NCBI GenBank assembly: GCA_963727625.1
Contig: CAVSHR010000008.1
Span: 32,001 to 96,000 of the forward strand
Length of the DNA: 64,000 nt
From: an uncultured delta proteobacterium
GTDB lineage: Bacteria > Desulfobacterota > Binatia > UBA9968
Direction: 5' to 3'
In this document: piece by piece, positions 1 through 64,000 of the stretch
Layout of the letters: each line of letters begins with the position of its first letter
Numbering within the stretch: position 1 is the first letter of the stretch
Program-made: the position numbers and the translations under genes
The notes under the pieces: generated by a model
The model's input: the letters and a program-made list of their open reading frames with translations, nothing else
Databases searched by the model: none
Told to the model about the DNA's origin: nothing

Positions 1-119
1 CGCTGTTTCTGGTGAGCGATGATGCGGATTTTATCCACGGCCATGCCTTGGTGGTCGACGGGGGCGTGATGGCGACGGCGAACTTTCCTCGGGAACAGTT
101 TTCAAAGTCAAGATCGTAG
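1..119 (+). CDS. 3' end of short-chain dehydrogenase/reductase (partial)
   Basis: Frame from base 3 reads LFLVSDDADFIHGHALVVDGG..., the typical SDR C-terminal motif, ending at TAG 117-119. Confidence 0.8.
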   Translation, partial: LFLVSDDADFIHGHALVVDGGVMATANFPREQFSKSRS

Positions 120-328
120 GTGGTCCCCTGGAAACGTTGGAAAAGACACGGGCTCAACGAATCAATACTACCGAGGCGAAAACAACGACAAGATCGTCGC
201 CATGCTCGAAACCGACACTTTGGATGGCGCTTGGAAGATAAAACTCGCGGCTGCGGCAGTCGAGCGTTAGGCGACGCATCGCGCTGATCGACGCGCGTCC
301 AGGTCGATTTGCGGAGCGGTATGGGTGA

Positions 329-1534
329 TCAGCCGAAAAGATCCCAGATGAAGCGAAACGGCGTAAACAGGTCGGCCAGCTTGAACAGGAGCGAGTTGAG
401 AAGACTCGTCCACAAGCCATAGGCTAGGAGTATAACGGCAAGGATTCGCACCTGCGAGCCCAGCCGACAGAGGCCGTCGGCGGTCAGAATGGCGAGGGCG
501 GGAAGCGCCGGAAGAAAGTGTCGCGTTTGGTATCCCTGCCCGGTCAAGCCAAAAACCGTTAGCGGAATCAAATAGCACAGCACCCAGATTGGCTCCAACA
601 GCGACTCTTTTTTTCTCAAGCGCTCGACAAACGCAAAGCAGCCAAAAAGATAGATCGGTGCCAGCAGCACCAAGTGCGACAAGTAGAAGTGCCAGCTGCG
701 GTTGACCATCATCCGGATAAATGGAATTTTCAAATTCTCGGCGGCAATCTCGCTGCCGCGAAAAATGGCGCCGGTCACGTTGTAGAAATAGACGTACCAG
801 GGCGCGGCAATGAGCGTCGCCGCAACTCCGAAAAACCAGCAAGCTGGTCGGAGAACTTTTACTCCAAGCGGCCTTGAAGTAGAGATAAATCAACGCTGGC
901 AGGATCAAAATCGCGGTCTCCTTGGTGAGCAAGGCGAAGCCAAAGAGTACGCCGGCGAGAACGAAGAACCCGGGCCGTCGCTTGTCGACGGCGACGACGA
1001 AGAGCAGTACCGTCAAGATCACCAGTAGGGTCAATAGGGCGTCGATCAAGATGCGTACCGATGCGAAAAGCAGGACCGGGCAAAAGGCCAGCACGAGCGC
1101 GGTCAGGACTGCGCTATGAGGGCGGGCCATGAGTTTTTTGGCCGCCAAGAAGGTCGCGCCTATTATCCCCAGTCCCGACAAAAGGGGCAGCCAAAGCTCG
1201 GCCCGGAACGCGCCGAAAAAAGCCAGCAGGTAAACAAACAAGGGAGGGTGGAGAAAGAGCGGCTGGTCGTAGGTTTCCTTCGGAAGTTTCGACAGCAGGG
1301 CGGTTCCCTGCAACGTGTAATCAAAAAGTTTTTGGAAATTTTATCGGCAAGCGTGAGGTAAATAAGTTCGTCAGCCTCGCTGTGGTCGAGAAAGAAGGTG
1401 GAGAGTCGCAAAACCAAGGCGAACAGCAAAATCGCGACTATTGAAAGCGAAAAGCTTATCGTGATTGAGTCATCGGCTGTAAGCTTGAGCTCGGCGATTT
1501 TGTGGTGGTTGGATGAGGTTCGGGCTTTGCTCAA
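329..1534 (-). pseudogene. GT-C (ArnT/PMT, family 39-like) membrane glycosyltransferase split by two frameshifts
   Basis: ORFs 1163-1534, 267-1313 and 329-778 join into one polytopic protein with DE (ADELIY), HPPLF, ILIDA and LLTKET motifs; both breaks (~1325, ~830) fall in T homopolymers, so it may be intact in vivo. Confidence 0.75.
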
Positions 1535-1852
1535 ACTTTCACCTCCCCCGTTCCTGTTTCGGCGCCCGGAGATTGCTCTGTCATCACTCCACAGGTGTTG
1601 TTTGCAACCCCCAGGAGCCGGTGATGGAGACTCCCGGAGATTCTCGCCGGCGGGCTTCGGGTATGGGAAATCGAATTCCGATGACTCTCATGATCGAGCG
1701 ATTCCCGCGGAGCAGTCGGGACCATTGGTCTGGCAAACAGATTAGCCAAGGCTGAATGAGCTGAATGAATTGTCCAACAGATTGTCGGCGGACGAGAGGG
1801 TCTCCGGCGAGCGGTTGTTGCCACTGGGGATTTGTGCAAAGTTAAGCCGATC

Positions 1853-2881
1853 ATGAAGCCGAAAATTGCCGGCGCAGCGGGTAGCGAGAAGATGGATCCG
1901 TTGGCCGACGCGGAAGCCGGGCGACCCGCACAAACGAACGCAATCGACGGGTTCTCGGTGGCGGTGATCATTCCCTGCTACAACGAGGAAGCGGCTATTG
2001 GAAGGGTCGTGCGTGATTTTCGTCAGCGTCTGCCTTCGGCCCGAATTTATATCTACGACAACGGCTCCTCGGATAGAACGGCGGAGATTGCCAGCGCGGC
2101 CGGCGCGACCGTGCGCTCGGAACCTATGCGCGGCAAGGGCAATGTGGTCCGGCGCATGTTTTCCGATGTCGATGCCGACATTTACGTGATGACGGACGGT
2201 GACGAGACCTACGACGCCTCCAGTTCGCGGCTGATGATCGAGGCCTTGATCAGCGGCAACCTCGACATGGTTGTCGGCACGCGCCTGGATTCAACGAGCA
2301 ACGGCCTCTTTCCTGCAGGTCATCGGTGGGGCAACGCGGCGCTCACATGGTTTGTCGGCGTTCTCTTCGGCAAACGATTCCGTGACGTGCTTTCAGGTTA
2401 CCGGGTTTTGTCGAAACGATTTGTGAAATCCTTTCCCGGTTTGTCCACCGGGTTTGAGATTGAAACCGAGCTGACGATTCACGCGCTCGAACTGCGGATG
2501 CCGGTGGGGGAGATCGAGACGCCTTACTTCGAACGGCCCGACGGGTCGTCAAGCAAACTCGCGACCCTTCCCGACGGCCTCAAGATCCTGTGGACGATCA
2601 TAAACTTGCTGAGGGAATTGAGGCCGTTGTTTTTCTTCGGGAGCGTCGCCTCGGTCTTGGCTGTATTGGCTATCGTTCTAACCTATCCTCTTCTCGGCAC
2701 CTACTTGGAAACCGGCCTTGTGCCGCGATTCCCAACCGCGATATTGGCGACCGGCGTGATGATTCTATCCTTTGTAAGTTTCACCTGTGGCATCATACTC
2801 GATAATGTTTCTAGCGGCCGGTGGGAAGCCAAGCGGATGCGCTATCTTTCGATCCCTTCGGTTCTCAATTCCCCTTCCTGA
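1853..2881 (+). CDS. Glycosyltransferase family 2 (polyprenol-phosphate sugar transferase-like) with C-terminal TM helices
   Basis: IIPCYNEE, YDNGSSD, GKGNVVR, DGD and GFEIETE motifs; divergent from the GT-C gene. Confidence 0.9.
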   Translation: MKPKIAGAAGSEKMDPLADAEAGRPAQTNAIDGFSVAVIIPCYNEEAAIGRVVRDFRQRLPSARIYIYDNGSSDRTAEIASAAGATVRSEPMRGKGNVVRRMFSDVDADIYVMTDGDETYDASSSRLMIEALISGNLDMVVGTRLDSTSNGLFPAGHRWGNAALTWFVGVLFGKRFRDVLSGYRVLSKRFVKSFPGLSTGFEIETELTIHALELRMPVGEIETPYFERPDGSSSKLATLPDGLKILWTIINLLRELRPLFFFGSVASVLAVLAIVLTYPLLGTYLETGLVPRFPTAILATGVMILSFVSFTCGIILDNVSSGRWEAKRMRYLSIPSVLNSPS

Positions 2882-3455
2882 GGAGTCGGTTTTCGGCCGC
2901 GATCTTATGACCCACCACCTGCGCTACAATCCTTATTTACACACCGCGCAGACTTTTCGCCTGAGGGTCGAGGCGCTGGCATTTCCGCAACTGATTGGAC
3001 GCCTTTCGAGATGATGCCCGCTCCAGCAGACGATCCTCCGCCAATTTTATTGCCGACTCAGTCCGAGGTGCTCGAAGCTCAAGCCATAGTGCGTAAGGGC
3101 CGCGCGAACCGATGCACCGCTACAACTCATTTTGCTAAATCCCAATAGCAGCGATGGGCTGCCCCTTCAGCAGGTCGGCCCATTGCGCGGGGCTCACGCC
3201 GATCGACGTGGTGACTCTTTTCGGGCCTGAAACCCCGCGTCTTTTTCGGGCCCGTACACCGAGGAATCGCCTGTTCCGGCAGGGTTAGCTTGTAGTCCCC
3301 GCGTGAGCGCGTTGAACCAGAAGTCGTCTTCGTGTCAGAACAACGTGTGCAGTGCATCGAAGTCGACGCCGTGTTAGACAAGGTCCGCGAAGTTTTTGAG
3401 GCGAGGCTAAATTCGCAGGCTTCGGGGAACTGCGAGGGCCAAGTTCGCCGTCGGC

Positions 3456-3956
3456 GTGTGGGCGCATAGAGCGTGGCTCTGCGTGTTCCCGGCTTTGTAC
3501 CTTTTTGCGCTCTACCAATTAACGATCACTCTCCCCGGCATCCCGGTACATCGTTTTACCACCGGTTGGAAAGAATTGAGTGCGATCGTCGAGCAGGAAG
3601 CCCGTTCCTTTGAAATCGAAAGCGGTAAACAGGTATCCCTCCTTGGATTGGACAGTCGCTAAGTGGCTTCCGCCCGTTCGTTCTACACCACCGACGAACG
3701 GGAGGTCTTTTCTCGCAACCTCGTGGGCAAACAAGCGTTGGCCTTCGAGTATTGTACGGCAAAACTAAATTCCACGGGTTTCAATGCTCTCGCGGTGGAC
3801 GTAAATTCGCCGAAACTTGAATTCCTTTAGAGGTATTTCACGCGGGTCGATAGTCATGTTCAACGAATTGCTGTCACGAAAGGTAACAGGATTCTGCAGC
3901 ATTTTATTCTGGTGAAGTGCCATGGCTCCTTAGGGAGTCGTAATACATGGCGATGA
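3456..3956 (+). pseudogene. Decayed C-terminal fragment of a GT-C/ArnT-like membrane protein
   Basis: One frame reads through in-frame stops (3660-3662 and ~3828): TM segment, GWKELSAIV, FYTT, VFSRNLVGKQALAFEY. Confidence 0.45.
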
Positions 3957-4022
3957 TTCCGAGCGCTCACGATTGGCTGGCCCCCGACTTTCGACCGATA
4001 ACCTCGCAATGCGGCGTCGGGT

Positions 4023-5117
4023 TTACGACAGTTCACTTTTCAACCAATTGATGATCGTCGGAAAAGTCTCGGGTGTCTGTCCCATGTGGCCGCCAGGAAA
4101 GATGCGCGCGGATTTGGGTGTGCCGTGTTCGAGAAGAATCTGTAGATCAGCGAGCGGCGTTTGCAGGTCATTTTTGCCGTTGACCAGCAGCATGGGACAG
4201 GAAGGTTTTTCCAACCAGCCCTGGTCCTTGAGCGAAAGCGCCGACCAGGGTTGCGCCAGTTCTTCGAGGCCGTCGACACCGAAAAGGCGGCAGCGGGCGA
4301 TGTCGTGGTCCATTAAATAACTCTCCGCGTTGGTCGATTCGCGCAGCCAATCTTCCTGGAAAAAGTAATGCACGCCGCCGCCCCAGACCACCGCGGCGCG
4401 CAGCTGTTTGGCTTCGACGTGGGCCATCTTGGCGGCCCAGTAGCCACCGAAGCTTCGCCCCATGATGGCAATTCTTTTGGCATCGATCTCCGGACGCCGC
4501 GCTACGAAATCGATCACGGCGCTGAAGATCGACTCCGCCGTCGGCGACGCTTTGATCGGACACTCGCCAACGCCCGGCATGTCCACAGCGCACGTCGCCA
4601 TGCCGGCCTTCTGCAAACCTTCGTCATACTCGTAGCTTTCCGCTTTGAAAGAATCGATGCCGCCGAAGTTGATGACGATGGCTTGTCTCTGTCCGTCCTT
4701 CGGAACGCGCAGGTAAACGGGAATTGTCTTTTCGCCGTACGGAATCTTGATTCTTTCCAGCGGCGGGTCAAAATATTTCCCGGCTTTCTCGTAGAGCTCA
4801 AGGCTCTTGCGGAAACAGGCGAGCTTTCCCGGTGTGTGCGGCGTCGGGTAGCGGCCGGTGGCGTAGTACGCGTAGGCCTGGATATAAGCTTGGCGGGCTT
4901 CGGCAAACTTGCCGGCCAGTTCCAGCTCGGCGCCTTTTTCTTCGTAGGGTTTGGCCACCCGCGCCCACTCCCTGGCCCAAAGCTCCGGATCCTTGCTGGT
5001 TAATCGGGCCAGCACGGATTCCACGTCGTTGCGCTTGGCGAGGCGAAAGGTGTTGCGTTTGCCGGTGCGCTCGCGCACCATCGTTTTAATCTCATCGAGA
5101 GTTTTAACTCGGCCCAT
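4023..5117 (-). CDS. Alpha/beta hydrolase (FrsA/DUF1100, dihydroxypseudooxynicotine hydrolase-like)
   Basis: GGIDSFK, DMPGVG, nucleophile GRSFGG, GKND and GGHMG motifs. Confidence 0.85.
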   Translation of the reverse strand: MGRVKTLDEIKTMVRERTGKRNTFRLAKRNDVESVLARLTSKDPELWAREWARVAKPYEEKGAELELAGKFAEARQAYIQAYAYYATGRYPTPHTPGKLACFRKSLELYEKAGKYFDPPLERIKIPYGEKTIPVYLRVPKDGQRQAIVINFGGIDSFKAESYEYDEGLQKAGMATCAVDMPGVGECPIKASPTAESIFSAVIDFVARRPEIDAKRIAIMGRSFGGYWAAKMAHVEAKQLRAAVVWGGGVHYFFQEDWLRESTNAESYLMDHDIARCRLFGVDGLEELAQPWSALSLKDQGWLEKPSCPMLLVNGKNDLQTPLADLQILLEHGTPKSARIFPGGHMGQTPETFPTIINWLKSELS

Positions 5118-5344
5118 GGCTGCCTCCGCGGAAAGGGTCCAGTCGTTCCAGCTGTTTAAAGCGCTTGCGTTGATTCAGGTGTTGCTGCACCGTCGTGTAC
5201 TACCCCCGGTCGGCAACATCAAGCCCTATGAGTTGTCGGCATGGGAGCGCAACCGGGGCCTTTTGAGGCGTTCCTTCATTGCGCGGTGTTTCTGACGCCC
5301 GGCTATCACGGCCATGGCGGGGCCGGAAAAATTTCTGCCAAACC

Positions 5345-5415
5345 CGCATCATATTGGCAGGGGAAGGATTAAATGCTATTGGAGATGCTATCCGTGATAT
5401 ATTCGATCCGTGGAT
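5345..5415 (+). pseudogene. Possible relic of an OppC/DppC permease C-terminus
   Basis: Reads [15 protein letters not shown], matching the NxxGDxxRDxxDP end motif of OppC/DppC, directly upstream of oppD. Confidence 0.45.
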
Positions 5416-5475
5416 GTTCAAACGAGTACGTGGAAACCGAACCACCGGGATTCATCGCTCGCGATCGTTTCAAAC

Positions 5476-6471
5476 ATGGCTGATCTGCTTCAGGTTAAAA
5501 ATCTTCAGACCTCTTTTTTCACGCCCGAGGGAGAAGTTCACGCCATCGACGGCGTGAGCTTCGAAATCGGCGAAAGTAAAACCATCGGTCTGGTCGGCGA
5601 GTCCGGTTGCGGCAAGAGCGTGACTTCTCTATCGATCATGCGCCTGATCCCGTCTCCGCCGGGGAAGATCGTCGGTGGCGAAATTCTTTACCGCGACCGC
5701 GATCTTTTGAAGCTCAGCAACGAAGAGATGCGCAAGATTCGCGGCAACGAAATCTCGATGATCTTTCAGGAGCCGATGACCTCGCTCAATCCGGTATTTA
5801 CGGTCGGCAATCAGATTGGCGAAGCGATTCGATTGCACCAGGGCTTGGGCAAAAAAGCGACCCGGGAAAAAACCATACAGATGTTGCGATTGGTCAAGAT
5901 CGCCGACCCTGAATCGCGCGTCGACGCCTATCCGCATCAATTGAGCGGCGGCATGCGCCAACGCGTCATGATCGCCATGGCACTGTCGTGCAACCCCTCT
6001 CTGTTGATTGCCGATGAGCCGACGACTGCGCTGGACGTGACCATACAGGCGCAGATTCTCGACCTGATGAAGGAACTGCAGCAAAAGATTGGCATGGCCT
6101 TGCTCTTGATCACCCATGACCTTGGCGTCGTGGCGGAGCAAGCCGACGAGGTGGCGATCATGTACGCCGGTAAGATCGTCGAGCGCGCGAATACTCGGGC
6201 GATCTTCAGCCGTCCATTTCACCCGTACACAGTAGGCCTGCTGAACTCGCTGCCGGGCGCCGGCGTGCTCAAGAAGAAGCGGCTTGATGCGATTCCGGGT
6301 GTGGTGCCGAGTCCTCTCAATCTGCCGAGCGGCTGCCGTTTCCGCGACCGCTGTCCCAAAGCCGCGGAGCTTTGCGCCCAGACCGAGCCGCAGCTGGTGG
6401 AGAAAGAGTCGGGGCATACCGTCGCTTGCCACTTTCCGCACACGGAGATGAGACAAGAGGCGATTGTCTAA
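5476..6471 (+). CDS. oppD: Oligopeptide/dipeptide ABC transporter ATP-binding subunit (OppD/DppD)
   Basis: [39 protein letters not shown] and C-terminal Cys cluster. Confidence 0.92.
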
Positions 6472-6563
6472 ATTGAAAACAGCAGCTGCGTACCGTCAGG
6501 AAATCAGTATCGGCAAGGATATAGGTTGGAATCGCCGCAGGGAAACTGCCATTAGATAAGAAC

Positions 6564-7541
6564 ATGAGTTTGCTCGAAATTCGTAATCTGAAAAAACATT
6601 TCCCGGTCGGCGGCGGCTTTCTCTCACGCAACAAGGATAGCTTAAAAGCCGTCGATGGCGTGACTCTGTCGGTCAATGAAGGCGAGACTCTCGGCTTGGT
6701 CGGTGAATCGGGCTGCGGCAAATCGACCCTGGGGCGGGCGATTTTGCGGCTCATCGAGCCCACCGCTGGTGAAGTCATCTTTGAAGGCAAGAATTTATTA
6801 GCCATGTCGGGACGCGAGCTGCGCGATATGCGCCGGGAAATGCAAATCATCTTTCAGGATCCTTACGCGTCGCTCAATCCGCGCATGCGCGTCGGCGATA
6901 TCGTCGGCGAAGGATTGGAAATCCACAACCTCGCCAAGGGCAAGGCCAAACGGGAACGGGTCATGGAATTACTTCATCAGGTCGGCCTCCGTGACGACCA
7001 TTATGCCCGCTACCCGCATGAGTTTAGCGGCGGCCAGCGCCAGCGCATTGGCATCGCCCGGGCGCTTGCGGTAAGCCCCAAATTTATCGTCTGCGACGAG
7101 CCGGTGTCGTCGCTCGACGTGTCGATTCAAGCGCAGATCATCAATCTCTTGCAGGAGCTGCAAGAGAAGATGCATCTGACCTACCTGTTCATTTCCCATG
7201 ATCTTCGGGTGGTCGAGCATATCAGCCATCGGGTGGCGATCATGTATTTGGGCAAGGTCGTCGAGATCGCCAATGGTGAGACGATCTACCGCGACGCCAA
7301 GCATCCTTACACCCGCGCGCTGCTCTCCGCCGTGCCGATCCCCGACACCGGTCAAAAAAAAGAACGAATCGTGCTCGAGGGCGACGTGCCGAGCCCGGTG
7401 AATCCGCCGCCTGGTTGTGCTTTTCATCCGCGTTGCGCCTACCGCGAGGCGCTGTGCAGTCAAAGCGAACCGAGCTTGGATTTCGACGCCGCTGGCCACG
7501 GCGTGGCCTGCCATGTTTTCGGTCCGGTGAAGCGGGCGTAG
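6564..7541 (+). CDS. oppF: Oligopeptide/dipeptide ABC transporter ATP-binding subunit (OppF/DppF)
   Basis: [31 protein letters not shown] and GCAFHPRC. Confidence 0.92.
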
Positions 7542-7634
7542 GCGGCGCTTGATATTGATTCGCTAATTTCGACTTCTGCGGCGCTGAGGCCGATTCGCTG
7601 GTTCCTTGCCGCCGTGCTTCGTTAAAAATTTCCC

Positions 7635-8846
7635 ATGAAAGACGAAATGGCACCGGTTGCCGCGCTCTTGGGTGAGGCCGAGCGTTTTCTTCCCGAAGTG
7701 GTGCAGCTGCGGCGGCAACTGCACCGGCGGCCGGAGACGGGGCTCGATTTGCCGAAGACGCAGGCCGCGGTCTGCGCGGCTCTTGACGGTCTCGGTCTGG
7801 AAATTTCTTTAGGTCGGCAACTGTCGTCGGTGGTCGCGGTTTTGGACGGCGCTCAACCGGGCGCGACGGTGCTCCTGCGGGCCGATATGGACGCGCTCAA
7901 ATTGCGCGAAGCGACCGGGCTCAAATTCGCTTCTGAGATCGACGGTGGGATGCATGCCTGCGGTCATGATTTTCATACCGCCATGTTGGCCGGCGCCGCG
8001 CGTTTGCTAGCGGCGCGGCGAGATCGACTTGCCGGCCGGGTGATTTTCGCATTTCAACCCGGAGAGGAAGGCTACGCGGGCGCGCGCCTGATGATCGGGG
8101 AAGGCTTGCTCGAACGCTTCGGCAAACCGGCGGCGGCTTTTGCGCTGCACGTGGCGCCGACCCATCCTTGCGGCGAGATTGCGATCCGAGCGGGTCCGGT
8201 CATGGCGGGCGCCGGCAATTTCTCGATCGTGGTCAATGGCCGCGCCGGCCATCCGGCGCTGCCTTATCAGGCGATCGATCCGATTCCCATCGCCGCCGAA
8301 ATCGTGATTGCCCTTCAGACTTACGTCACCCGGCGGGTCCGGGTTTTCGAGCCGGCCGTCGTTACCGTAACATCATTTCAAGCCGGTTCGAGCGAAGTCG
8401 GCGCGATTCCCGCTTCCGCCGCCTTGAACGGCACGATCCGCGCCGTTGCCGAGGAAACTCGTTTGCAATTGTTTGCCGCGGTGCGCGAGCTCGCCGTCAA
8501 CATCGCCGCGGCGCACGGCGCCGCGGCAGCTGTAGAGATCGAGCCGGGCTACCCGCCGGCACTCAACGATCGCGAAATTGTCGACGCCGTAAGTGATGTT
8601 GCCAAACATCTGCTGGGCCCAGAGCGCTTCCGTTTGCTGTCGGCGCCGATCATGCCAAGCGAGGACTTTGCGTATATCTTGGAGCGCGTCCCCGGCGCCA
8701 TAGCCTTTCTCGGCGCTCGACCGACTGGGCCGGGGCCGTTCGCCCATGTGCACTCGCCGCAGTTGTTGCTCAACGAAGATGCCTTGGCGGTGGGCATCGC
8801 GCTGCATTGCGCCGTCGCCCTGCGCTTCGCAACAATGTCGTTTTAG
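7635..8846 (+). CDS. M20 family amidohydrolase (hippurate hydrolase-like)
   Basis: HRRPE, LRADMDAL, MHACGHD, FQPGEEG, SEDF and HSP motifs. Confidence 0.92.
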   Translation: MKDEMAPVAALLGEAERFLPEVVQLRRQLHRRPETGLDLPKTQAAVCAALDGLGLEISLGRQLSSVVAVLDGAQPGATVLLRADMDALKLREATGLKFASEIDGGMHACGHDFHTAMLAGAARLLAARRDRLAGRVIFAFQPGEEGYAGARLMIGEGLLERFGKPAAAFALHVAPTHPCGEIAIRAGPVMAGAGNFSIVVNGRAGHPALPYQAIDPIPIAAEIVIALQTYVTRRVRVFEPAVVTVTSFQAGSSEVGAIPASAALNGTIRAVAEETRLQLFAAVRELAVNIAAAHGAAAAVEIEPGYPPALNDREIVDAVSDVAKHLLGPERFRLLSAPIMPSEDFAYILERVPGAIAFLGARPTGPGPFAHVHSPQLLLNEDALAVGIALHCAVALRFATMSF

Positions 8847-8849
8847 GAG

Positions 8850-8877
8850 TTGAAATAGCCGGTTTCGATGTTAAAAT
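8850..8877 (+). promoter_or_regulatory. Sigma70-type promoter of greA
   Basis: TTGAAA (8850-8855), 16-nt spacer, extended -10 TG-T-TAAAAT (8869-8877). Confidence 0.6.
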
Positions 8878-8918
8878 AAACAAAGAGAGTGGCAGTTCTT
8901 ACATACCGAAGTCTTGTG

Positions 8919-8956
8919 AAGGCCTCTCGGGAGTGATTCCGAGGGGTTTTTATTTT
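8919..8956 (+). terminator. Intrinsic terminator within the greA leader (attenuator-like)
   Basis: Hairpin GGCCTCTCGGGA-GTGA-TTCCGAGGGGTT followed by TTTATTTT, between the promoter and the greA RBS. Confidence 0.7.
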
Positions 8957-8973
8957 GTCCAGGAGTTGACGAC

Positions 8974-9456
8974 ATGGCAGACGCAAGCGTGCCGATGACC
9001 AGCAAGGGATACCAATTTTTGATGGAAGAGTTGAAACGGTTGAAGACCGTCGAGCGGCCGAAAAATATTCGCGATATCGAAGAGGCGCGTGGCCACGGCG
9101 ACCTGTCGGAAAACGCCGAATTTCACGCTGCCAAGGAACGCCAATCGCTGCTCGATGTGCAGATCCGTGAAATGGAAGATAAGCTCGCTCGCGCCCAGGT
9201 GATCGACGTGTCCAAGCTTTCCGGCGACAAAGTCGTTTTTGGCGCCACCGTCTCGCTGGCTGATGGTGATACCGGCGACAAGGTGATATACCAGATTGTC
9301 GGCGACCATGAAGCGGAACCGAAGAACGGCAAGATTTCGATCAGTTCCCCGGTGGCTCGCGCCTTGATCGGCAAGAGCGAGGGAGACGAGGTCCAGGTCC
9401 GCACTCCGACGGGCGTTCGTACGTTTGATATTCTCAGCGTGGAATATATCGATTAG
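8974..9456 (+). CDS. greA: Transcription elongation factor GreA
   Basis: HGDLSENAEFHAAK and ISISSPVARALIGK motifs; AGGAG RBS. Confidence 0.97.
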   Translation: MADASVPMTSKGYQFLMEELKRLKTVERPKNIRDIEEARGHGDLSENAEFHAAKERQSLLDVQIREMEDKLARAQVIDVSKLSGDKVVFGATVSLADGDTGDKVIYQIVGDHEAEPKNGKISISSPVARALIGKSEGDEVQVRTPTGVRTFDILSVEYID

Positions 9457-9497
9457 AGCGCCGTCAGCGGCGGGGCCGGCCCATCTGGAAAGGGAGC

Positions 9498-11528
9498 ATG
9501 TCCTTTTCAGTCTTAAAGGCTGTGCTACATTCTTACACACAACGGTGCGTTGTCCTGCCGCGTCCACTCCGTCAATTTATCCCAGTCCCGTCGAAGCGCG
9601 CGGCGCAGCTGCTAGCTGCGGGGATCGCGTCTCTACTTTCTGTCAACGTTTTTAATTCGACCCCGGCCCGCGCCGAGATTCTCATCGAACCGCGCATCGG
9701 TTTCCATGGCGTCTTTCAACTAGGCCATCCGTTTCCGCTGGAAATCGACCTGAATAACACCGGCCGTCCGGTGGAGGGCACGCTTGAAGTCCAGGTATGG
9801 AAGGGCGGCGCGACCAAAGGCGGGGCGCCCTATCGGGCGAATTACCAGCGCGAAATTTTTCTCGGTGGGCAGGCGCGCAAAAAGGTTCTGCTCACCGTCG
9901 ACCCCGACTTTATCAGCCGGCCGCTGACCATCCGCATTACCGGCGCCAACACGACGGCGGCGCGGGAGATCGATTTGCGCCGACATTTCTCGCCGGCACC
10001 GGTGCGTTTGCTGCTGAGCGAGAGCGGCGTGCTCCCGCCGGTTACTTTTACCAGCGCGACAGCACAAAGCCGGCTGGTTTCGCTCGCGCCCACCGAGCTA
10101 TCGGGTGATTCGCGCGCATTGCTCGGCGTTTCCCATGTGATTCTTTACGATCAATCCTTGCGTGATCTGTCGCGGGCGCAGCTCCTCGCGCTCGATACCT
10201 GGCTCACCGCCGGTGGCCGGATGGTGATCGTCGGCAGCCTGAACTACGCGATCTACCAGGAGCCGTCTCTGGCTCGCTTCCTTCCGGTGCGCGTGACCGG
10301 GTCCAAGCAGATCGCCTTTACACCTGATCGCGGCAAAGATGGAAAATCTGTTACATTACCCGGCGTGTGGGCGCAGACGTCGAACTTGATAAATGGCAAA
10401 GCGCTGGCGCAAAGTAACGGCATTCCCTTGCTCGTTGAAGCGAGCCGCGGCCGTGGCCGGATTACCTACCTAGCGCTTGATATCGGTCGTCCACCGCTCT
10501 CCCGCTGGGAGGGCCTGACGAAATTTCTACAAACGCTGATAATCCAGCCGGGTACGGAAGACCCCGCGCCGCGCACCGAGTGGAACGATGCGGTGTTCAA
10601 CCAGCTGATCGCTAGCCCCAAATTTATTTCGACCTATATCCCCTCCGCCGGCCTGCTCCTGGCCATGGTGGTTTACCTGGTCGGCATCGGTACGATCGCT
10701 TGGCTCTGGCAGCGCAAGCGCATGGCGCCGCGACTGTTAATCATCGGGCTGGTTACCTTTGTCACGGTTGGAACGGCGGCGGGTTACGTCCATTTCAGCC
10801 ACGGCGGCAATATCCCCGACGGGGTCCTGTTGGTTTCTACGGTTTTGGAAAATAGCGCCGACGGTTTCGTCGACGCGCAAGCCAATCTGGCATTATTTTC
10901 CACTCAGCTGCGTCAATACGACTTGCAGCTCGATCGCGGTTGGATGGATCTGACGCCGGTGACGAGCCTTGCGCGCGATAGCGCGGAGCCCGCCATAGTC
11001 ACTCAAGATACCCGCGGCGCCAGCCGGTACCGTCTGCCGCTGCGCGAGTGGGACTATCGGCTCTTCCGCCTGCGCCGTGTCGACCACTTCCCGTTCAGCG
11101 CCGAGTTCGAGGCGCAGGGCGACCGACTGCTAATGAAGGTGGATAATCGCAGTGCCAAAGACCTGATCAATTGCTGGCTGGTGGTGCCCGGGCAACGCTT
11201 CGACGTCGGCCTGATTCCACGCGGTGCCAGCTGGCGCAAAGTGTTCCCGCTTGGCAACGGCAACGCGAATCCAGATGCGTCTGGCACCGGGGGGCAAACT
11301 CTCAACTGGCGCGAAGTGACCTTTGCCGATAAGACGCGCGATATTTTGTTTCACTCGTCGATGTTTCCGCGTGACGGCGATATGCGCTGGGCTGCTGGGG
11401 TGGCGGTTTTTTTCGGCTGGGTGAAAGATCCGGGTGCGCGCGTGCACGTCGATGATCCGCGAATTCAAACCCAGGATTACGCGCTCTTTCGCGTTGTTTA
11501 CCCGCTGGGGAGAGGGGACGAAGAATGA
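9498..11528 (+). CDS. Large exported/membrane protein with a GATase-like segment, first gene of the MoxR operon
   Basis: 676 aa, signal-like N-terminus, WLTAGGRMVIVG segment, two internal TM helices; ATGA overlap with the next gene; start uncertain. Confidence 0.7.
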   Translation: MSFSVLKAVLHSYTQRCVVLPRPLRQFIPVPSKRAAQLLAAGIASLLSVNVFNSTPARAEILIEPRIGFHGVFQLGHPFPLEIDLNNTGRPVEGTLEVQVWKGGATKGGAPYRANYQREIFLGGQARKKVLLTVDPDFISRPLTIRITGANTTAAREIDLRRHFSPAPVRLLLSESGVLPPVTFTSATAQSRLVSLAPTELSGDSRALLGVSHVILYDQSLRDLSRAQLLALDTWLTAGGRMVIVGSLNYAIYQEPSLARFLPVRVTGSKQIAFTPDRGKDGKSVTLPGVWAQTSNLINGKALAQSNGIPLLVEASRGRGRITYLALDIGRPPLSRWEGLTKFLQTLIIQPGTEDPAPRTEWNDAVFNQLIASPKFISTYIPSAGLLLAMVVYLVGIGTIAWLWQRKRMAPRLLIIGLVTFVTVGTAAGYVHFSHGGNIPDGVLLVSTVLENSADGFVDAQANLALFSTQLRQYDLQLDRGWMDLTPVTSLARDSAEPAIVTQDTRGASRYRLPLREWDYRLFRLRRVDHFPFSAEFEAQGDRLLMKVDNRSAKDLINCWLVVPGQRFDVGLIPRGASWRKVFPLGNGNANPDASGTGGQTLNWREVTFADKTRDILFHSSMFPRDGDMRWAAGVAVFFGWVKDPGARVHVDDPRIQTQDYALFRVVYPLGRGDEE

Positions 11529-12271
11529 AAGACAACCCCGTCTGGAGCGAAAGCTTGGAAGTCTATTTCAGCGAAGGCCATGGCTTCACGGTCTATTTCT
11601 ATCTGCTGATCATTCTCACCCCCGTGGAATTTTTATCGTTGTATGTGCCGTCCTTGGACAGCCAACAGTGGAGCGGGTCGGCGAGTCTTTTTAAGGTTAC
11701 CGCGATAACCGCGATGCTTCTCCTGGTCTATTTTTCTTTGCGGGTGGCCAATCAGGAATTCGCCCCCTGGCGATTCAAGCCACTCAAGTATTGGCTGCGC
11801 GATCAGGGACAGTCGACGGTCGCGGTGAGCCGGGCGCAACTCTATTTTCTGTTACTTCACATCGGCTTATCGCTGCTCTTGTGTGGGCCGCTGCTGGTTT
11901 GGGCCGGTGCCATCGCGCGCACTCCGGCGGCAAATATCGCCATGATCTTTTTGCTTTTACCCTTTTACGCGTTGTGCTACGGCGTGTGGGGATTGGCGAC
12001 TCTGGCGCTGTGGGAGCGCCGGATCGAAACCCGGCAGGTTTTCATTCGCAGTTTTTTTGTTTGTTTGGTGATTCTCTCGGCGTTATTTTATCTGCCTTTG
12101 AATCCAGTGGCTTACCTGCTGGCTTCTTTAAGCCGTCAGGCGCTGCCGCCGCTTTCATTATTTGGCTGGCAGTGGTCGGGAACGGTCGTCCATCTAACTT
12201 TTCACTGCTTGCTCGGCGGCGTCGGTTTTGCAGTGCACCGCTGGGCGCTCAGGCGGGAGCCGTTGTTTTGA
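11525..12271 (+). CDS. Polytopic membrane protein (ABC-2 permease-like)
   Basis: 248 aa with about six hydrophobic segments; translationally coupled to both neighbours. Confidence 0.65.
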   Translation: MKDNPVWSESLEVYFSEGHGFTVYFYLLIILTPVEFLSLYVPSLDSQQWSGSASLFKVTAITAMLLLVYFSLRVANQEFAPWRFKPLKYWLRDQGQSTVAVSRAQLYFLLLHIGLSLLLCGPLLVWAGAIARTPAANIAMIFLLLPFYALCYGVWGLATLALWERRIETRQVFIRSFFVCLVILSALFYLPLNPVAYLLASLSRQALPPLSLFGWQWSGTVVHLTFHCLLGGVGFAVHRWALRREPLF

Positions 12272-13698
12272 GCCTGGACGAGAAAATTCTCGAAAAAAAG
12301 CTTGCCGAGCTGCTTGCTTGGGAGCGGCGCAAGCACTGGGAGGGGATTTTTGTCTCGACCCTTTGCGTGGCTCTGGCACTCGCCATCGGCATTGCGCCAC
12401 TGCACGCTTTCCTGCCCATCGGCGGGCTGCGCTGGCTGATTCCCGTCGTTTTGCTCGCCGCGCTGGCGCCGATCGCTTGTTATCGGCAGCGCTGGGCGCA
12501 CCAGGACTCCGCGCGCGCGTTGGCGCGCTTAGACAAAAGTCTCAGTCTCCATGAGCGCGCTGTGACCGCATGGGAGTTGTCGGGGCGCCATGAAACCGGC
12601 GGCGCGGCGCAATTGGTGTTCAAACAGGCGCAGGAGCAATTACGTCAAGTTGACATGCGCCGGCTCTTTCCGCGGCGCCGGGGCTGGCCAGCCTATCTTG
12701 CGTTGCCGCTTTTGATTCTCTGGTTTACCCTGCTGTGGCTCGACTTTGATCGCTGGACCTTGGATAACCAGCGTTTCGTGGGGCCGCAAGCGCTCGTTCA
12801 CCGGGCGCGCCAATATTCCCGCGAGCTGCAGGAGAAAGCCAAGAGCGAAGGTTTGCGCGAAACCCTAAAACTGGGCCAGGAGATCGAAAAGGTCGCGGAA
12901 AAAAGCATCGACAAAAAAACTTCCGAGGAGTCGTTCAAGAAGGAACTTGCCGGCGTGACCCAGAAATTCGATGACCAGGCAAAGGCTGGGGCCGGCCAGG
13001 ATTCTTTCACCGTCGCGGCAAGCCAGCAAAGCCTCAAGGATCTGAAAGCCGAATTAGAGGCGGCGCGCGATTTTTCCCAACTTGCAGATTTTCCTAAGGG
13101 ATCTGAAGAGCAGGGCCGACAGTGGATGGAACGGCTGGCGGCGATGCCGCAGCTCAAGCGCCAGTTCGATCAGGCGGAGCGCTCCGAACAAAGGCCCGGG
13201 CAAGGGCAACTCAAATCCTTTCTCGATAAATTGGATCAACAGGTCACTGGTGAGTTGGACCGGCGCGCGCTTATTGATGCTCAACAATATTTGCAGCAGA
13301 TGATGCAGCAGGGGCAAGGCGAACAGGGAAAAAATTACGCGCGCAGTAGCGGTCAAGGTGAAGAAGATTTGCCCACTGATGGCGCCAAAGAAAAAAATAA
13401 CAACAATTTGCCCGGCAAGGAGCCAGGAAAGAAGAGCGATGAAGCGCGCTCTCTGCCCGCGTTTCGCGCCGATGCCTCGACGCAGGTAAAGGGTGCCCTC
13501 GGCGCGGGAGAGAGCAGCGTGTTGTTTTTCAAAGGCAAGCCCACGCCGGGTAAGACAAACGTGCCGCAGGAAGAAATCATTGCCTCGTACCGGCGCCAAG
13601 CTGAGCAGGAGCTCAACTCCGAGCACGTTCCCGAGGCGCTCAAGGAGACGATTAAGAATTATTTCCTGTCGCTGGGCGGGAGCGAAAGCGGTAAATGA
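12268..13698 (+). CDS. Membrane-anchored coiled-coil protein with Q/G-rich tail
   Basis: TTG start overlapping the upstream TGA; three TM segments, LHERAVTAWE motif, C-terminal VPEALKETIKNYF typical of MoxR-operon accessory proteins. Confidence 0.7.
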   Translation: MSLDEKILEKKLAELLAWERRKHWEGIFVSTLCVALALAIGIAPLHAFLPIGGLRWLIPVVLLAALAPIACYRQRWAHQDSARALARLDKSLSLHERAVTAWELSGRHETGGAAQLVFKQAQEQLRQVDMRRLFPRRRGWPAYLALPLLILWFTLLWLDFDRWTLDNQRFVGPQALVHRARQYSRELQEKAKSEGLRETLKLGQEIEKVAEKSIDKKTSEESFKKELAGVTQKFDDQAKAGAGQDSFTVAASQQSLKDLKAELEAARDFSQLADFPKGSEEQGRQWMERLAAMPQLKRQFDQAERSEQRPGQGQLKSFLDKLDQQVTGELDRRALIDAQQYLQQMMQQGQGEQGKNYARSSGQGEEDLPTDGAKEKNNNNLPGKEPGKKSDEARSLPAFRADASTQVKGALGAGESSVLFFKGKPTPGKTNVPQEEIIASYRRQAEQELNSEHVPEALKETIKNYFLSLGGSESGK

Positions 13699-13794
13699 GA
13701 AAAAACAGGTTGGGGTGTTGGAGTGATGAAGTGGCGGGCCGGCCCAATGCGCCAACGGTCCATCGCATTAATCTTTGTAGCTAGGAGTCGTCAT

Positions 13795-14802
13795 ATGCCA
13801 TCCGCAAAAGAAATCGAGCAGCGCATCGAAACCGCGCGCCACTCGTTTGACCAAGTCAAGGCCGAAATGGCGCGGGTCATCGTCGGCCATGACGAGTTGA
13901 TCGAGCAGGCGTTCGTCGCGCTGGTCTGCGGCGGCCATTGCTTGCTCGAAGGCGTGCCGGGCTTGGGTAAGACTTTAATGGTGCGCCGGCTCGGCGAAAT
14001 TTTGAGTCTTAGCTTTTCGCGCATTCAATTCACTCCCGATCTCATGCCCGCCGATATCACCGGCACCAATATGCTCACCGACGATCCTTCCGGGCGCAAA
14101 ATTTTCGATTTTCAGCGCGGCCCGGTTTTCGCGAACATCGTCCTAGCCGATGAAATCAATCGCGCCACGCCGAAGACGCAGTCGGCCCTGCTCGAGGCGA
14201 TGCAAGAGCAAAGCGTAACGGTGGGCGGCAAGCTCCATCGACTGGAGAATCCGTTCATGGTGCTGGCCACGCAAAATCCAATCGAGATGGAAGGCACCTA
14301 TCCGCTGCCCGAAGCCCAGGTGGATCGGTTCTTTTTTAAGTTGCTGCTGCAATATCCCAACCGTGAGGAATTAGGCCGCATCGCCGATCTGACCACAGCG
14401 GCGCCGGCACCGGTGCTGAACGAAGTGCTGGACGGTCCGGCGATTTTGCAGATGCGTCAATGGGTCCGCGAAGTTCCGCTGGCTGAAGTAGTCAAGGATT
14501 ACGCGGTCCGTTTGGTCATGAGCACCCACCCGCAGCAAAAGCAGGGCAACGGATCGGGCGGCTTGGCGCAGCAGTTCGTCATTTACGGCTCCAGCCCGCG
14601 CGGACTGCAGAGCTTGATCTTGGCCGGCAAAGCGCGCGCGCTTTTGGCCGGCCGGCCGAACGTTTCCTTCGACGACATCCGCGCGTTGTTGCTGCCGAGC
14701 CTGTGCCACCGCCTGATTCTCAATTTGGAAGCCGACGCCGAAGGCGTCAATACGGAAAAAATCCTGCGCGAGCTGGTTGAACAGGTCGCCGAGGTGCCTT
14801 AG
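13795..14802 (+). CDS. moxR: MoxR family AAA+ ATPase
   Basis: EGVPGLGKT, RIQFTPDLMPAD, LADEINRATPKTQSALLEAM, ATQNPIEMEGTYPLPEAQ; AGGAG RBS before ATG 13795. Confidence 0.95.
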   Translation: MPSAKEIEQRIETARHSFDQVKAEMARVIVGHDELIEQAFVALVCGGHCLLEGVPGLGKTLMVRRLGEILSLSFSRIQFTPDLMPADITGTNMLTDDPSGRKIFDFQRGPVFANIVLADEINRATPKTQSALLEAMQEQSVTVGGKLHRLENPFMVLATQNPIEMEGTYPLPEAQVDRFFFKLLLQYPNREELGRIADLTTAAPAPVLNEVLDGPAILQMRQWVREVPLAEVVKDYAVRLVMSTHPQQKQGNGSGGLAQQFVIYGSSPRGLQSLILAGKARALLAGRPNVSFDDIRALLLPSLCHRLILNLEADAEGVNTEKILRELVEQVAEVP

Positions 14803-14808
14803 CGGATT

Positions 14809-15843
14809 ATGAGCCAAGAGTCTAGAGTATCCAGTTTGACGCAGGGGCCGGCAAAAATCGCCGCAAGCGTGGCGGCTTTCTTGCGCGGCTCTCGGCGTGA
14901 AAAGATCGTTCCGCCGCTCGCGCATCCGGCCGCTGGATCTCAACCCGAGACCCCAGAGGCAAAATCGGAAACCTTCTTCGATACCGAGTTCCTGCGCAAA
15001 ATCGAGCGTCTTCGTCTGGTCGCCAAGCGGCTCAGCTGGGCGGGCGCCAAAGGCGAGCATGCCGCGTCACGCAAGGGTTTTAGCCTGGAGTTCTCCGACT
15101 ACCGGCGCTACCAGCGGGGCGATGACCTGCGCTACGTCGACTGGAATATTTACCGCCGGCTCGATCGCCTGCTCCTCAAAGTCTTCACTTCCGAGGAGGA
15201 GTTAAACATTTATCTGCTGGTCGACACCAGCCGCTCGATGGCCGAAGGCGCCCCGGCGAAGCTCGACTACGCCAAGAAGGTTGCGGCGGCGCTGGGTTAC
15301 ATCGGTCTTAAAAATCTCGATCGGGTCGGCGGCGCCTGTTTCTCGACCCGCATCCACGAGCCGTTGACCCTGGGACGGGGCAGAAAACAGATTCTCAACC
15401 TGTTCCGCTTCCTCGGCAAACTTTCCTGCGGCGGTGAAACCAACCTGCGCGCGGCGGTCCACTCGTTTACCAATCTCTTTCCGCATCCGGGTTTCGTCGT
15501 GATCGTCAGCGATTTGTTCGATCCGGCCGGCTGGCGCGCGGCTCTGGAAGAGCTTCGCGCGAAGCGACACCAACTGCTGGTCATCCATGTCGTCGACGAG
15601 CAGGAGATCCGTCCCGAGCCCCGAGGCGACGTGGCCTTGGTTGACGTCGAGGGCGGCGCCGAGCGCAAGCTGTTTCTCGACGCCCAACTGGTTAAACGCT
15701 TCGAGGAAGAATTGGCGGCTTACTTTAAAGAGATCGAAACCATGTGCACCGGCCGGGGCATCGACTATTTGCGCACGACCACTCGGGTACCCTTCGAAGA
15801 GTTCGTTTTACAGACGCTGCGCCAGGTGAGCAGCGTGGCGTAA
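14809..15843 (+). CDS. DUF58 domain protein
   Basis: EFSDYRRYQRGDDLRYVDW and DTSRSM motifs; follows moxR. Confidence 0.92.
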   Translation: MSQESRVSSLTQGPAKIAASVAAFLRGSRREKIVPPLAHPAAGSQPETPEAKSETFFDTEFLRKIERLRLVAKRLSWAGAKGEHAASRKGFSLEFSDYRRYQRGDDLRYVDWNIYRRLDRLLLKVFTSEEELNIYLLVDTSRSMAEGAPAKLDYAKKVAAALGYIGLKNLDRVGGACFSTRIHEPLTLGRGRKQILNLFRFLGKLSCGGETNLRAAVHSFTNLFPHPGFVVIVSDLFDPAGWRAALEELRAKRHQLLVIHVVDEQEIRPEPRGDVALVDVEGGAERKLFLDAQLVKRFEEELAAYFKEIETMCTGRGIDYLRTTTRVPFEEFVLQTLRQVSSVA

Positions 15844-15846
15844 GTT

Positions 15847-18800
15847 ATGGTTTGGCGCCTACCCCTCGCGCTTTTGTTACTTGCCGGGGCGATACCGCTC
15901 ATCCTATTTTTGCACAGCCTTAAGCCGCGCGGGCTGCGGGTGCGGACCACGACCATGTTCCTGTGGGAGCGAGTCTTGCGCGAGCGAACGCTCGGCACCC
16001 GGCTCGGCTGGCTCCTGCGCAAAAACCTCCTGCTCATTCTGCAGCTTCTGGCGGCCGCGGCGCTGGTTGCCGCGCTTGCCGACCCCTGGCTGCGTTACTT
16101 CGGTTCCGCCACCGGCGATATCGTTGCGGTCGTCGATCTAAGCGCCAGCATGAAAGCCAAAAGCAAAATCGGCTCGCGCTTCGATGCGGCGCGGCGCCAA
16201 TTGCTGGCGCTGGTCGACGACCTCGGCGCAGGACAAAAAATGATGATCATCGGCGCCGGCGCGCAACCAAGATTGCTCGTGCCCTTCAGCAGCGACAAGC
16301 GCCGGCTGGCGGATCTAGCGCGCGGTCTGGAAGCCACCGACGCACCGGGACGCGTAAAAGAAGCGATTCTCTTTGCTCACGCCTTTCTCAAGCGCGGCAG
16401 CCCGGACCGCGTCGTGGTCATCAGCGACGGCGCTTTTGCCGGCGCTGATGAGTTTGTCAAGCCGGCGGCGCAGCTGCGCTTCTTCATAGTCGAGGGCGGT
16501 AAGGATAACGTCGGCATCGTCGGCCTCGAGGCGCGGCGCCAGCCTAAGTATCCCTCATCCGCCGAGATTATGGTGCATGTGAAAAATTTCACCGACCATG
16601 CGGTGCGCGCGCCGCTCAACTTGACCCTCGACGGCAAGACGCTGGCGCGCCGAGAGATCGAGCTCGGTGCCCATGACCGACGCGTGCTGATCTTTCCCTA
16701 CGACGGCGGGATGGACGGCCAGTTGCTTGCCCGTTTGGAAATCGACGATGATTTCACCACCGACAATCAGGCTTATCTGGCGCTTGCCGACCGCGCGCCG
16801 CTGCGGGTTCTCTATGTCGGCCCGGGAAATCCTTATCTCACTCGTCTCCTGAGATTGTTCTCCCAGGTTCAGCTCAGCACTGCGCCGCAGTGGGAGCCGG
16901 AACTGGCGCAAGCCCAGCCGGCGTTCGATATGATCATTTTCGACCGCACGGCAGCGCCGGCGCTGAGCCAGGGCAATTTTATTCTCATCGACACGACGGC
17001 GCCGAATTTGCCCATCGAGCTCAAGGGCAAGATGCAAAATCCCCGCGTGCTGTCACCGTTGGCGAAGCATCCGCTCACCGAGGGTTTGAGCTTGGGGGAT
17101 CTCAGGGTGAGGGAAGCCCGGCGAGTCACGATCACCGGCGCGGGGACGGTGTTGGCTCGCGCCGCTGAAGGGCCAATGATGTACGTCCTGGACAAGGGCA
17201 GCCTGCGCGTGTTGTTTCTTGGCTTCGACTTGACGGCGTCCGATTTGCCGCTGCGGGTCGCCTTTCCGGTCTTGTTCAACAACGCGCTGGAGTGGTTTCA
17301 ACCCGGGCGGCTGGAGTTTCCCGGCCAGAGCGCGCAGGCGGGCGCTCCGGTGATCTTGCGCTCGGCGCAGGGCGACGGCGTACTGGAAATCACCGCGCCG
17401 TCTGGCAGGCGCGAGCAGTTGAACGCGCCGGGCGGACCCTTAGCTTTCACCGATACCTTTGAAGCTGGCTTTTACACTCTCAAGGGCGCCGGGAAGGCCG
17501 GCCGCTTCGCGGTCAATTTGTTCGACGAAGAAGAATCCGAGATTGTTCCGCGGGTGAATTTGGCTGCATCGTCGACGTTTAGCGCGGAGCCAAGCAGTGC
17601 GCTCGAAAGCGGTTTTTCGCTATGGCCGCTGCTGCTGGGCGCGGTGCTGTTTTTCCTCGGCTTGGAGCTCGTTCTGGCGATTCGCCAGGGGCTGCCGCTT
17701 TATCCGGTGTTAATCCGCGGCGGAGCGCTGGTGATGTTGGTGCTGGCGCTGGTCAATCCTCGGTTGTTTCGCTCGGCCACCGCTCTCGATGTGGTTCTGG
17801 GTGTCGATCTTTCGCGCAGCGTTGGCCAAGAGGGGCGCGAGAAGGTGCAAGCGTTGCTCGAGGCAGCGCGCCGTTTTAAAAACCCCGACGTGCGCACCGG
17901 GCTGATGGCGTTTGGCCGCGCACCGGAGTGGGAGTCGTTGCCGCGCGAGGAGCCGCCGGCGGGCGACTTCGAGGGGCGCTTGGAGCGCGACGAGACCGAC
18001 ATTGAAGCGGCACTGCAAGCCGCGCTGGCGCAGATCGGCGAAGGCCGACAGGGGAAAATTCTGATGATTTCTGACGGCAACGAAAATCGTGGCGAGACGG
18101 CCCGCGTCATTCCCCTGCTGCGCGCCCAGGAGGTGCAGGTTTGGACCATGCCGGTGAGCCTGTCGCGTGGGCGCAATGAAATTTATTTGAGCGATCTAAC
18201 GCTGCCGCGGCTGGTCGACAGCGCCGAAGGGTTTGAAGTCCACGCCACCATCGAGAGTTTGCGCCAAGTGCCGGCGCGAGTGCGTTTGTTGCGCGATGGC
18301 GTTTTGCATGCCGAACAGGAGATCGAGCTCAAAGCGGGCAGCAACGCGGTGGCTTTTCGTGACAGCCTGACAGAACGGGGCAATCATTCCTACGAGCTGC
18401 TGGTGGAGTCGCCCGACGATACTTTGGCGGAAAATAACTTGCTGCAGGGCGTCGTGGCGGTGAAGGGTCCGCCGCGGGTGCTCCTGTTATCGTCTCGAGA
18501 GGACAGCCAGCGGGTCGTCGCGCGGGTCTTGCGGGTGCAAGGCTATGCGGTGGTAGAGTCCGCGCCGCAGTCTCATTCGCTGTCGCTCGCCGAGCTCTCA
18601 GCTTACGATCTTTTGGTGCTCGATAACGTTCCGGCGTATCAACTTTCTCACGCCAAGATGGAGAACATCGAAAAATATGTGCGCGACTTGGGTGGTGGCG
18701 TGCTGGTGATCGGCGGTTCGCAGAGCTACGGGGCCGGTGGCTATTTTCGCACACCGCTGGAGCGGATCTTGCCGGTCGATATGCGCCCGCCGGCCCGTCT

Positions 18801-20178
18801 GGATATGCCTCATGTGGCGCTGCTGTTTGTTATCGACAAGTCCGGCAGCATGGGCTCGGGCGCGGAGGGTAGCACCAAGCTCGATCTCGCCAAGGCGGCG
18901 GCAATCGCCGCCGCCGATATCATGAACCCGACCGACCAAGTGGGCATTCTCGCCTTCGATGCCGGTTGGGATTGGGCCTTGCCGTTTCGCCAGGTCGGCA
19001 AAGGTGAGTGGATCTCCGAACGGCTCTCGTCTTTGGATTCCGACGGCGGCACGGATCTTTACAAGGCGATGGTCGAAGCGCATCGGGCAATCGCCGGCAA
19101 ACAGGCTGCGATCAAGCATGTGATCGTACTCTCGGACGGGCTCACCGATAAAGCCGACTTTAACACTCTGGTCGGCAAGATGGCGCGCGAGGGCATCACG
19201 GTATCGACGGTTTCCGTAGGCAGTGACGCCGACGTGCAGCTGATGGCCGACATCGCCAAGAACGGCAAGGGACGGGGCTACGTCGCACTCGATCCCCAAA
19301 CCATCCCGCAGATTTTCACCACCGAGACACTGCTGATCTCGCGCGATCTGTTGATCGACAAAACGGTGACGCCGACTATCGTCGCGTCCAGCGGGCCGCT
19401 CAAAGGCATCGCGCCAAGCAATTTGCCGTTGCTGCGCGGCTACGTGCTGACGTATCCAAAGCCCCGCGCGGAGCTGTTAATGCGAGCTGACAAAGATCCG
19501 TTGCTGATCGCCTGGCGTTACGGCCTGGGCCGAGTGATGGCGTTTACCTCGGACTTGAGCGGGCGATGGGGTCGAGATTGGGTGACCTGGCCGGGCTTTT
19601 CTCAATGGGCAAGCCAACTGGCGCGTGACACGATGCGGAAAATACTCGACACCGCAATGCGCACCGAATTTCACGCCGACGGCGACGCGATCAAAGTGGT
19701 CACTGATCTAGTATCGCGCGACGGCAAATTTCTCAATTACCTGACGGTAAGAGCCAATATCACGGCGCCGAATCAGGCGAGCCGACAGCAAATCTTTCAG
19801 CAGACGGCGCCGGGCCGCTACCAAGGCAAATTCGTCCCGGCGGCGCGCGGCATTCACTTCATTTCGCTCTATGCCGAGGGCAATCCAGGAGAAGCGCCGG
19901 TATCGGTGGCGACGGTTCCTTACATCGCGCCCTATCCGAGGGAGTATCGCGATCTCAAACCCAATCTGTCTTTATTAAGCCGGCTCGCCGAAGAAACCGG
20001 TGGTGAAATGCTCGACCCGGAAAAATTTACCGACGGTCTAAAACGCTTGTACACTCCGACACCCGGAAAGGGCAAACAGGGACAAGAGACCTGGTGGCCG
20101 CTCACCGGCGCGGCGCTGATTTTATTTCTCGCGGATTTGGTGTTGCGGCAATGGCGCGGCCGCGCCATTCTCGCCTGA
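15847..20178 (+). CDS. BatA-type N-terminus plus three VWA domains, Ig-like and GATase-like segments
   Basis: N-terminal double-TM BatA pattern; MIDAS motifs DLSAS, DLSRS and DKSGS; internal TM pair and C-terminal TM. Confidence 0.88.
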   Translation: MVWRLPLALLLLAGAIPLILFLHSLKPRGLRVRTTTMFLWERVLRERTLGTRLGWLLRKNLLLILQLLAAAALVAALADPWLRYFGSATGDIVAVVDLSASMKAKSKIGSRFDAARRQLLALVDDLGAGQKMMIIGAGAQPRLLVPFSSDKRRLADLARGLEATDAPGRVKEAILFAHAFLKRGSPDRVVVISDGAFAGADEFVKPAAQLRFFIVEGGKDNVGIVGLEARRQPKYPSSAEIMVHVKNFTDHAVRAPLNLTLDGKTLARREIELGAHDRRVLIFPYDGGMDGQLLARLEIDDDFTTDNQAYLALADRAPLRVLYVGPGNPYLTRLLRLFSQVQLSTAPQWEPELAQAQPAFDMIIFDRTAAPALSQGNFILIDTTAPNLPIELKGKMQNPRVLSPLAKHPLTEGLSLGDLRVREARRVTITGAGTVLARAAEGPMMYVLDKGSLRVLFLGFDLTASDLPLRVAFPVLFNNALEWFQPGRLEFPGQSAQAGAPVILRSAQGDGVLEITAPSGRREQLNAPGGPLAFTDTFEAGFYTLKGAGKAGRFAVNLFDEEESEIVPRVNLAASSTFSAEPSSALESGFSLWPLLLGAVLFFLGLELVLAIRQGLPLYPVLIRGGALVMLVLALVNPRLFRSATALDVVLGVDLSRSVGQEGREKVQALLEAARRFKNPDVRTGLMAFGRAPEWESLPREEPPAGDFEGRLERDETDIEAALQAALAQIGEGRQGKILMISDGNENRGETARVIPLLRAQEVQVWTMPVSLSRGRNEIYLSDLTLPRLVDSAEGFEVHATIESLRQVPARVRLLRDGVLHAEQEIELKAGSNAVAFRDSLTERGNHSYELLVESPDDTLAENNLLQGVVAVKGPPRVLLLSSREDSQRVVARVLRVQGYAVVESAPQSHSLSLAELSAYDLLVLDNVPAYQLSHAKMENIEKYVRDLGGGVLVIGGSQSYGAGGYFRTPLERILPVDMRPPARLDMPHVALLFVIDKSGSMGSGAEGSTKLDLAKAAAIAAADIMNPTDQVGILAFDAGWDWALPFRQVGKGEWISERLSSLDSDGGTDLYKAMVEAHRAIAGKQAAIKHVIVLSDGLTDKADFNTLVGKMAREGITVSTVSVGSDADVQLMADIAKNGKGRGYVALDPQTIPQIFTTETLLISRDLLIDKTVTPTIVASSGPLKGIAPSNLPLLRGYVLTYPKPRAELLMRADKDPLLIAWRYGLGRVMAFTSDLSGRWGRDWVTWPGFSQWASQLARDTMRKILDTAMRTEFHADGDAIKVVTDLVSRDGKFLNYLTVRANITAPNQASRQQIFQQTAPGRYQGKFVPAARGIHFISLYAEGNPGEAPVSVATVPYIAPYPREYRDLKPNLSLLSRLAEETGGEMLDPEKFTDGLKRLYTPTPGKGKQGQETWWPLTGAALILFLADLVLRQWRGRAILA

Positions 20179-20187
20179 GACCATTGC

Positions 20188-20844
20188 TTGAGCATCCTTC
20201 GGCGCGCCGAGGATCTCAAGGGCAAGAGAATTGGCCCGGCCCGCTTCGACGGCTCTTCGCATATCTCCGCATTGATCGCGCTGCAACACCTGGGTCTCGA
20301 TTTAAAGCGCGATCGAATCATTCTGGTGAAAACCGGTTTAGAGATCCGGACCGCATGGCGGAGCTGGCGGCCAAGGCGATCGATGCCGGCGTGCTCCAAC
20401 GGGTGGCGACCGAAGTGGTGGTCGGTAAAGGAAATTACCCGCTGCTCAATATGCACCAGGCCCAAGCCTTACCAAAACACCGGTCTCACGGTTTAGAAGA
20501 GCTACGCTGCCGCCAACCCGAGCGTGATCGATGGATTTACCCGCGCGACCATCGAAGCCTACGGCTATATTTTCAAGAAGGAGAACAAGCAGGCGGTTAA
20601 ATAAGTTCTCGCGCGCAATCCCCGTCTGGCCAATAGGGATGCCGCCGAAGACTTTGATCTCGAAGCGCAAGACGAGCTCGACCGCAAACCGTATCCATCG
20701 CTCGACGGTTTCAAGACCGTAATCAAATACGTCGCCGAGCAAAATCCCGAGGCCGCCGTAAAAGTCGAGGAGATCGGCGACAACAGCGGGCTCAAGAAAT
20801 TGGAAAGCGAGGGATTTTTCGACAAGGTGTATGGCGGGAGGTAG
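20188..20844 (+). pseudogene. Decayed ABC substrate-binding protein (NMT1/THI5-like), 5' truncated
   Basis: DLKGKRIG...LGLD, PYQNTGL, KPYPSLDGFKTVI and LKKLESEGFFDKVY pieces spread over several frames with in-frame stops. Confidence 0.75.
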
Positions 20845-21926
20845 AGGTACGTACACTTTTCTCCGGCGTCCGAGCCCGTGATCTAGTTGTTCCAGTGATT
20901 TTTCATATCCACACGATCGACCAATCGAGTTTCGCTGCTTCAACGGTCGGCCCCGGAAGATTGCCCATGCGACCGCGTGTGCTCTTGGAAGCGTGTCGCG
21001 CTTCGATGAATCGCTGGACTTCATCCTTGGCTGACTTCTCTGCTCAGCGCGAGGGTAGCGACGCAGCGGTCATTAAATAATGACAGTCGGCTTGCTTCGC
21101 ATTGTTCCATTCACCTGCATTCTGTGCGGCGCAAAGGTTGGTGAGCTTAACGGTAGAAAATGATCGAGCTGTGGCCGGCTCGCCTGTCGGCGTCACTTTC
21201 TGAGAGGCTCGTTGAAGGGCTTGCGGGGAGTTTGTTCGAAGGGTGTGAACGCGGCTAGGCAAAATGGGCTCAACCCAGCCGTAAAAAAATAGCAATCTTT
21301 GTTTTTTTGTGTTAGAGGTAAATCACACCGCGTTTGACCACCGCGTTAGCATTTGCTGACCCGCTTAACCCCTTTGTGCTGAGGCTCTTTCACTGATGGT
21401 TCCTCGATGAACAAATTCTCCATTGGGCTTGGTCGAGTTTTGGGGTATCGCTGTTTGCTGCGAATGAACCTTTGCGCTTGGCCCGGCCATTTACTTTTGA
21501 CGCGACCTTAGCGGCGCAACCTTGACGACAGGGCAGTGTGCATTACCGTACGACAAAATTGACATTCTTCGTTCAGAGTGACCGACCCCCTTTGGACCTG
21601 CCGCCTCATTATTTGGCACCGAATTCTTGAGCGCATACTGAATGGGCAGGTCGCCAACGCGCGGTCCGATTAAGACCGCATGGACCCCTAAGGAATCCTT
21701 TTGATTTTAGAGAGGTTTCAGCCTTTGGGGGGAGAAGTTGGAGGCCTTGACCAGGCTGATTGGGGATTAAGGTGAGCGCAGTTTAAATGGCCTTATGATT
21801 GCATTCATTTATCGGTGTCGTACGTCTAAAAAAGAGTGAGCTGATGAAGTGGCCGAGAAGGAGATGACAGTCAAGCGTTTAATATAGAGTTTGGAACACG
21901 TTGATTCGCACCAGAAAGGAGGGTCA

Positions 21927-22121
21927 ATGGCGCCTGGAGACCTATTAAAAACTGTCAAACCTATTCGATCGCAGAAAACGGGTGTTTTGCTGCCGCGAGA
22001 AGGGACCTTTGTCAGAATCGTCGAGAATATGGGTCGCCAACTGATCCTGGTCAATTTCGGCGCGGCCGGTTACGAGTACATCTTCCCCGAAGAAATCTTG
22101 CCCGAACCTGCTAATTTCTGA
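21927..22121 (+). CDS. Small hypothetical protein (64 aa)
   Basis: AGGAGG RBS before ATG 21927; protein-like beta-rich composition. Confidence 0.65.
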   Translation: MAPGDLLKTVKPIRSQKTGVLLPREGTFVRIVENMGRQLILVNFGAAGYEYIFPEEILPEPANF

Positions 22122-22285
22122 CCGTTTGGCCTGTTATAATCAGGTGTATTAGCGCACTGCGGCGGCTCTTGCCAAAAGCGCTCGCAGCCGTCAATGCGTC
22201 CGGGTAGCCGCTTTGCCGTTCGTTTGGCTTCCACCTCTCGTATTTGATAAAAAGATGTTAAAGTCTTTTTCGCGCGAGGTGGAAA

Positions 22286-22630
22286 ATGAGTGAACGGGTC
22301 ATCAAGGGTTATCACGCCCATATCTATTATGATCCGGCGAAGACGAAGGACGCCGCAGCCCTTGTGCGTAGAGGATTGAGCGCCTTTAACGTTCAACTTG
22401 GCGGCTGGCACGACGAGGCGGTCGGGCCGCACCTCGACGCGATGTACCAGGCGATTTTTGCGCCCGAAGAGTTTGGCAAAGTCGTGCCGTGGTTGATGTT
22501 GCACCGTGAAGGTTTGTCCGTGCTGGTACATCCATCCACGGGGGACGGCTACGGCGATCATCTCGAGCGTTCTCTTTGGCTCGGACCGCGGCTGAAGCTC
22601 AACGAAAAGGCATTGCGGCGCGGCGCATAG
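22286..22630 (+). CDS. DOPA 4,5-dioxygenase family protein
   Basis: YHAHIYY, VGPH, WLMLHREGLSVLVHP and DH...WLG motifs. Confidence 0.9.
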   Translation: MSERVIKGYHAHIYYDPAKTKDAAALVRRGLSAFNVQLGGWHDEAVGPHLDAMYQAIFAPEEFGKVVPWLMLHREGLSVLVHPSTGDGYGDHLERSLWLGPRLKLNEKALRRGA

Positions 22631-22648
22631 GTTTCGCGGCGAAGACAA

Positions 22649-23014
22649 ATGAAGCGGCTTTATTGCGCCAAAGATCCACTAATGATCGGCCACTTGAAGA
22701 ATGTTTTGGCCACATTCGGCATCAAGTGCGTTGCCAGGAAGCTCGACCTTAACATCGGCGCGGGAGAGTTGCCGCCGATTGAGTGTTGGCCCGAGCTCTG
22801 GGTGGTCGACGATGAAAATTTGGCCCGAGCCAAGTCGATTCTCAAGAAAGCCCTGGCTCCGTTAGAGTCGGTGAAAAAACCTTGGCACTGTGCCGGCTGC
22901 GGCGAAACGATCGAGGGCCAATTCTCAGAATGTTGGAACTGCGGCCGGGACCGCTCCGGCCGCAAGCTGCTTCGATTGGTGCGACCGATTTCGTCGAGGA
23001 TCCGCAAACCATGA
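22649..23014 (+). CDS. DUF2007-type protein with RanBP2-like zinc finger
   Basis: GAGELPPIECWPELWV and WHCAGCGETIEGQFSECWNCG. Confidence 0.85.
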   Translation: MKRLYCAKDPLMIGHLKNVLATFGIKCVARKLDLNIGAGELPPIECWPELWVVDDENLARAKSILKKALAPLESVKKPWHCAGCGETIEGQFSECWNCGRDRSGRKLLRLVRPISSRIRKP

Positions 23015-23081
23015 CTCGCTGGGATATGAGGCTTTCGGCTCGGCCGCAAGTCTTTCTCTTTTAATCTCTGTGGGGTTCATT

Positions 23082-23101
23082 CCCCGCAGCTTGCTGCGGG
23101 G
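23082..23101. repeat. REP-like palindrome
   Basis: CCCCGCAGC-TT-GCTGCGGGG flanked on both sides by GTTCATTCC. Confidence 0.55.
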
Positions 23102-23301
23102 TAGTTCATTCCGCTTCGCCGTTGCGCGCGACTTCTCCAGCCGCGCCCGCAAAGTCGATCGCGCCACAAAATTTGACGCGGTGAGACAGGGGTGTTAAAA
23201 CCAACGCCAATCGCCAATCATCCGGCTTAGAATCGGCCCGCCCCGACGGCCGCGTTCATCGAGCCGCTCGCTAGCCAAACGATTACGGTTGAGGAGATTT
23301 C

Positions 23302-24249
23302 ATGGAGTATCGCCAACTGGGTCAATCAGGCGTGCGCGTGTCCGTCGTCGGCCTCGGTGCCAATCGCTTCGGTTCGCCGGATATGCCGCAGGTCGAAGTC
23401 AACAAGGTCGTCGACGCGGCGCTCGACAGCGGCGTCAATTTCATCGATACGGCCAATGTCTACAACGAGGGCGGTTCAGAAGAAACTTTGGGCCATGCGC
23501 TCAAAGGGCGCATGGATAAAGTCGTGTTGGCGACGAAGTTTTCCTTTCCGCGCAAGACCAGCGCGAATAGTTGGGGCGCGTCGCGCTATCAGATGATGCA
23601 GGCGATCGAGCAAAGCTTGCGCCGGCTGCAGACCGATCACATCGCTCTGTACTACTGCCATCGCTGGGACGAAACCACGCCGATCGAGGAAACCCTGCGT
23701 GGTTTGGACGATCTGATCCGCATGGGCAAGATTGGTTACATCGGTGCCTCCGCCTATGCGTCGTGGCAACTCGCACACGCCAACGTGCTGGCGGAGCTCA
23801 AGGGTTGGAGTCGATTTGTGGTCATTCAATCCGAGTACAACATGTTGAAGCGCGAGGTCGAGCGCGAGGTTCTGCCCTATTGCCGCGCCCATCACGTCGG
23901 TTTTGTGCCCTACTATCCGCTGGCGGGCGGCTTTCTCACCGGCAAATACGAGATGGGAAAACCGCCTCCACCGGGTTCACGCGGCGAATCGGCGCGTGCG
24001 GTTCAAGAGCTGATGACCGAGAAAAACTATCATCTCGTCGCCAAGCTTTCCGCTTGGGCCAAAGATCACGGCCGCGGCATCAACGAACTGGCGCAAGCCT
24101 GGTTGTTGGCGCAACCTAGCGTGTGTTCAGTGATCACCGGGGCAAAGCGCGTCGATCATGTCACCAGCAATGTGAAAGCGGCGGACTGGCAGCTGAGCGT
24201 CGATCAGCTCAAGGAATTTAGAGCGATCCTGAAAGAGCGAAACAACTAA
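23302..24249 (+). CDS. Aldo/keto reductase
   Basis: FIDTANVY, SEETLG, LATK, SLRRLQTD, QSEYNML and PLAGGFLTGKY. Confidence 0.95.
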   Translation: MEYRQLGQSGVRVSVVGLGANRFGSPDMPQVEVNKVVDAALDSGVNFIDTANVYNEGGSEETLGHALKGRMDKVVLATKFSFPRKTSANSWGASRYQMMQAIEQSLRRLQTDHIALYYCHRWDETTPIEETLRGLDDLIRMGKIGYIGASAYASWQLAHANVLAELKGWSRFVVIQSEYNMLKREVEREVLPYCRAHHVGFVPYYPLAGGFLTGKYEMGKPPPPGSRGESARAVQELMTEKNYHLVAKLSAWAKDHGRGINELAQAWLLAQPSVCSVITGAKRVDHVTSNVKAADWQLSVDQLKEFRAILKERNN

Positions 24250-24332
24250 TGGCAAAGCGACAGCGAGTCCGGAAAAATTTTTCCGCTCAGCAAGCAAAAG
24301 AGCCATCTCTGCGCACTTTGAACATCCGGCAG

Positions 24333-24911
24333 TCAAATCATGAACGGCAGGCTTAGCTGCTCGATTTTTTGGCTGTGCGGCCGCGGTGTTTGGGCGAGCT
24401 TACGGAGCTCATCTTCGAGCCAGCGAATATACTGGCGCTGGGTGAGGCGTTTTGCGATGGCGGTGATGCAGAGCTCGCGCACCGATTCATTATAATCCAT
24501 CCAACGTTCGCGCATAATGCGCGGCATCTTAAGATAGGTCGGCGGATCGTCGCAGAAGAGCGGGTCGCGGGCGAGCGTCCAGATGTCGCATTGAGTTTCG
24601 CCGGACGGAATTCGGTCGGGATCGGCCACGCGCGGAACGGCATGATTGCCGCGGCCCAAGCCTTGGATCAAATGGGTCAGCTCGTGGCCGATGGTTTGAT
24701 AGGTGAGCTTGCGCACTTTGAGCCGAATGATCAGCCGCGAGATTATCCCTTTTCGGTAGATTACCGTGGCGCTGCCCAAATGTTTGCGCGTGTAGCCGAC
24801 GGTGACCGTAATATCTTGCAGTTCCGGAAAATAGCGCAGCGAGCGCTCGATCATTTCATGGGCGCGGCGGGTGAGCCGCTGTTTCATCAGCGGCGTGAGT
24901 CGGATTTGCAT
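24333..24911 (-). CDS. Hypothetical HExxH zinc-metalloprotease-like protein with C-terminal QLSLPF
   Basis: TIGHELTHL motif, downstream GETQCD, terminal EQLSLPFMI; divergent from era. Confidence 0.7.
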   Translation of the reverse strand: MQIRLTPLMKQRLTRRAHEMIERSLRYFPELQDITVTVGYTRKHLGSATVIYRKGIISRLIIRLKVRKLTYQTIGHELTHLIQGLGRGNHAVPRVADPDRIPSGETQCDIWTLARDPLFCDDPPTYLKMPRIMRERWMDYNESVRELCITAIAKRLTQRQYIRWLEDELRKLAQTPRPHSQKIEQLSLPFMI

Positions 24912-24991
24912 CTGAGCGCTTGCTCGTCGAGAGTTGACCTTGAACGGCGAGTCGACAATGTCATAATACGGGTTCGCTCGGTGATTTAGTT

Positions 24992-25915
<924 letters not shown>

Positions 25916-27328
25916 ATGAAGGCCTCTAACTCGTTTGATCCGGCCCCCACGCGCAAGCGCGCAGTGGAACTGCCGATTGTTGCCATCGTCGGCCGGCCCA
26001 ACGTTGGCAAATCGACGCTGTTCAACCGTCTAATCCGCGAACGAAAAGCGATCGTCGACGATTTGCCGGGCGTTACCCGAGATCGGAACTATGCCGAAGC
26101 CGAGTGGGCGGAAAGAAAATACTTGCTCATCGACACCGGCGGCTTGGATTCAGACTCGGCCGATTTCTTGGAGAAGAGCGTGCAGGCCCAGAGCCGTCTA
26201 GCGGTTGCGGAAGCGGACTTCGTGGTTTTTCTCTTCGACGGCAAAGGCGGGTTGAATCCGCTGGACCGAGAAGCCGTCGATCAGCTACGCCGATCGCACA
26301 AGCCGCTGTTTTTTGCGGTCAACAAGCTCGACTCCCAGAGGCGGGAAGAAAATCTCTACGAGTTTTATGCCTTGGGCCTCGACCGTCTCTATTCGATTTC
26401 CGCGGAACATGGCCTCGGCATAGCTGATTTAATGGACGATATCGTCGCCGGTTTTCCACCGGAAGCGCCGAGCAGCGATGCAGCGGAATTGGAGACACCG
26501 GACGAAAATTCCAAACCGCTGCGAGTTGCCATCGTCGGCCGGCCCAACGTCGGTAAATCGACCTTGATCAATCGTTTGCTCGGTTTCGAACGTTCGGTGG
26601 TTGACTCGAAGCCGGGAACGACGCGGGATTCTCTGGATACGCCCTTCGAATTGTTAGGCGAGCCGTGCATTCTCGTCGACACCGCCGGGGTTCGCCGCAA
26701 GGCGCGCGTCGACGAGCGCATCGAACGTTTCAGCGTCAACCGCTCGCTTCGCGCCGTGGATCGCGGCGATCTGATCATTCACGTCATCGACGGCCCGGAA
26801 GGCGTCACCGATCAGGATGCGCAGCTGCTCAGCTATGCGGTGCAGCGCGACAAAGCGTTGTTCTTGGCGGTAAACAAATGGGATATCCTGGCGCAATGCG
26901 ACACCGATGCCGAGAAATATCGCGCGGAAGTCAATTACCGATTGTCATTCCTGGAGTTCGCGCCGATCGCCTTCATTTCCGCGGCGACCGGCTACGGCGT
27001 GCGCAAGATGTTACAGACCGCAGTGCGGGTGCTTAAAGCTTACGGCCGCAAAGTGTCGACTTCGGCCGTCAATCAGGCGCTGCAAAAGATCGTGCGGGCG
27101 CATAGCGCGCCATTGTCGCAGGGCCGCGCGGTCAAGTTTTATTATGGCACTCAGACCGGCACGCGACCGCCGACTTTTACGCTATTTGTCAATCGCCCCG
27201 CAGCGGTGCACGACAGCTATCAAAGGTATTTGATCCATCATCTGCGCGATCACCTGGGCTTTCAAGACACGCCGATTCGTCTCGATTTGCGCGCGCGCCG
27301 GGAAGAAAAACCAGGCACGCGGCGATGA
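25916..27328 (+). CDS. der: Ribosome biogenesis GTPase Der (EngA)
   Basis: Two tandem G domains (GRPNVGKST twice; GVTRD/GTTRD; DTGG/DTAG; NKLD/NKWD). Confidence 0.97.
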   Translation: MKASNSFDPAPTRKRAVELPIVAIVGRPNVGKSTLFNRLIRERKAIVDDLPGVTRDRNYAEAEWAERKYLLIDTGGLDSDSADFLEKSVQAQSRLAVAEADFVVFLFDGKGGLNPLDREAVDQLRRSHKPLFFAVNKLDSQRREENLYEFYALGLDRLYSISAEHGLGIADLMDDIVAGFPPEAPSSDAAELETPDENSKPLRVAIVGRPNVGKSTLINRLLGFERSVVDSKPGTTRDSLDTPFELLGEPCILVDTAGVRRKARVDERIERFSVNRSLRAVDRGDLIIHVIDGPEGVTDQDAQLLSYAVQRDKALFLAVNKWDILAQCDTDAEKYRAEVNYRLSFLEFAPIAFISAATGYGVRKMLQTAVRVLKAYGRKVSTSAVNQALQKIVRAHSAPLSQGRAVKFYYGTQTGTRPPTFTLFVNRPAAVHDSYQRYLIHHLRDHLGFQDTPIRLDLRARREEKPGTRR

Positions 27329-27828
27329 CGCCGCGCTGGCATATCGTCGCCGATGAGCGCGGCGTCATCGCCTTGAGCTTACAAAAAGAGGCTATCGCTA
27401 AACTAACCAAGCGCGGCGAAAATTTACGGGCGGCGCGCCGGCGTGCGGCTGCGGCAAGAGAATTGCGCGCCTACTTCGACGGTCGTCTGCGCTCATTCTC
27501 GGCACGTTACGACATCGGCGCGCTGCCGCCGTTCAGCCGAGCGGTATTAAATCTCACGGCCAAGATTCCTTACGGCGAAACCAGAAGTTATCAGTGGCTC
27601 GCGCGTCGTTTGGGGCGGCCGCGGGCCGCGCGCGCGGTGGGCAACGCGCTGGCGCGCAATCCGCTGCCGATTATAATTCCTTGCCATCGCGTGGTGCGTG
27701 TTGACGGCAGTTTCGCCGCCTTCGTGCTCGGTTCCGGTTGGAAAAAAAGATTACTTTGTTTGGAAAGAAAGTTTTGTAAAAACAAAAACTTTGCAGGAAA
27801 ATTCCACCCTGCTTCCAAGCCTACTTGA
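27325..27828 (+). CDS. ogt: Methylated-DNA-protein-cysteine methyltransferase
   Basis: IPYGETRSY, ARAVGNAL and NPLPIIIPCHRV active-site motif. Confidence 0.9.
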   Translation: MTPRWHIVADERGVIALSLQKEAIAKLTKRGENLRAARRRAAAARELRAYFDGRLRSFSARYDIGALPPFSRAVLNLTAKIPYGETRSYQWLARRLGRPRAARAVGNALARNPLPIIIPCHRVVRVDGSFAAFVLGSGWKKRLLCLERKFCKNKNFAGKFHPASKPT

Positions 27829-27938
27829 GCGCTCGTTCTAGCCTTCGGCGGAAAATTGCCTTATCATCTTCTCCTTGTCTTTTCGGCGCCGCGTAAGATC
27901 TTCGATCCGCGCGCCGGTTTGACAAAACCTAAACGAGT

Positions 27939-29096
27939 ATGGTTGAGGGATCGTTACCTTTGGCGAAAGGATTGACGTTGGCCATGCCGGTGCGCGACGG
28001 ATATACGCCCTGGCTCGCCCTGGGGCGGGTGAAAGGGCTGGGTGGCATAGGCTTTAAAAAGCTTACGGCGCATTTTGCCGACCCCAGTGGAGCGTTATTT
28101 GCGTCCGCGGCTGAGCTCGAGCAAGTCGATGGCTTGCATCGCGACGTTATCGACGGGCTAGCCAATTTTGCCGATTGGGACGAAGTCGAGGATGAATTGC
28201 GCCGGACCCGCGATGCCGGCATCGACATCGTGCGGTTCACCGATCCGAGCTACCCGGAGCGCCTGCGCGCGATCCCCGACCCGCCGCCCTGCCTCTATTT
28301 AAAGGGGGTGCTGGCGGCCGAAGACGATAAAAGCGTGGCGATCGTCGGCTCACGCAGCGCCAGCGACTACGGCCGGCGCGTGGCGCGCGATCTTGCACGC
28401 GGTTTGACGTCTCTCGGATTCACTATCGTCAGCGGCATGGCGCGGGGCATCGACGGCGTGGCGCATGAAAGTGCGCTGCAGGCGGGAGGGCGGACCATCG
28501 CGGTGTTGGGATCCGGCGTTGAACGAGCCTATCCGCCGGAGCATGAAGGACTGTATCGCCGCATCTGCGAGCGAGGCGCGGTCATCTCTGAGTTACCGAT
28601 CGGTACGCGTCCGATGGCCTTTAATTTTCCGGCGCGCAATCGTTTGATCAGCGGTTTATCCCTGGGTGTGGTGGTGGTCGAAGCCACGGAAAAGAGCGGT
28701 TCTTTGATCACCGCGGCCTTGGCTGTGGAACAGGGCCGGGAGGTCTTTGCCGTGCCCGGCGAAGTCGGCGCGAGCCGCAGCCGCGGCGCGCACCGGTTGA
28801 TTCGTCAAGGGGCCAAACTGGTCGAGAGCGTTGACGATATCATCGAAGAGGTTGCGCCGCAGTTAGTTCGCCGCACGGGCGGCGTCGCGCAGCCTGTGGC
28901 GCGTGTGTTGCCGGCGAACGCGGCCGAAGGCGCGCGAAAAATATTTGCATTACTGCAAGAAAATTCCTTGCAAGTGGATCAGGTGATCGAGCGAAGCTGT
29001 CTGCCGCCCGCGCAGGTGCTCGAAATTCTTTTAGACCTGGAATTGCAGGGTTTTCTGCGACAGGCGCCGGGAAAAGTGTATTCGGTGGAAAGATAA
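27939..29096 (+). CDS. dprA: DNA-processing protein DprA
   Basis: AIVGSR, VSGMARGID, FPARNRLISG, EATEKSGSLITA and GREVFAVPG; start may be slightly downstream. Confidence 0.96.
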   Translation: MVEGSLPLAKGLTLAMPVRDGYTPWLALGRVKGLGGIGFKKLTAHFADPSGALFASAAELEQVDGLHRDVIDGLANFADWDEVEDELRRTRDAGIDIVRFTDPSYPERLRAIPDPPPCLYLKGVLAAEDDKSVAIVGSRSASDYGRRVARDLARGLTSLGFTIVSGMARGIDGVAHESALQAGGRTIAVLGSGVERAYPPEHEGLYRRICERGAVISELPIGTRPMAFNFPARNRLISGLSLGVVVVEATEKSGSLITAALAVEQGREVFAVPGEVGASRSRGAHRLIRQGAKLVESVDDIIEEVAPQLVRRTGGVAQPVARVLPANAAEGARKIFALLQENSLQVDQVIERSCLPPAQVLEILLDLELQGFLRQAPGKVYSVER

Positions 29097-29138
29097 GGTT
29101 AGACAACATTCGGAACTTCCAGAAACGAGCTTAAAATT

Positions 29139-31451
29139 ATGGCAGCGAAAAATCTGGTCATCGTTGAGTCACCCGCCAAGGCGAAAACCTTGGAGAAATA
29201 TTTGGGGCGTGACTTCCAAGTCAAAGCTTCGGTTGGGCATGTCGTCGATTTGCCGAAAAGCAAGCTCGGCGTCGACGTCAAAAAAGATTTTGCGCCGGAC
29301 TTTACGGTTATTCAGACGAAGAAAAAGGTCATCGACGATTTAAAAAGAGCGGCAAAGGGCAAGGAAAACATTTATCTCGCTTCGGACCCGGACCGCGAAG
29401 GCGAAGCTATAGCCTGGCACATCGCCGGTCAAGTGGTGAAGAATCACAAGCGCGTGCACCGCGTGCTGTTCAACGAAATCACCAAGAAAGCAGTGCAGGA
29501 CGCGATCGCCAATCCGCTCGAGCTCGATCGCAACAAATTCGATGCGCAGGTGGCGCGCCGGGTGCTCGACCGTTTGGTCGGCTACAAGATCAGCCCCCTG
29601 CTCTGGAACAAGGTCCGGCGCGGTCTCAGCGCCGGGCGGGTGCAGTCCGTGGCGGTTCGCTTGGTCTGCGAGCGGGAAAAGGATATTCGCGCTTTCGAGC
29701 CGGTGGAGTACTGGTCTTTGACCGCGCTCTTGGAAGGGCGCCTGCCGCCGTCGTTCAAAGCCAAGCTGGCGCAGTGGAAAGGCCAGAAGGTCGACAACAA
29801 AAAATTTCGCCTGGAAAACGACGAGACGGTCCAGGGAATCATCAAATCCCTCGACGGCGCGTCTTGGGTCATTGGCGAGGTTGAAAAAAAAGAGCGGCGT
29901 CGCTTTCCGACACCGCCGTTTGTGACCAGCAAACTACAGCAGGAAGCAGCGCGCAAGCTCGGCTTTCAGCCCAGGCGCACCATGCAGTTGGCGCAGCAGC
30001 TCTATGAAGGCATTGAGTTGGGCGACGAGGGCTCGGTGGGCTTGATCACCTATATGCGCACGGATTCGACGCGGATTTCCAACGACGCGCTCGACGCGGT
30101 GCGCAAACATATTCAAACTCAGTACGGAAAAAATTACGTGCCGGGCAAGCCCAATACGTTTCGCTCCAAGAAAGGCGTGCAGGATGCCCACGAGGCGATT
30201 CGCCCGACCTCGCTGGAATATACGCCCCAGCGCGTGCGCCGATATTTGCGGCGTGACATGTTCCAACTTTATGCCCTTATTTGGGATCGGTTTGTGGCCA
30301 GCCAGATGGTTCCGGCGGTGTACGATCAAACCGCCTTCGATATCTTGGTCAAAGAAGCGCTGTTTCGCGCCACCGGCCAGCAAATCAAGTTCGATGGTTT
30401 CATGAAAGTTTATACAGAAGGGCGCGACGAGCGCGCGGCGCAGGCCAACGGCGAGGATGACGACGACGAGGCGCAGGATTTGGACGGCGTGCTGCCGGAT
30501 TTGCACAAGGGCGACGCTTTGAAGCTCCTGTCCATGGAGCCGCGCCAGCATTTCACCCAGCCGCCGCCGCGCTACACTCAGGCTTCGTTAATCAAAGAGC
30601 TCGACGAGAACGGCATCGGCCGGCCATCGACCTACGCGGCGATTATCACCAACATTCTCGACCGCGAATACGTGGCGCAGAACGAAGGCCGCCAGCTGGT
30701 GCCCACCGACTTGGGATTTCTTGTCACCGATCTTTTGGTCGAGAGCTTTCCCGACATTCTCAACGTCGAGTTTACCGCGAGCATGGAAGACGAACTCGAC
30801 AAGATCGAAGACGGCAAGGAAAAGTGGACCAAGGCGATGAAACGGTTCTACACGCCGTTCGAGCGCGATCTCAAGAAAGCTGAGAAAGAGATGCGCGACG
30901 TCAAGCGTCAGGAAGTGCCGACGGACATCGACTGCGACAAGTGCGGTGCCAAGATGGTCATCAAGTGGGGGCGCAACGGCGAGTTTCTCGCCTGCCCACA
31001 ATATCCCGAGTGTAAAAACACCAAAAATTTCATACGCAGCGAGACCGGCGAAATAGAAATTGCCGCGGAAGAAGAGGTCAACGAAGCCTGCGGAGAGTGC
31101 GGTCGGCCGATGCTGTTGCGCTGGGGCAAGTTCGGTAAGTTTCTCGGCTGCAGCGGCTATCCCGAATGCAAGAACATTCAACCCTTGGAAAAGCCGGTGG
31201 ACCTTGGCATCAAATGTCCGGAGTGTACAGTAGGCAACATCAAGGAAAGAAAATCGCGCTGGGGTAAGGTGTTTTACGGCTGCGATAAGTATCCCGAATG
31301 CAAATTCGCGTCCTGGGATAAACCCATGTCGACGCCCTGTCCCGACTGCGACAGCCCGATCCTTGTCGAGAAGGTGACCAAGCGCAACGGTCGCACCCAT
31401 CGCTGCTATAAAAAAGAGTGTGGTTACTCGATCCAAGTCGCCGAGCAGTAA
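29139..31451 (+). CDS. topA: DNA topoisomerase I with C4 zinc ribbons
   Basis: IVESPAKAK, DPDREGEAI, SAGRVQS, LITYMRTDS, QDAHEAIRP, GIGRPSTY and C-terminal CxxC repeats. Confidence 0.98.
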   Translation: MAAKNLVIVESPAKAKTLEKYLGRDFQVKASVGHVVDLPKSKLGVDVKKDFAPDFTVIQTKKKVIDDLKRAAKGKENIYLASDPDREGEAIAWHIAGQVVKNHKRVHRVLFNEITKKAVQDAIANPLELDRNKFDAQVARRVLDRLVGYKISPLLWNKVRRGLSAGRVQSVAVRLVCEREKDIRAFEPVEYWSLTALLEGRLPPSFKAKLAQWKGQKVDNKKFRLENDETVQGIIKSLDGASWVIGEVEKKERRRFPTPPFVTSKLQQEAARKLGFQPRRTMQLAQQLYEGIELGDEGSVGLITYMRTDSTRISNDALDAVRKHIQTQYGKNYVPGKPNTFRSKKGVQDAHEAIRPTSLEYTPQRVRRYLRRDMFQLYALIWDRFVASQMVPAVYDQTAFDILVKEALFRATGQQIKFDGFMKVYTEGRDERAAQANGEDDDDEAQDLDGVLPDLHKGDALKLLSMEPRQHFTQPPPRYTQASLIKELDENGIGRPSTYAAIITNILDREYVAQNEGRQLVPTDLGFLVTDLLVESFPDILNVEFTASMEDELDKIEDGKEKWTKAMKRFYTPFERDLKKAEKEMRDVKRQEVPTDIDCDKCGAKMVIKWGRNGEFLACPQYPECKNTKNFIRSETGEIEIAAEEEVNEACGECGRPMLLRWGKFGKFLGCSGYPECKNIQPLEKPVDLGIKCPECTVGNIKERKSRWGKVFYGCDKYPECKFASWDKPMSTPCPDCDSPILVEKVTKRNGRTHRCYKKECGYSIQVAEQ

Positions 31452-31592
31452 ACACGGTCGCACCGCTTGAGCGGCTATTCCACAGGGGGGCTCTGATCGA
31501 TGGCCGACGTCGAAGCTTAGTCGAGGAATTTCATTCGTGCCGCGGCGAGGCTCGCCGCAGCACGCTGGATTCGGACGATTCGTTCTCATTCC

Positions 31593-32960
31593 ATGAAAAA
31601 TATCGCTCGCGTTATCGGAGGTGGGTTAGCCGGAGCCGAAGCGGCCTGGCAACTCGCCCGCCGCGGGGTTGACGTCGAGTTATTCGAGATGCGCCCGCAG
31701 CAGAAGACCGAAGCTCACGCTACCGCCAATCTCGGAGAGCTGGTGTGTAGCAATTCTCTGCGTTCGGATTCATTGACCGCCCCGGCCGGTTTATTGAAAG
31801 CGGAAATGCGCCAGCTCGATTCCCTAGTCATCCGCTGTGCTGAAGCCCACCGTGTCCCGGCTGGCTCGGCTCTTGCGGTGGATCGTGACGGATTTAGTAC
31901 CGCCTTGACGCATGCGGTGAAAGCGTTGACGGGTGTGCGGCTCATCCGGGCCGAAGTTCAAGAGATTCCTGAGGATGGCATCGTGATTCTCGCCACCGGG
32001 CCGTTGACTTCACCGGCTTTATCGGCGCGGCTAGTGGCGTGCCTCGGTGAAGAGCATCTTTATTTTTATGACGCGATCTCACCGATCGTGACGGCTGAGT
32101 CGATTGACATGGCCGTCGCATATCGGGCCTCGCGTTACGATATAGGCGGCGACGATTATCTCAACTTGCCGCTGACCCGCGACGAGTATATTCACTTTGT
32201 CGACGCCCTGCTCGCCGCGGAACGGGTGCCGACCTACAGGTTCGAGCGCTTTGTTCCCTTCGAAGGCTGCATGCCCATCGAAGAGATGGCCGATCGTGGC
32301 AAGGAGACTCTCGCGTTCGGTCCCATGCGCGCGGTGGGATTGATCGATCCGCGCACGGGACGCCGCCCTTACGCGGTGGCGCAGTTGCGCCAGGAGAATC
32401 GCGAGAAGACGCTTTACAATTTGGTCGGCTTTCAAACCAAGATGACCTATCCGGAGCAGCGCCGTGTGTTCGCCTTGATCCCCGGTTTGGCCAGGGCGGA
32501 ATTCGTCCGCCTCGGCAGCCTGCATCGCAACACTTTCATCAATGCGCCGCTGCATCTCTTGCCGACGCTGCAATGGCGCCAGCGCAGCACGCTATTTTTC
32601 TCCGGCCAGATGACCGGAGTCGAGGGCTACATCGAATCCGCCGCCACGGGCTTGCTCGCCGGGATAAACGCGGCAAACTTGCTAGCGGGAAGGCCGCCGG
32701 TGGTGCCGCCTGCGACCACCGCGCTGGGCGCGCTGTTGCGCTATATTACCGATTCCGAACGCATACGGTTTCAACCGATGAACGTGAACTTTGGCCTGAT
32801 CCCGCCGCTCGCTGCACGCCTGCGCGGCAAAGCGAAAAAGGAAATGATGGCACGCCGCGCGCTCGCCGACATGGCGGCTTGGGCAAGGGAGTTGGACATT
32901 TCGGCGATTCCGTCGGATGGTGATCCAAAGCGGATCGTTGAAGGACGCAAAGTCCCGTGA
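31593..32960 (+). CDS. trmFO: tRNA U54 methyltransferase, FAD/folate-dependent
   Basis: [32 protein letters not shown] and [10 protein letters not shown]. Confidence 0.97.
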
Positions 32961-33892
32961 GCCCGCGGCGCAGCGCCTTTATCGACGTCGGCACCAACAC
33001 GATTCTCTGTCTGATCGCGGAAGTCAGGGACACTGGCCGCTTTCGGGTCTTGGACGATCTGGCCGAAATCACCCGGCTCGGCCAGGGTGTCGATCGGACG
33101 CGCCGGATCAGTTCAGATGGCGAGCAGCGCAGTCTCGCCGTACTCAGGCGCTATCGTGATCAGTGTAAAAATCTCGGTGTTGACGAGATCTTCGCCGTCG
33201 GTACCAGTGCGCTGCGCGACGCCACCAATAGCGCCGAGGTGCGTGCCCGCATTCGGGCCGAGCTCGGCATCGACATACGCGTGATCTCCGGCGCCGAAGA
33301 GGCGGCATATTCATTTCTCGCCGTGCAGCGCAGCCTGTCGCTGACCGCAAAAGAAACTTTGGTCATCGATGTCGGCGGTGGCAGCACCGAGCTGGTCCGC
33401 GGCAACGAAAATGGTGTACGCCGGGCAATCAGCATCGATCTCGGTTCGGTGCGCCTGACCGAACGATTCCTTCACGCCGATCCGGTTAAGCCGGAAGAAC
33501 TGGCGCAAATGCGTGAGACCATCGATCGAGAGCTCGCGCGCTTGCCCGATCGGGATGTGGCGCCCGATGCGACGCTCACGCTGGTCGGCATCGCCGGCAC
33601 GTTTACCACGCTAGCGGCCATGGAAAAAAAACTGGCGCGCTATTCGCACGGCGAAGTTCATGGTAGTGTCTTGACGCTTGAACAAGTGCGGCGCCAGCGC
33701 AACCGGCTGGAGCGCAAATCGATCGCCGAACGGCGGCAGATGATCGGCCTCGAGCCGCAGCGAGCCGATGTAATTTTTGCCGGCGCCTTATTGATTGAAC
33801 GGATCATGGCGCGCTACCATGCTGCTCTCGTGATCGTCAGCGATCAGGGCGTGCGTTACGGTTTGCTGCACGAGGCCGCGCAGCCAAATTAG
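32957..33892 (+). CDS. ppx: Ppx/GppA family phosphatase
   Basis: [32 protein letters not shown] and GVRYG. Confidence 0.92.
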
Positions 33893-34007
33893 GGTTATTG
33901 ACATTTGCGGATGAATTGGAAATGATCGGCCGTTGTTTTTGGGCGACCAAAAAATTTCTAAGTGACATGGAATCATCGCCGGCTTGTCACGGAGGGAGGT
34001 GAACGCA

Positions 34008-34277
34008 ATGACCAAGGGTGAATTAATCGACGCCGTTGCCAGGAGTGCCAAGATCAGCAAACTGGCCGCCGGCGAGGCCGTGGACGCGACCTTCGAGTGC
34101 ATCACCAAAGCGATTAAAAAGAGTAAGCGCTTTCAAGTTCCCGGATTTGGGACCTTCACGGTACGCGCGCGCAAAGCCCGCAAAGGTAGAAATCCTCAAA
34201 CCGGCGCCATGATCAACATCAAGGCGAGCCGCACCGTAGGATTCAAGGCCGCGCCGGTATTGAAAAAGGGCCTGTAA
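34008..34277 (+). CDS. hup: HU family DNA-binding protein
   Basis: MTKGELI, GFGTF and ARKGRNPQTG; GGAGG RBS. Confidence 0.95.
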   Translation: MTKGELIDAVARSAKISKLAAGEAVDATFECITKAIKKSKRFQVPGFGTFTVRARKARKGRNPQTGAMINIKASRTVGFKAAPVLKKGL

Positions 34278-34297
34278 AATCTTCCGGTCGTCCGTTG

Positions 34298-34332
34298 AAG
34301 GCCACTACGGAAAACCGGGTGGCCTTTTTTTT
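34298..34332 (+). terminator. Intrinsic terminator after hup
   Basis: AAGGCCAC...GTGGCCTT hairpin followed by a T run. Confidence 0.8.
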
Positions 34333-34414
34333 GCCCGGCTTGATGCCGGCGGGCTGGCCACGTAAACTAAAGCGCACTCAAAAGCGCCGAATCGTTGGTC
34401 GAGAAAGACTCGTC

Positions 34415-35332
34415 ATGTCACTGAAAACTGAAAAAATTTGGCTCGATGGTGAATTGATCCGTTGGGAGGATGCCAAAGTGCACGTGCTCTCGCACGCGCT
34501 GCACTACGGCACGGGATATTTCGAAGGCATCCGCTGCTACGCATTGGCGGACGGCCGCTCGGCAATATTTCGCCTGGCGGAACATATGCGCCGGCTCGCC
34601 GATTCCGGCAAGATCCTCGGTTTTCCCCTGCCGTACACGGAGGCACAACTCAATCAAGCGACTCTCGATGTGATACGCGCGAACAAATTAAAGGAGTGCT
34701 ACATCCGTCCATTGGCCTTTGTCGGCCTCGGCGAATTAGGCCTCTACGCGCCGATGAATCCGGTCAATGTCTCTATCGCGGTTTGGCCATGGGGTGCGTA
34801 CCTCGGCGACGAGGGGCTTCAAAATGGCATTCGCGCCAAAGTATCGTCGTACACGCGCCACCACGTCAATGTGATGATGACCAAGAGCAAGAGCACGGGC
34901 AACTATATCAATTCGGTGCTGGCCAAGCATGAAGTGAAAAAAGCCGGTTACGACGAGGCGATCATGCTCGATGTCGAGGGCTACGTGTCGGAGGCCAGCG
35001 GGGAGAATATTTTCATGGTGCGCGACCGCAAAATTAAAACCACCCCGCTCACTTCGATCCTTCCCGGTATTACCAGAGACGCGATTATTACCTTGGCCCG
35101 GGATAAAGGTTACACGGTGATTGAAGAGCGCTTTACCCGCGATGAGCTTTATACTGCCGACGAGGCCTTTTTTACCGGCACGGCGGCCGAGCTGACGCCG
35201 ATTCGCGAAGTGGACGATCGGCAAATCGGCGCCGGGCGGCGCGGGCCGGTGACCGAAGATATTCAGCAAACTTTTTTCGACGTCATCAAGGGCAAAAATC
35301 GTAAATACGAGAATTGGCTTACCTACGTCTAG
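34415..35332 (+). CDS. ilvE: Branched-chain amino acid aminotransferase
   Basis: HALHYG.G.FEGIR, YIRP, GNYINS, GENIF, ILPGITR and FTGTAAE. Confidence 0.96.
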   Translation: MSLKTEKIWLDGELIRWEDAKVHVLSHALHYGTGYFEGIRCYALADGRSAIFRLAEHMRRLADSGKILGFPLPYTEAQLNQATLDVIRANKLKECYIRPLAFVGLGELGLYAPMNPVNVSIAVWPWGAYLGDEGLQNGIRAKVSSYTRHHVNVMMTKSKSTGNYINSVLAKHEVKKAGYDEAIMLDVEGYVSEASGENIFMVRDRKIKTTPLTSILPGITRDAIITLARDKGYTVIEERFTRDELYTADEAFFTGTAAELTPIREVDDRQIGAGRRGPVTEDIQQTFFDVIKGKNRKYENWLTYV

Positions 35333-35392
35333 CGGTGCTGGGCCGCTTGTCGAGACTTTCCGCCGGGCGGCGGACGAGTTAGAACACTGCCA

Positions 35393-35764
35393 ATGCCGGA
35401 ATTCACCGATGCCACTTTACGCGTGACCATGTTGCCGCGTGATACCAACGCGCGCGGCACGATTTTCGGAGGCGTGATTCTAAGCCATATCGACTTGGCC
35501 GGTGGCATCGCCGCGTCACGGCAAGCGACGCGAAATTTTGTTACTCGGGCGATGCGCGAGGTTGAATTTATCGCCCCGGTGTATGTCGGCGACGTGGTGA
35601 GTTTTTACACTTCCGTGCTGCGTCAGGGCACAACTTCTGTTACAATAAAAGTCAGCGTCGAAGCGGAGCGCGGCAAGGATCCTCGCCGTCGGGTCAAGGT
35701 CACCGAAGCGGAGGTCATCTATGTCGCGGTGGACGAAGCCGGAAAACCACTACCGGTGAAGTAA
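35393..35764 (+). CDS. Acyl-CoA thioesterase (hotdog fold)
   Basis: PRDTNARGTIFGG...DLAG and YVAVD motifs. Confidence 0.9.
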   Translation: MPEFTDATLRVTMLPRDTNARGTIFGGVILSHIDLAGGIAASRQATRNFVTRAMREVEFIAPVYVGDVVSFYTSVLRQGTTSVTIKVSVEAERGKDPRRRVKVTEAEVIYVAVDEAGKPLPVK

Positions 35765-35767
35765 ATT

Positions 35768-36616
35768 ATGCCCGAGCACTGGTTATCAAAATATTTTTGC
35801 GCTTTCGCGCTTTGTTTAGTGGCGGCGGCGAACGCCGGCGCTGAGGCGGTCACAACGATCCAGACGACACGCCCCGGCTGCTGCGGCCAGACCGATGCCG
35901 ACATCGCACGCTGGCACCAGAACGCCGACCGGCTTTACGGTCAATTCAAACCAGCCGAGGCGGTTCGCGAGCTGGAGAAAATCCTCGTGGTGGACAGCCG
36001 CAATTTTCAAGCGCTGATCAAACTAGCACGCGCGCATATCGATATGGGTGATCAGATCGCAGAGAATAGCGCCAGTGCGAACGAGCATAGGCTGAAGCAA
36101 TACGCCCTCGCCGAAGACTACGCCCGCAAAGCGGTTAATGTAGATTCCAGCTCAACCTGGGGCCACTTTTGGATCGCCGCTGCCCTTGGCAATATTGCAA
36201 TGCATTCGCCGATCGCAAAGCAGTTGGAACTTGCTGGCGAGATACGCGCGGAGATCGAGAAGGCATTGGAGCGCGATCCCAAGAACGGTTTAGCCTACCA
36301 TGTTTACGGCGTGTGGCATCGCAAGATCGCCGAGATCGGCGGCGCCAGTCGAGTTTTCGCGTCCGTGGTCTACGGGAAATCGGTTCCTTCCGGAACGCTC
36401 GAAAAATCGATCGAATATTTGAGAAAAGCCGTAGAGCTCAATCCCACCGTGATCGTATCCCGTTTGGAGCTGGCGCGCAGTCATATCGAAAAAGAACAAT
36501 GGGAACAGGCGCGGGCTTTGCTCACTTCGATTCCGGCCTTGCCGATTCAATTCTCCGACGACGCCAAGCACAAGCAAAAAGCCAAACAGCTCTTGGCCGA
36601 AATCAAGGATCGTTAG
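35768..36616 (+). CDS. Exported tetratricopeptide-repeat protein
   Basis: Signal peptide followed by TPR-like helices (KALERDP, KAVELNP). Confidence 0.8.
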   Translation: MPEHWLSKYFCAFALCLVAAANAGAEAVTTIQTTRPGCCGQTDADIARWHQNADRLYGQFKPAEAVRELEKILVVDSRNFQALIKLARAHIDMGDQIAENSASANEHRLKQYALAEDYARKAVNVDSSSTWGHFWIAAALGNIAMHSPIAKQLELAGEIRAEIEKALERDPKNGLAYHVYGVWHRKIAEIGGASRVFASVVYGKSVPSGTLEKSIEYLRKAVELNPTVIVSRLELARSHIEKEQWEQARALLTSIPALPIQFSDDAKHKQKAKQLLAEIKDR

Positions 36617-37001
36617 TTGCGCGGGAGCCGCCTTCATTCAAAAATCGACGCGCCTGATCATTGATCCGGTTGACCGGCGGGCGTTGGCCATGCTCGGAGA
36701 AGAGCACCAGCCGGAGCGGCTTGCCCGGGCTTTCCAGCCGATCATGCAGCAAGATCGCTTGAGACACGGAAATGTGCGTGTCCCGCTTGCCGCGAAAAAC
36801 CAGAGTGCTGGCGTGTTAATCGGCGACTTGCGGAAGCCAATTTTTCAGCTTCGGTTGTTCTTCGCCTTGGGAATTATCCGGGCGACGCAACCAGAAGCGA
36901 GAACTGCCATGGTAAACGTTTGCCCTCTCACATCCGCTGCTACCGCATTTTCGGCGTCAACCCCCCCAAACGTTTGCACGACCGGGGCGCTTTAAGTATC
37001 A

Positions 37002-37928
37002 ATGAAACGGCTGATGATTAGAAATCTTTTCAAGCACTGGCTCCCATTCGTCCTGTTTTTGATGTTAGTTGCTTGCGGCGAGTCGGATAAGGCTGCGAAG
37101 ACGTTGCGCGTCGGCTTCGTGCCGGCTGAAGACGCGCAACAGGTGATGCAAAATGCCCAACCCTTGGTCGAGCTATTGCGCCGGCGCTTAGGGATGGAGA
37201 TCCAGCCGTTTGTCGCCACGGATTATACCGGCGTCGTCGAGGCATTGCGCGTCAACAAGTTGGATGTCGCGTTTTTGGCACCCGCCTCCTATGTTTTGGC
37301 CAAGAGTGAGGCGGACATCAAAGTGATCCTCAAGTCCGAGCGCAAGGGCCTTCCATTTTACTACGCCGCGATCATCACGCGGGCCGACAGCGGCATAAGG
37401 ACGCTCGAAGATCTGCGCGGCAAAACCTTCGCGTTTGGTGATTCGCTGTCCACCACCGGCCATGTTTTTCCGCGCAAAATGTTCCGGGAGCACGGCATCG
37501 ATCCGGTGCGCGATTTCAAAAAAATTCTCTATTCCGGCGGCCATGACGCTACCGTGTTGGCGGTGCTGAACGGTAAAGTTGACGCCGGCGCGACCTACGC
37601 GAATTCGCCGGACAGCCAGGACACGGCCTGGATGCGTTATCTGAAAGACCCCCGCGACGTTGAACAAATTCGCGCCATCGCTTTCTCGGAGCCGATACCG
37701 GCCGATAATTTAGTCGTTAGCGCCGGTCTCGACGGCGCGATTAGCAAGAAAATCGAAGAGCTATTTCTCGATCTAAGCCGCGACCCCAAAGGGAAAAAAA
37801 TGCTCCGCGACCTCTATCAGATCGACGGCTTTGTCCGCGCCAAGGATGCCGATTATGATCCGGTGCGCCAGGCCTTCGCCGACGCCGGCATTCAAATCAA
37901 GCAAGCCCTGCAAAAAATACACCCGTGA
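37002..37928 (+). CDS. phnD: Phosphate/phosphite/phosphonate ABC substrate-binding lipoprotein
   Basis: Lipobox LVAC, DYTGVVEAL, STTG and GGHDA motifs. Confidence 0.9.
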   Translation: MKRLMIRNLFKHWLPFVLFLMLVACGESDKAAKTLRVGFVPAEDAQQVMQNAQPLVELLRRRLGMEIQPFVATDYTGVVEALRVNKLDVAFLAPASYVLAKSEADIKVILKSERKGLPFYYAAIITRADSGIRTLEDLRGKTFAFGDSLSTTGHVFPRKMFREHGIDPVRDFKKILYSGGHDATVLAVLNGKVDAGATYANSPDSQDTAWMRYLKDPRDVEQIRAIAFSEPIPADNLVVSAGLDGAISKKIEELFLDLSRDPKGKKMLRDLYQIDGFVRAKDADYDPVRQAFADAGIQIKQALQKIHP

Positions 37929-38704
37929 CCATCCTGGAAATCCAGCAGTTGTGCCAATCCTACAATGGCAGCACGCCGGTGTTGCGCGGCGTCAGTTTCA
38001 AGGTCGAGCAGGGTGAATTCGTGGGTATCATCGGTCTTTCCGGTTCGGGTAAATCGACGCTGCTGCGCTGCATCAACCGGCTGGTCGAGGCCGGCGCGGG
38101 TGAAATTAAAATGCCGCGCGGTCTTCTAACCGGCGCGCCGAACGGCGCGCCGATCGATCTTTCAAAGCTCGATAGCGCCGACCTGCGCCGCGTGCGCTGC
38201 AAGATCGGCATGATTTTCCAGCAATTCAATCTTGCCAAGCGATTGTCCGTTCTGGAAAACGTGCTCGCTGGCGGCCTCGGCTATCAGCCGGCGTTACGCA
38301 GCGCGCTGAGAATTTTTACCCGCGACGAGCGGCGCCTAGCGCTCACCAATCTCAAGCGCGTCGGTTTGCTTGAACACGCCTACCGGCGCGCTGATGAGCT
38401 TAGCGGCGGCGAGCAGCAGCGGGTCGCTATCGCGCGCACGTTGATGCAACGGCCGGCGCTCATTCTCGCCGATGAGCCGGTTTCGAGCCTGGATCCGAAG
38501 CTGTCGCGGGTCGTGCTCGATATTCTCAAGCGGGTCTGCCGCGAAGACGGGATCACCGCGCTGGTGAGCTTGCACACTCTCGAACTGACGCGGGAGTATG
38601 CCGACCGGGTCGTTGGCCTCAAGCAAGGCGAGGTCGTCTTCGATGGCACCACGCGCGAACTTAGCGACCTTGCGGTGGAGGCAATCTATCAGCACAAAGC
38701 ATAG
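37925..38704 (+). CDS. phnC: Phosphonate ABC ATP-binding subunit
   Basis: GLSGSGKSTLLRCINRL, FQQFNL, RADELSGGEQQRV and DEPVSSLDP. Confidence 0.92.
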   Translation: MTILEIQQLCQSYNGSTPVLRGVSFKVEQGEFVGIIGLSGSGKSTLLRCINRLVEAGAGEIKMPRGLLTGAPNGAPIDLSKLDSADLRRVRCKIGMIFQQFNLAKRLSVLENVLAGGLGYQPALRSALRIFTRDERRLALTNLKRVGLLEHAYRRADELSGGEQQRVAIARTLMQRPALILADEPVSSLDPKLSRVVLDILKRVCREDGITALVSLHTLELTREYADRVVGLKQGEVVFDGTTRELSDLAVEAIYQHKA

Positions 38705-40528
38705 CTAGGTGCGCGGCGCTTTGGCGCCCGGGTGAAGCCCGGTGCCGCGTTTTTCCAGAACTTCGAGGCCGTAGCGGTAGCCGGCAGCGATAATCTCGTC
38801 GATGCGGCGCCAATCAAAGATACCGAACTGGCCGACCGGTGGATTTAAATAAAGATCGGCGTCGGTTTTGACCGCTTCGATCGTGCGCAGGCTACCAACG
38901 GTGGTGGCGCGATAGAGAATATTAAAAATGTTTGGCAGATCCGGTTTTGTGGCCAGGGGATTGAACCGGCGCCAAAGGAGATTCCAGCCGGAGACGCTGT
39001 AGCTCTCTGCCAGTTGGCTTTTAAACTCGACCTGTTCGCTCACGTCGACGGCGGCGACGGTGCCCTGGCAGAGTTTTCTCATGACGTCGACGGGCAAGTT
39101 GTTCATCAAGCCGCCGTCGACAAAAATTTCGCCACGCTCAATAGCGGGTGGCCCGATACCGGGAATCGAAATGCTCGCACGAACGGCTTTCCACAGCGGG
39201 CCGCGGCGATGAACCTTCTGATCGGCGCGAGTGAGGTTGGTCGACACGCAGAAAAATTTGTCGCGCAGATCTTGTATCTCAACTGCGCCGAACATTTTTT
39301 CGAGCATGCGGTCCATGCGCTTGCCGGAGTTGAGCGCGACCAGCGGCAAGGTCAAGTTTCGCTGCGGCTCGCAGCGCGGCCATTGCTCTCGGTTCACCCG
39401 GGTCATTTCTCGCCATTGCCAGCCCAAGGCATGCTGCGCGGCGATGACCGCGCCCATGCTGGTGCCGCCGATGTAGTCGACGGGAATTCCGCATTCGTCA
39501 AGCGCGCGCAGGATGCCGACGTGAGCGAAGCCGCGGGCGCCGCCGCCACTCAGAACCAAGCCGACGGCGGCGCCTGTAAGCAGGCGCACCAGTTTGTCCA
39601 TATCGGCGTCGGCCGTTGGCACGACGTGATAGTGGGAATCGAGAGGAAACAGCGTTAGCCATCGATCGGCGCGCACACTCGGATCGAAAGCGCCATTGTG
39701 CAAGAGCGCCAATTCAAGCACCGCGCTCACTTGATGGCGCGAGAAATAGTCGGTCAGTGCTGCGCACCTGATTTTATCCGGTGCGTCGCTGGCCGCCCCA
39801 AGCAACAGAATCAGATCGGCTTGACGCAGGCATTGTTCGGTCCACGGCGACAGCTCGTTTTCGGCTTCGTAGACAACAAAGCGATGCTTGCCCTCCAGGT
39901 CATTGAGCCGGGCGGTCAGCGTGTCGTCACCCTCGGAGCGAGCATCGTCCGGCAACCCCGGCGTTCGATCGAGGCGGTTGCTCAGATGAAGCGTGCTGCC
40001 GACCTTACTCAGCGCTTCAACGAGTCGCTCGACGAAACGCCCCGCCGCCTGCGCGTCGAAAGGCAGCACGGCCAAGGTTCTGATGTTACGCTTCGACAAA
40101 GATTCGTCTGTGCCTTCGCTCTGACGCTCGGCGATTTGCACCAAAAGTTCGCCGGCCAGCTGAGGATGCTTTTTGAGCGCGTTCTCAAAGGCGGACCGGG
40201 AGAAGCGCGCTAACTCGGTATCGCGGATGGCGCGTACGGTGGCGGAGCGCGGTTTTCCGGTAAGGATCGCGAGCTCGCCGACGCTTTCGCCACGGCCGAT
40301 TTCGCGGATCGCTTCTTGAGTTCCGTCGGGCCGCGTAGTGAAAATGCGCAGCCGCCCGGAGAGTACGATGTACATGGAGTCGGCGGCGTCGCCGGCGCGA
40401 AACAAGGTTGCGCCGCCGGGTAGCAGGCGCCAGTCCAGCCCGGGGAGAAAAGTTTCGAGGGCAGCGGGACCTACCGTTAGAAATAGCGCTGCGGCCGACA
40501 GGTGCGGTATTTTTTCCGGGGGAAACAT
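38705..40528 (-). CDS. Cyclic-nucleotide-binding domain plus patatin phospholipase (NTE/RssA-like)
   Basis: N-terminal CNB (VGELAIL, RSATVRA); patatin GGGARG, GTSMG and DGG motifs. Confidence 0.9.
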   Translation of the reverse strand: MFPPEKIPHLSAAALFLTVGPAALETFLPGLDWRLLPGGATLFRAGDAADSMYIVLSGRLRIFTTRPDGTQEAIREIGRGESVGELAILTGKPRSATVRAIRDTELARFSRSAFENALKKHPQLAGELLVQIAERQSEGTDESLSKRNIRTLAVLPFDAQAAGRFVERLVEALSKVGSTLHLSNRLDRTPGLPDDARSEGDDTLTARLNDLEGKHRFVVYEAENELSPWTEQCLRQADLILLLGAASDAPDKIRCAALTDYFSRHQVSAVLELALLHNGAFDPSVRADRWLTLFPLDSHYHVVPTADADMDKLVRLLTGAAVGLVLSGGGARGFAHVGILRALDECGIPVDYIGGTSMGAVIAAQHALGWQWREMTRVNREQWPRCEPQRNLTLPLVALNSGKRMDRMLEKMFGAVEIQDLRDKFFCVSTNLTRADQKVHRRGPLWKAVRASISIPGIGPPAIERGEIFVDGGLMNNLPVDVMRKLCQGTVAAVDVSEQVEFKSQLAESYSVSGWNLLWRRFNPLATKPDLPNIFNILYRATTVGSLRTIEAVKTDADLYLNPPVGQFGIFDWRRIDEIIAAGYRYGLEVLEKRGTGLHPGAKAPRT

Positions 40529-40924
40529 TCTTAGCTGCTGCGACCTCGGCGGAGTCCTGGGGCAAAGTTGACGCGGTTTTCGATTATTTCATTGCTTTAT
40601 TGTCGTAGTCGCACTCTCGGACGATCGCGTGCCGAATCATGCTGCGTTCGGCTGCTCATCCCGACGCGCACAACTAACCGAATTGAAGCTTGCCTGTCAA
40701 ACGACCTGTGGCGGCGTTATTTTCGCTCTGACCCCTATCGCCGCGCCGGTTCAACAGCGTATCCGACAGGGATATCGGGCAATCGACGTTGACTTAACCA
40801 ACGATCGAATGCGGTACAGATGGCTTGTTCCGACGCAGAGCAATGCGTTATGGTTTGACCCGTTGGCGCGAACGTTTACCGACGACGGGTTAACCCAGGT
40901 CTGGTTTGGAGGGAGGAGGTTACT

Positions 40925-41863
40925 TTGGCCCAAGCAGCAAATAAAATGGAAGAGCAGGATATCCTGCTGGAGGCGCCGCGCCGACCCCGGTACGGCAAGA
41001 AATTTTTCACCGCTGTCGCCCTCGGATCGATGATTCTACTTTGGTCCTTTCAAGGGGCGAAAATCCGGCCCGGTGAGCTGGTCGAGGGCATTCCGCAAAT
41101 TTTCGCCACTCTCGAGCGCATGTTGCCACCGGACTTCACGAAAATCACGGACGCTAAGAATTATTATGCGCCTGAGGAGTTGAGCTGGACCGAGCTGCTT
41201 TTGCCAGTGCCCCTCGGCGAGGCGGGGGCACGGGCGCGCCGGCGTTGGTGGAATAATACATTTCCGCAAACGGTGGCCGGCGCGACGCTGGAGACTGTCC
41301 AGATGGCGCTCGCAGGAACGTTTTTGGCGTTGATTGCCGCTTTTCCGTTGGGCTTCCTGGCCGCGCGCAACACGACACCGCATCCGGTCGTCTATCATGC
41401 CGTGCGCGGCGCGCTCAATCTGGTGCGCACTATACCCGATCTCGCCCTTGGGCTATTGTTCGTCGCGGCGGTGGGCTTAGGGGCGTTCGCCGGCACCCTG
41501 GCCCTGGCGATTCACACCGCTACGGTGCTCGGTAAACTGTTGTCCGAATCGGCGGAAAATATCGACGAAGGAGTGGTCGAAGCAATCCGCGCCACCGGCG
41601 CCGGCTACCCGCAGATCCTTTCTTTCGCGGTGCTGCCGCAGATCTTGCCCGACCTGATTTCATTTACGTTGTACCGGCTCGAAACCAATATCCGGGCCGC
41701 TTCGGTGCTCGGATTGATCGGCGCCGGTGGCATCGGCTACCTGATGAACACGAGCTTTCGAACTTTTCAGTATCAAGAGGCGGCAGCGATTGTTTTAGTG
41801 CTGATCGGGCTGGTGATGCTGGTCGATTATCTGAGTTCGCGGTTGCGCACCCGGGTCGTCTAA
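40925..41863 (+). CDS. phnE: Phosphonate ABC permease
   Basis: ETVQMA..GT, RTIPD, GKLLSESAENID, ETNIRAASVLGLIGAGGIG; GGAGGAGG RBS before TTG. Confidence 0.92.
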   Translation: MAQAANKMEEQDILLEAPRRPRYGKKFFTAVALGSMILLWSFQGAKIRPGELVEGIPQIFATLERMLPPDFTKITDAKNYYAPEELSWTELLLPVPLGEAGARARRRWWNNTFPQTVAGATLETVQMALAGTFLALIAAFPLGFLAARNTTPHPVVYHAVRGALNLVRTIPDLALGLLFVAAVGLGAFAGTLALAIHTATVLGKLLSESAENIDEGVVEAIRATGAGYPQILSFAVLPQILPDLISFTLYRLETNIRAASVLGLIGAGGIGYLMNTSFRTFQYQEAAAIVLVLIGLVMLVDYLSSRLRTRVV

Positions 41864-42039
41864 CGGCAATCGCCGCGTCCCAGTGGGTCGTCGGCCCCCC
41901 GCCAGCGGAGATTTGCCGACTTGATTCGCATCTGGTTTGTGCCTTTGGTGATTTCGCCGAATGTTCGCCGCGTTGTAGCGGCGGTGTCGTGGACATTTTT
42001 TTTAACCATGTGATAATCTCGCTGTGGAGAAACTCATCG

Positions 42040-42891
42040 ATGATTCGTACCGTCGGTATCGTGGCTAAATATCAGGAAGCCAAAGCGGCTCAGATGGTTC
42101 GCTGGCTGGTTCCTTGGCTTAAGAAGCGCGGCAAAAAAGTCTGCGTGGAGAACGGCCTGGTGCGCAAGGGCGCCCAGTCGTGCAGTAAGAAAATGATGGT
42201 GGCCCAGGCCGATCTGATCATTTCTCTGGGCGGCGACGGCACGCTGCTAAACATCGCGCCGTTAGTAGAGCGCCCGGAGGTGCCTATTCTCGGTGTCAAT
42301 ATGGGCGGGCTGGGCTTTATCACCGAAGTTGCCGTGGATGAATTCGAATCGGTCTTGAGCAAAACCTTGGACGGCGACTTTGAGGTCGAGAAACGCATGA
42401 CCCTCGAAGTGCGAGTACGCGGCAAAAAGCGCCGGCTCCACAGATTTCGTGTTCTGAACGACGTCGTCATCGCCAAAGGCGCACGCAGCCGCATCATCGA
42501 CCTGGAAACCTACGTCGGCGACGATTATCTTTGCACCTACCGAGCCGACGGTCTGATCATCTCGACGCCGACCGGTTCGACCGCCTATTCTCTGGCAGCC
42601 GCGGGACCGATCCTTGAACCGACTCTCGGTGCCGTGGTGCTCGCGCCCATCTGCCCGCACACGCTCACCAACCGGCCGATCGTGGTGCCGAGCAACGCCG
42701 CCATTCGGGTTACCCTGCGCTCCTTTGGCGACACGGTGATCTTGATTCCCGACGGCCAGCAGGGAGTGCGGCTGAACAACGGCGATAAGGTGGAGGCCAG
42801 GGATTACGGATTGCCGGTCTCTCTGATCAAACTGCCGTCGCGCAGCTATTACGAAATCCTGAGGGAAAAACTCAAGTGGGGAGAGCGCTAA
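42040..42891 (+). CDS. nadK: NAD(+) kinase
   Basis: LGGDGT, GVNMGGLGF, LND, DGLIISTPTGSTAYSLAA and PICPH. Confidence 0.96.
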   Translation: MIRTVGIVAKYQEAKAAQMVRWLVPWLKKRGKKVCVENGLVRKGAQSCSKKMMVAQADLIISLGGDGTLLNIAPLVERPEVPILGVNMGGLGFITEVAVDEFESVLSKTLDGDFEVEKRMTLEVRVRGKKRRLHRFRVLNDVVIAKGARSRIIDLETYVGDDYLCTYRADGLIISTPTGSTAYSLAAAGPILEPTLGAVVLAPICPHTLTNRPIVVPSNAAIRVTLRSFGDTVILIPDGQQGVRLNNGDKVEARDYGLPVSLIKLPSRSYYEILREKLKWGER

Positions 42892-42903
42892 GCGAGCGGT
42901 TTT

Positions 42904-44598
42904 ATGCTACGCGAGCTCCGGATCAAGAATTTTGCCGTTATCGACGAGGTCGTGCTTGAGCTCAAATCCGGGCTGAATATTCTTACCGGTGAGACCGGCG
43001 CAGGCAAATCGATTATTCTCAACGCCCTCGGACTGATCGCCGGCGAACGCGGCGCTTCGGACATTATTCGAAACGGTGAAGACGAAGCGACGGTGGAGGC
43101 CCTTTTTGACTCCTCGCCCGCCGGAATCCAAGACATCCTCAGCGAAGCCGGGTTCCAAATCGACGACGAGCTGGTAGTCAAGCGAGTGCTCAGCCGCTCC
43201 GGGAAGAATCGCATCTATTTGAACGGCAGCCTCTGCCCGCTCGCCGTACTCGCCGCGGCCGGCGGCACTTTGGTACATATTTACGGCCAGCACGAGCAGA
43301 ACACCCTGCTGCAAGCGGAAACCCATTTGAATCTGCTCGATGCCTTTGCCGGCGTAGCAGCGGCGGCGAAGACAATGAAAGAGAGATACGGTGCTCTGGT
43401 CAAGGCTTGGGATGCGCTGCATGAAGCGCGCGAGTCGCTGGATGCGCGGCGCCGCGAGAAGGCGCTGTTCGAAACCCAGGCCGAAGAGATCGCCCAGGCG
43501 CGGCTACGAGTGGGCGAAGAGGAGGAAATCCGCGCCACCAAAGACATCTTGGCGCATAGCGAGAAGCTGCACCAGGGCTGCCGCGAGGGCGAGGAGCTGC
43601 TCTACGAAGGCGATGCCGCTCTGGTCAGCAGCCTGGGCAAGTATACCGTCCGGCTGCGTGAGCTGGCGACCATTGACAAGAACCTCAAGCCGACCGTCGA
43701 CCTGCTTGAGTCCTCGCTGGCGCAGTTGCAGGAGGCGGCCGCGCAGCTGCGCCGCTACGCCGAGCGCGTGCATTTCGATCCGCGTGCGCTGGAGCAAGTC
43801 GAAGACCGCCTAGACGAGATCCAGCGACTCAAGCGTAAATACAACGGAGGCATCGAAGATATTTTGCGCCAGCACGAAGCAATCACGGCGTCGCTGGATG
43901 GTCTGGAGCGGGGCGAGGAACAGATCGCCGGTTTGGAAAAGGCCTTCGCCGAAGCGCGCCAGGCGGCATGGGACAACGCGGAAAAAATTTCCCATGAGCG
44001 CCAGCGCGCAGCGATAAAGCTCAAGCGCGATATGGAGAGAGAAGTCAAAGCCCTCGGAATGCCGGAGACCCGATTTGAAGCACGCTTCCTCACACAAGAT
44101 GAAAGGGCCGATGAACCGCCGTTTTTTATCGCCGGCAAAAGACTCTCCGAGCGCGGTATGGATCAAGTCGAATTCTATTTCTCGCCGAACCCGGGCGAGC
44201 CGGTTAAGCCGCTGGCCAAAATCGCCTCGGGCGGCGAACTGTCGCGCCTGATGCTCGCGCTCAAAGCGCTGGTGCTGACGCCCGGAGTCGTTTCGACTCT
44301 ACTCTTCGACGAGGTCGATGCAGGCGTCGGTGGACGGGTGGCGGAGATCGTCGGGAAAAAATTAAAACAGGTGGCGGCGCACCACCAGGTCATCAGCGTG
44401 ACCCATTTGCCCCAGATCGCCGCTCTGGCCGAGAGCCACTATGTAGTCCAGAAAGCCGTGGAGAAGGGGCGCACGTTCACGCGCGTCAAACAGTTGTCCG
44501 AGCGCGAGCGCATCGCCGAGCTGGCTCGCATGCTGGGCGGCGTCAAAATCACCGAGCAAACCCGCAAACATGCCGAAGAGTTGGCGCGCGGGAAATAA
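42904..44598 (+). CDS. recN: DNA repair protein RecN
   Basis: TGETGAGKS, IYGQHE, coiled coil, ASGGELSR, FDEVDAGVGG and THLPQIA. Confidence 0.97.
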   Translation: MLRELRIKNFAVIDEVVLELKSGLNILTGETGAGKSIILNALGLIAGERGASDIIRNGEDEATVEALFDSSPAGIQDILSEAGFQIDDELVVKRVLSRSGKNRIYLNGSLCPLAVLAAAGGTLVHIYGQHEQNTLLQAETHLNLLDAFAGVAAAAKTMKERYGALVKAWDALHEARESLDARRREKALFETQAEEIAQARLRVGEEEEIRATKDILAHSEKLHQGCREGEELLYEGDAALVSSLGKYTVRLRELATIDKNLKPTVDLLESSLAQLQEAAAQLRRYAERVHFDPRALEQVEDRLDEIQRLKRKYNGGIEDILRQHEAITASLDGLERGEEQIAGLEKAFAEARQAAWDNAEKISHERQRAAIKLKRDMEREVKALGMPETRFEARFLTQDERADEPPFFIAGKRLSERGMDQVEFYFSPNPGEPVKPLAKIASGGELSRLMLALKALVLTPGVVSTLLFDEVDAGVGGRVAEIVGKKLKQVAAHHQVISVTHLPQIAALAESHYVVQKAVEKGRTFTRVKQLSERERIAELARMLGGVKITEQTRKHAEELARGK

Positions 44599-44707
44599 CC
44601 GGACTGAACAATGCGGACTGAGGGTTGAGTTTCCAGCGCGGAATTGACTTTTGCGGTGCTCTCTTTTACTTTTACCTCAGCAATCGTCACTCAGTCCTTC
44701 GGAGCGT

Positions 44708-44783
<76 letters not shown>

Positions 44784-44886
44784 ATTTACTTTCCAGCATA
44801 GTCCTAAGAAGTCCATTAACCCATTGTAGCTAAACAGTTTTTTCTGGTATAGTGTCCGGCATGGTCCGATGCCGTTCAGGTAAAGC

Positions 44887-44948
44887 TGCCCCCATATTGG
44901 GGGCAACTCTGGGGGCAACTGGGTGACCAGGAAAGTGAGTTGCCCCCA
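44887..44948. repeat. Integrase arm-type binding repeats
   Basis: TGGGGGCAACT at 44898-44908 and 44910-44920, with inverted copies at 44938-44948 and (shorter) 44887-44894, between tRNA and integrase. Confidence 0.75.
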
Positions 44949-44949
44949 T

Positions 44950-46183
44950 ATGCCGCTAACTGACACTGCTATTCGCTCTGCAAAGCCCCAAAGATAAAAC
45001 TTTTAAGCTTTTCGATAGCGGAGGGCTTTACCTTGAAGTAAACCCCGCCGGGGGCAAGTGGTGGCGCTGGAAGTACCGTTTTGCCGGCAAGGAGAAGCGG
45101 CTGTCGCTTGGGGTTTATCCGGATGTGAAATTGAAAGCGGCGCGGGAGAAGCGCGATGCTTCTCGCCAGCAGCTCGCCGCCGGCATCGATCCAGGCGAGG
45201 CGCGCAAGGCGGAAAAGCAGTCCCAGGCCGGTGCGGAGAGTTTCGAGGCGATCGCGCGCGAGTGGCATGGTAAGTTTTCGCCGAGCTGGGAAGCTAGTCA
45301 CAGCGAGCGCATCTTGCGGCGGCTCGAAAGGGATGTCTTTCCATGGATCGGCAAGCGGCCGATTGCCGAGATCAAAGCGGCCGAACTCTTGGCCATGCTG
45401 CGCCGGGTTGAGAGCCGGGGCGCGCTGGAGACCACCCACCGCGCCAAGCAGAACTGCGGGCAGGTGTTTCGCTACGCTGTGGCGACCGGCAGGGCCGAGC
45501 GCGATCCGACGGGCGATCTGCGCGGCGCCTTGCCCTTACCGCAGGAAAAGCACCATGCCTCGATCATCGAGCCGAAGCGCGTCGGCGCACTGCTGCGCGC
45601 GATCGACGGCTATGAAGGATTCTTTGCCACGAAGTGCGCGCTACGGCTCGCGCCGTTGGTGTTCGTGCGGCCTGGAGAATTGCGCAGGGGACAGTGGCAG
45701 GAGATCGATCTTGAGAAGGGCGAGTGGCGTATCCCTGCCGAGCGCATGAAGATGCGCGAGCAACATATCGTCCCGCTGTCGCGCCAAGCCGTCGAAATCT
45801 TGCGTGAGCTGGAGCCTCTGACGAACCGCTCGATTCCATCGAGGCCCGGCGCTCCATGTTATGTTTTCCCGAGCGCGCGAACGCGGGAGCGGCCTATGAG
45901 TGAAAATGCTGTCCTGGCAGCGTTGCGGCGTATGGGTTACACGAAGGAAGAAATGACCGGTCATGGATTCCGCAGCATGGCATCCACCTTGTTGCACGAA
46001 CAAGGCTGGAACCATCAAGCGATCGAGCGCCAGCTTGCCCATGCCGAGCGCAACGCCGTAAGCGCGGCCTACAATTTCGCCGAGCACCTGCCGGAACGGC
46101 GCAAGATGATGCAAGCTTGGGCGGATTATTTGGACAGTCTAAAAGCCGGTGCGGGGGTGATTTCGCTGTTCAAGAAGGCGTAG
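44950..46183 (+). CDS. P4-like tyrosine integrase with an apparent frameshift near codon 13
   Basis: MPLTDTAIRSAKP then (other frame) KDKTFKLFDSGGLYLEV...KWWRWKYRF arm-binding domain; catalytic VRPGE, MKMR..H, HGFR, QLAH and AAYN. Confidence 0.9.
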
Positions 46184-46185
46184 GC

Positions 46186-46212
46186 ACCCTCGACCTCTTG
46201 AATGCCATTCAA
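46186..46212 (-). repeat. 27-bp inverted copy of the tRNA-Ala anticodon-to-T-stem segment
   Basis: Reverse complement equals 44735-44761 (TTGAATGGCATTCAAGAGGTCGAGGGT). Confidence 0.9.
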
Positions 46213-46259
46213 AAATCAATCGTGACTAGATCCTAAAACAACCAGCAAAGCCCAACAAT

Positions 46260-46310
46260 AACAAGCCCCAGGCGCTGCCTTACACGGCGGTTCTTGGGGC
46301 TTGTTGTTTC
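46260..46310 (+). terminator. Hairpin, possible bidirectional terminator after the integrase
   Basis: AACAAGCCCCAGG (46260-46272) pairs with CTTGGGGCTTGTT (46293-46305), followed by GTTT. Confidence 0.5.
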
Positions 46311-46400
46311 TGGTATGCGGACAAAAAGCGGACAGAGGTCGCAAACAAAAGGTCGGCGATTAACGGATCACAGTTTGCTGTATGACTTGCGCGATTGAAA

Positions 46401-46469
46401 GTAGACGCGCCGGACTCAAAATCCGGTAGGGGAAACCCTGTGCGGGTTCAAGTCCCGCCTCCGGCACCA
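46401..46469 (+). pseudogene. 5'-truncated tRNA-Leu(CAA), att-like remnant
   Basis: GTAGACGCG-CCGGA-CTCAAAA-TCCGG, long variable arm, GGTTCAAGTCC, ...CCGGCACCA; 5' acceptor strand and most of the D arm absent; preceded by GCGGACA direct repeats (46317, 46328). Confidence 0.85.
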
Positions 46470-46636
46470 CTTGATCCTTAGGGGTCACTGGTGACTAGAC
46501 CGAATCGAAAAAATTTTTCCTCACTTTTTGTTTGTTGCTCACCAATTGATTTGGCCGGATTAAGCTGCGGGGCGTGCGTTGCGCCTGCAACGCCGTTGCC
46601 GCTGGGAAATATGACCTGAAGTGACTTTTTCTACAC

Positions 46637-46706
46637 CCTCAACGTTCGACAAGAATGCTCTGACTCGGTGTGCCTGGGCAGGTCAGCTTGATGGAGAGGT
46701 TAGTCC
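46637..46706 (-). repeat. Degenerate integron attC-like site downstream of the cupin gene
   Basis: Minus strand GGACTAAC-ctctccatcAAGCTGacctgccc...tgtcgaac-GTTGAGG; near-complementary GTTAGCCC lies just upstream of the cupin RBS (47240-47247). Confidence 0.45.
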
Positions 46707-46733
46707 TTTTTGTTACATCACCTGCCCAAACGA

Positions 46734-47213
46734 TTAGTACGGGGAGCCATCCCTGTGCAAAAACTTCCACTTCCCATCAACCATCACCGCCTTGAGGTCA
46801 TCATCAGGGTAGCTGCCTTCATCGCCAGGCGTTCTGTCTCCCACTTCAAGGTAGGTAACCGCTTCCTCGGTTTCGTTGATCAATCGGTGGCCGTTGCCAG
46901 TGCCCGCCTTGAACCCAGCACACATGCCCGGCGAGAGTCTCGTTCGACCTTCGTCAGTTTGAAGAGTTGGGTGCCCCTGCAAGATGTAGACAAACTCGTC
47001 TTGCTTGGTGTGAGCGTGGCGCAGCGCCGACGCCGCCCTCGGAGCAAGCCAGGTCAGATTCACCCCGAAGTTGGTGAGACCAAACAAGTCACCCAACGGC
47101 TGCTTTTGCCTGCCTGCCATTCGGGATGCGAAGGGCTCGGGGTAGGTTGACACCTTCGTTTTTCGCGGCGCTTTATCTGCGATGACAGTAACAGGGAATG
47201 CTGGATTTGCCAT
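46734..47213 (-). CDS. Cupin domain protein
   Basis: LGDLFGLTNFGVN, RHAHTKQDEFVYIL, GFKAG.GNGHRL and YPDDDL; AAGGAG RBS before ATG 47213. Confidence 0.9.
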   Translation of the reverse strand: MANPAFPVTVIADKAPRKTKVSTYPEPFASRMAGRQKQPLGDLFGLTNFGVNLTWLAPRAASALRHAHTKQDEFVYILQGHPTLQTDEGRTRLSPGMCAGFKAGTGNGHRLINETEEAVTYLEVGDRTPGDEGSYPDDDLKAVMVDGKWKFLHRDGSPY

Positions 47214-47522
47214 GCGTTGCTCCTTGTCGACGCCTATAAGGGCTAACTCGGGAGTACAGTGACGAGTATATTGCCGATTGCAAAACATCCCAGCGAGATA
47301 GGAGTTGTCAATCGATTTTCGTCGGCCTTTATTTCAACATAGCTGCAACGCACATCTCCCCCAAGAAATTGAATTGATCGACGCAATGAATCGAACTAGC
47401 AGAATTAATTCGTCGGAGAAAAAATTCAATTACACAATTACGCTCGCGGCGGTGAGCGGCCGCAGCAAGTTAGTCTGAGCCAGATGGTCCTATCAAAAGT
47501 TTTGTTGTGCCGCCTTTCCCGC

Positions 47523-47918
47523 CTACTTCGTCCATGCCACATTCTCAATCACGACGCGATATCCGTCGAGATCTTCAAATGTCTTGCCATGAGCATCCCA
47601 ATAGGGATTGTAGGACCGCACGCTTCAAAACCCAGCGGCAAGCATGCGATCACAGGCATGCTCCCATTCATTCTTGTCCGCGATGTAAAACACCAACAAA
47701 TGATCCATTGCTGGCGCCGTGCCGATGTGGTGCCCCCGTTGCGACATGAATTCCAGATGGTAGGGGTGCTGCGGATGTCCGAGAATCACCCCGTCGAAGC
47801 CTTCATGATTCACAAACTCGGCGAGACTGCTCACGCCGAGGCCCTGTTCGTACATGCCGGCAATTGCGGACACCTTGTCCGTTGTGCGAGCGACACGCAT
47901 AATATGTACAGGATTCAT
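47523..47918 (-). pseudogene. VOC/glyoxalase (YycE-like) protein with one in-frame TGA
   Basis: RVAR.T, HEGFDGVILG, YHLEF, LLVFY, TGA at 47625-47627, then in-frame SYNPYWD..G.TFEDLDGYRVV to TAG. Confidence 0.85.
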
Positions 47919-47970
47919 AGTTCGCACCTCCTCGTAGCGGCATTACTTTTATTGCCGCGCACGTCCCACG

Positions 47971-49221
47971 CTATGCGTCACCTGCACGCACGACCACACG
48001 CCCGGTCATATACGGGTGCACCGAGCAGTGGTAATCATAGATGCCAGGCCGATCAAACTGACGGTGAAAACTTGCTCCCGGCAGCAACAAGTCTGTTCCC
48101 TTTGCACCGTCCTCGTACTCAAGCCCATGCGGTGCGCCGTCGTCATTGATCCAGGTGACGCGTTCCCCCGGAGCTATCGTGACCTGCGATGGCGTGAATG
48201 CAAAGTTAATGATCGATACCTTAGCGCCGCTGCTCGCCATTTTCGTCGCGGTGCCTTGGACAACAACCTTACGCGGCGCATTGCCCACTGCGATTGTTTT
48301 CGTCTGACCGGTAAGGAGATTGATGATGCTCAGATCGTTCGAGCCCTCATTGGTCACATACGCTTTCTTGCCATCACCGGAGGCGGTCGCCCAGTGCGGT
48401 TGTTTGCCTACCGCGACGCTGCGCACCGGCTTGTTGGTCGCCGGGTCGAACAATAGCAGCTCGCCCGACCCTTGCACGACGATTAGGCCGAACGCCGAGC
48501 CGCTCGGGTAACCAACGTAATGGGGCGATACGCCCGTTGGAATCTCTGCGATGATCTTTTGCGACGCTGGATCCAGAACCTGGACTGAGCTAACTCCGGC
48601 TTGCGTAAAGTAGAACCGCTTTCCATCGTAACTAAATTCCCCGTCGCGGGGCGTCTTCTCAACCGCCACGGTGCTAACAACCGTGCGCTTTGCCAGGTCG
48701 ATGCGGGCGAGCCCATAGTGCCCTGGTTCCTGCACCGTGACGTACGCGAACTTGCCGTCGGGACTGATCGCAACCGTATGAGGTTTAGGGAGGGACATTG
48801 TAGCAACCACTGTTAGTGTGGAAGTATCAATGAAGTCTATGCGGTTGTCGCCGTTAACCGTGACCACCAGCAGCCGGTTGTCAGGCGTGAGCGCCACTCC
48901 GTTCGGCGCCTTGCCAACATCGATCGTCTTAACCACTTTGTCGGTCGCCGTGTCGATCACGTCAAGCGACGAAGAGCCGTCGCCGCTGACATATACCTTG
49001 CGACCGTCCTGCGTTATCGCCATGCCATGCGGACCCGCGGAAACCGGGACGGTCGTAACCACGGCCCCCGCCTCTATATCGATTACGCTCACCGTGTTGT
49101 CTTTGAAATTGCTGACATAGGCCTTCGGCCCTGCAGCGAGAGCGGCAGTTGCCACCAAGGTAGTCAAAATAGCCGCAACATATGAGAGCCGGCCCAGCCG
49201 GTATTGAAATATTGGAAACAT
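47971..49221 (-). CDS. Exported YVTN/YncE beta-propeller fused to a C-terminal cupredoxin
   Basis: Signal peptide, repeated AYVSN/VYVS/AYVT/YVTN blades; FAFTP...PH...YHCSVHPYMTG type-1 copper motif. Confidence 0.9.
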   Translation of the reverse strand: MFPIFQYRLGRLSYVAAILTTLVATAALAAGPKAYVSNFKDNTVSVIDIEAGAVVTTVPVSAGPHGMAITQDGRKVYVSGDGSSSLDVIDTATDKVVKTIDVGKAPNGVALTPDNRLLVVTVNGDNRIDFIDTSTLTVVATMSLPKPHTVAISPDGKFAYVTVQEPGHYGLARIDLAKRTVVSTVAVEKTPRDGEFSYDGKRFYFTQAGVSSVQVLDPASQKIIAEIPTGVSPHYVGYPSGSAFGLIVVQGSGELLLFDPATNKPVRSVAVGKQPHWATASGDGKKAYVTNEGSNDLSIINLLTGQTKTIAVGNAPRKVVVQGTATKMASSGAKVSIINFAFTPSQVTIAPGERVTWINDDGAPHGLEYEDGAKGTDLLLPGASFHRQFDRPGIYDYHCSVHPYMTGRVVVRAGDA

Positions 49222-49278
49222 GGGAACCTCCTTATTGCGTTAAAGTAATAACTGCGCACCGCGATTGCTTTACCGCGT

Positions 49279-49305
49279 ATACCACGCACCGGCTGCTTTT
49301 ATTCC
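49279..49305 (-). promoter_or_regulatory. Putative ECF-sigma promoter of the YVTN-cupredoxin gene
   Basis: GGAAT-N18-GTAT. Confidence 0.65.
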
Positions 49306-49591
49306 CGGCCACGATGTTGTCAGCAACAAATGCGGAGCTAGCAACGAGTCGAGGCGGAACGTCGGTTCCGTTGCAATGAAGTTTTGAGTATTATCGGCGG
49401 GACATATTCATGACTGATCCAAAAACAAGCATGGTTCAAAAACTTACGCCATGAAATGACTTTGGGGACGTCTGCAAACTCACGCGCACTTCATTTTGCC
49501 TGATCTCAAGTTCGCAGGATTATGTTGATGGAGCATTCAACTCAATGTGAAATTGAGTCATTCCGAACAAAGAACAATTTGACGATGATCT

Positions 49592-50359
49592 TTATGATAG
49601 GGCTGACAACTGTGCTTTCAGTATTTGGGTGAATTTTTCAAGCTGGCTTTTTTCGAGATCAGACACAACCCAAAAAGTCATGCGCAATTGGTTCCAGTTA
49701 AAAATATTGTATCCCCGACGTGTGACCGCAGTATCGCCATCTACACTTTCGCCTGATGGCCAAATAAATACATTAATGAGGTGTTTATCGCGTTGGTAAA
49801 CCAGCGCAGCGACCGGTCTGTTGTTGAGATAATCAAGGCGTCCGCCCACTAATGGAAATCCCTGGGCAGCCAGATTCGCCACTGGCGGTGAAAAATCTAA
49901 CTTGCCATTGAACCACGGCTTAACCGTGTGTTGATCCGATGAAGGAACGTCGGTTAAATGGTTGGCCATTAGGGAACGAGCATGGCTGGAGATCACTTCC
50001 TGGGCCAGGGTTCCCTCGGGAGAAGGTCCGCGGAAAAACGGGACCAGAGTCAAAATTACAAGCGCAGCGGCGGCTATGGGACTTGCGACTCGGGCCCACG
50101 ACCAAAGCGATTTCCGAAGCGACGGATCGTCCTTGGCGGCCCGCTGTAAAGCGCGCTGAATGCGCTTCTGGAGATCCGGCGGCGCATTGAAATAGACCGA
50201 GTTCATCCTTAGCCCATCGCGAATGACTTGGCGGTTTTTATAGCGCTCCGAGCAAGGGGCACACGCATGAAGATGATCTTCGACCTCCAAGTTGCGCATC
50301 AAATCCATTTCTCCGTCGATGTATGCGTCGATTAGGGTTTGTGCGTTTGTACAGTCCAC
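49592..50359 (-). CDS. Zinc-binding transmembrane anti-sigma factor
   Basis: HLHACAPC (HxxxCxxC), one TM, SSDQHTVKPWFNGKLDFSPPV and LVGGRLDY. Confidence 0.9.
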   Translation of the reverse strand: MDCTNAQTLIDAYIDGEMDLMRNLEVEDHLHACAPCSERYKNRQVIRDGLRMNSVYFNAPPDLQKRIQRALQRAAKDDPSLRKSLWSWARVASPIAAAALVILTLVPFFRGPSPEGTLAQEVISSHARSLMANHLTDVPSSDQHTVKPWFNGKLDFSPPVANLAAQGFPLVGGRLDYLNNRPVAALVYQRDKHLINVFIWPSGESVDGDTAVTRRGYNIFNWNQLRMTFWVVSDLEKSQLEKFTQILKAQLSALS

Positions 50360-50360
50360 C

Positions 50361-50891
50361 TTAGGGCTTCTCCTTAAGCCGAGCGCACAAAATTCGCTTG
50401 AGCCGAGCTCGCGCACGCGCCAGTCGCGACATGACTGTACCCAAAGGAACTTTGGTCATTTCCGCTATTTGCTTATAAGAGAATTCTTCCAGATCACGCA
50501 AGACTATTATCTCCCGAAAGTCAGCCGGTAATTGCTCCAGCGATTCTTTGAGCATCTCCACGTCGCGGCTCTTAAGCACCAACGCCGCGGGATTCAATGT
50601 GTCATCCTCGGCCGTTTGTATTTCCTCATCCAACTCGGTCGTACTATTGTACCCACGATTTTGTTGCAGCCAAGTGTAACAAGTGTTGCGCACGATGGTG
50701 AGTAACCAGGCGCGAGCGTCCGTCCCGCGAAAACCGTCGAAGAATTTAAACGCGCGCAAGTATGCCTCTTGCACCATATCCTCTGCATCGTGCTCATTGC
50801 GCGTCAACCAGCGAGCTAAGTTGTATGCAGTATTCATATAAGGCAAGACGGTTTGCTCAAAACGCGCCAGTTTATCTTTATCTTTCCACAA
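50361..50891 (-). CDS. ECF RNA polymerase sigma factor
   Basis: AYNLARWL, DAEDMVQEA, WLLTIVRN and SYKQIAE...GTVMSRLARAR; true start may be GTG at 50889 if one A is a sequencing indel. Confidence 0.93.
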   Translation of the reverse strand: MWKDKDKLARFEQTVLPYMNTAYNLARWLTRNEHDAEDMVQEAYLRAFKFFDGFRGTDARAWLLTIVRNTCYTWLQQNRGYNSTTELDEEIQTAEDDTLNPAALVLKSRDVEMLKESLEQLPADFREIIVLRDLEEFSYKQIAEMTKVPLGTVMSRLARARARLKRILCARLKEKP

Positions 50892-50894
50892 TTA

Positions 50895-50921
50895 AGACTC
50901 GCCCTCCCTCCTTTTTATTCC
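50895..50921 (-). promoter_or_regulatory. Putative autoregulatory ECF promoter (leaderless transcript)
   Basis: GGAAT-N18-GTCT a few nt before the sigma start. Confidence 0.7.
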
Positions 50922-51083
50922 TGGGGAACCCGAGAAAAACGGATACGGCTTATTGCTTGGGCATTGGTCGGCGCGGAGTGTATTAGGCACTGTGAGAAAA
51001 GTCAATGAAGGTGAAATCGGTTTCTAATGAATTGTTCCGCAAATGCCCCGCGAAGGGACGTTTTCAGAAAAGTTTTCATCGCG

Positions 51084-51110
51084 GGAATATTTTCGGGTGC
51101 TTCTTTGTCA
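51084..51110 (+). promoter_or_regulatory. Putative ECF promoter facing the MFS gene
   Basis: GGAAT-N18-GTCA. Confidence 0.55.
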
Positions 51111-51581
51111 ACGGAGCATATACAACGAATTGATCGCGATCGAGGTGGTTAGGATGAAGAACAGGAGATAGTCGTTGCAGATGCGTTTCTACGGAGAGTT
51201 ATTGGTTTGGTAGGCCCGTCTGCGCGTGGTCATGACGGAGCAGTGATCTCTAAAGAAGGCTTAAAAGATGGGAGTCTCTGCCAAATTCAATTCCTGGCAT
51301 TGCACGAAGTTACTCTGATCGAGCCTGTTGCAATGCTAAACCCAAACCATGACATCGACTCTTCGTTTCCTGCTCCGCCGAGCCGCGGGCAAGAACAAGA
51401 TACAGACCGAAAGAATCGAGGCAGAGCATAGGAGTGCCTCGGATTGCAAGGAATAAATTCATGTTGTGAGAGACCTGGGAGAAGGCGCGAGTTCTTTTCC
51501 AAATCGTCGCGCCGCGCCTATGACAAGATTGTTACCTCTCAAACGAAACCAATACGCCTCACTCGATAGAGGAACTCGACA

Positions 51582-52913
51582 ATGAAGAGTATTCATGATC
51601 ATGAACTGTTAAGAAGTTCATCGGCCTGGGCTCCACTGCGTAAACCACTTTTTCGAGCGCTCTGGATTTCCTCTCTTACGTCAAGCATCGGCACCTGGAT
51701 GCACGAAGTTGGCGCCGCGTGGCTCATGACCTCGCTGACGCTGTCACCTATGATGGTGGCGCTCTTACACACCGCGGCGAGCCTCCCCATGTTTCTGCTG
51801 GCCCTCCCTGCGGGAGCGATTGCCGACATGTTGGATCGGCGCAAAATCTTACTATTCACACAGGGCTGGATGCTCGCTTCAGCGGCAGTGCTTTGTGTGG
51901 TTACGGCTTTGGGTGTGATCACTCCGTGGTTGTTACTCATTCTGACATTCGCCCTTGGTGTCGGCGCGGCAATGAATGCCCCTGCGTGGCAGTCGACGAT
52001 CCCCGAGTTTGTCCCTGCTGCGAATATTCCGGCCGCAGTGGCTCTAACCGGTCTGGGCTTGAACTTAGCGCGCGCTGTGGGACCGGCAATTGGCGGAGCC
52101 ATAGTGAAAGGGGTCGGAGCTTGGGCGGTCTTTCTTTTGAATGCTGCTTCGTTTCTCGGAGTGATAGTGGTCCTCTTTTGCTGGCGCGGCACATCAGAGC
52201 AGAAGCCATCACCGGCCAGTCCCGTAATGAGTAACATCGGTGAAGGAATCCAATACGCTTTACACGAACCGGGTCTGCGCGCAGTGCTGGTTCGTGTCAG
52301 TCTTTTCGTACCATTTGCAAGCGCCTTGTGGGCTTTGGTGCCACTACTGGCCCGCCACGATCTAGCACTGAATTGCTCCGACTATGGAGCCCTTTTTGGC
52401 TGCTTGGGCATAGGCTCAGTGATGGGTGCCCTATTTCTCCCCAAGTTACGTTGCCACTTTGCCACTGACACCCTTGTGGGCAGCGCCACCATTCTGTTTG
52501 CGGCAGCGACAGCAGCGTTGGCCGAGGTCCGTCATTTTGGATTGTTATGTTTGGTGTTGATGGTCGGGGGCATGGCATGGATTACCTTGATGTCCGCTTT
52601 CAATGTAGCAACCCAGATGGCGGTACCGTCATGGATCAGGGCTCGGGCGCGAGCCTTATATCTCTTGGTCTTCCACGGTTGCATGACTGTTGGAGGCGTG
52701 TTTTGGGGCGTGCTAACCGAGCATGCGGGAGTCTCTGCCTCGCTCCTAGGCGCAGCGGCAGGAATGGTCGTGGGTGTCGCGGCTATTAGGCTGTGTCCGC
52801 TACCGGAATCAGGGATGAGTTCTACGACTCACCGGCCGGAGCCGACTCGCGAAAGTATGGGCCTATCATCCGTGGCAGCTGGTGCTTATGGGCATCGGTC
52901 AAATATGGGTTAG
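51582..52913 (+). CDS. MFS transporter (MFS_3/DUF894 type)
   Basis: FRALW..S.IGTWM..VGAAWLM, GAIADMLDRR, NLARAVGPAIGG; about 12 TM. Confidence 0.9.
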   Translation: MKSIHDHELLRSSSAWAPLRKPLFRALWISSLTSSIGTWMHEVGAAWLMTSLTLSPMMVALLHTAASLPMFLLALPAGAIADMLDRRKILLFTQGWMLASAAVLCVVTALGVITPWLLLILTFALGVGAAMNAPAWQSTIPEFVPAANIPAAVALTGLGLNLARAVGPAIGGAIVKGVGAWAVFLLNAASFLGVIVVLFCWRGTSEQKPSPASPVMSNIGEGIQYALHEPGLRAVLVRVSLFVPFASALWALVPLLARHDLALNCSDYGALFGCLGIGSVMGALFLPKLRCHFATDTLVGSATILFAAATAALAEVRHFGLLCLVLMVGGMAWITLMSAFNVATQMAVPSWIRARARALYLLVFHGCMTVGGVFWGVLTEHAGVSASLLGAAAGMVVGVAAIRLCPLPESGMSSTTHRPEPTRESMGLSSVAAGAYGHRSNMG

Positions 52914-53274
52914 AGCACTCCATTGAGTAAACAAATTGCGAACAGAATGGTTGAACGCGAAAAGTACCATTCACTTTAGCTGGACGGTAAAAAAAGGAAA
53001 ATGATGCCGGTCGCGGCCTCAGCGAACAGAGTTTAGTTCGATCCTCCCGAGAAATGTCAAGAATCGTCGGCCGTGATTCGGCCAGCGTTACTAATCAATT
53101 GGTTGGATTCAGTTGATCGAGAAATAAAGGCACTTTCAAAAAACATCGAAACAGATTTTCCGCGTTTTCGCCGGGCGCGAAGCATCGACGGTTGGAGTGC
53201 GCGTGGAACGACGGTGAGAGGCGTTCTCACTTTGTTGAGGGGGTTAGATAAAATGCTGTCTGGTTTGACTGTGT

Positions 53275-53364
53275 GACTTACACATTTTCTTACACAGTCA
53301 CATAATTTACAAAAATAAAACTAATACTATTAAATAGTTAACGTTAGACGCGCCGGACTCAAAA
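53275..53364 (+). repeat. 90-bp att-like module, copy 1, ending in a tRNA-Leu(CAA) core
   Basis: GACTTACACATTTTCTTACACAGTCA, AT-rich spacer, ATAGTTAAC, then TAGACGCGCCGGACTCAAAA identical to 46402-46421. Confidence 0.85.
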
Positions 53365-53439
53365 GTTATCCTTTGTCGGGCAAATCTGTCCGGGCTAAAC
53401 ACAAACACGGGGAGCGAATCCTATAACTGAACCAGCAAT

Positions 53440-53473
53440 GCGAGCGTGGCGGAATGGCAGACGCAGTGGACTC
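53440..53473 (+). pseudogene. 5' exon of a tRNA-Leu(CAA) gene
   Basis: GCGAGCG-TG-GCGGAATGGCAGACGC-A-GTGGA-CTC; TATAAC box at 53422-53427. Confidence 0.85.
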
Positions 53474-53660
53474 AAACCAAACTTGAGTGCTTGTGCGGGA
53501 AACCGCCGATGTAGAACTGCTCAAAGTCGGGGAAGCCTGTAACATGGTAATCCCGAGCCAAGCCCCTTAAGCAGGGGAAGGTGTAGAGACTAGACGGGCA
53601 GCACCTAAGTAACGGATTCGATCCGCGATATGGTGAAGGGATAGTCCAGACTCCAAACCG
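53474..53660 (+). ncRNA. Group I intron (IC3, tRNA type), 3' truncated
   Basis: P1 ACTCAA/TTGAGT, P2 with GAAA loop, P3 CTGCTC/GGGCAG, P4 TCGGG/CCCGA, GAGCCAAG, GAAGGTGTAGAGACTAGACGG, P8 with CCTAAG/TATGG receptor, P7 GACTA/TAGTC; no P9/omega-G/3' exon follows directly. Confidence 0.88.
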
Positions 53661-53736
53661 GTTGTCATAACATCAGGCATGAGACATCAACGTGCATTGA
53701 ATCGGAAGTCCATTTCGCTCACGTCCGACCGAGCGA

Positions 53737-54351
53737 CTAATCGCAGCAAGTATCGCCACGTAGGGCTTCGATTCCTTCTTTAGCGATGATCGGAACCATC
53801 GCCAAAGCGGCTACTGGATCAGCCCACCACCAACCAAATAGAGCGTAAAGTCCGAGGCCGAGCACAAGGATTGCTGACAAATAAGCGCAAATGTCGGTCT
53901 GCCTAGAATCGGCGTGCATGGCTTGGCTCTTGATCGACGAAGCCACTTTGCGTTTGGCCGATGCGAGAAGGGGCATCACGATTAAGGATAAGATTGCCAC
54001 ACCGATACCAACATAACTTTTTTCCGGTGCCTCGCGAAACCACAGAGTCGTTACAGCATCGATCGCAACGTACGCGGCGAGCGCTAAAAAGCTGAAGCCG
54101 ACCAGTTTTAAGGCGATCTGCTCCCGATGTTCCCCGGAAACCAGACGCCACAGCAACACCGCTCCCGATGAGACTTCGATCACCGAATCAATGCCAAAGC
54201 CGACAAGCGCAACGCTCCCTGCAACGATACCGGCGCCGATAGATATGATGGCCTCGAGTGAGTTCCAGCCAATCGTGAGATATTCGAGTCTGCGCCCACG
54301 TCGGACAATAGCAGCACGGGGATTTTCTTGAGTTACAACTTCTATGCTCAT
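53737..54351 (-). CDS. Cation diffusion facilitator-like (Co/Zn/Cd) transporter, short form
   Basis: TIGWNSLEA, SVALVGFGIDS.IE, ADSRQT..C and WWWADP; six TM. Confidence 0.88.
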   Translation of the reverse strand: MSIEVVTQENPRAAIVRRGRRLEYLTIGWNSLEAIISIGAGIVAGSVALVGFGIDSVIEVSSGAVLLWRLVSGEHREQIALKLVGFSFLALAAYVAIDAVTTLWFREAPEKSYVGIGVAILSLIVMPLLASAKRKVASSIKSQAMHADSRQTDICAYLSAILVLGLGLYALFGWWWADPVAALAMVPIIAKEGIEALRGDTCCD

Positions 54352-54532
54352 TTTTGAAATGTATCAGTCAGCACATAAACGGAGCAATACCGCTTGCAAG
54401 ACGATCTCTGTTCCGCACTAGATTGTTGCCCCTTGACCTGAATTTTGGTTTAAAGTTTTACATACCTTGTTAAAAACGGATGGCCACAATCATGGCACGG
54501 GCGGTGTCGGCGTCGGTGGACCGTAATGGCTA

Positions 54533-54559
54533 AGGGTTCAACTCCCTCCGCCCGCACCA
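54533..54559 (+). repeat. tRNA 3'-end remnant (Leu-type), att-like
   Basis: AGGG-TTCAACT-CCCT-C-CGCCCGC-ACCA: T arm, acceptor strand, discriminator A and CCA. Confidence 0.75.
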
Positions 54560-54632
54560 TCCTTTCTTACGGTCTTCCTTTTACCTCTGCTCTCTCCTAG
54601 AGCGGGCGGGTGCGAATAGCCAGTCAGTCCGT

Positions 54633-56933
54633 TTAGCTGGAGAACGCGAATTGATTCTCTCTGAATAGCTGTATGCATGCATCGGCGACGGCTACGTCAT
54701 AACTGCTGCCCCGGTGTGCCGAGATTTCCTCAAGGGCTCTCTCTATCCCGAGACCGGGCCGATACGGGCGGTGCGAGGCCATCGCCTCGACGGTGTCTGC
54801 CACTGCAAGGATTTTCGCGCCAATCAGGATCTCCGGGTCTTTCAGTCCGCGCGGATAGCCGGACCCGTCAAGCCGTTCGTGATGCTGATAAACGATTTGC
54901 GCAATCGGCCACGGGAAATCGATTTCCTTGAGGATGCTGTAACCCGCCTCGGCGTGGGTCTTGATCAGTTCATATTCCAATGAGGTGAGGCGCGAAGGTT
55001 TTGAGAGAATTTCGGCTGGCACCGTGAGTTTTCCAAGATCATGCACAATCCCGGCGAGACGAATGCCGTTAATCTCGTCCTCGGCTAGATTGAGTTTGCG
55101 AGCAATGGCCTCGGCAAGTTCAGCTACCCTGCGTTGGTGTCCCGCCGTGTAGGGGTCGCGCATATCTACGGTGGCAGCCATCGCGGATATAGTCCCTTCC
55201 ATACTACGTTTCAGACGTTCAGCGCTTTGCGCATGTGCCGCCCTAACCCTCAAGGTCGCTATGCCGAAGGCGAGATCATCCGCGAGCTCGCCGAGTAACC
55301 GGACTTCTTCTTGATCGAAGCCGTTCCGTTCCGCTGCATAGATGCTAAGCGCCCCGAACACACTGCCATTGTTTTGGAGCGGAGCGGCCAGCACCGAACC
55401 GTAACCAGTCCTGATCGCGTCATCTCGCCACGACGCATACCCTGGATCTTCAAGAACGTTCTGCACCAGTTGAATGCTTCGCGTCCGAATGGCTTTACCG
55501 ACAGGACCGCTCCCGAGTTCATTATCAGCCCAACTTCTTGTTTTACATGGTTCCGGGCAGCCGTCATCGTAGCCCCATTGGGCAACCTGCCGCACAGTCT
55601 TCTCGGCGTCACCCTCGGCATAGCCGATGCAGGCAACACGATAGCCGGCGATGTCAACAATAATGCGGCACAGTTCGCGCACCAGATCGTTTTCGTCTAT
55701 TGCGTGAATGATAGCATCGTTACAATGACTCAAGGCCGTCAATGCCCGGGTCAGTTTCCGCTGCGTAACCTCGGCCCCTTTGCGCTCGGTAACATCGCGA
55801 AAGAACCACACCCGCCCGTAATACGTGGAATCCGCGCCGAACATGCCGGAAGAATAGCGATCGATGGTTCGACCGTCCTTCAGCTCGATTTCTTCGTGGC
55901 TGGTCTCATCTTTGTGTTCGTAGAGAAATTGGACTCTCGTGACAAACGCCGCCGGATCGCTGACCTGCCCTCTGACGTTTTGCAACACCGGCGCGTCTAT
56001 GCCGGCGATTACCATCTCCTCAGGCACCTTCCACAAATCGACAAACTGCCGATTGTACGAAATGATCTCTGCCTGCTCGTTGACAACCAGGATGGCGTCC
56101 GGGGAAACCTGCTGCTGGGTCGTGAGCACAGCGTTCTTGAATTGCAACTCGTGCAGGATCTGCTGGCGACCCGTGATATCCCGGGCGTTAATGATAATCC
56201 CGCCGATCAGCGGATCATCGAGCACATTCTTGGTGATCGTCTCAAGCAGCAACCAATTTCCATTCTTATGCCGGTAGCGAAGTTCCGCACTGTTATTAGA
56301 TGTTCCCACCGTGTTTGCGGCAGGCGCTAGCATGGTCAGCGCAACGGTCAAATCGTCCGGGCACAAAAATTCCCTGATGTCGCGATTGAGGAATTCCGAG
56401 GGTTCGTATCCCAGGATTCGTTCGACGTTCGGGTTGGCGTAGGTGATCGTGCCCCGGCTGTCGACAATTGCAATCAAATCTGAACTGTTTTCGATCAAAG
56501 CTCGAAAGCGCCGATCATGATCAGCCACAGCCAGCTCGGATCGGTTGCGCTCGGTCGAGTCGCGCAAAACGAGTTGGAAACCTTTTTCATTTTCGTGGCG
56601 GTAAGAGGTTACAGTAATTTCAACGTCAACCGAGGTGCCATCTGCTTTTAGCAGTCGATCTTCAAAGCGGACTAGCCCGATCTTGCAGGCTTGGAGTTCT
56701 TTGATGCTCGCGTGAACCCTCTCCAGGGACGTTGGCGGAATGAAATCGAACACGGACTGCCCCACGATTTTCGCGGGGTGCGTAACTCCGAGCAGTTTCG
56801 CGCAAGCGTCATTGACAAGCACGATTTTTCCGTTCGTTTGGATAAGAATTCCGTCAGGAGAGAGTTCAAATAGGTGATGATAACGGTCATCTGATTCCCG
56901 CAGTAATCTGGCGCTAAGCTTTTCGGCATACAT
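54633..56933 (-). CDS. PAS-PAS-PAS-GAF-HD-GYP cyclic di-GMP phosphodiesterase
   Basis: Three PAS repeats, GAF (GSGPVGKAIRT), RDPYTAGHQ, HDLGK and HHERLDGSGYPRGL. Confidence 0.93.
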   Translation of the reverse strand: MYAEKLSARLLRESDDRYHHLFELSPDGILIQTNGKIVLVNDACAKLLGVTHPAKIVGQSVFDFIPPTSLERVHASIKELQACKIGLVRFEDRLLKADGTSVDVEITVTSYRHENEKGFQLVLRDSTERNRSELAVADHDRRFRALIENSSDLIAIVDSRGTITYANPNVERILGYEPSEFLNRDIREFLCPDDLTVALTMLAPAANTVGTSNNSAELRYRHKNGNWLLLETITKNVLDDPLIGGIIINARDITGRQQILHELQFKNAVLTTQQQVSPDAILVVNEQAEIISYNRQFVDLWKVPEEMVIAGIDAPVLQNVRGQVSDPAAFVTRVQFLYEHKDETSHEEIELKDGRTIDRYSSGMFGADSTYYGRVWFFRDVTERKGAEVTQRKLTRALTALSHCNDAIIHAIDENDLVRELCRIIVDIAGYRVACIGYAEGDAEKTVRQVAQWGYDDGCPEPCKTRSWADNELGSGPVGKAIRTRSIQLVQNVLEDPGYASWRDDAIRTGYGSVLAAPLQNNGSVFGALSIYAAERNGFDQEEVRLLGELADDLAFGIATLRVRAAHAQSAERLKRSMEGTISAMAATVDMRDPYTAGHQRRVAELAEAIARKLNLAEDEINGIRLAGIVHDLGKLTVPAEILSKPSRLTSLEYELIKTHAEAGYSILKEIDFPWPIAQIVYQHHERLDGSGYPRGLKDPEILIGAKILAVADTVEAMASHRPYRPGLGIERALEEISAHRGSSYDVAVADACIQLFRENQFAFSS

Positions 56934-57385
56934 ATCGACTCTCTTGCTGCACCAGAGTCGTAGCGAAGAGCAGATTAAATATGTGTTGGTGCTGAGGCAT
57001 TAACTATCAAGTTTCCAGAAACCCACGAAACCAATTGAACTAGGATGAGCGTGCTTGCAAACTTAGGAAATCCGGTATGCGGCACGGTAACAAAGACGTC
57101 TATAACAACGCAGGCGCAAAGGTCGCGCCAAAAGACTTAAACCGCCAAGCATCTAAATTATCGACATTAATCCTTCGGTCGGGGGACCGGTATAACAGTT
57201 ACAATGACGAAATCTTCTATTTTTTGTACATATATGGACGAGATGAACTCGTATGGGCTGAAATTTCCCCCTGAATGTGCAGCTGTGAAGTGCGCGGCGA
57301 ATGCGAACGGTTCCCGTTTCTTTACAGATTTTCTTGTTCTGAACCTGTTGTAGGTTCGTAATGAGGCAGTTCAACTGGCTTGTGA

Positions 57386-57477
57386 GACTTACACATTTTC
57401 TTACACAGTCAGATTTTAATTTTCGAATATATTAATTATTACAGATAGTTAACATCAGAAGCAGAAGACTCAAAATC
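57386..57477 (+). repeat. 90-bp att-like module, copy 2
   Basis: Same 26-mer as 53275-53300, with ATAGTTAAC and GACTCAAAA at identical offsets (+59, +81). Confidence 0.85.
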
Positions 57478-57513
57478 TGATGCGGTCAGTTTGACCAACC
57501 TCAAGCGGGGTGG

Positions 57514-57540
57514 GAGCTATTGATTGCTAATCAATTGGTC
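57514..57540 (+). repeat. Degenerate tRNA anticodon-arm remnant (Lys-like)
   Basis: GAGCT-ATTGA-TTGCTAA-TCAAT-TGGTC forms a 5-bp stem/7-nt loop with tRNA-type flanks; CTAATCAATTGGT recurs at 53091-53103. Confidence 0.45.
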
Positions 57541-57632
57541 CCTCACAATCAATGGAAATCAAAAGACTTTTTTACGACTGTCCATGAATTTGTCCGTGGG
57601 ACTCCCGTGCGTTCCAACCAATTGCGCAAACA

Positions 57633-57923
57633 GCCTATGAGTGAGAACGCCATACTGGCGGCACTGCGGCGGATGGGTTACCCGAAAGAGAAATGACCGG
57701 CCATGGATTCCGCAGCATGGCGTCGACGCTGCTGCACGAACAAGGCTGGAATCATCAAGCGATCGAGCGCCAGCTTGCCCATGCCGAGCGCAACGCCGTA
57801 AGCGCGGCCTACAATTTCGCCGAGCACCTGCCGGAGCGGCGCAAGATGATGCAGGCTTGGGCGGATTATCTGGACGGGCTAAAAGCTGGGGCGGAATTGA
57901 TACCGTTGTTTAGGAAGGCGTAA
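57633..57923 (+). pseudogene. Second copy of the integrase 3' end
   Basis: Colinear with 45892-46183 (PMSENA...HGFRSMAST...AAYNFAEHL...FRKA) with mostly synonymous differences and one 1-nt deletion. Confidence 0.92.
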
Positions 57924-58039
57924 GCCGGTCGATGTGAATCTAAATTCCCCCGATGAGGACTATCGGAAGATTCACGAGGAGATTCAGGAAGCCAGGCGAT
58001 GGTTGGCCGCGAAGAAAGATAAGCCGATCATCCACTAAT

Positions 58040-58300
58040 ATGCGCTGCACCAGCTGTGCATGGCTCGCTACTTCTTGCGCGACTTTCACGGCGTCCAGCG
58101 CCAAAACCCGAATGCGATTACGGCGAATGTACTCTTGGGCGCGGGTAGGAATAGATTTCCATACCTGGGCGGGGTCGCGGCTTTGATGCTGCACGAAGAC
58201 GGTTCCGCCGGGGAATCAGGCCATCGAGCGGATATCGCGGCTGCCGAGTCCGGCGGCGCCGTGGAGCGGGTATTGGGCACGGGTCAGGCGGTTTTCGTCA
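58040..58300 (-). pseudogene. Internal fragment resembling pyruvate:ferredoxin oxidoreductase
   Basis: VWKSIP..AQEYIRRNRIRVLALDAVKVAQEVAS..QLVQR resembles the gamma domain of fused 2-oxoacid oxidoreductases. Confidence 0.45.
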
Positions 58301-58434
58301 AACCTGCGAGAATTGCAGGCTAGATTTTTTAGCATTAAGGCAGTTTATAGGCGAAGCAAAACTAAAGGCCAAGCCATCTTAGTTCATGGCAGACGGCAAA
58401 CACTTTCAATCGTAAAGACCGCTGACGCGTTAGC

Positions 58435-60144
58435 TCACGGCACAAGCCCTGCAGCCTTCAGGGCTTTGTAGATCGTATAACCTCCGGACAGGTTCCTTGA
58501 GTGATACCCGTGCTGGGTTAGAAAACGGCTGGCGAAATACGCACGCTGTCCGACCGCGCAACACACCCAGATGTCGCGATCTTTTGGCAGCTCGGCGTAA
58601 CGGGAGCGCAGTTGGGAGAGCGGCAGGTTGATCGCCTTGGGTATGTGCCCGCGGCTAAACTCGTCGCCTTCGCGCACGTCGAGCAATAATGCGTCGGTGC
58701 GGTCAAGCTCCAGCCAATCTGCCACGGGCATGTCGCCATTCAGAACGTTCTCGGCAAGCATGCCGGCGAGGTTGACCGGGTCCTTGGCGGCGCCAAACTG
58801 CGGCGAGTAGCATAGCTCGGCCTCAGCCAGATCGTGCACCGTGCCGTGGAATTGAATTGCCGTGGCGATGACATCGATGCGCTTCTCCACGCCTTCAAAC
58901 CCCACCGCTTGTGCGCCGAGGATACGGCCGTCGGGCACGGAGAATACGAGTTTGAGATGGATCTGCCGCGCGCCGGGATAGTAGCCGGCGTGATGCCCCG
59001 GGTGAAGGTAGACTTTCTCGAAGCCCGTGACGCCGGCGCGTCGCAGTCCTTTCTCGCTCGCGCCGGTCGACGCGACGGTCAGACCCAACACGCCTACCAC
59101 GGCGGTCGCCTGCACGCCGCGGAACTGCGTCGTGCGCCCGGCGATCGACTCGGCGGCTACTCGTCCTTGCCGATTTGCCGGTCCCGCGAGAGGCAGCACC
59201 GTTTCTTGACCCGTAAGCACGTCTTGCACTTCAACGACGTCGCCCACCGCCCAGATACGGGGGTCGGTCGTGCGCATCTGCGCATCGACGACTATCCCGC
59301 CGCGCGGGCCGATCTCTAAACCGGCGTCCTTGGCAAGCGCGGTCTCGGGCCGCACCCCGATGGCCAGAATGACGAGATCTGCCGGCAAGCGTGCGCCGCT
59401 CTCTGCGACGACAACCAAGCCGGCGCCGTCGTGCTCTTCGATGCGCGCAAGCCCGTCGCCCAAACAGAGCTGCACGCCCTTAACAGCAAGGTGTTCCATC
59501 AGCGGCGCCGCCATCTCGGGGTCGAGCGGCGGCATGACCTGGGGCAGCTTCTCCAATACCGTGACGGCCAGCTCGCGATGGATCAAATTTTCGACCATCT
59601 CCAAGCCGATGAACCCGCCGCCGACCACAACGGCGGTCTTGGCGCTATGATCCGTAATCCACGAACGGATGCGGCGGGAGTCCGGGATCGTGCGCACGGC
59701 GAATACGCCGGGCAAATCTACGCCCGGGAGCTGGGGTCGAATCGGCGCGGCGCCGGGCGACAGGACAAGCGCATCGTAGTGCTCCGTGCGCCTGTGGCCT
59801 GTGCGGAGATCGCGCACGTTAATCGTGCCGGCGCTGCGGTCGATGCCAGTGGCCTCGGTATCGGTATGCACCTCGATATTGAAACGCTCATGAAACATTT
59901 CTCGCGACGCCACCAGCAGGCTGCTCTCATCAGAAATGACGTTGCCGACGTAGTACGGCAGCCCGCAGTTCGCGAACGAGACATACGGACCGCGGTCGAT
60001 CAAGACGATCTCGCTGGACTCGTCGAGCCGCCTCAACCGTGCCGCGCAGGAGGCGCCGCCCGCGACACCCCCGACAATGAGTACGCGACGGGGTGTCTCA
60101 CTGTTACGCGAAGCGGTTGACTGGGGGTCAGTTTGCTGGATCAT
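58435..60144 (-). CDS. CoA-disulfide reductase-rhodanese (NADH-persulfide reductase-like)
   Basis: GGVAGGAS.AARLRR, SFANCGLPY, GGGFIGLE, ANRQGR, HAGYYP; rhodanese LDVRE...CAVGQR; GGAGG RBS before ATG 60144. Confidence 0.92.
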   Translation of the reverse strand: MIQQTDPQSTASRNSETPRRVLIVGGVAGGASCAARLRRLDESSEIVLIDRGPYVSFANCGLPYYVGNVISDESSLLVASREMFHERFNIEVHTDTEATGIDRSAGTINVRDLRTGHRRTEHYDALVLSPGAAPIRPQLPGVDLPGVFAVRTIPDSRRIRSWITDHSAKTAVVVGGGFIGLEMVENLIHRELAVTVLEKLPQVMPPLDPEMAAPLMEHLAVKGVQLCLGDGLARIEEHDGAGLVVVAESGARLPADLVILAIGVRPETALAKDAGLEIGPRGGIVVDAQMRTTDPRIWAVGDVVEVQDVLTGQETVLPLAGPANRQGRVAAESIAGRTTQFRGVQATAVVGVLGLTVASTGASEKGLRRAGVTGFEKVYLHPGHHAGYYPGARQIHLKLVFSVPDGRILGAQAVGFEGVEKRIDVIATAIQFHGTVHDLAEAELCYSPQFGAAKDPVNLAGMLAENVLNGDMPVADWLELDRTDALLLDVREGDEFSRGHIPKAINLPLSQLRSRYAELPKDRDIWVCCAVGQRAYFASRFLTQHGYHSRNLSGGYTIYKALKAAGLVP

Positions 60145-60434
60145 GCAACCTCCGATTGAAGGCAGTGTGCGTATCGTAAATCCAGTACAGGCGAAAACAG
60201 CTTCTTGGCTGCCATCGAGAACGCTCTGCAGTGAGCAGCAATCTGACGACCGTCCTGCCAAGTCCTCGCCTTCGCTCTGTGAGCTGCATCATAGAAACCG
60301 GCCGATCCCCTTGAATTGGATTTCCCTTCAATTGTCCCTCACAGGCTGCTGTTCCATGTCATGGCGAATCAAGCATTCGAGAGTTACTTGATTGCTAACC
60401 AAGTGGGCTTTCTGATCACAAGCATTCCAATCGA

Positions 60435-61152
60435 TCATTTGTTCCACACCTCAGCAGTCAGCGGCAGCTCATTGAGTTCAGCACGCGCGTCGCGCCAGGT
60501 GGGGTAATGCTTCTCAAGGAGTTCGATGAAGCGATCGCTGTGCGTCGGCGCCACGCAGATGCACCATTTCGTGCACGATCACGTATTCGAGCAGGTCTTT
60601 CGGCTTCTTCACCAGTTCGGTGTTGAGGCGGATGTGGCCGGCGCGGTGGTTGCAGCTTCCCCACTTGGTTTTCATCCGTTGCAGGAAATAGCCGGTGACT
60701 TTCACTTTCAGCTTCGGCTCCCATTTCTTGATGAGGGCAGGCACGGCTTCATGCAGCAGCGACTTGTGCCAGTCGTGAATGCATCTTGGCGCGCTTGGCC
60801 GCATCGCTGCCGGGGCGCACCGTGAGAGTGATGCGTTTGTGGTCGAGCGAAACGAAAGGCTTGGCGTCCCGGTAAACGACGGTCAGGAGGTGGCGCCGCC
60901 CCCAGAGATAGTGGCTCTCGCGTTCGACGAACTGGCGAGGTGTTTCCCGTGCTTGGCTTCGCAGATTTGTCTGCTGCTCGCGAATCCAGCCCAGCTTGGA
61001 GATCGCATAGGCGCGGGCGACATCTAGACGGGTTGCTGTGGGTGCCGACATTGTCACTCGCCCGTCCGGCGGATGGACAGAGAGGTGGACGTTCTTGATG
61101 TCCTTCCGCGTCACCCGATGGAAAGCTCTCCGAGCTGGATGGTCTCGGTCAT
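60435..61152 (-). pseudogene. M48/YgjP (DUF45) metallopeptidase associated with type I R-M, frameshifted
   Basis: RKDIKNVHLSVHPPDG, MKTKWGSC and EYVIVHEMVH pieces in several frames; TGATG coupling to hsdR. Confidence 0.85.
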
Positions 61153-64000
61153 CAGTAGCCCGGTTGGTTCTTGACGATCTCGAAAATGCGCCAGCGTGGC
61201 CTCGCGGTCGCGATTGAGGAGCGGAAACAGCGCGTTCAGGACCTGCGTCTCGCGCGTGTGGTCGCCCTTCCAGCCGGCAGGCGCCCGCTCGCGCATCAGG
61301 CGGTCGATTTCCAGAGCCAGCTTGACCAGCTCATCTCCGTAGCTGGCGTGCGGCTCGGCCACCCCGCTGGCCACGGTGCGTCCAGCCGCGAGGATCCGCG
61401 GCAGATTGTTGAAGAGCACCGTGGCCTCGCGCTTGCCGTGCAGCGCCGCAGGCACCCCGCCGTCGGGTTGTTTTCGCGCCATGCCGCTTCACCAGCTCCT
61501 CCGCCTTCTTGAGGAACGCCTCATAGGCCGCGGCGTCGGCGCGGCTCTGCTTGATGAGATCATCCAGCAGCTTCGACATCTCCGCGTAAAACCTTGGGTC
61601 GGTGAGCTGGTCGCGGATGATGGTCTTGCGGACGTTGTTGATGATGCCCTCGGCAATCGCGTTGCGCGACAGCTTGCCCTTCTCATTCAGTTTGCGGGCG
61701 ATGGCGTCGTGGATGCCGGTCTCGATGATCAGCTCGGTGAGCGACAGCGAATTGAGGTTGCCCATATCCGCCGCCGGGTCGGCTTGAACGTAGGTGTTGA
61801 GCAGGTGCCGCATGTCGGCCTCGTAGGGCTTGATGTCCAGCTCCTCGCCCGAGTGCTTTTTGATGGCGGCGCGGGTGTCGCTATAGAACTCCACCTCTTT
61901 CTGCAACGCTGCGGTCTCGGCATCGGAGTAACCCGCCTCGGTGAGGTCCTGCGCGATGTCGGCGTAGGCGCGCACGAACGTGGCCACGGCCTTGTAGAAG
62001 GAAATGCGCAGCGGTTCGGTGTCGGCCAGTGCCTGAGGGTCTGCGGCGTCGCCGCAGAAATAAAGAAGATACTGCTCCATCTCACGCGGTGGCGAGCACC
62101 GGCTCGCAGAGATAGCGGAGCGCCTCGCGGGCGGCATCGAGTTGCTTCCGGCCTTCCTTCAGCCAGTCCTTCAGCTCGATGTTGTTGGTGCCGCCGTTGC
62201 CCTCGTCGATGTCCAGCTCGTCGGAGTTATAGACCGCAATGGCTTCCTGCACGTCCTCGAACAGCTTCTTGAAATCGACGATGTGGCCGTAGTCCTTGTC
62301 GTCGCCATCGAGGCGGTTGGTGCGGCAGATGGCTTGGAAGAGGTTGTGATCGTGCAACTCGTTATCGAGGTAGATGTAGGTGCAGCTCGGCGCGTCGAAG
62401 CCGGTCAGGAGCTTGCTCACCACGATCAGGAGCTTGAGTTGGCGGGCTCCTCGATGAAACGGCGCTTGGCTTCGTCCTCGTAGGCTCTTGGTCGTCTGGC
62501 CCCTTCTTCAGGACATGCTTGGTGTAGGTGTCGAACTTGTAGCGTTCGTCGCTGTTGGCCGGTTCGCGGGAAATAGCGTTGTGGTTCGGCTCGTAGGACG
62601 TGATGATCCCGCAGTATGTCCCGAAGGACGTGTTCTGGAACAGCCGGTAGTAGTGGCAAGCGTCGTAGATCGAGTCCGCCACCAAAATTGCCGTGCCCCG
62701 GTCGTTGTTCAGCCGTGGCTTGAGGCTGAAGTCCTCGATGACGCTGGCAATGATGCGCTGCTTGCGCTCGCCCGCGCTCATCAGCTCCTCCATGGTCGCC
62801 CAGCGTTTGCGGAGGACAGCTTTCTGAAAATTGTTCAGCGTCTTGGTCTTTTGCGCGAAGTAATCCTCGATGGCTTTCGGCGAAGTGAGTCGCTGGGGAA
62901 CGTCGCGGGCCTCATATTTCAGGTCGAGAATCACTCCATCTGCCACGCCCTCATGGAACTTGTAGGTGTGGATGTAGGTGCCGAAGATGTCGCGGGTTCT
63001 TAGCTTAACAGCGTCCTTTTTCAACAGCGGCGTGCCGGTGAAGCCGAGGAAAATCGCGTTTTCCAGCCACCGCTTCATTTGCCTGTTCATGTCACCGCCC
63101 TGGGTGCGGTGGCATTCATCCACGAATACGTAGAACCGGCCGTGAACGTGCGGCGGTGGGCCTGTAAGGTCAGCGGGGTCGAACTTGTGGATAAGCGCGC
63201 ACAGCAGCCGGGGCAGAGTGGCTCCCAGTTTGGCGACAAACTCCGCCCGCGACGCGATGCGCGGCGGTGGCGAGTTTTCGCCGATGACTCCGGCATTCTT
63301 CATCACGCCCTCGATCTGTTTGTCGAGCTCGTCGCGGTCGGTAACAACAAGAATGCGGGCCTCGGGGTCGTACTCCAGCAGCCACTTGGCGAGCAGCACC
63401 ATGAGGATGCTCTTGCCGCTGCCCTGCGTGTGCCAGATGACGCCGCCCTCGCGCTTGCGGATGCGTTCCTGCGCTGCCTTCACGCCAGCAAATTGATGCG
63501 GGCGCGGCACTTTCTTGATGCCGTCGTCGAAGATGATGAAGTTGCGAATGAGGTCGAGCAAGCGGGACTTCTCGCACATCTCGGCCAGCGGCCGGTCCAG
63601 CAGGGCGCCAGCGGTGAGCGCGGCGGTATTCGCCGCCTTCCACTCGACGAAGAACTCCTCCCTGGTGGTGACAGTGCCGTAGCGCAGCCCCTGTGAATCG
63701 CTGCCCGCGAAGACGAGCTGCACCGTCGGGAAGAAGCCCTTGTTGAAAATCTCCTCCTGGTTGGTGATGAGCTGGCGCACGCCGTCCGCGATCTCGACCG
63801 AGCTGCGCTTCAGCTCGATGACGCCGATGGCGATGCCATTCAGGTAAAGGACGAGGTCGGGCCGCCGCTCGTAGCCGCCGCGCAAGGTCACTTCCTCGGC
63901 GAGGGCGAAGTCGTTGTTCTCCGGGTGCTCCCAATCCACCAGATGCACCTGATCGTTCGGCTTTCCGGCGGCAATCTGCACCGACACGCCATAGCGCAGC
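61152..64000 (-). pseudogene. hsdR: Type I restriction endonuclease subunit R, 5' end outside window, several frameshifts
   Basis: RPDLVLYLNG...IELK nuclease motif, HTQGSGKS, DECHR, FTGTP, LLTGFDAP and QAICRTNR in successive frames. Confidence 0.92.

Follow-up and report, generated by a model that had tools for sequence, protein, structure and literature searches.

The 46.2-57.6 kb region of the window (the whole stretch of 64,000 nucleotides that was analyzed, from an uncultured delta proteobacterium) is a row of two to three accessory-gene blocks that have no recombinase of their own and are joined by att-site scars. These scars are attachment sites of mobile elements that target a tRNA-Leu gene. 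Such genome patchwork is already known in kind, as CIME-type accretion and tycheposon-like islands, and gene blocks without a recombinase, lined up behind tRNA genes, are being found in many lineages; in this case, the row is stranded in another mobile island. We consider it likely that the region is a tandem array of units lacking an integrase, out of place and by now inert, and that the units come from a widespread family of elements that target the anticodon loop.

The whole array is enclosed by an island of ~35.6 kb at a tRNA-Ala(GGC) gene, with the following features in the window.

44708..44783, plus strand: tRNA-Ala(GGC), attL of the ~35.6 kb island (ARAGORN, Rfam)
44950..46183, plus strand: P4-like tyrosine integrase of the tRNA-Ala island (Pfam Arm-DNA-bind_3, Phage_int_M, Phage_integrase)
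46186..46340, unstranded: module after the integrase, in which 27 nt of tRNA-Ala, from the anticodon arm to the T stem, are copied in inverted orientation, followed by a hairpin and GCGGACA-AAAA-GCGGACA
57633..57925, plus strand: second P4-like integrase, 3' fragment (~98 codons)

The attR lies outside the window at C8:112378-112401, where a 25-nt direct repeat of the tRNA-Ala 3' end is found; GGGGGCARC arm repeats are present at both island ends, and synteny with the genome G017 picks up again at ~C8:113187. Since it combines a tDNA and an adjoining integrase with a direct repeat of the tDNA 3' end and with arm repeats on either side, this is a P4-like integrase island at tRNA-Ala. Its integrase has a frame break after ~codon 14 relative to an intact 410-aa homologue in G021, and the arm repeats that it uses differ from those of the array. 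The inverted Ala core reported in the initial annotation was confirmed, as the 27 nt at 46186-46212 match tRNA-Ala(GGC) 44735-44761 perfectly in inverted orientation; the module that contains it has copies at C12:427016-427170, C4:194846-194984 and C2:799227-799367 and in many relatives. The second integrase fragment is 88% identical to 45892-46185 and 85% identical to C12:426728-427021, and a gene at 58394-60181 is duplicated at C12:431098-432885 (99.7% identical). Both the enclosing island and the flanking integrase remnants had been overlooked in the first reading of the DNA.

The left part of the array consists of one complete unit, here termed E1, and its two junctions.

46403..46472, plus strand: junction S1, tRNA-Leu(CAA) without its first 19 nt (70/70 identity to C9:101404-101473)
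46422-53364: unit E1, complete and integrase-less
46473..46525, plus strand: conserved left end of E1 (P' side), common to units with other cargo in G014 and G050
46734..52913, unstranded: E1 cargo (Pfam)
53119..53364, plus strand: junction S2, the right end of E1, a conserved P-arm region

The tRNA-Leu(CAA) 3' piece recognized initially is real, and S1 represents the last 70 nt of the tRNA-Leu(CAA) gene of this genome. The S1 core, GACTCAAAA at 46413-46421, keeps both half-sites (CCGGACTCAAAATCCGG), and no arm is present to its left. Because the array starts with a tRNA-Leu truncated at its 5' end, it is not located at the real gene, which lies on contig C9 after a RadA-like gene and carries a 13.4 kb island. 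The attR arm of that island is homologous to the first arm of the window array (S2), and 10 of its larger ORFs, when tested, gave no match to Phage_integrase. The E1 cargo comprises a cupin, an unknown 221-aa ORF, a beta-propeller plus cupredoxin, an anti-sigma factor (zf-HC2), an ECF sigma factor and an MFS_3 transporter; homologues of the cargo occur in G024, G006 and G011, where arms and cores are absent. S2 contains arm repeats at 53276-53298, followed by TAGTTAAC and the core at 53356-53364. It is 69% identical to G014:C31 22-251 and C9:114720-114878, its tRNA identity ends exactly after CTCAAAA, and one contig of read run X1 spans 53294-53490.

The second unit, E0, begins directly after S2 and includes a broken tRNA gene.

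53365-57475: unit E0, complete and integrase-less, with a fragment holding the CDF gene inside
53365..53439, plus strand: P' side of E0, homologous to G005:C111 6737-6786 and to G050
53440..53473, plus strand: 5' exon of an intron-bearing tRNA-Leu(CAA) (alignment with complete copies)
53474..53685, plus strand: group I intron, truncated on its 3' side (Rfam RF00028; alignment with complete copies)
53689..54533, unstranded: segment interrupting the intron gene, holding a short cation-efflux (CDF) gene
53737-54351, minus strand: CDF gene (Pfam Cation_efflux)
54534..54576, plus strand: decayed 3' end of the 3' exon of the intron-bearing gene, with conserved downstream flank to 54613
54633..56933, minus strand: E0 cargo, a PAS-PAS-GAF-HD-GYP signalling protein (Pfam)
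57181..57475, plus strand: junction S3, the right end of E0, a conserved region 86-88% identical to the corresponding end of a G050 unit
57476..57632, plus strand: sequence right of S3, containing TGTCC x2

The tRNA does not continue into 53365..53439. The tRNA-Leu 5' exon with its intron at 53440 and the Leu 3' end at 54533 were both upheld by alignment and Rfam, as were the CDF and HD-GYP genes by Pfam. The initial annotation had assigned GCGAGCG (53440) and CGCCCGC (54570) to different tRNA-Leu genes; they are instead the two ends of one intron-bearing tRNA-Leu(CAA), and their mismatch reflects decay, since intact homologues read CGCTCGC. Against the Rfam group I intron model, 53463-53664 scored 45.1 bits (E 6e-9), which is under the gathering score of 50. 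Intact copies of the intron are 256-260 nt long; the window copy has the catalytic core and the 5' splice site and has lost the 3' part, including the omega-G. Leu.3Cg features (the core, a 5' splice site after C34 and an omega-G before AAAA) were present in all three complete copies, from G005 and G050, and in-silico splicing of each gave a tRNA-Leu(CAA) with a perfect cloverleaf. In G005 (unpublished) this gene lies 190 nt after a split standard gene, and no second complete tRNA-Leu(CAA) was found in that genome (unpublished); in G050 it is multi-copy. The replacement tRNA in the window is broken and decayed, and the first 52 nt of the interrupting segment match non-coding DNA of G014 that separates the tRNA-Leu gene from the first gene of the cargo. 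S3 has its arm repeats at 57387-57409 and its core at 57467-57475; neither a tRNA half nor a homologue was found for 57476..57632.

At their right ends the units have a common signature, in which CTTACACA-TTTT-CTTACACA precedes an IHF-like site and then the anticodon-loop core. The two CTTACACA repeats are spaced 12 nt apart and are followed by an AT-rich spacer with the IHF-like site and then by GACTCAAAA. This core occurs on the plus strand at 46413, 53356 and 57467 (four matches in the window, 0.48 expected) and is common to all three junctions, with the crossover at the anticodon loop of the tRNA; S2 and S3 each retain only part of the symmetric core. The 23-nt arm ACTTACACATTTTCTTACACAGT is found at 53276 and 57387, with none expected. 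Judging by this attP-like architecture, the right ends are likely P arms of attP sites, and the two homologous arm-plus-core modules can be accepted as att-type sites as first proposed. The pieces described as Lys-like did not hold up: TAATCAATTGGT (exact at 53092 and 57528, and with one mismatch at 46541 on the minus strand) matches neither tRNA-Lys gene of this genome. Because these pieces are not tRNA-derived, the stretch contains parts of just two tRNA species, Ala and Leu, rather than several, and the Leu pieces belong to two gene types only. At 53092, TAATCAATTGGT agrees with the consensus for IHF, WATCAANNNNTTR.

The signature is not confined to this genome. An exact-match scan for the 20-mer arm, which is silent on arm conservation across the whole family, located it at 55 loci of the genome collection in several phyla, and no occurrence was found in viral contigs. 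Forty of the 56 occurrences were followed by an anticodon-loop core and T arm, that is, a tRNA 3' half (Leu, Ser, Met or Phe), nine by the core only, and seven by neither, some of these being cut by the locus end. Integrase-less blocks bounded by arm-plus-core modules, with cargo differing by genome, were found in G014, G050, G005 and these 55 cross-phylum loci, so the modules do recur with different cargo. E0 and the G050 unit at 11037-15214 have both ends in common, with SDR and MarR genes in place of CDF and HD-GYP. At the true tRNA-Leu(CAA) gene of G014 there are units with a P-type ATPase and with cytochrome b/dihaem cytochrome c, and three additional tRNA 3' halves lie on another contig; the array at the true gene of G050 has about seven junctions over 24 kb. 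Arrays of relatives reach ~5-7 junctions, and their cargo differs. Among small units of 1.3-4.6 kb from several phyla with both ends conserved, five of five had no integrase among the ORFs tested. A home-made recombinase profile matched ORFs in 4 of the 55 loci; for most loci, integrase absence is defined by this profile on 8 kb loci, and divergent integrases could escape detection, since the integrase of locus L093 scores only 20.8 bits on PF00589.

L093 itself contains an autonomous element. The order is the 5' half of a host tRNA-Ser, the core, two CTTACACA repeats, an integrase and a complete tRNA-Ser, followed by 13 kb of cargo, a P arm, the core and the host 3' half; in-silico excision restored a tRNA-Ser. 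Across 20 loci with homologues of this integrase, CTTACACA was located upstream of the integrase gene in 19 and a complete tRNA followed it in 16, all 16 of which had a matching core upstream. Autonomous relatives split the host tRNA, and they have both an integrase and a complete replacement tRNA.

A source of integrase for the window array is less evident. Consistent with the initial statement that the blocks contain no integrase, none was found by Pfam among the ORFs tested between 46403 and 57475. This genome has 16 tyrosine-recombinase matches, with no close homologue of the family-linked integrases among them (the best is ~25% identical or a 39-residue remnant), and no intact cognate integrase was found. 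Of 123 genomes in the window's order, 2 had homologues of the L093 integrase (33-35% identity), and no CTTACACA was found near either. The integrase type adjoining tRNA-Leu(CAA) in relatives is intact in G007 and persists as remnants in G050, G018 and on C9 of this genome; this type was not seen together with the CTTACACA arm in one unit. The sole read run, with 9% of sampled words and low-depth contigs, lacks the depth to reveal excision, and neither a circle nor a deletion joint was seen in it. The array in this genome is probably inert now, because the cognate integrase is not intact here and no circles were seen in these shallow reads.

Taken this way, the units would be members of a widespread integrative-element family whose recombination takes place in the tRNA anticodon loop, in this case that of tRNA-Leu(CAA). 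Two kinds of left start are distinguished: the E1 type begins with a copy of the tRNA 3' half and ~50 conserved nt, and the E0 type with a different P' sequence and then a complete group I intron-bearing replacement tRNA-Leu(CAA). Units presumably stack by site-specific recombination at the junction cores, as in tandem accretion, and we infer that a tyrosine integrase provided in trans assembled the array. There is no support for integration at the present position, because the outer flanks (left of 46403 and right of 57475) have no homologue and the array does not start with an intact tRNA-Leu.

The presence of the array in the tRNA-Ala island might be explained if it had formed at a true tRNA-Leu(CAA) gene, either of this genome or of a donor, and had then been moved as a block by illegitimate or homologous recombination instead of integrating in place. 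The absence from S1 of the first 19 tRNA nt and of an arm on its left, the right flank of S3, which is not a tRNA half, and the rearranged neighbourhood, with integrase fragments and a 99.7% identical duplicated gene, are in keeping with this route, but no donor junction was found and the C9 locus retains its own intact tRNA and island. We regard this as possible though not probable; it concerns only the arrival of the array and is compatible with our reading of the units themselves. That the blocks are ordinary full-size islands, each having lost its integrase by deletion, with no small non-autonomous class, seems doubtful. Integrase remnants do adjoin tRNA-Leu in G050, G018 and on C9 of this genome, and the blocks fit the CIME definition given in PMC5704250; against this, the small units with both ends conserved recur without an integrase among their tested ORFs in five of five cases and in several phyla, and arrays reach ~5-7 junctions.

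It is very improbable that the region is a live integron-like capture platform, where an integrase gene at another locus still drives the excision and insertion of units at the three cores. The S1 core does keep both half-sites, relatives hold units with conserved ends and swapped cargo, and the genome has 16 tyrosine-recombinase matches. However, none of these is closely homologous to the family-linked integrases, the replacement tRNA is broken and decayed, and S2 and S3 each have only part of a symmetric core left. The present-day movement in trans envisaged by the initial annotation is not borne out, and its alternative of a landing pad for several integrases is unsupported.

For the element family, as opposed to present activity in this genome, the idea of an integron-like platform stands in part. 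Tentatively, the CTTACACA-arm elements could be a cross-phylum, tRNA-based counterpart of integrons, with cassettes stacked at the platform's own tRNA. The mobile platform, consisting of an integrase and a complete replacement tRNA, would split the host tRNA gene, and its own tRNA would serve as the docking site at which integrase-less cassettes are captured, stacked and shuffled. At its start each cassette would have either a tRNA 3' half or an entire replacement tRNA, and at its end the conserved P arm and core; recombination of an internal tRNA core with a downstream core would free it as a circle. The group I intron may remove the integrase target from the DNA, thereby shielding the replacement tRNA-Leu(CAA) from insertion.

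Sequence searches can now use a signature made up of the 20-nt arm, the IHF-like site and the anticodon-loop core, and complete autonomous relatives reveal the build of the family. Transporters for metals and redox, sigma factors and defence genes are among the cargo observed here. Its upkeep of the tRNA supply is unusual, relying on a whole replacement tRNA gene, in this lineage with an intron of the self-splicing type. If an integrase reading the CTTACACA arm moves the small units, this would be a second general route, besides integrons, to stack single accessory genes.

Integrons possess an IntI integrase, an attI site and a cassette promoter, and their attC sites, which are imperfect inverted repeats, recombine in a folded single-stranded form. 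As in integrons, the arrays described here string together promoter-poor accessory gene units, with a recombination site at the close of each, and in some relatives an integrase gene lies beside the attachment tRNA. Membership among integrons, however, does not follow: there is no IntI, the flanking integrases are P4-like (Pfam) with none reading out of the array, and the junctions are double-stranded and attP-like, with direct arm repeats, an IHF-like site, an AT-rich spacer and a tRNA core in place of a folded attC. Units here contain one to six genes, and both strands are used.

In its complete copies, the intron resembles Leu.3Cg group I introns in its insertion after anticodon-loop position 3 (C34), in the pairing of C-1 with G in P1 and in the omega-G before AAAA. 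A published survey of such tRNA introns lists 72 cases, in Proteobacteria only; unlike these, the gene here rides on an att-bounded unit, is multi-copy in G050 and is broken in the window.

The ends of E1 and E0 are both conserved relative to G014 and G050 units and there is no recombinase inside, as in CIMEs, cis-mobilizable elements that are moved by a related ICE or IME integrating next to them. Relative to the CIMEs and tandem accretion at ICE/IME att sites in Guedon et al. (2017, PMC5704250), no conjugative helper was seen in the array; the units here are small (1-7 kb), have ends conserved across phyla and recombine within the anticodon loop. One type of unit also supplies an entire replacement tRNA, and the window array lies off the target gene. 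Tycheposons and Prochlorococcus tRNA islands, as described in the preprint of Hackl et al. (10.1101/2020.12.28.424599), likewise show successive integration at one tRNA, degenerate elements, fragmented integrases, scattered partial tRNAs and adaptive cargo, whereas the lineage, integrases and arm sequences differ here and PICI-like or replication modules were not seen. An intact tDNA with a displaced direct fragment, as in Islander islands, is found at C9 and in the tRNA-Ala island and is lacking from the window array, in which ARAGORN detected no tRNA-Leu; in place of an integrase inside each island there is only a frameshifted integrase at the left and a 3' fragment at the right. The Islander-type tDNA islands whose attP site is centred on the anticodon ('A'), described by Hudson et al. 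(2015, PMC4383910), are alike in combining a tDNA and its displaced direct fragment with a tyrosine integrase and an anticodon-loop crossover. Islander requires an integrase per island and a tDNA restored by the attP fragment, whereas most units here are integrase-less and the autonomous relatives displace both host tRNA halves and carry a complete tRNA after the integrase.

Three junctions of tRNA-Leu(CAA) type (S1, S2 and S3) punctuate the array in the window and bound two integrase-less units, E1 (46422-53364) and E0 (53365-57475). The initial annotation had recognized a 3′ piece of this tRNA at S1, and 46403-46472 is indeed identical at 70 of 70 positions to the 3′ part of the real gene on contig C9 (C9:101385-101470). 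Junction S1 is without the first 19 nt of the gene. The two arm modules of the window can be aligned over ~95 nt and share the order GACTTACACATTTTCTTACACAGTCA, a 34-nt AT-rich spacer, TAGTTAAC, 13 variable nt and GACTCAAAA; counts of both arms and cores in the window were higher than in all shuffles. The pieces previously taken as Lys-like are a motif without a match to the tRNA-Lys genes of the source genome. The possibility that E1 is a unit present elsewhere was discarded, since its genes stand without arms in three relatives (G024, G006 and G011). No homologue was found for either outer flank of the array. In public reads, one run contained 9% of the sampled words and gave low-depth contigs only, which were identical to the window where they overlapped it, including one that spans 53294-53490. 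They contained no circle or deletion joints, which at this depth argues neither way about circles.

Related arrays are found at the true tRNA-Leu(CAA) gene. In the source genome this gene adjoins a RadA-like gene and bears a 13.4 kb island that terminates in 64 nt repeated from the tRNA 3′ part; the region before this repeat shares 69% identity with window 53193-53364. Ten of the island's larger ORFs, among them transposase fragments and a MerR regulator, yielded no integrase, and a short integrase remnant was detected by tblastn at C9:104131-104247. In the relative G014, two units lie after tRNA-Leu(CAA), each ending in arm, core and tRNA 3′ half, one carrying a P-type ATPase and the other cytochrome b561, a DUF1924 protein and dihaem cytochromes; another contig of this genome has three further tRNA 3′ halves. 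The array of a second relative, G050, spans ~24 kb with about seven junctions. Units with unrelated cargo have in common a left end of ~50 nt after the tRNA end and a right end of ~170-250 nt that closes in the arm. The expectation that the same modules would flank alternative cargo was borne out by E0 and the G050 unit at 11037-15214, which are alike at both ends and carry CDF and HD-GYP genes versus SDR and MarR genes. The resulting pattern, B-O-P′ ... P-O-P′ ... P-O-B′, is what tandem accretion would be expected to produce.

The arm is not confined to the window's lineage. An exact scan for CTTACACATTTTCTTACACA gave hits at 55 loci from named MAGs and isolates, with hosts including Alpha-, Beta- and Gammaproteobacteria, Acidobacteriota, Binatia and others. 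An anticodon-loop core and T arm lie 55-85 nt downstream in 40 of 56 occurrences (Leu-UAA 13, Leu-CAA 12, Ser-CGA 6, Ser-UGA 5, CAU 3 and Phe 1), with a core alone in 9/56 and neither in 7/56. Most loci have a site resembling the IHF consensus, WATCAANNNNTTR, between arm and core. In small units (1.3-4.6 kb from tRNA to arm), an integrase was absent from the tested ORFs in five of five, and cargo included an ECF sigma factor, a permease, an AAA ATPase and a TOTE primase-helicase with Fic. One gammaproteobacterial tRNA-Leu(CAA) array has a unit (L082:1667-4954) with a TOTE-type primase-helicase and a Fic protein, a cargo of defence type. Only 4 of the 55 loci had ORFs matched by a home-made recombinase profile, and all-against-all clustering of the ORFs from the 55 loci revealed no conserved protein beside the arm. 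The 20-mer arm had no matches in viral contigs, and the arm module matched plasmids at chance level only (E 0.3-3). A literature search for the arm sequence returned unrelated papers only, which does not prove that it is unpublished.

An autonomous member of the family, with integrase and complete tRNA gene, is present in a Micavibrio MAG (locus L093). Its left part consists of the 5′ half of the host tRNA-Ser(UGA), core, IHF-like site, two copies of CTTACACA and the integrase, which is followed on the right by a complete tRNA-Ser(UGA), 13 kb of cargo, the P arm, core and the host 3′ half. The displaced tRNA halves pair with one another, and joining them in silico restores a tRNA. This integrase family is present in 54 of 151 genomes of the same order. 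Among 20 fetched loci, CTTACACA lies upstream of the integrase in 19 and a complete tRNA gene 75-149 nt after it in 16, all 16 of which have a matching core 121-205 nt upstream. The elements splitting tRNA-Ser or tRNA-Leu in the anticodon loop are as follows.

L093, 4165-19130, reverse complement: element of the Micavibrio-type order
Loci L107-L126: such elements in 16 of 20, Micavibrio-type order

The L093 layout together with these counts indicates that the autonomous form splits a tRNA gene and supplies a replacement. For Ser-CGA and Leu-CAA, a single base adjacent to the loop distinguishes the replacement tRNA from the host core. The integrase has plasmid homologues in Asticcacaulis and Rhizobium, which lie downstream of a tRNA 3′ half and lack CTTACACA in their vicinity. 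Literature searches for replacement tRNA genes carried on islands gave no relevant results, which again is no proof that they are unpublished.

In the window's lineage, an intron-bearing tRNA-Leu(CAA) gene forms part of the att-bounded unit, with four copies in the G050 array. The copies considered here are listed below.

Window 53440-53685 and 54534-54576: broken tRNA-Leu(CAA) gene with group I intron
L091:8307-8648: complete copy
L091:11227-11572: complete copy
L014:1511-1852: complete copy

The complete copies, from G050 and the unpublished genome G005, have a 5′ exon of 34 nt, an intron of 256-260 nt and a 3′ exon of 52 nt. Splicing in silico yields a perfect tRNA-Leu(CAA) in 3/3, a result that does not depend on G005 alone, as the G050 copies give the same outcome. 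The intron is positioned after C34, with C-1:G in P1, which corresponds to the class with C-1 described as Leu.3Cg by Williams (preprint). In the window, 53463-53664 fits the group I intron model with an E value of 6e-9, at a score below the Rfam gathering score. Here the 5′ exon and ~210 nt of intron are retained, a segment with a short CDF gene then interrupts the gene, and what follows is only a substituted version of the final 43 nt of the 3′ exon together with the conserved downstream flank. Because this copy keeps its 5′ exon and a substituted 3′ end, GCGAGCG and CGCCCGC, earlier assigned to different tRNA-Leu genes, are the two ends of one decayed intron-bearing gene. In unpublished G005, on which both of the following points rest, the intron-bearing gene is 190 nt downstream of a split standard gene, and no second complete tRNA-Leu(CAA) was found. 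The E0 type of unit with its intron-bearing tRNA is the integrase-less counterpart of the autonomous form.

The window corresponds to C8:32001-96000 of the source genome, and its sole intact tRNA lies upstream of the array.

44708-44783: tRNA-Ala(GGC)

It is followed by a P4-like integrase (Pfam Arm-DNA-bind_3, Phage_int_M and Phage_integrase), frameshifted after about codon 14 relative to an intact 410-aa homologue of G021. The tRNA-Ala 3′ end is directly repeated over 25 nt at C8:112378-112401, P4-type GGGGGCARC arm repeats occur at both ends (window 44790-44950 and C8:112300-112401), and C8:113187-114489 matches the sequence adjoining tRNA-Ala in G017. The Leu array is therefore enclosed in a tRNA-Ala island of ~35.6 kb, which extends beyond the window end and has a further integrase fragment at C8:111563-111820. 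The array's neighbourhood also contains a second integrase fragment and a duplicated gene for a pyridine-nucleotide-disulphide oxidoreductase with a rhodanese domain (window 58394-60181 and C12:431098-432885; 1.8 kb, 99.7% identity). Each duplicate has a P4-like integrase copy a few kb away, which suggests that a segment of island DNA was duplicated recently.

The inverted Ala copy of the initial annotation is real, as part of a ~150-nt module after paralogous integrase copies. Four copies occur in the genome, and the module is also present in many relatives.

Window 46186-46340: Ala-like module
C12:427016-427170: Ala-like module
C4:194846-194984: Ala-like module
C2:799227-799367: Ala-like module

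The module opens with an inverted anticodon hairpin of tRNA-Ala type and closes with GCGGACA-AAAA-GCGGACA; it resembles the arm-spacer-core layout, but in reverse orientation. It is preceded by the stop codon of the P4-like integrase copies and accompanies the integrase gene both on C12 and among relatives. The tmRNA gene on C12 carries an island of ~10 kb (C12:415360-425880) with its own integrase and a tmRNA 3′-end repeat, which a 5′-truncated P4-like integrase copy directly abuts. In one MAG (L061, 1380-1600), two copies of CTTACACA are surrounded by numerous ATCGGACA repeats, and an integrase abutting tRNA-Arg(CCG) lies 5 kb downstream; the CGGACA repeats there are reminiscent of the GCGGACA repeats of the window's module.

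The P4-like integrase was rejected as the enzyme of the Leu arms, as it has its own arms (GGGGGCARC) and its own core, the tRNA-Ala 3′ end. None of the 16 tyrosine-recombinase matches in the source genome is a close relative of the family-linked integrases. Of 123 genomes from the window's order, 2 (one unpublished) were found to encode a distant homologue of the L093-type integrase, with no CTTACACA near it. An integrase of another type, convergent with tRNA-Leu(CAA), is present (intact in G007; a remnant in G050, G018 and C9 of the source genome), with no link to the CTTACACA arm found. On these grounds, we read the window array as a fossil.

The initial annotation was largely right in what it observed. 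Its interpretation as integron-like gene capture holds in part for the family, and is not supported for the window locus today. The array is not an integron. The closest known systems are CIME-type accretion (PMC5704250), Islander-type anticodon-centred islands (PMC4383910) and islands built by tycheposons (preprint).
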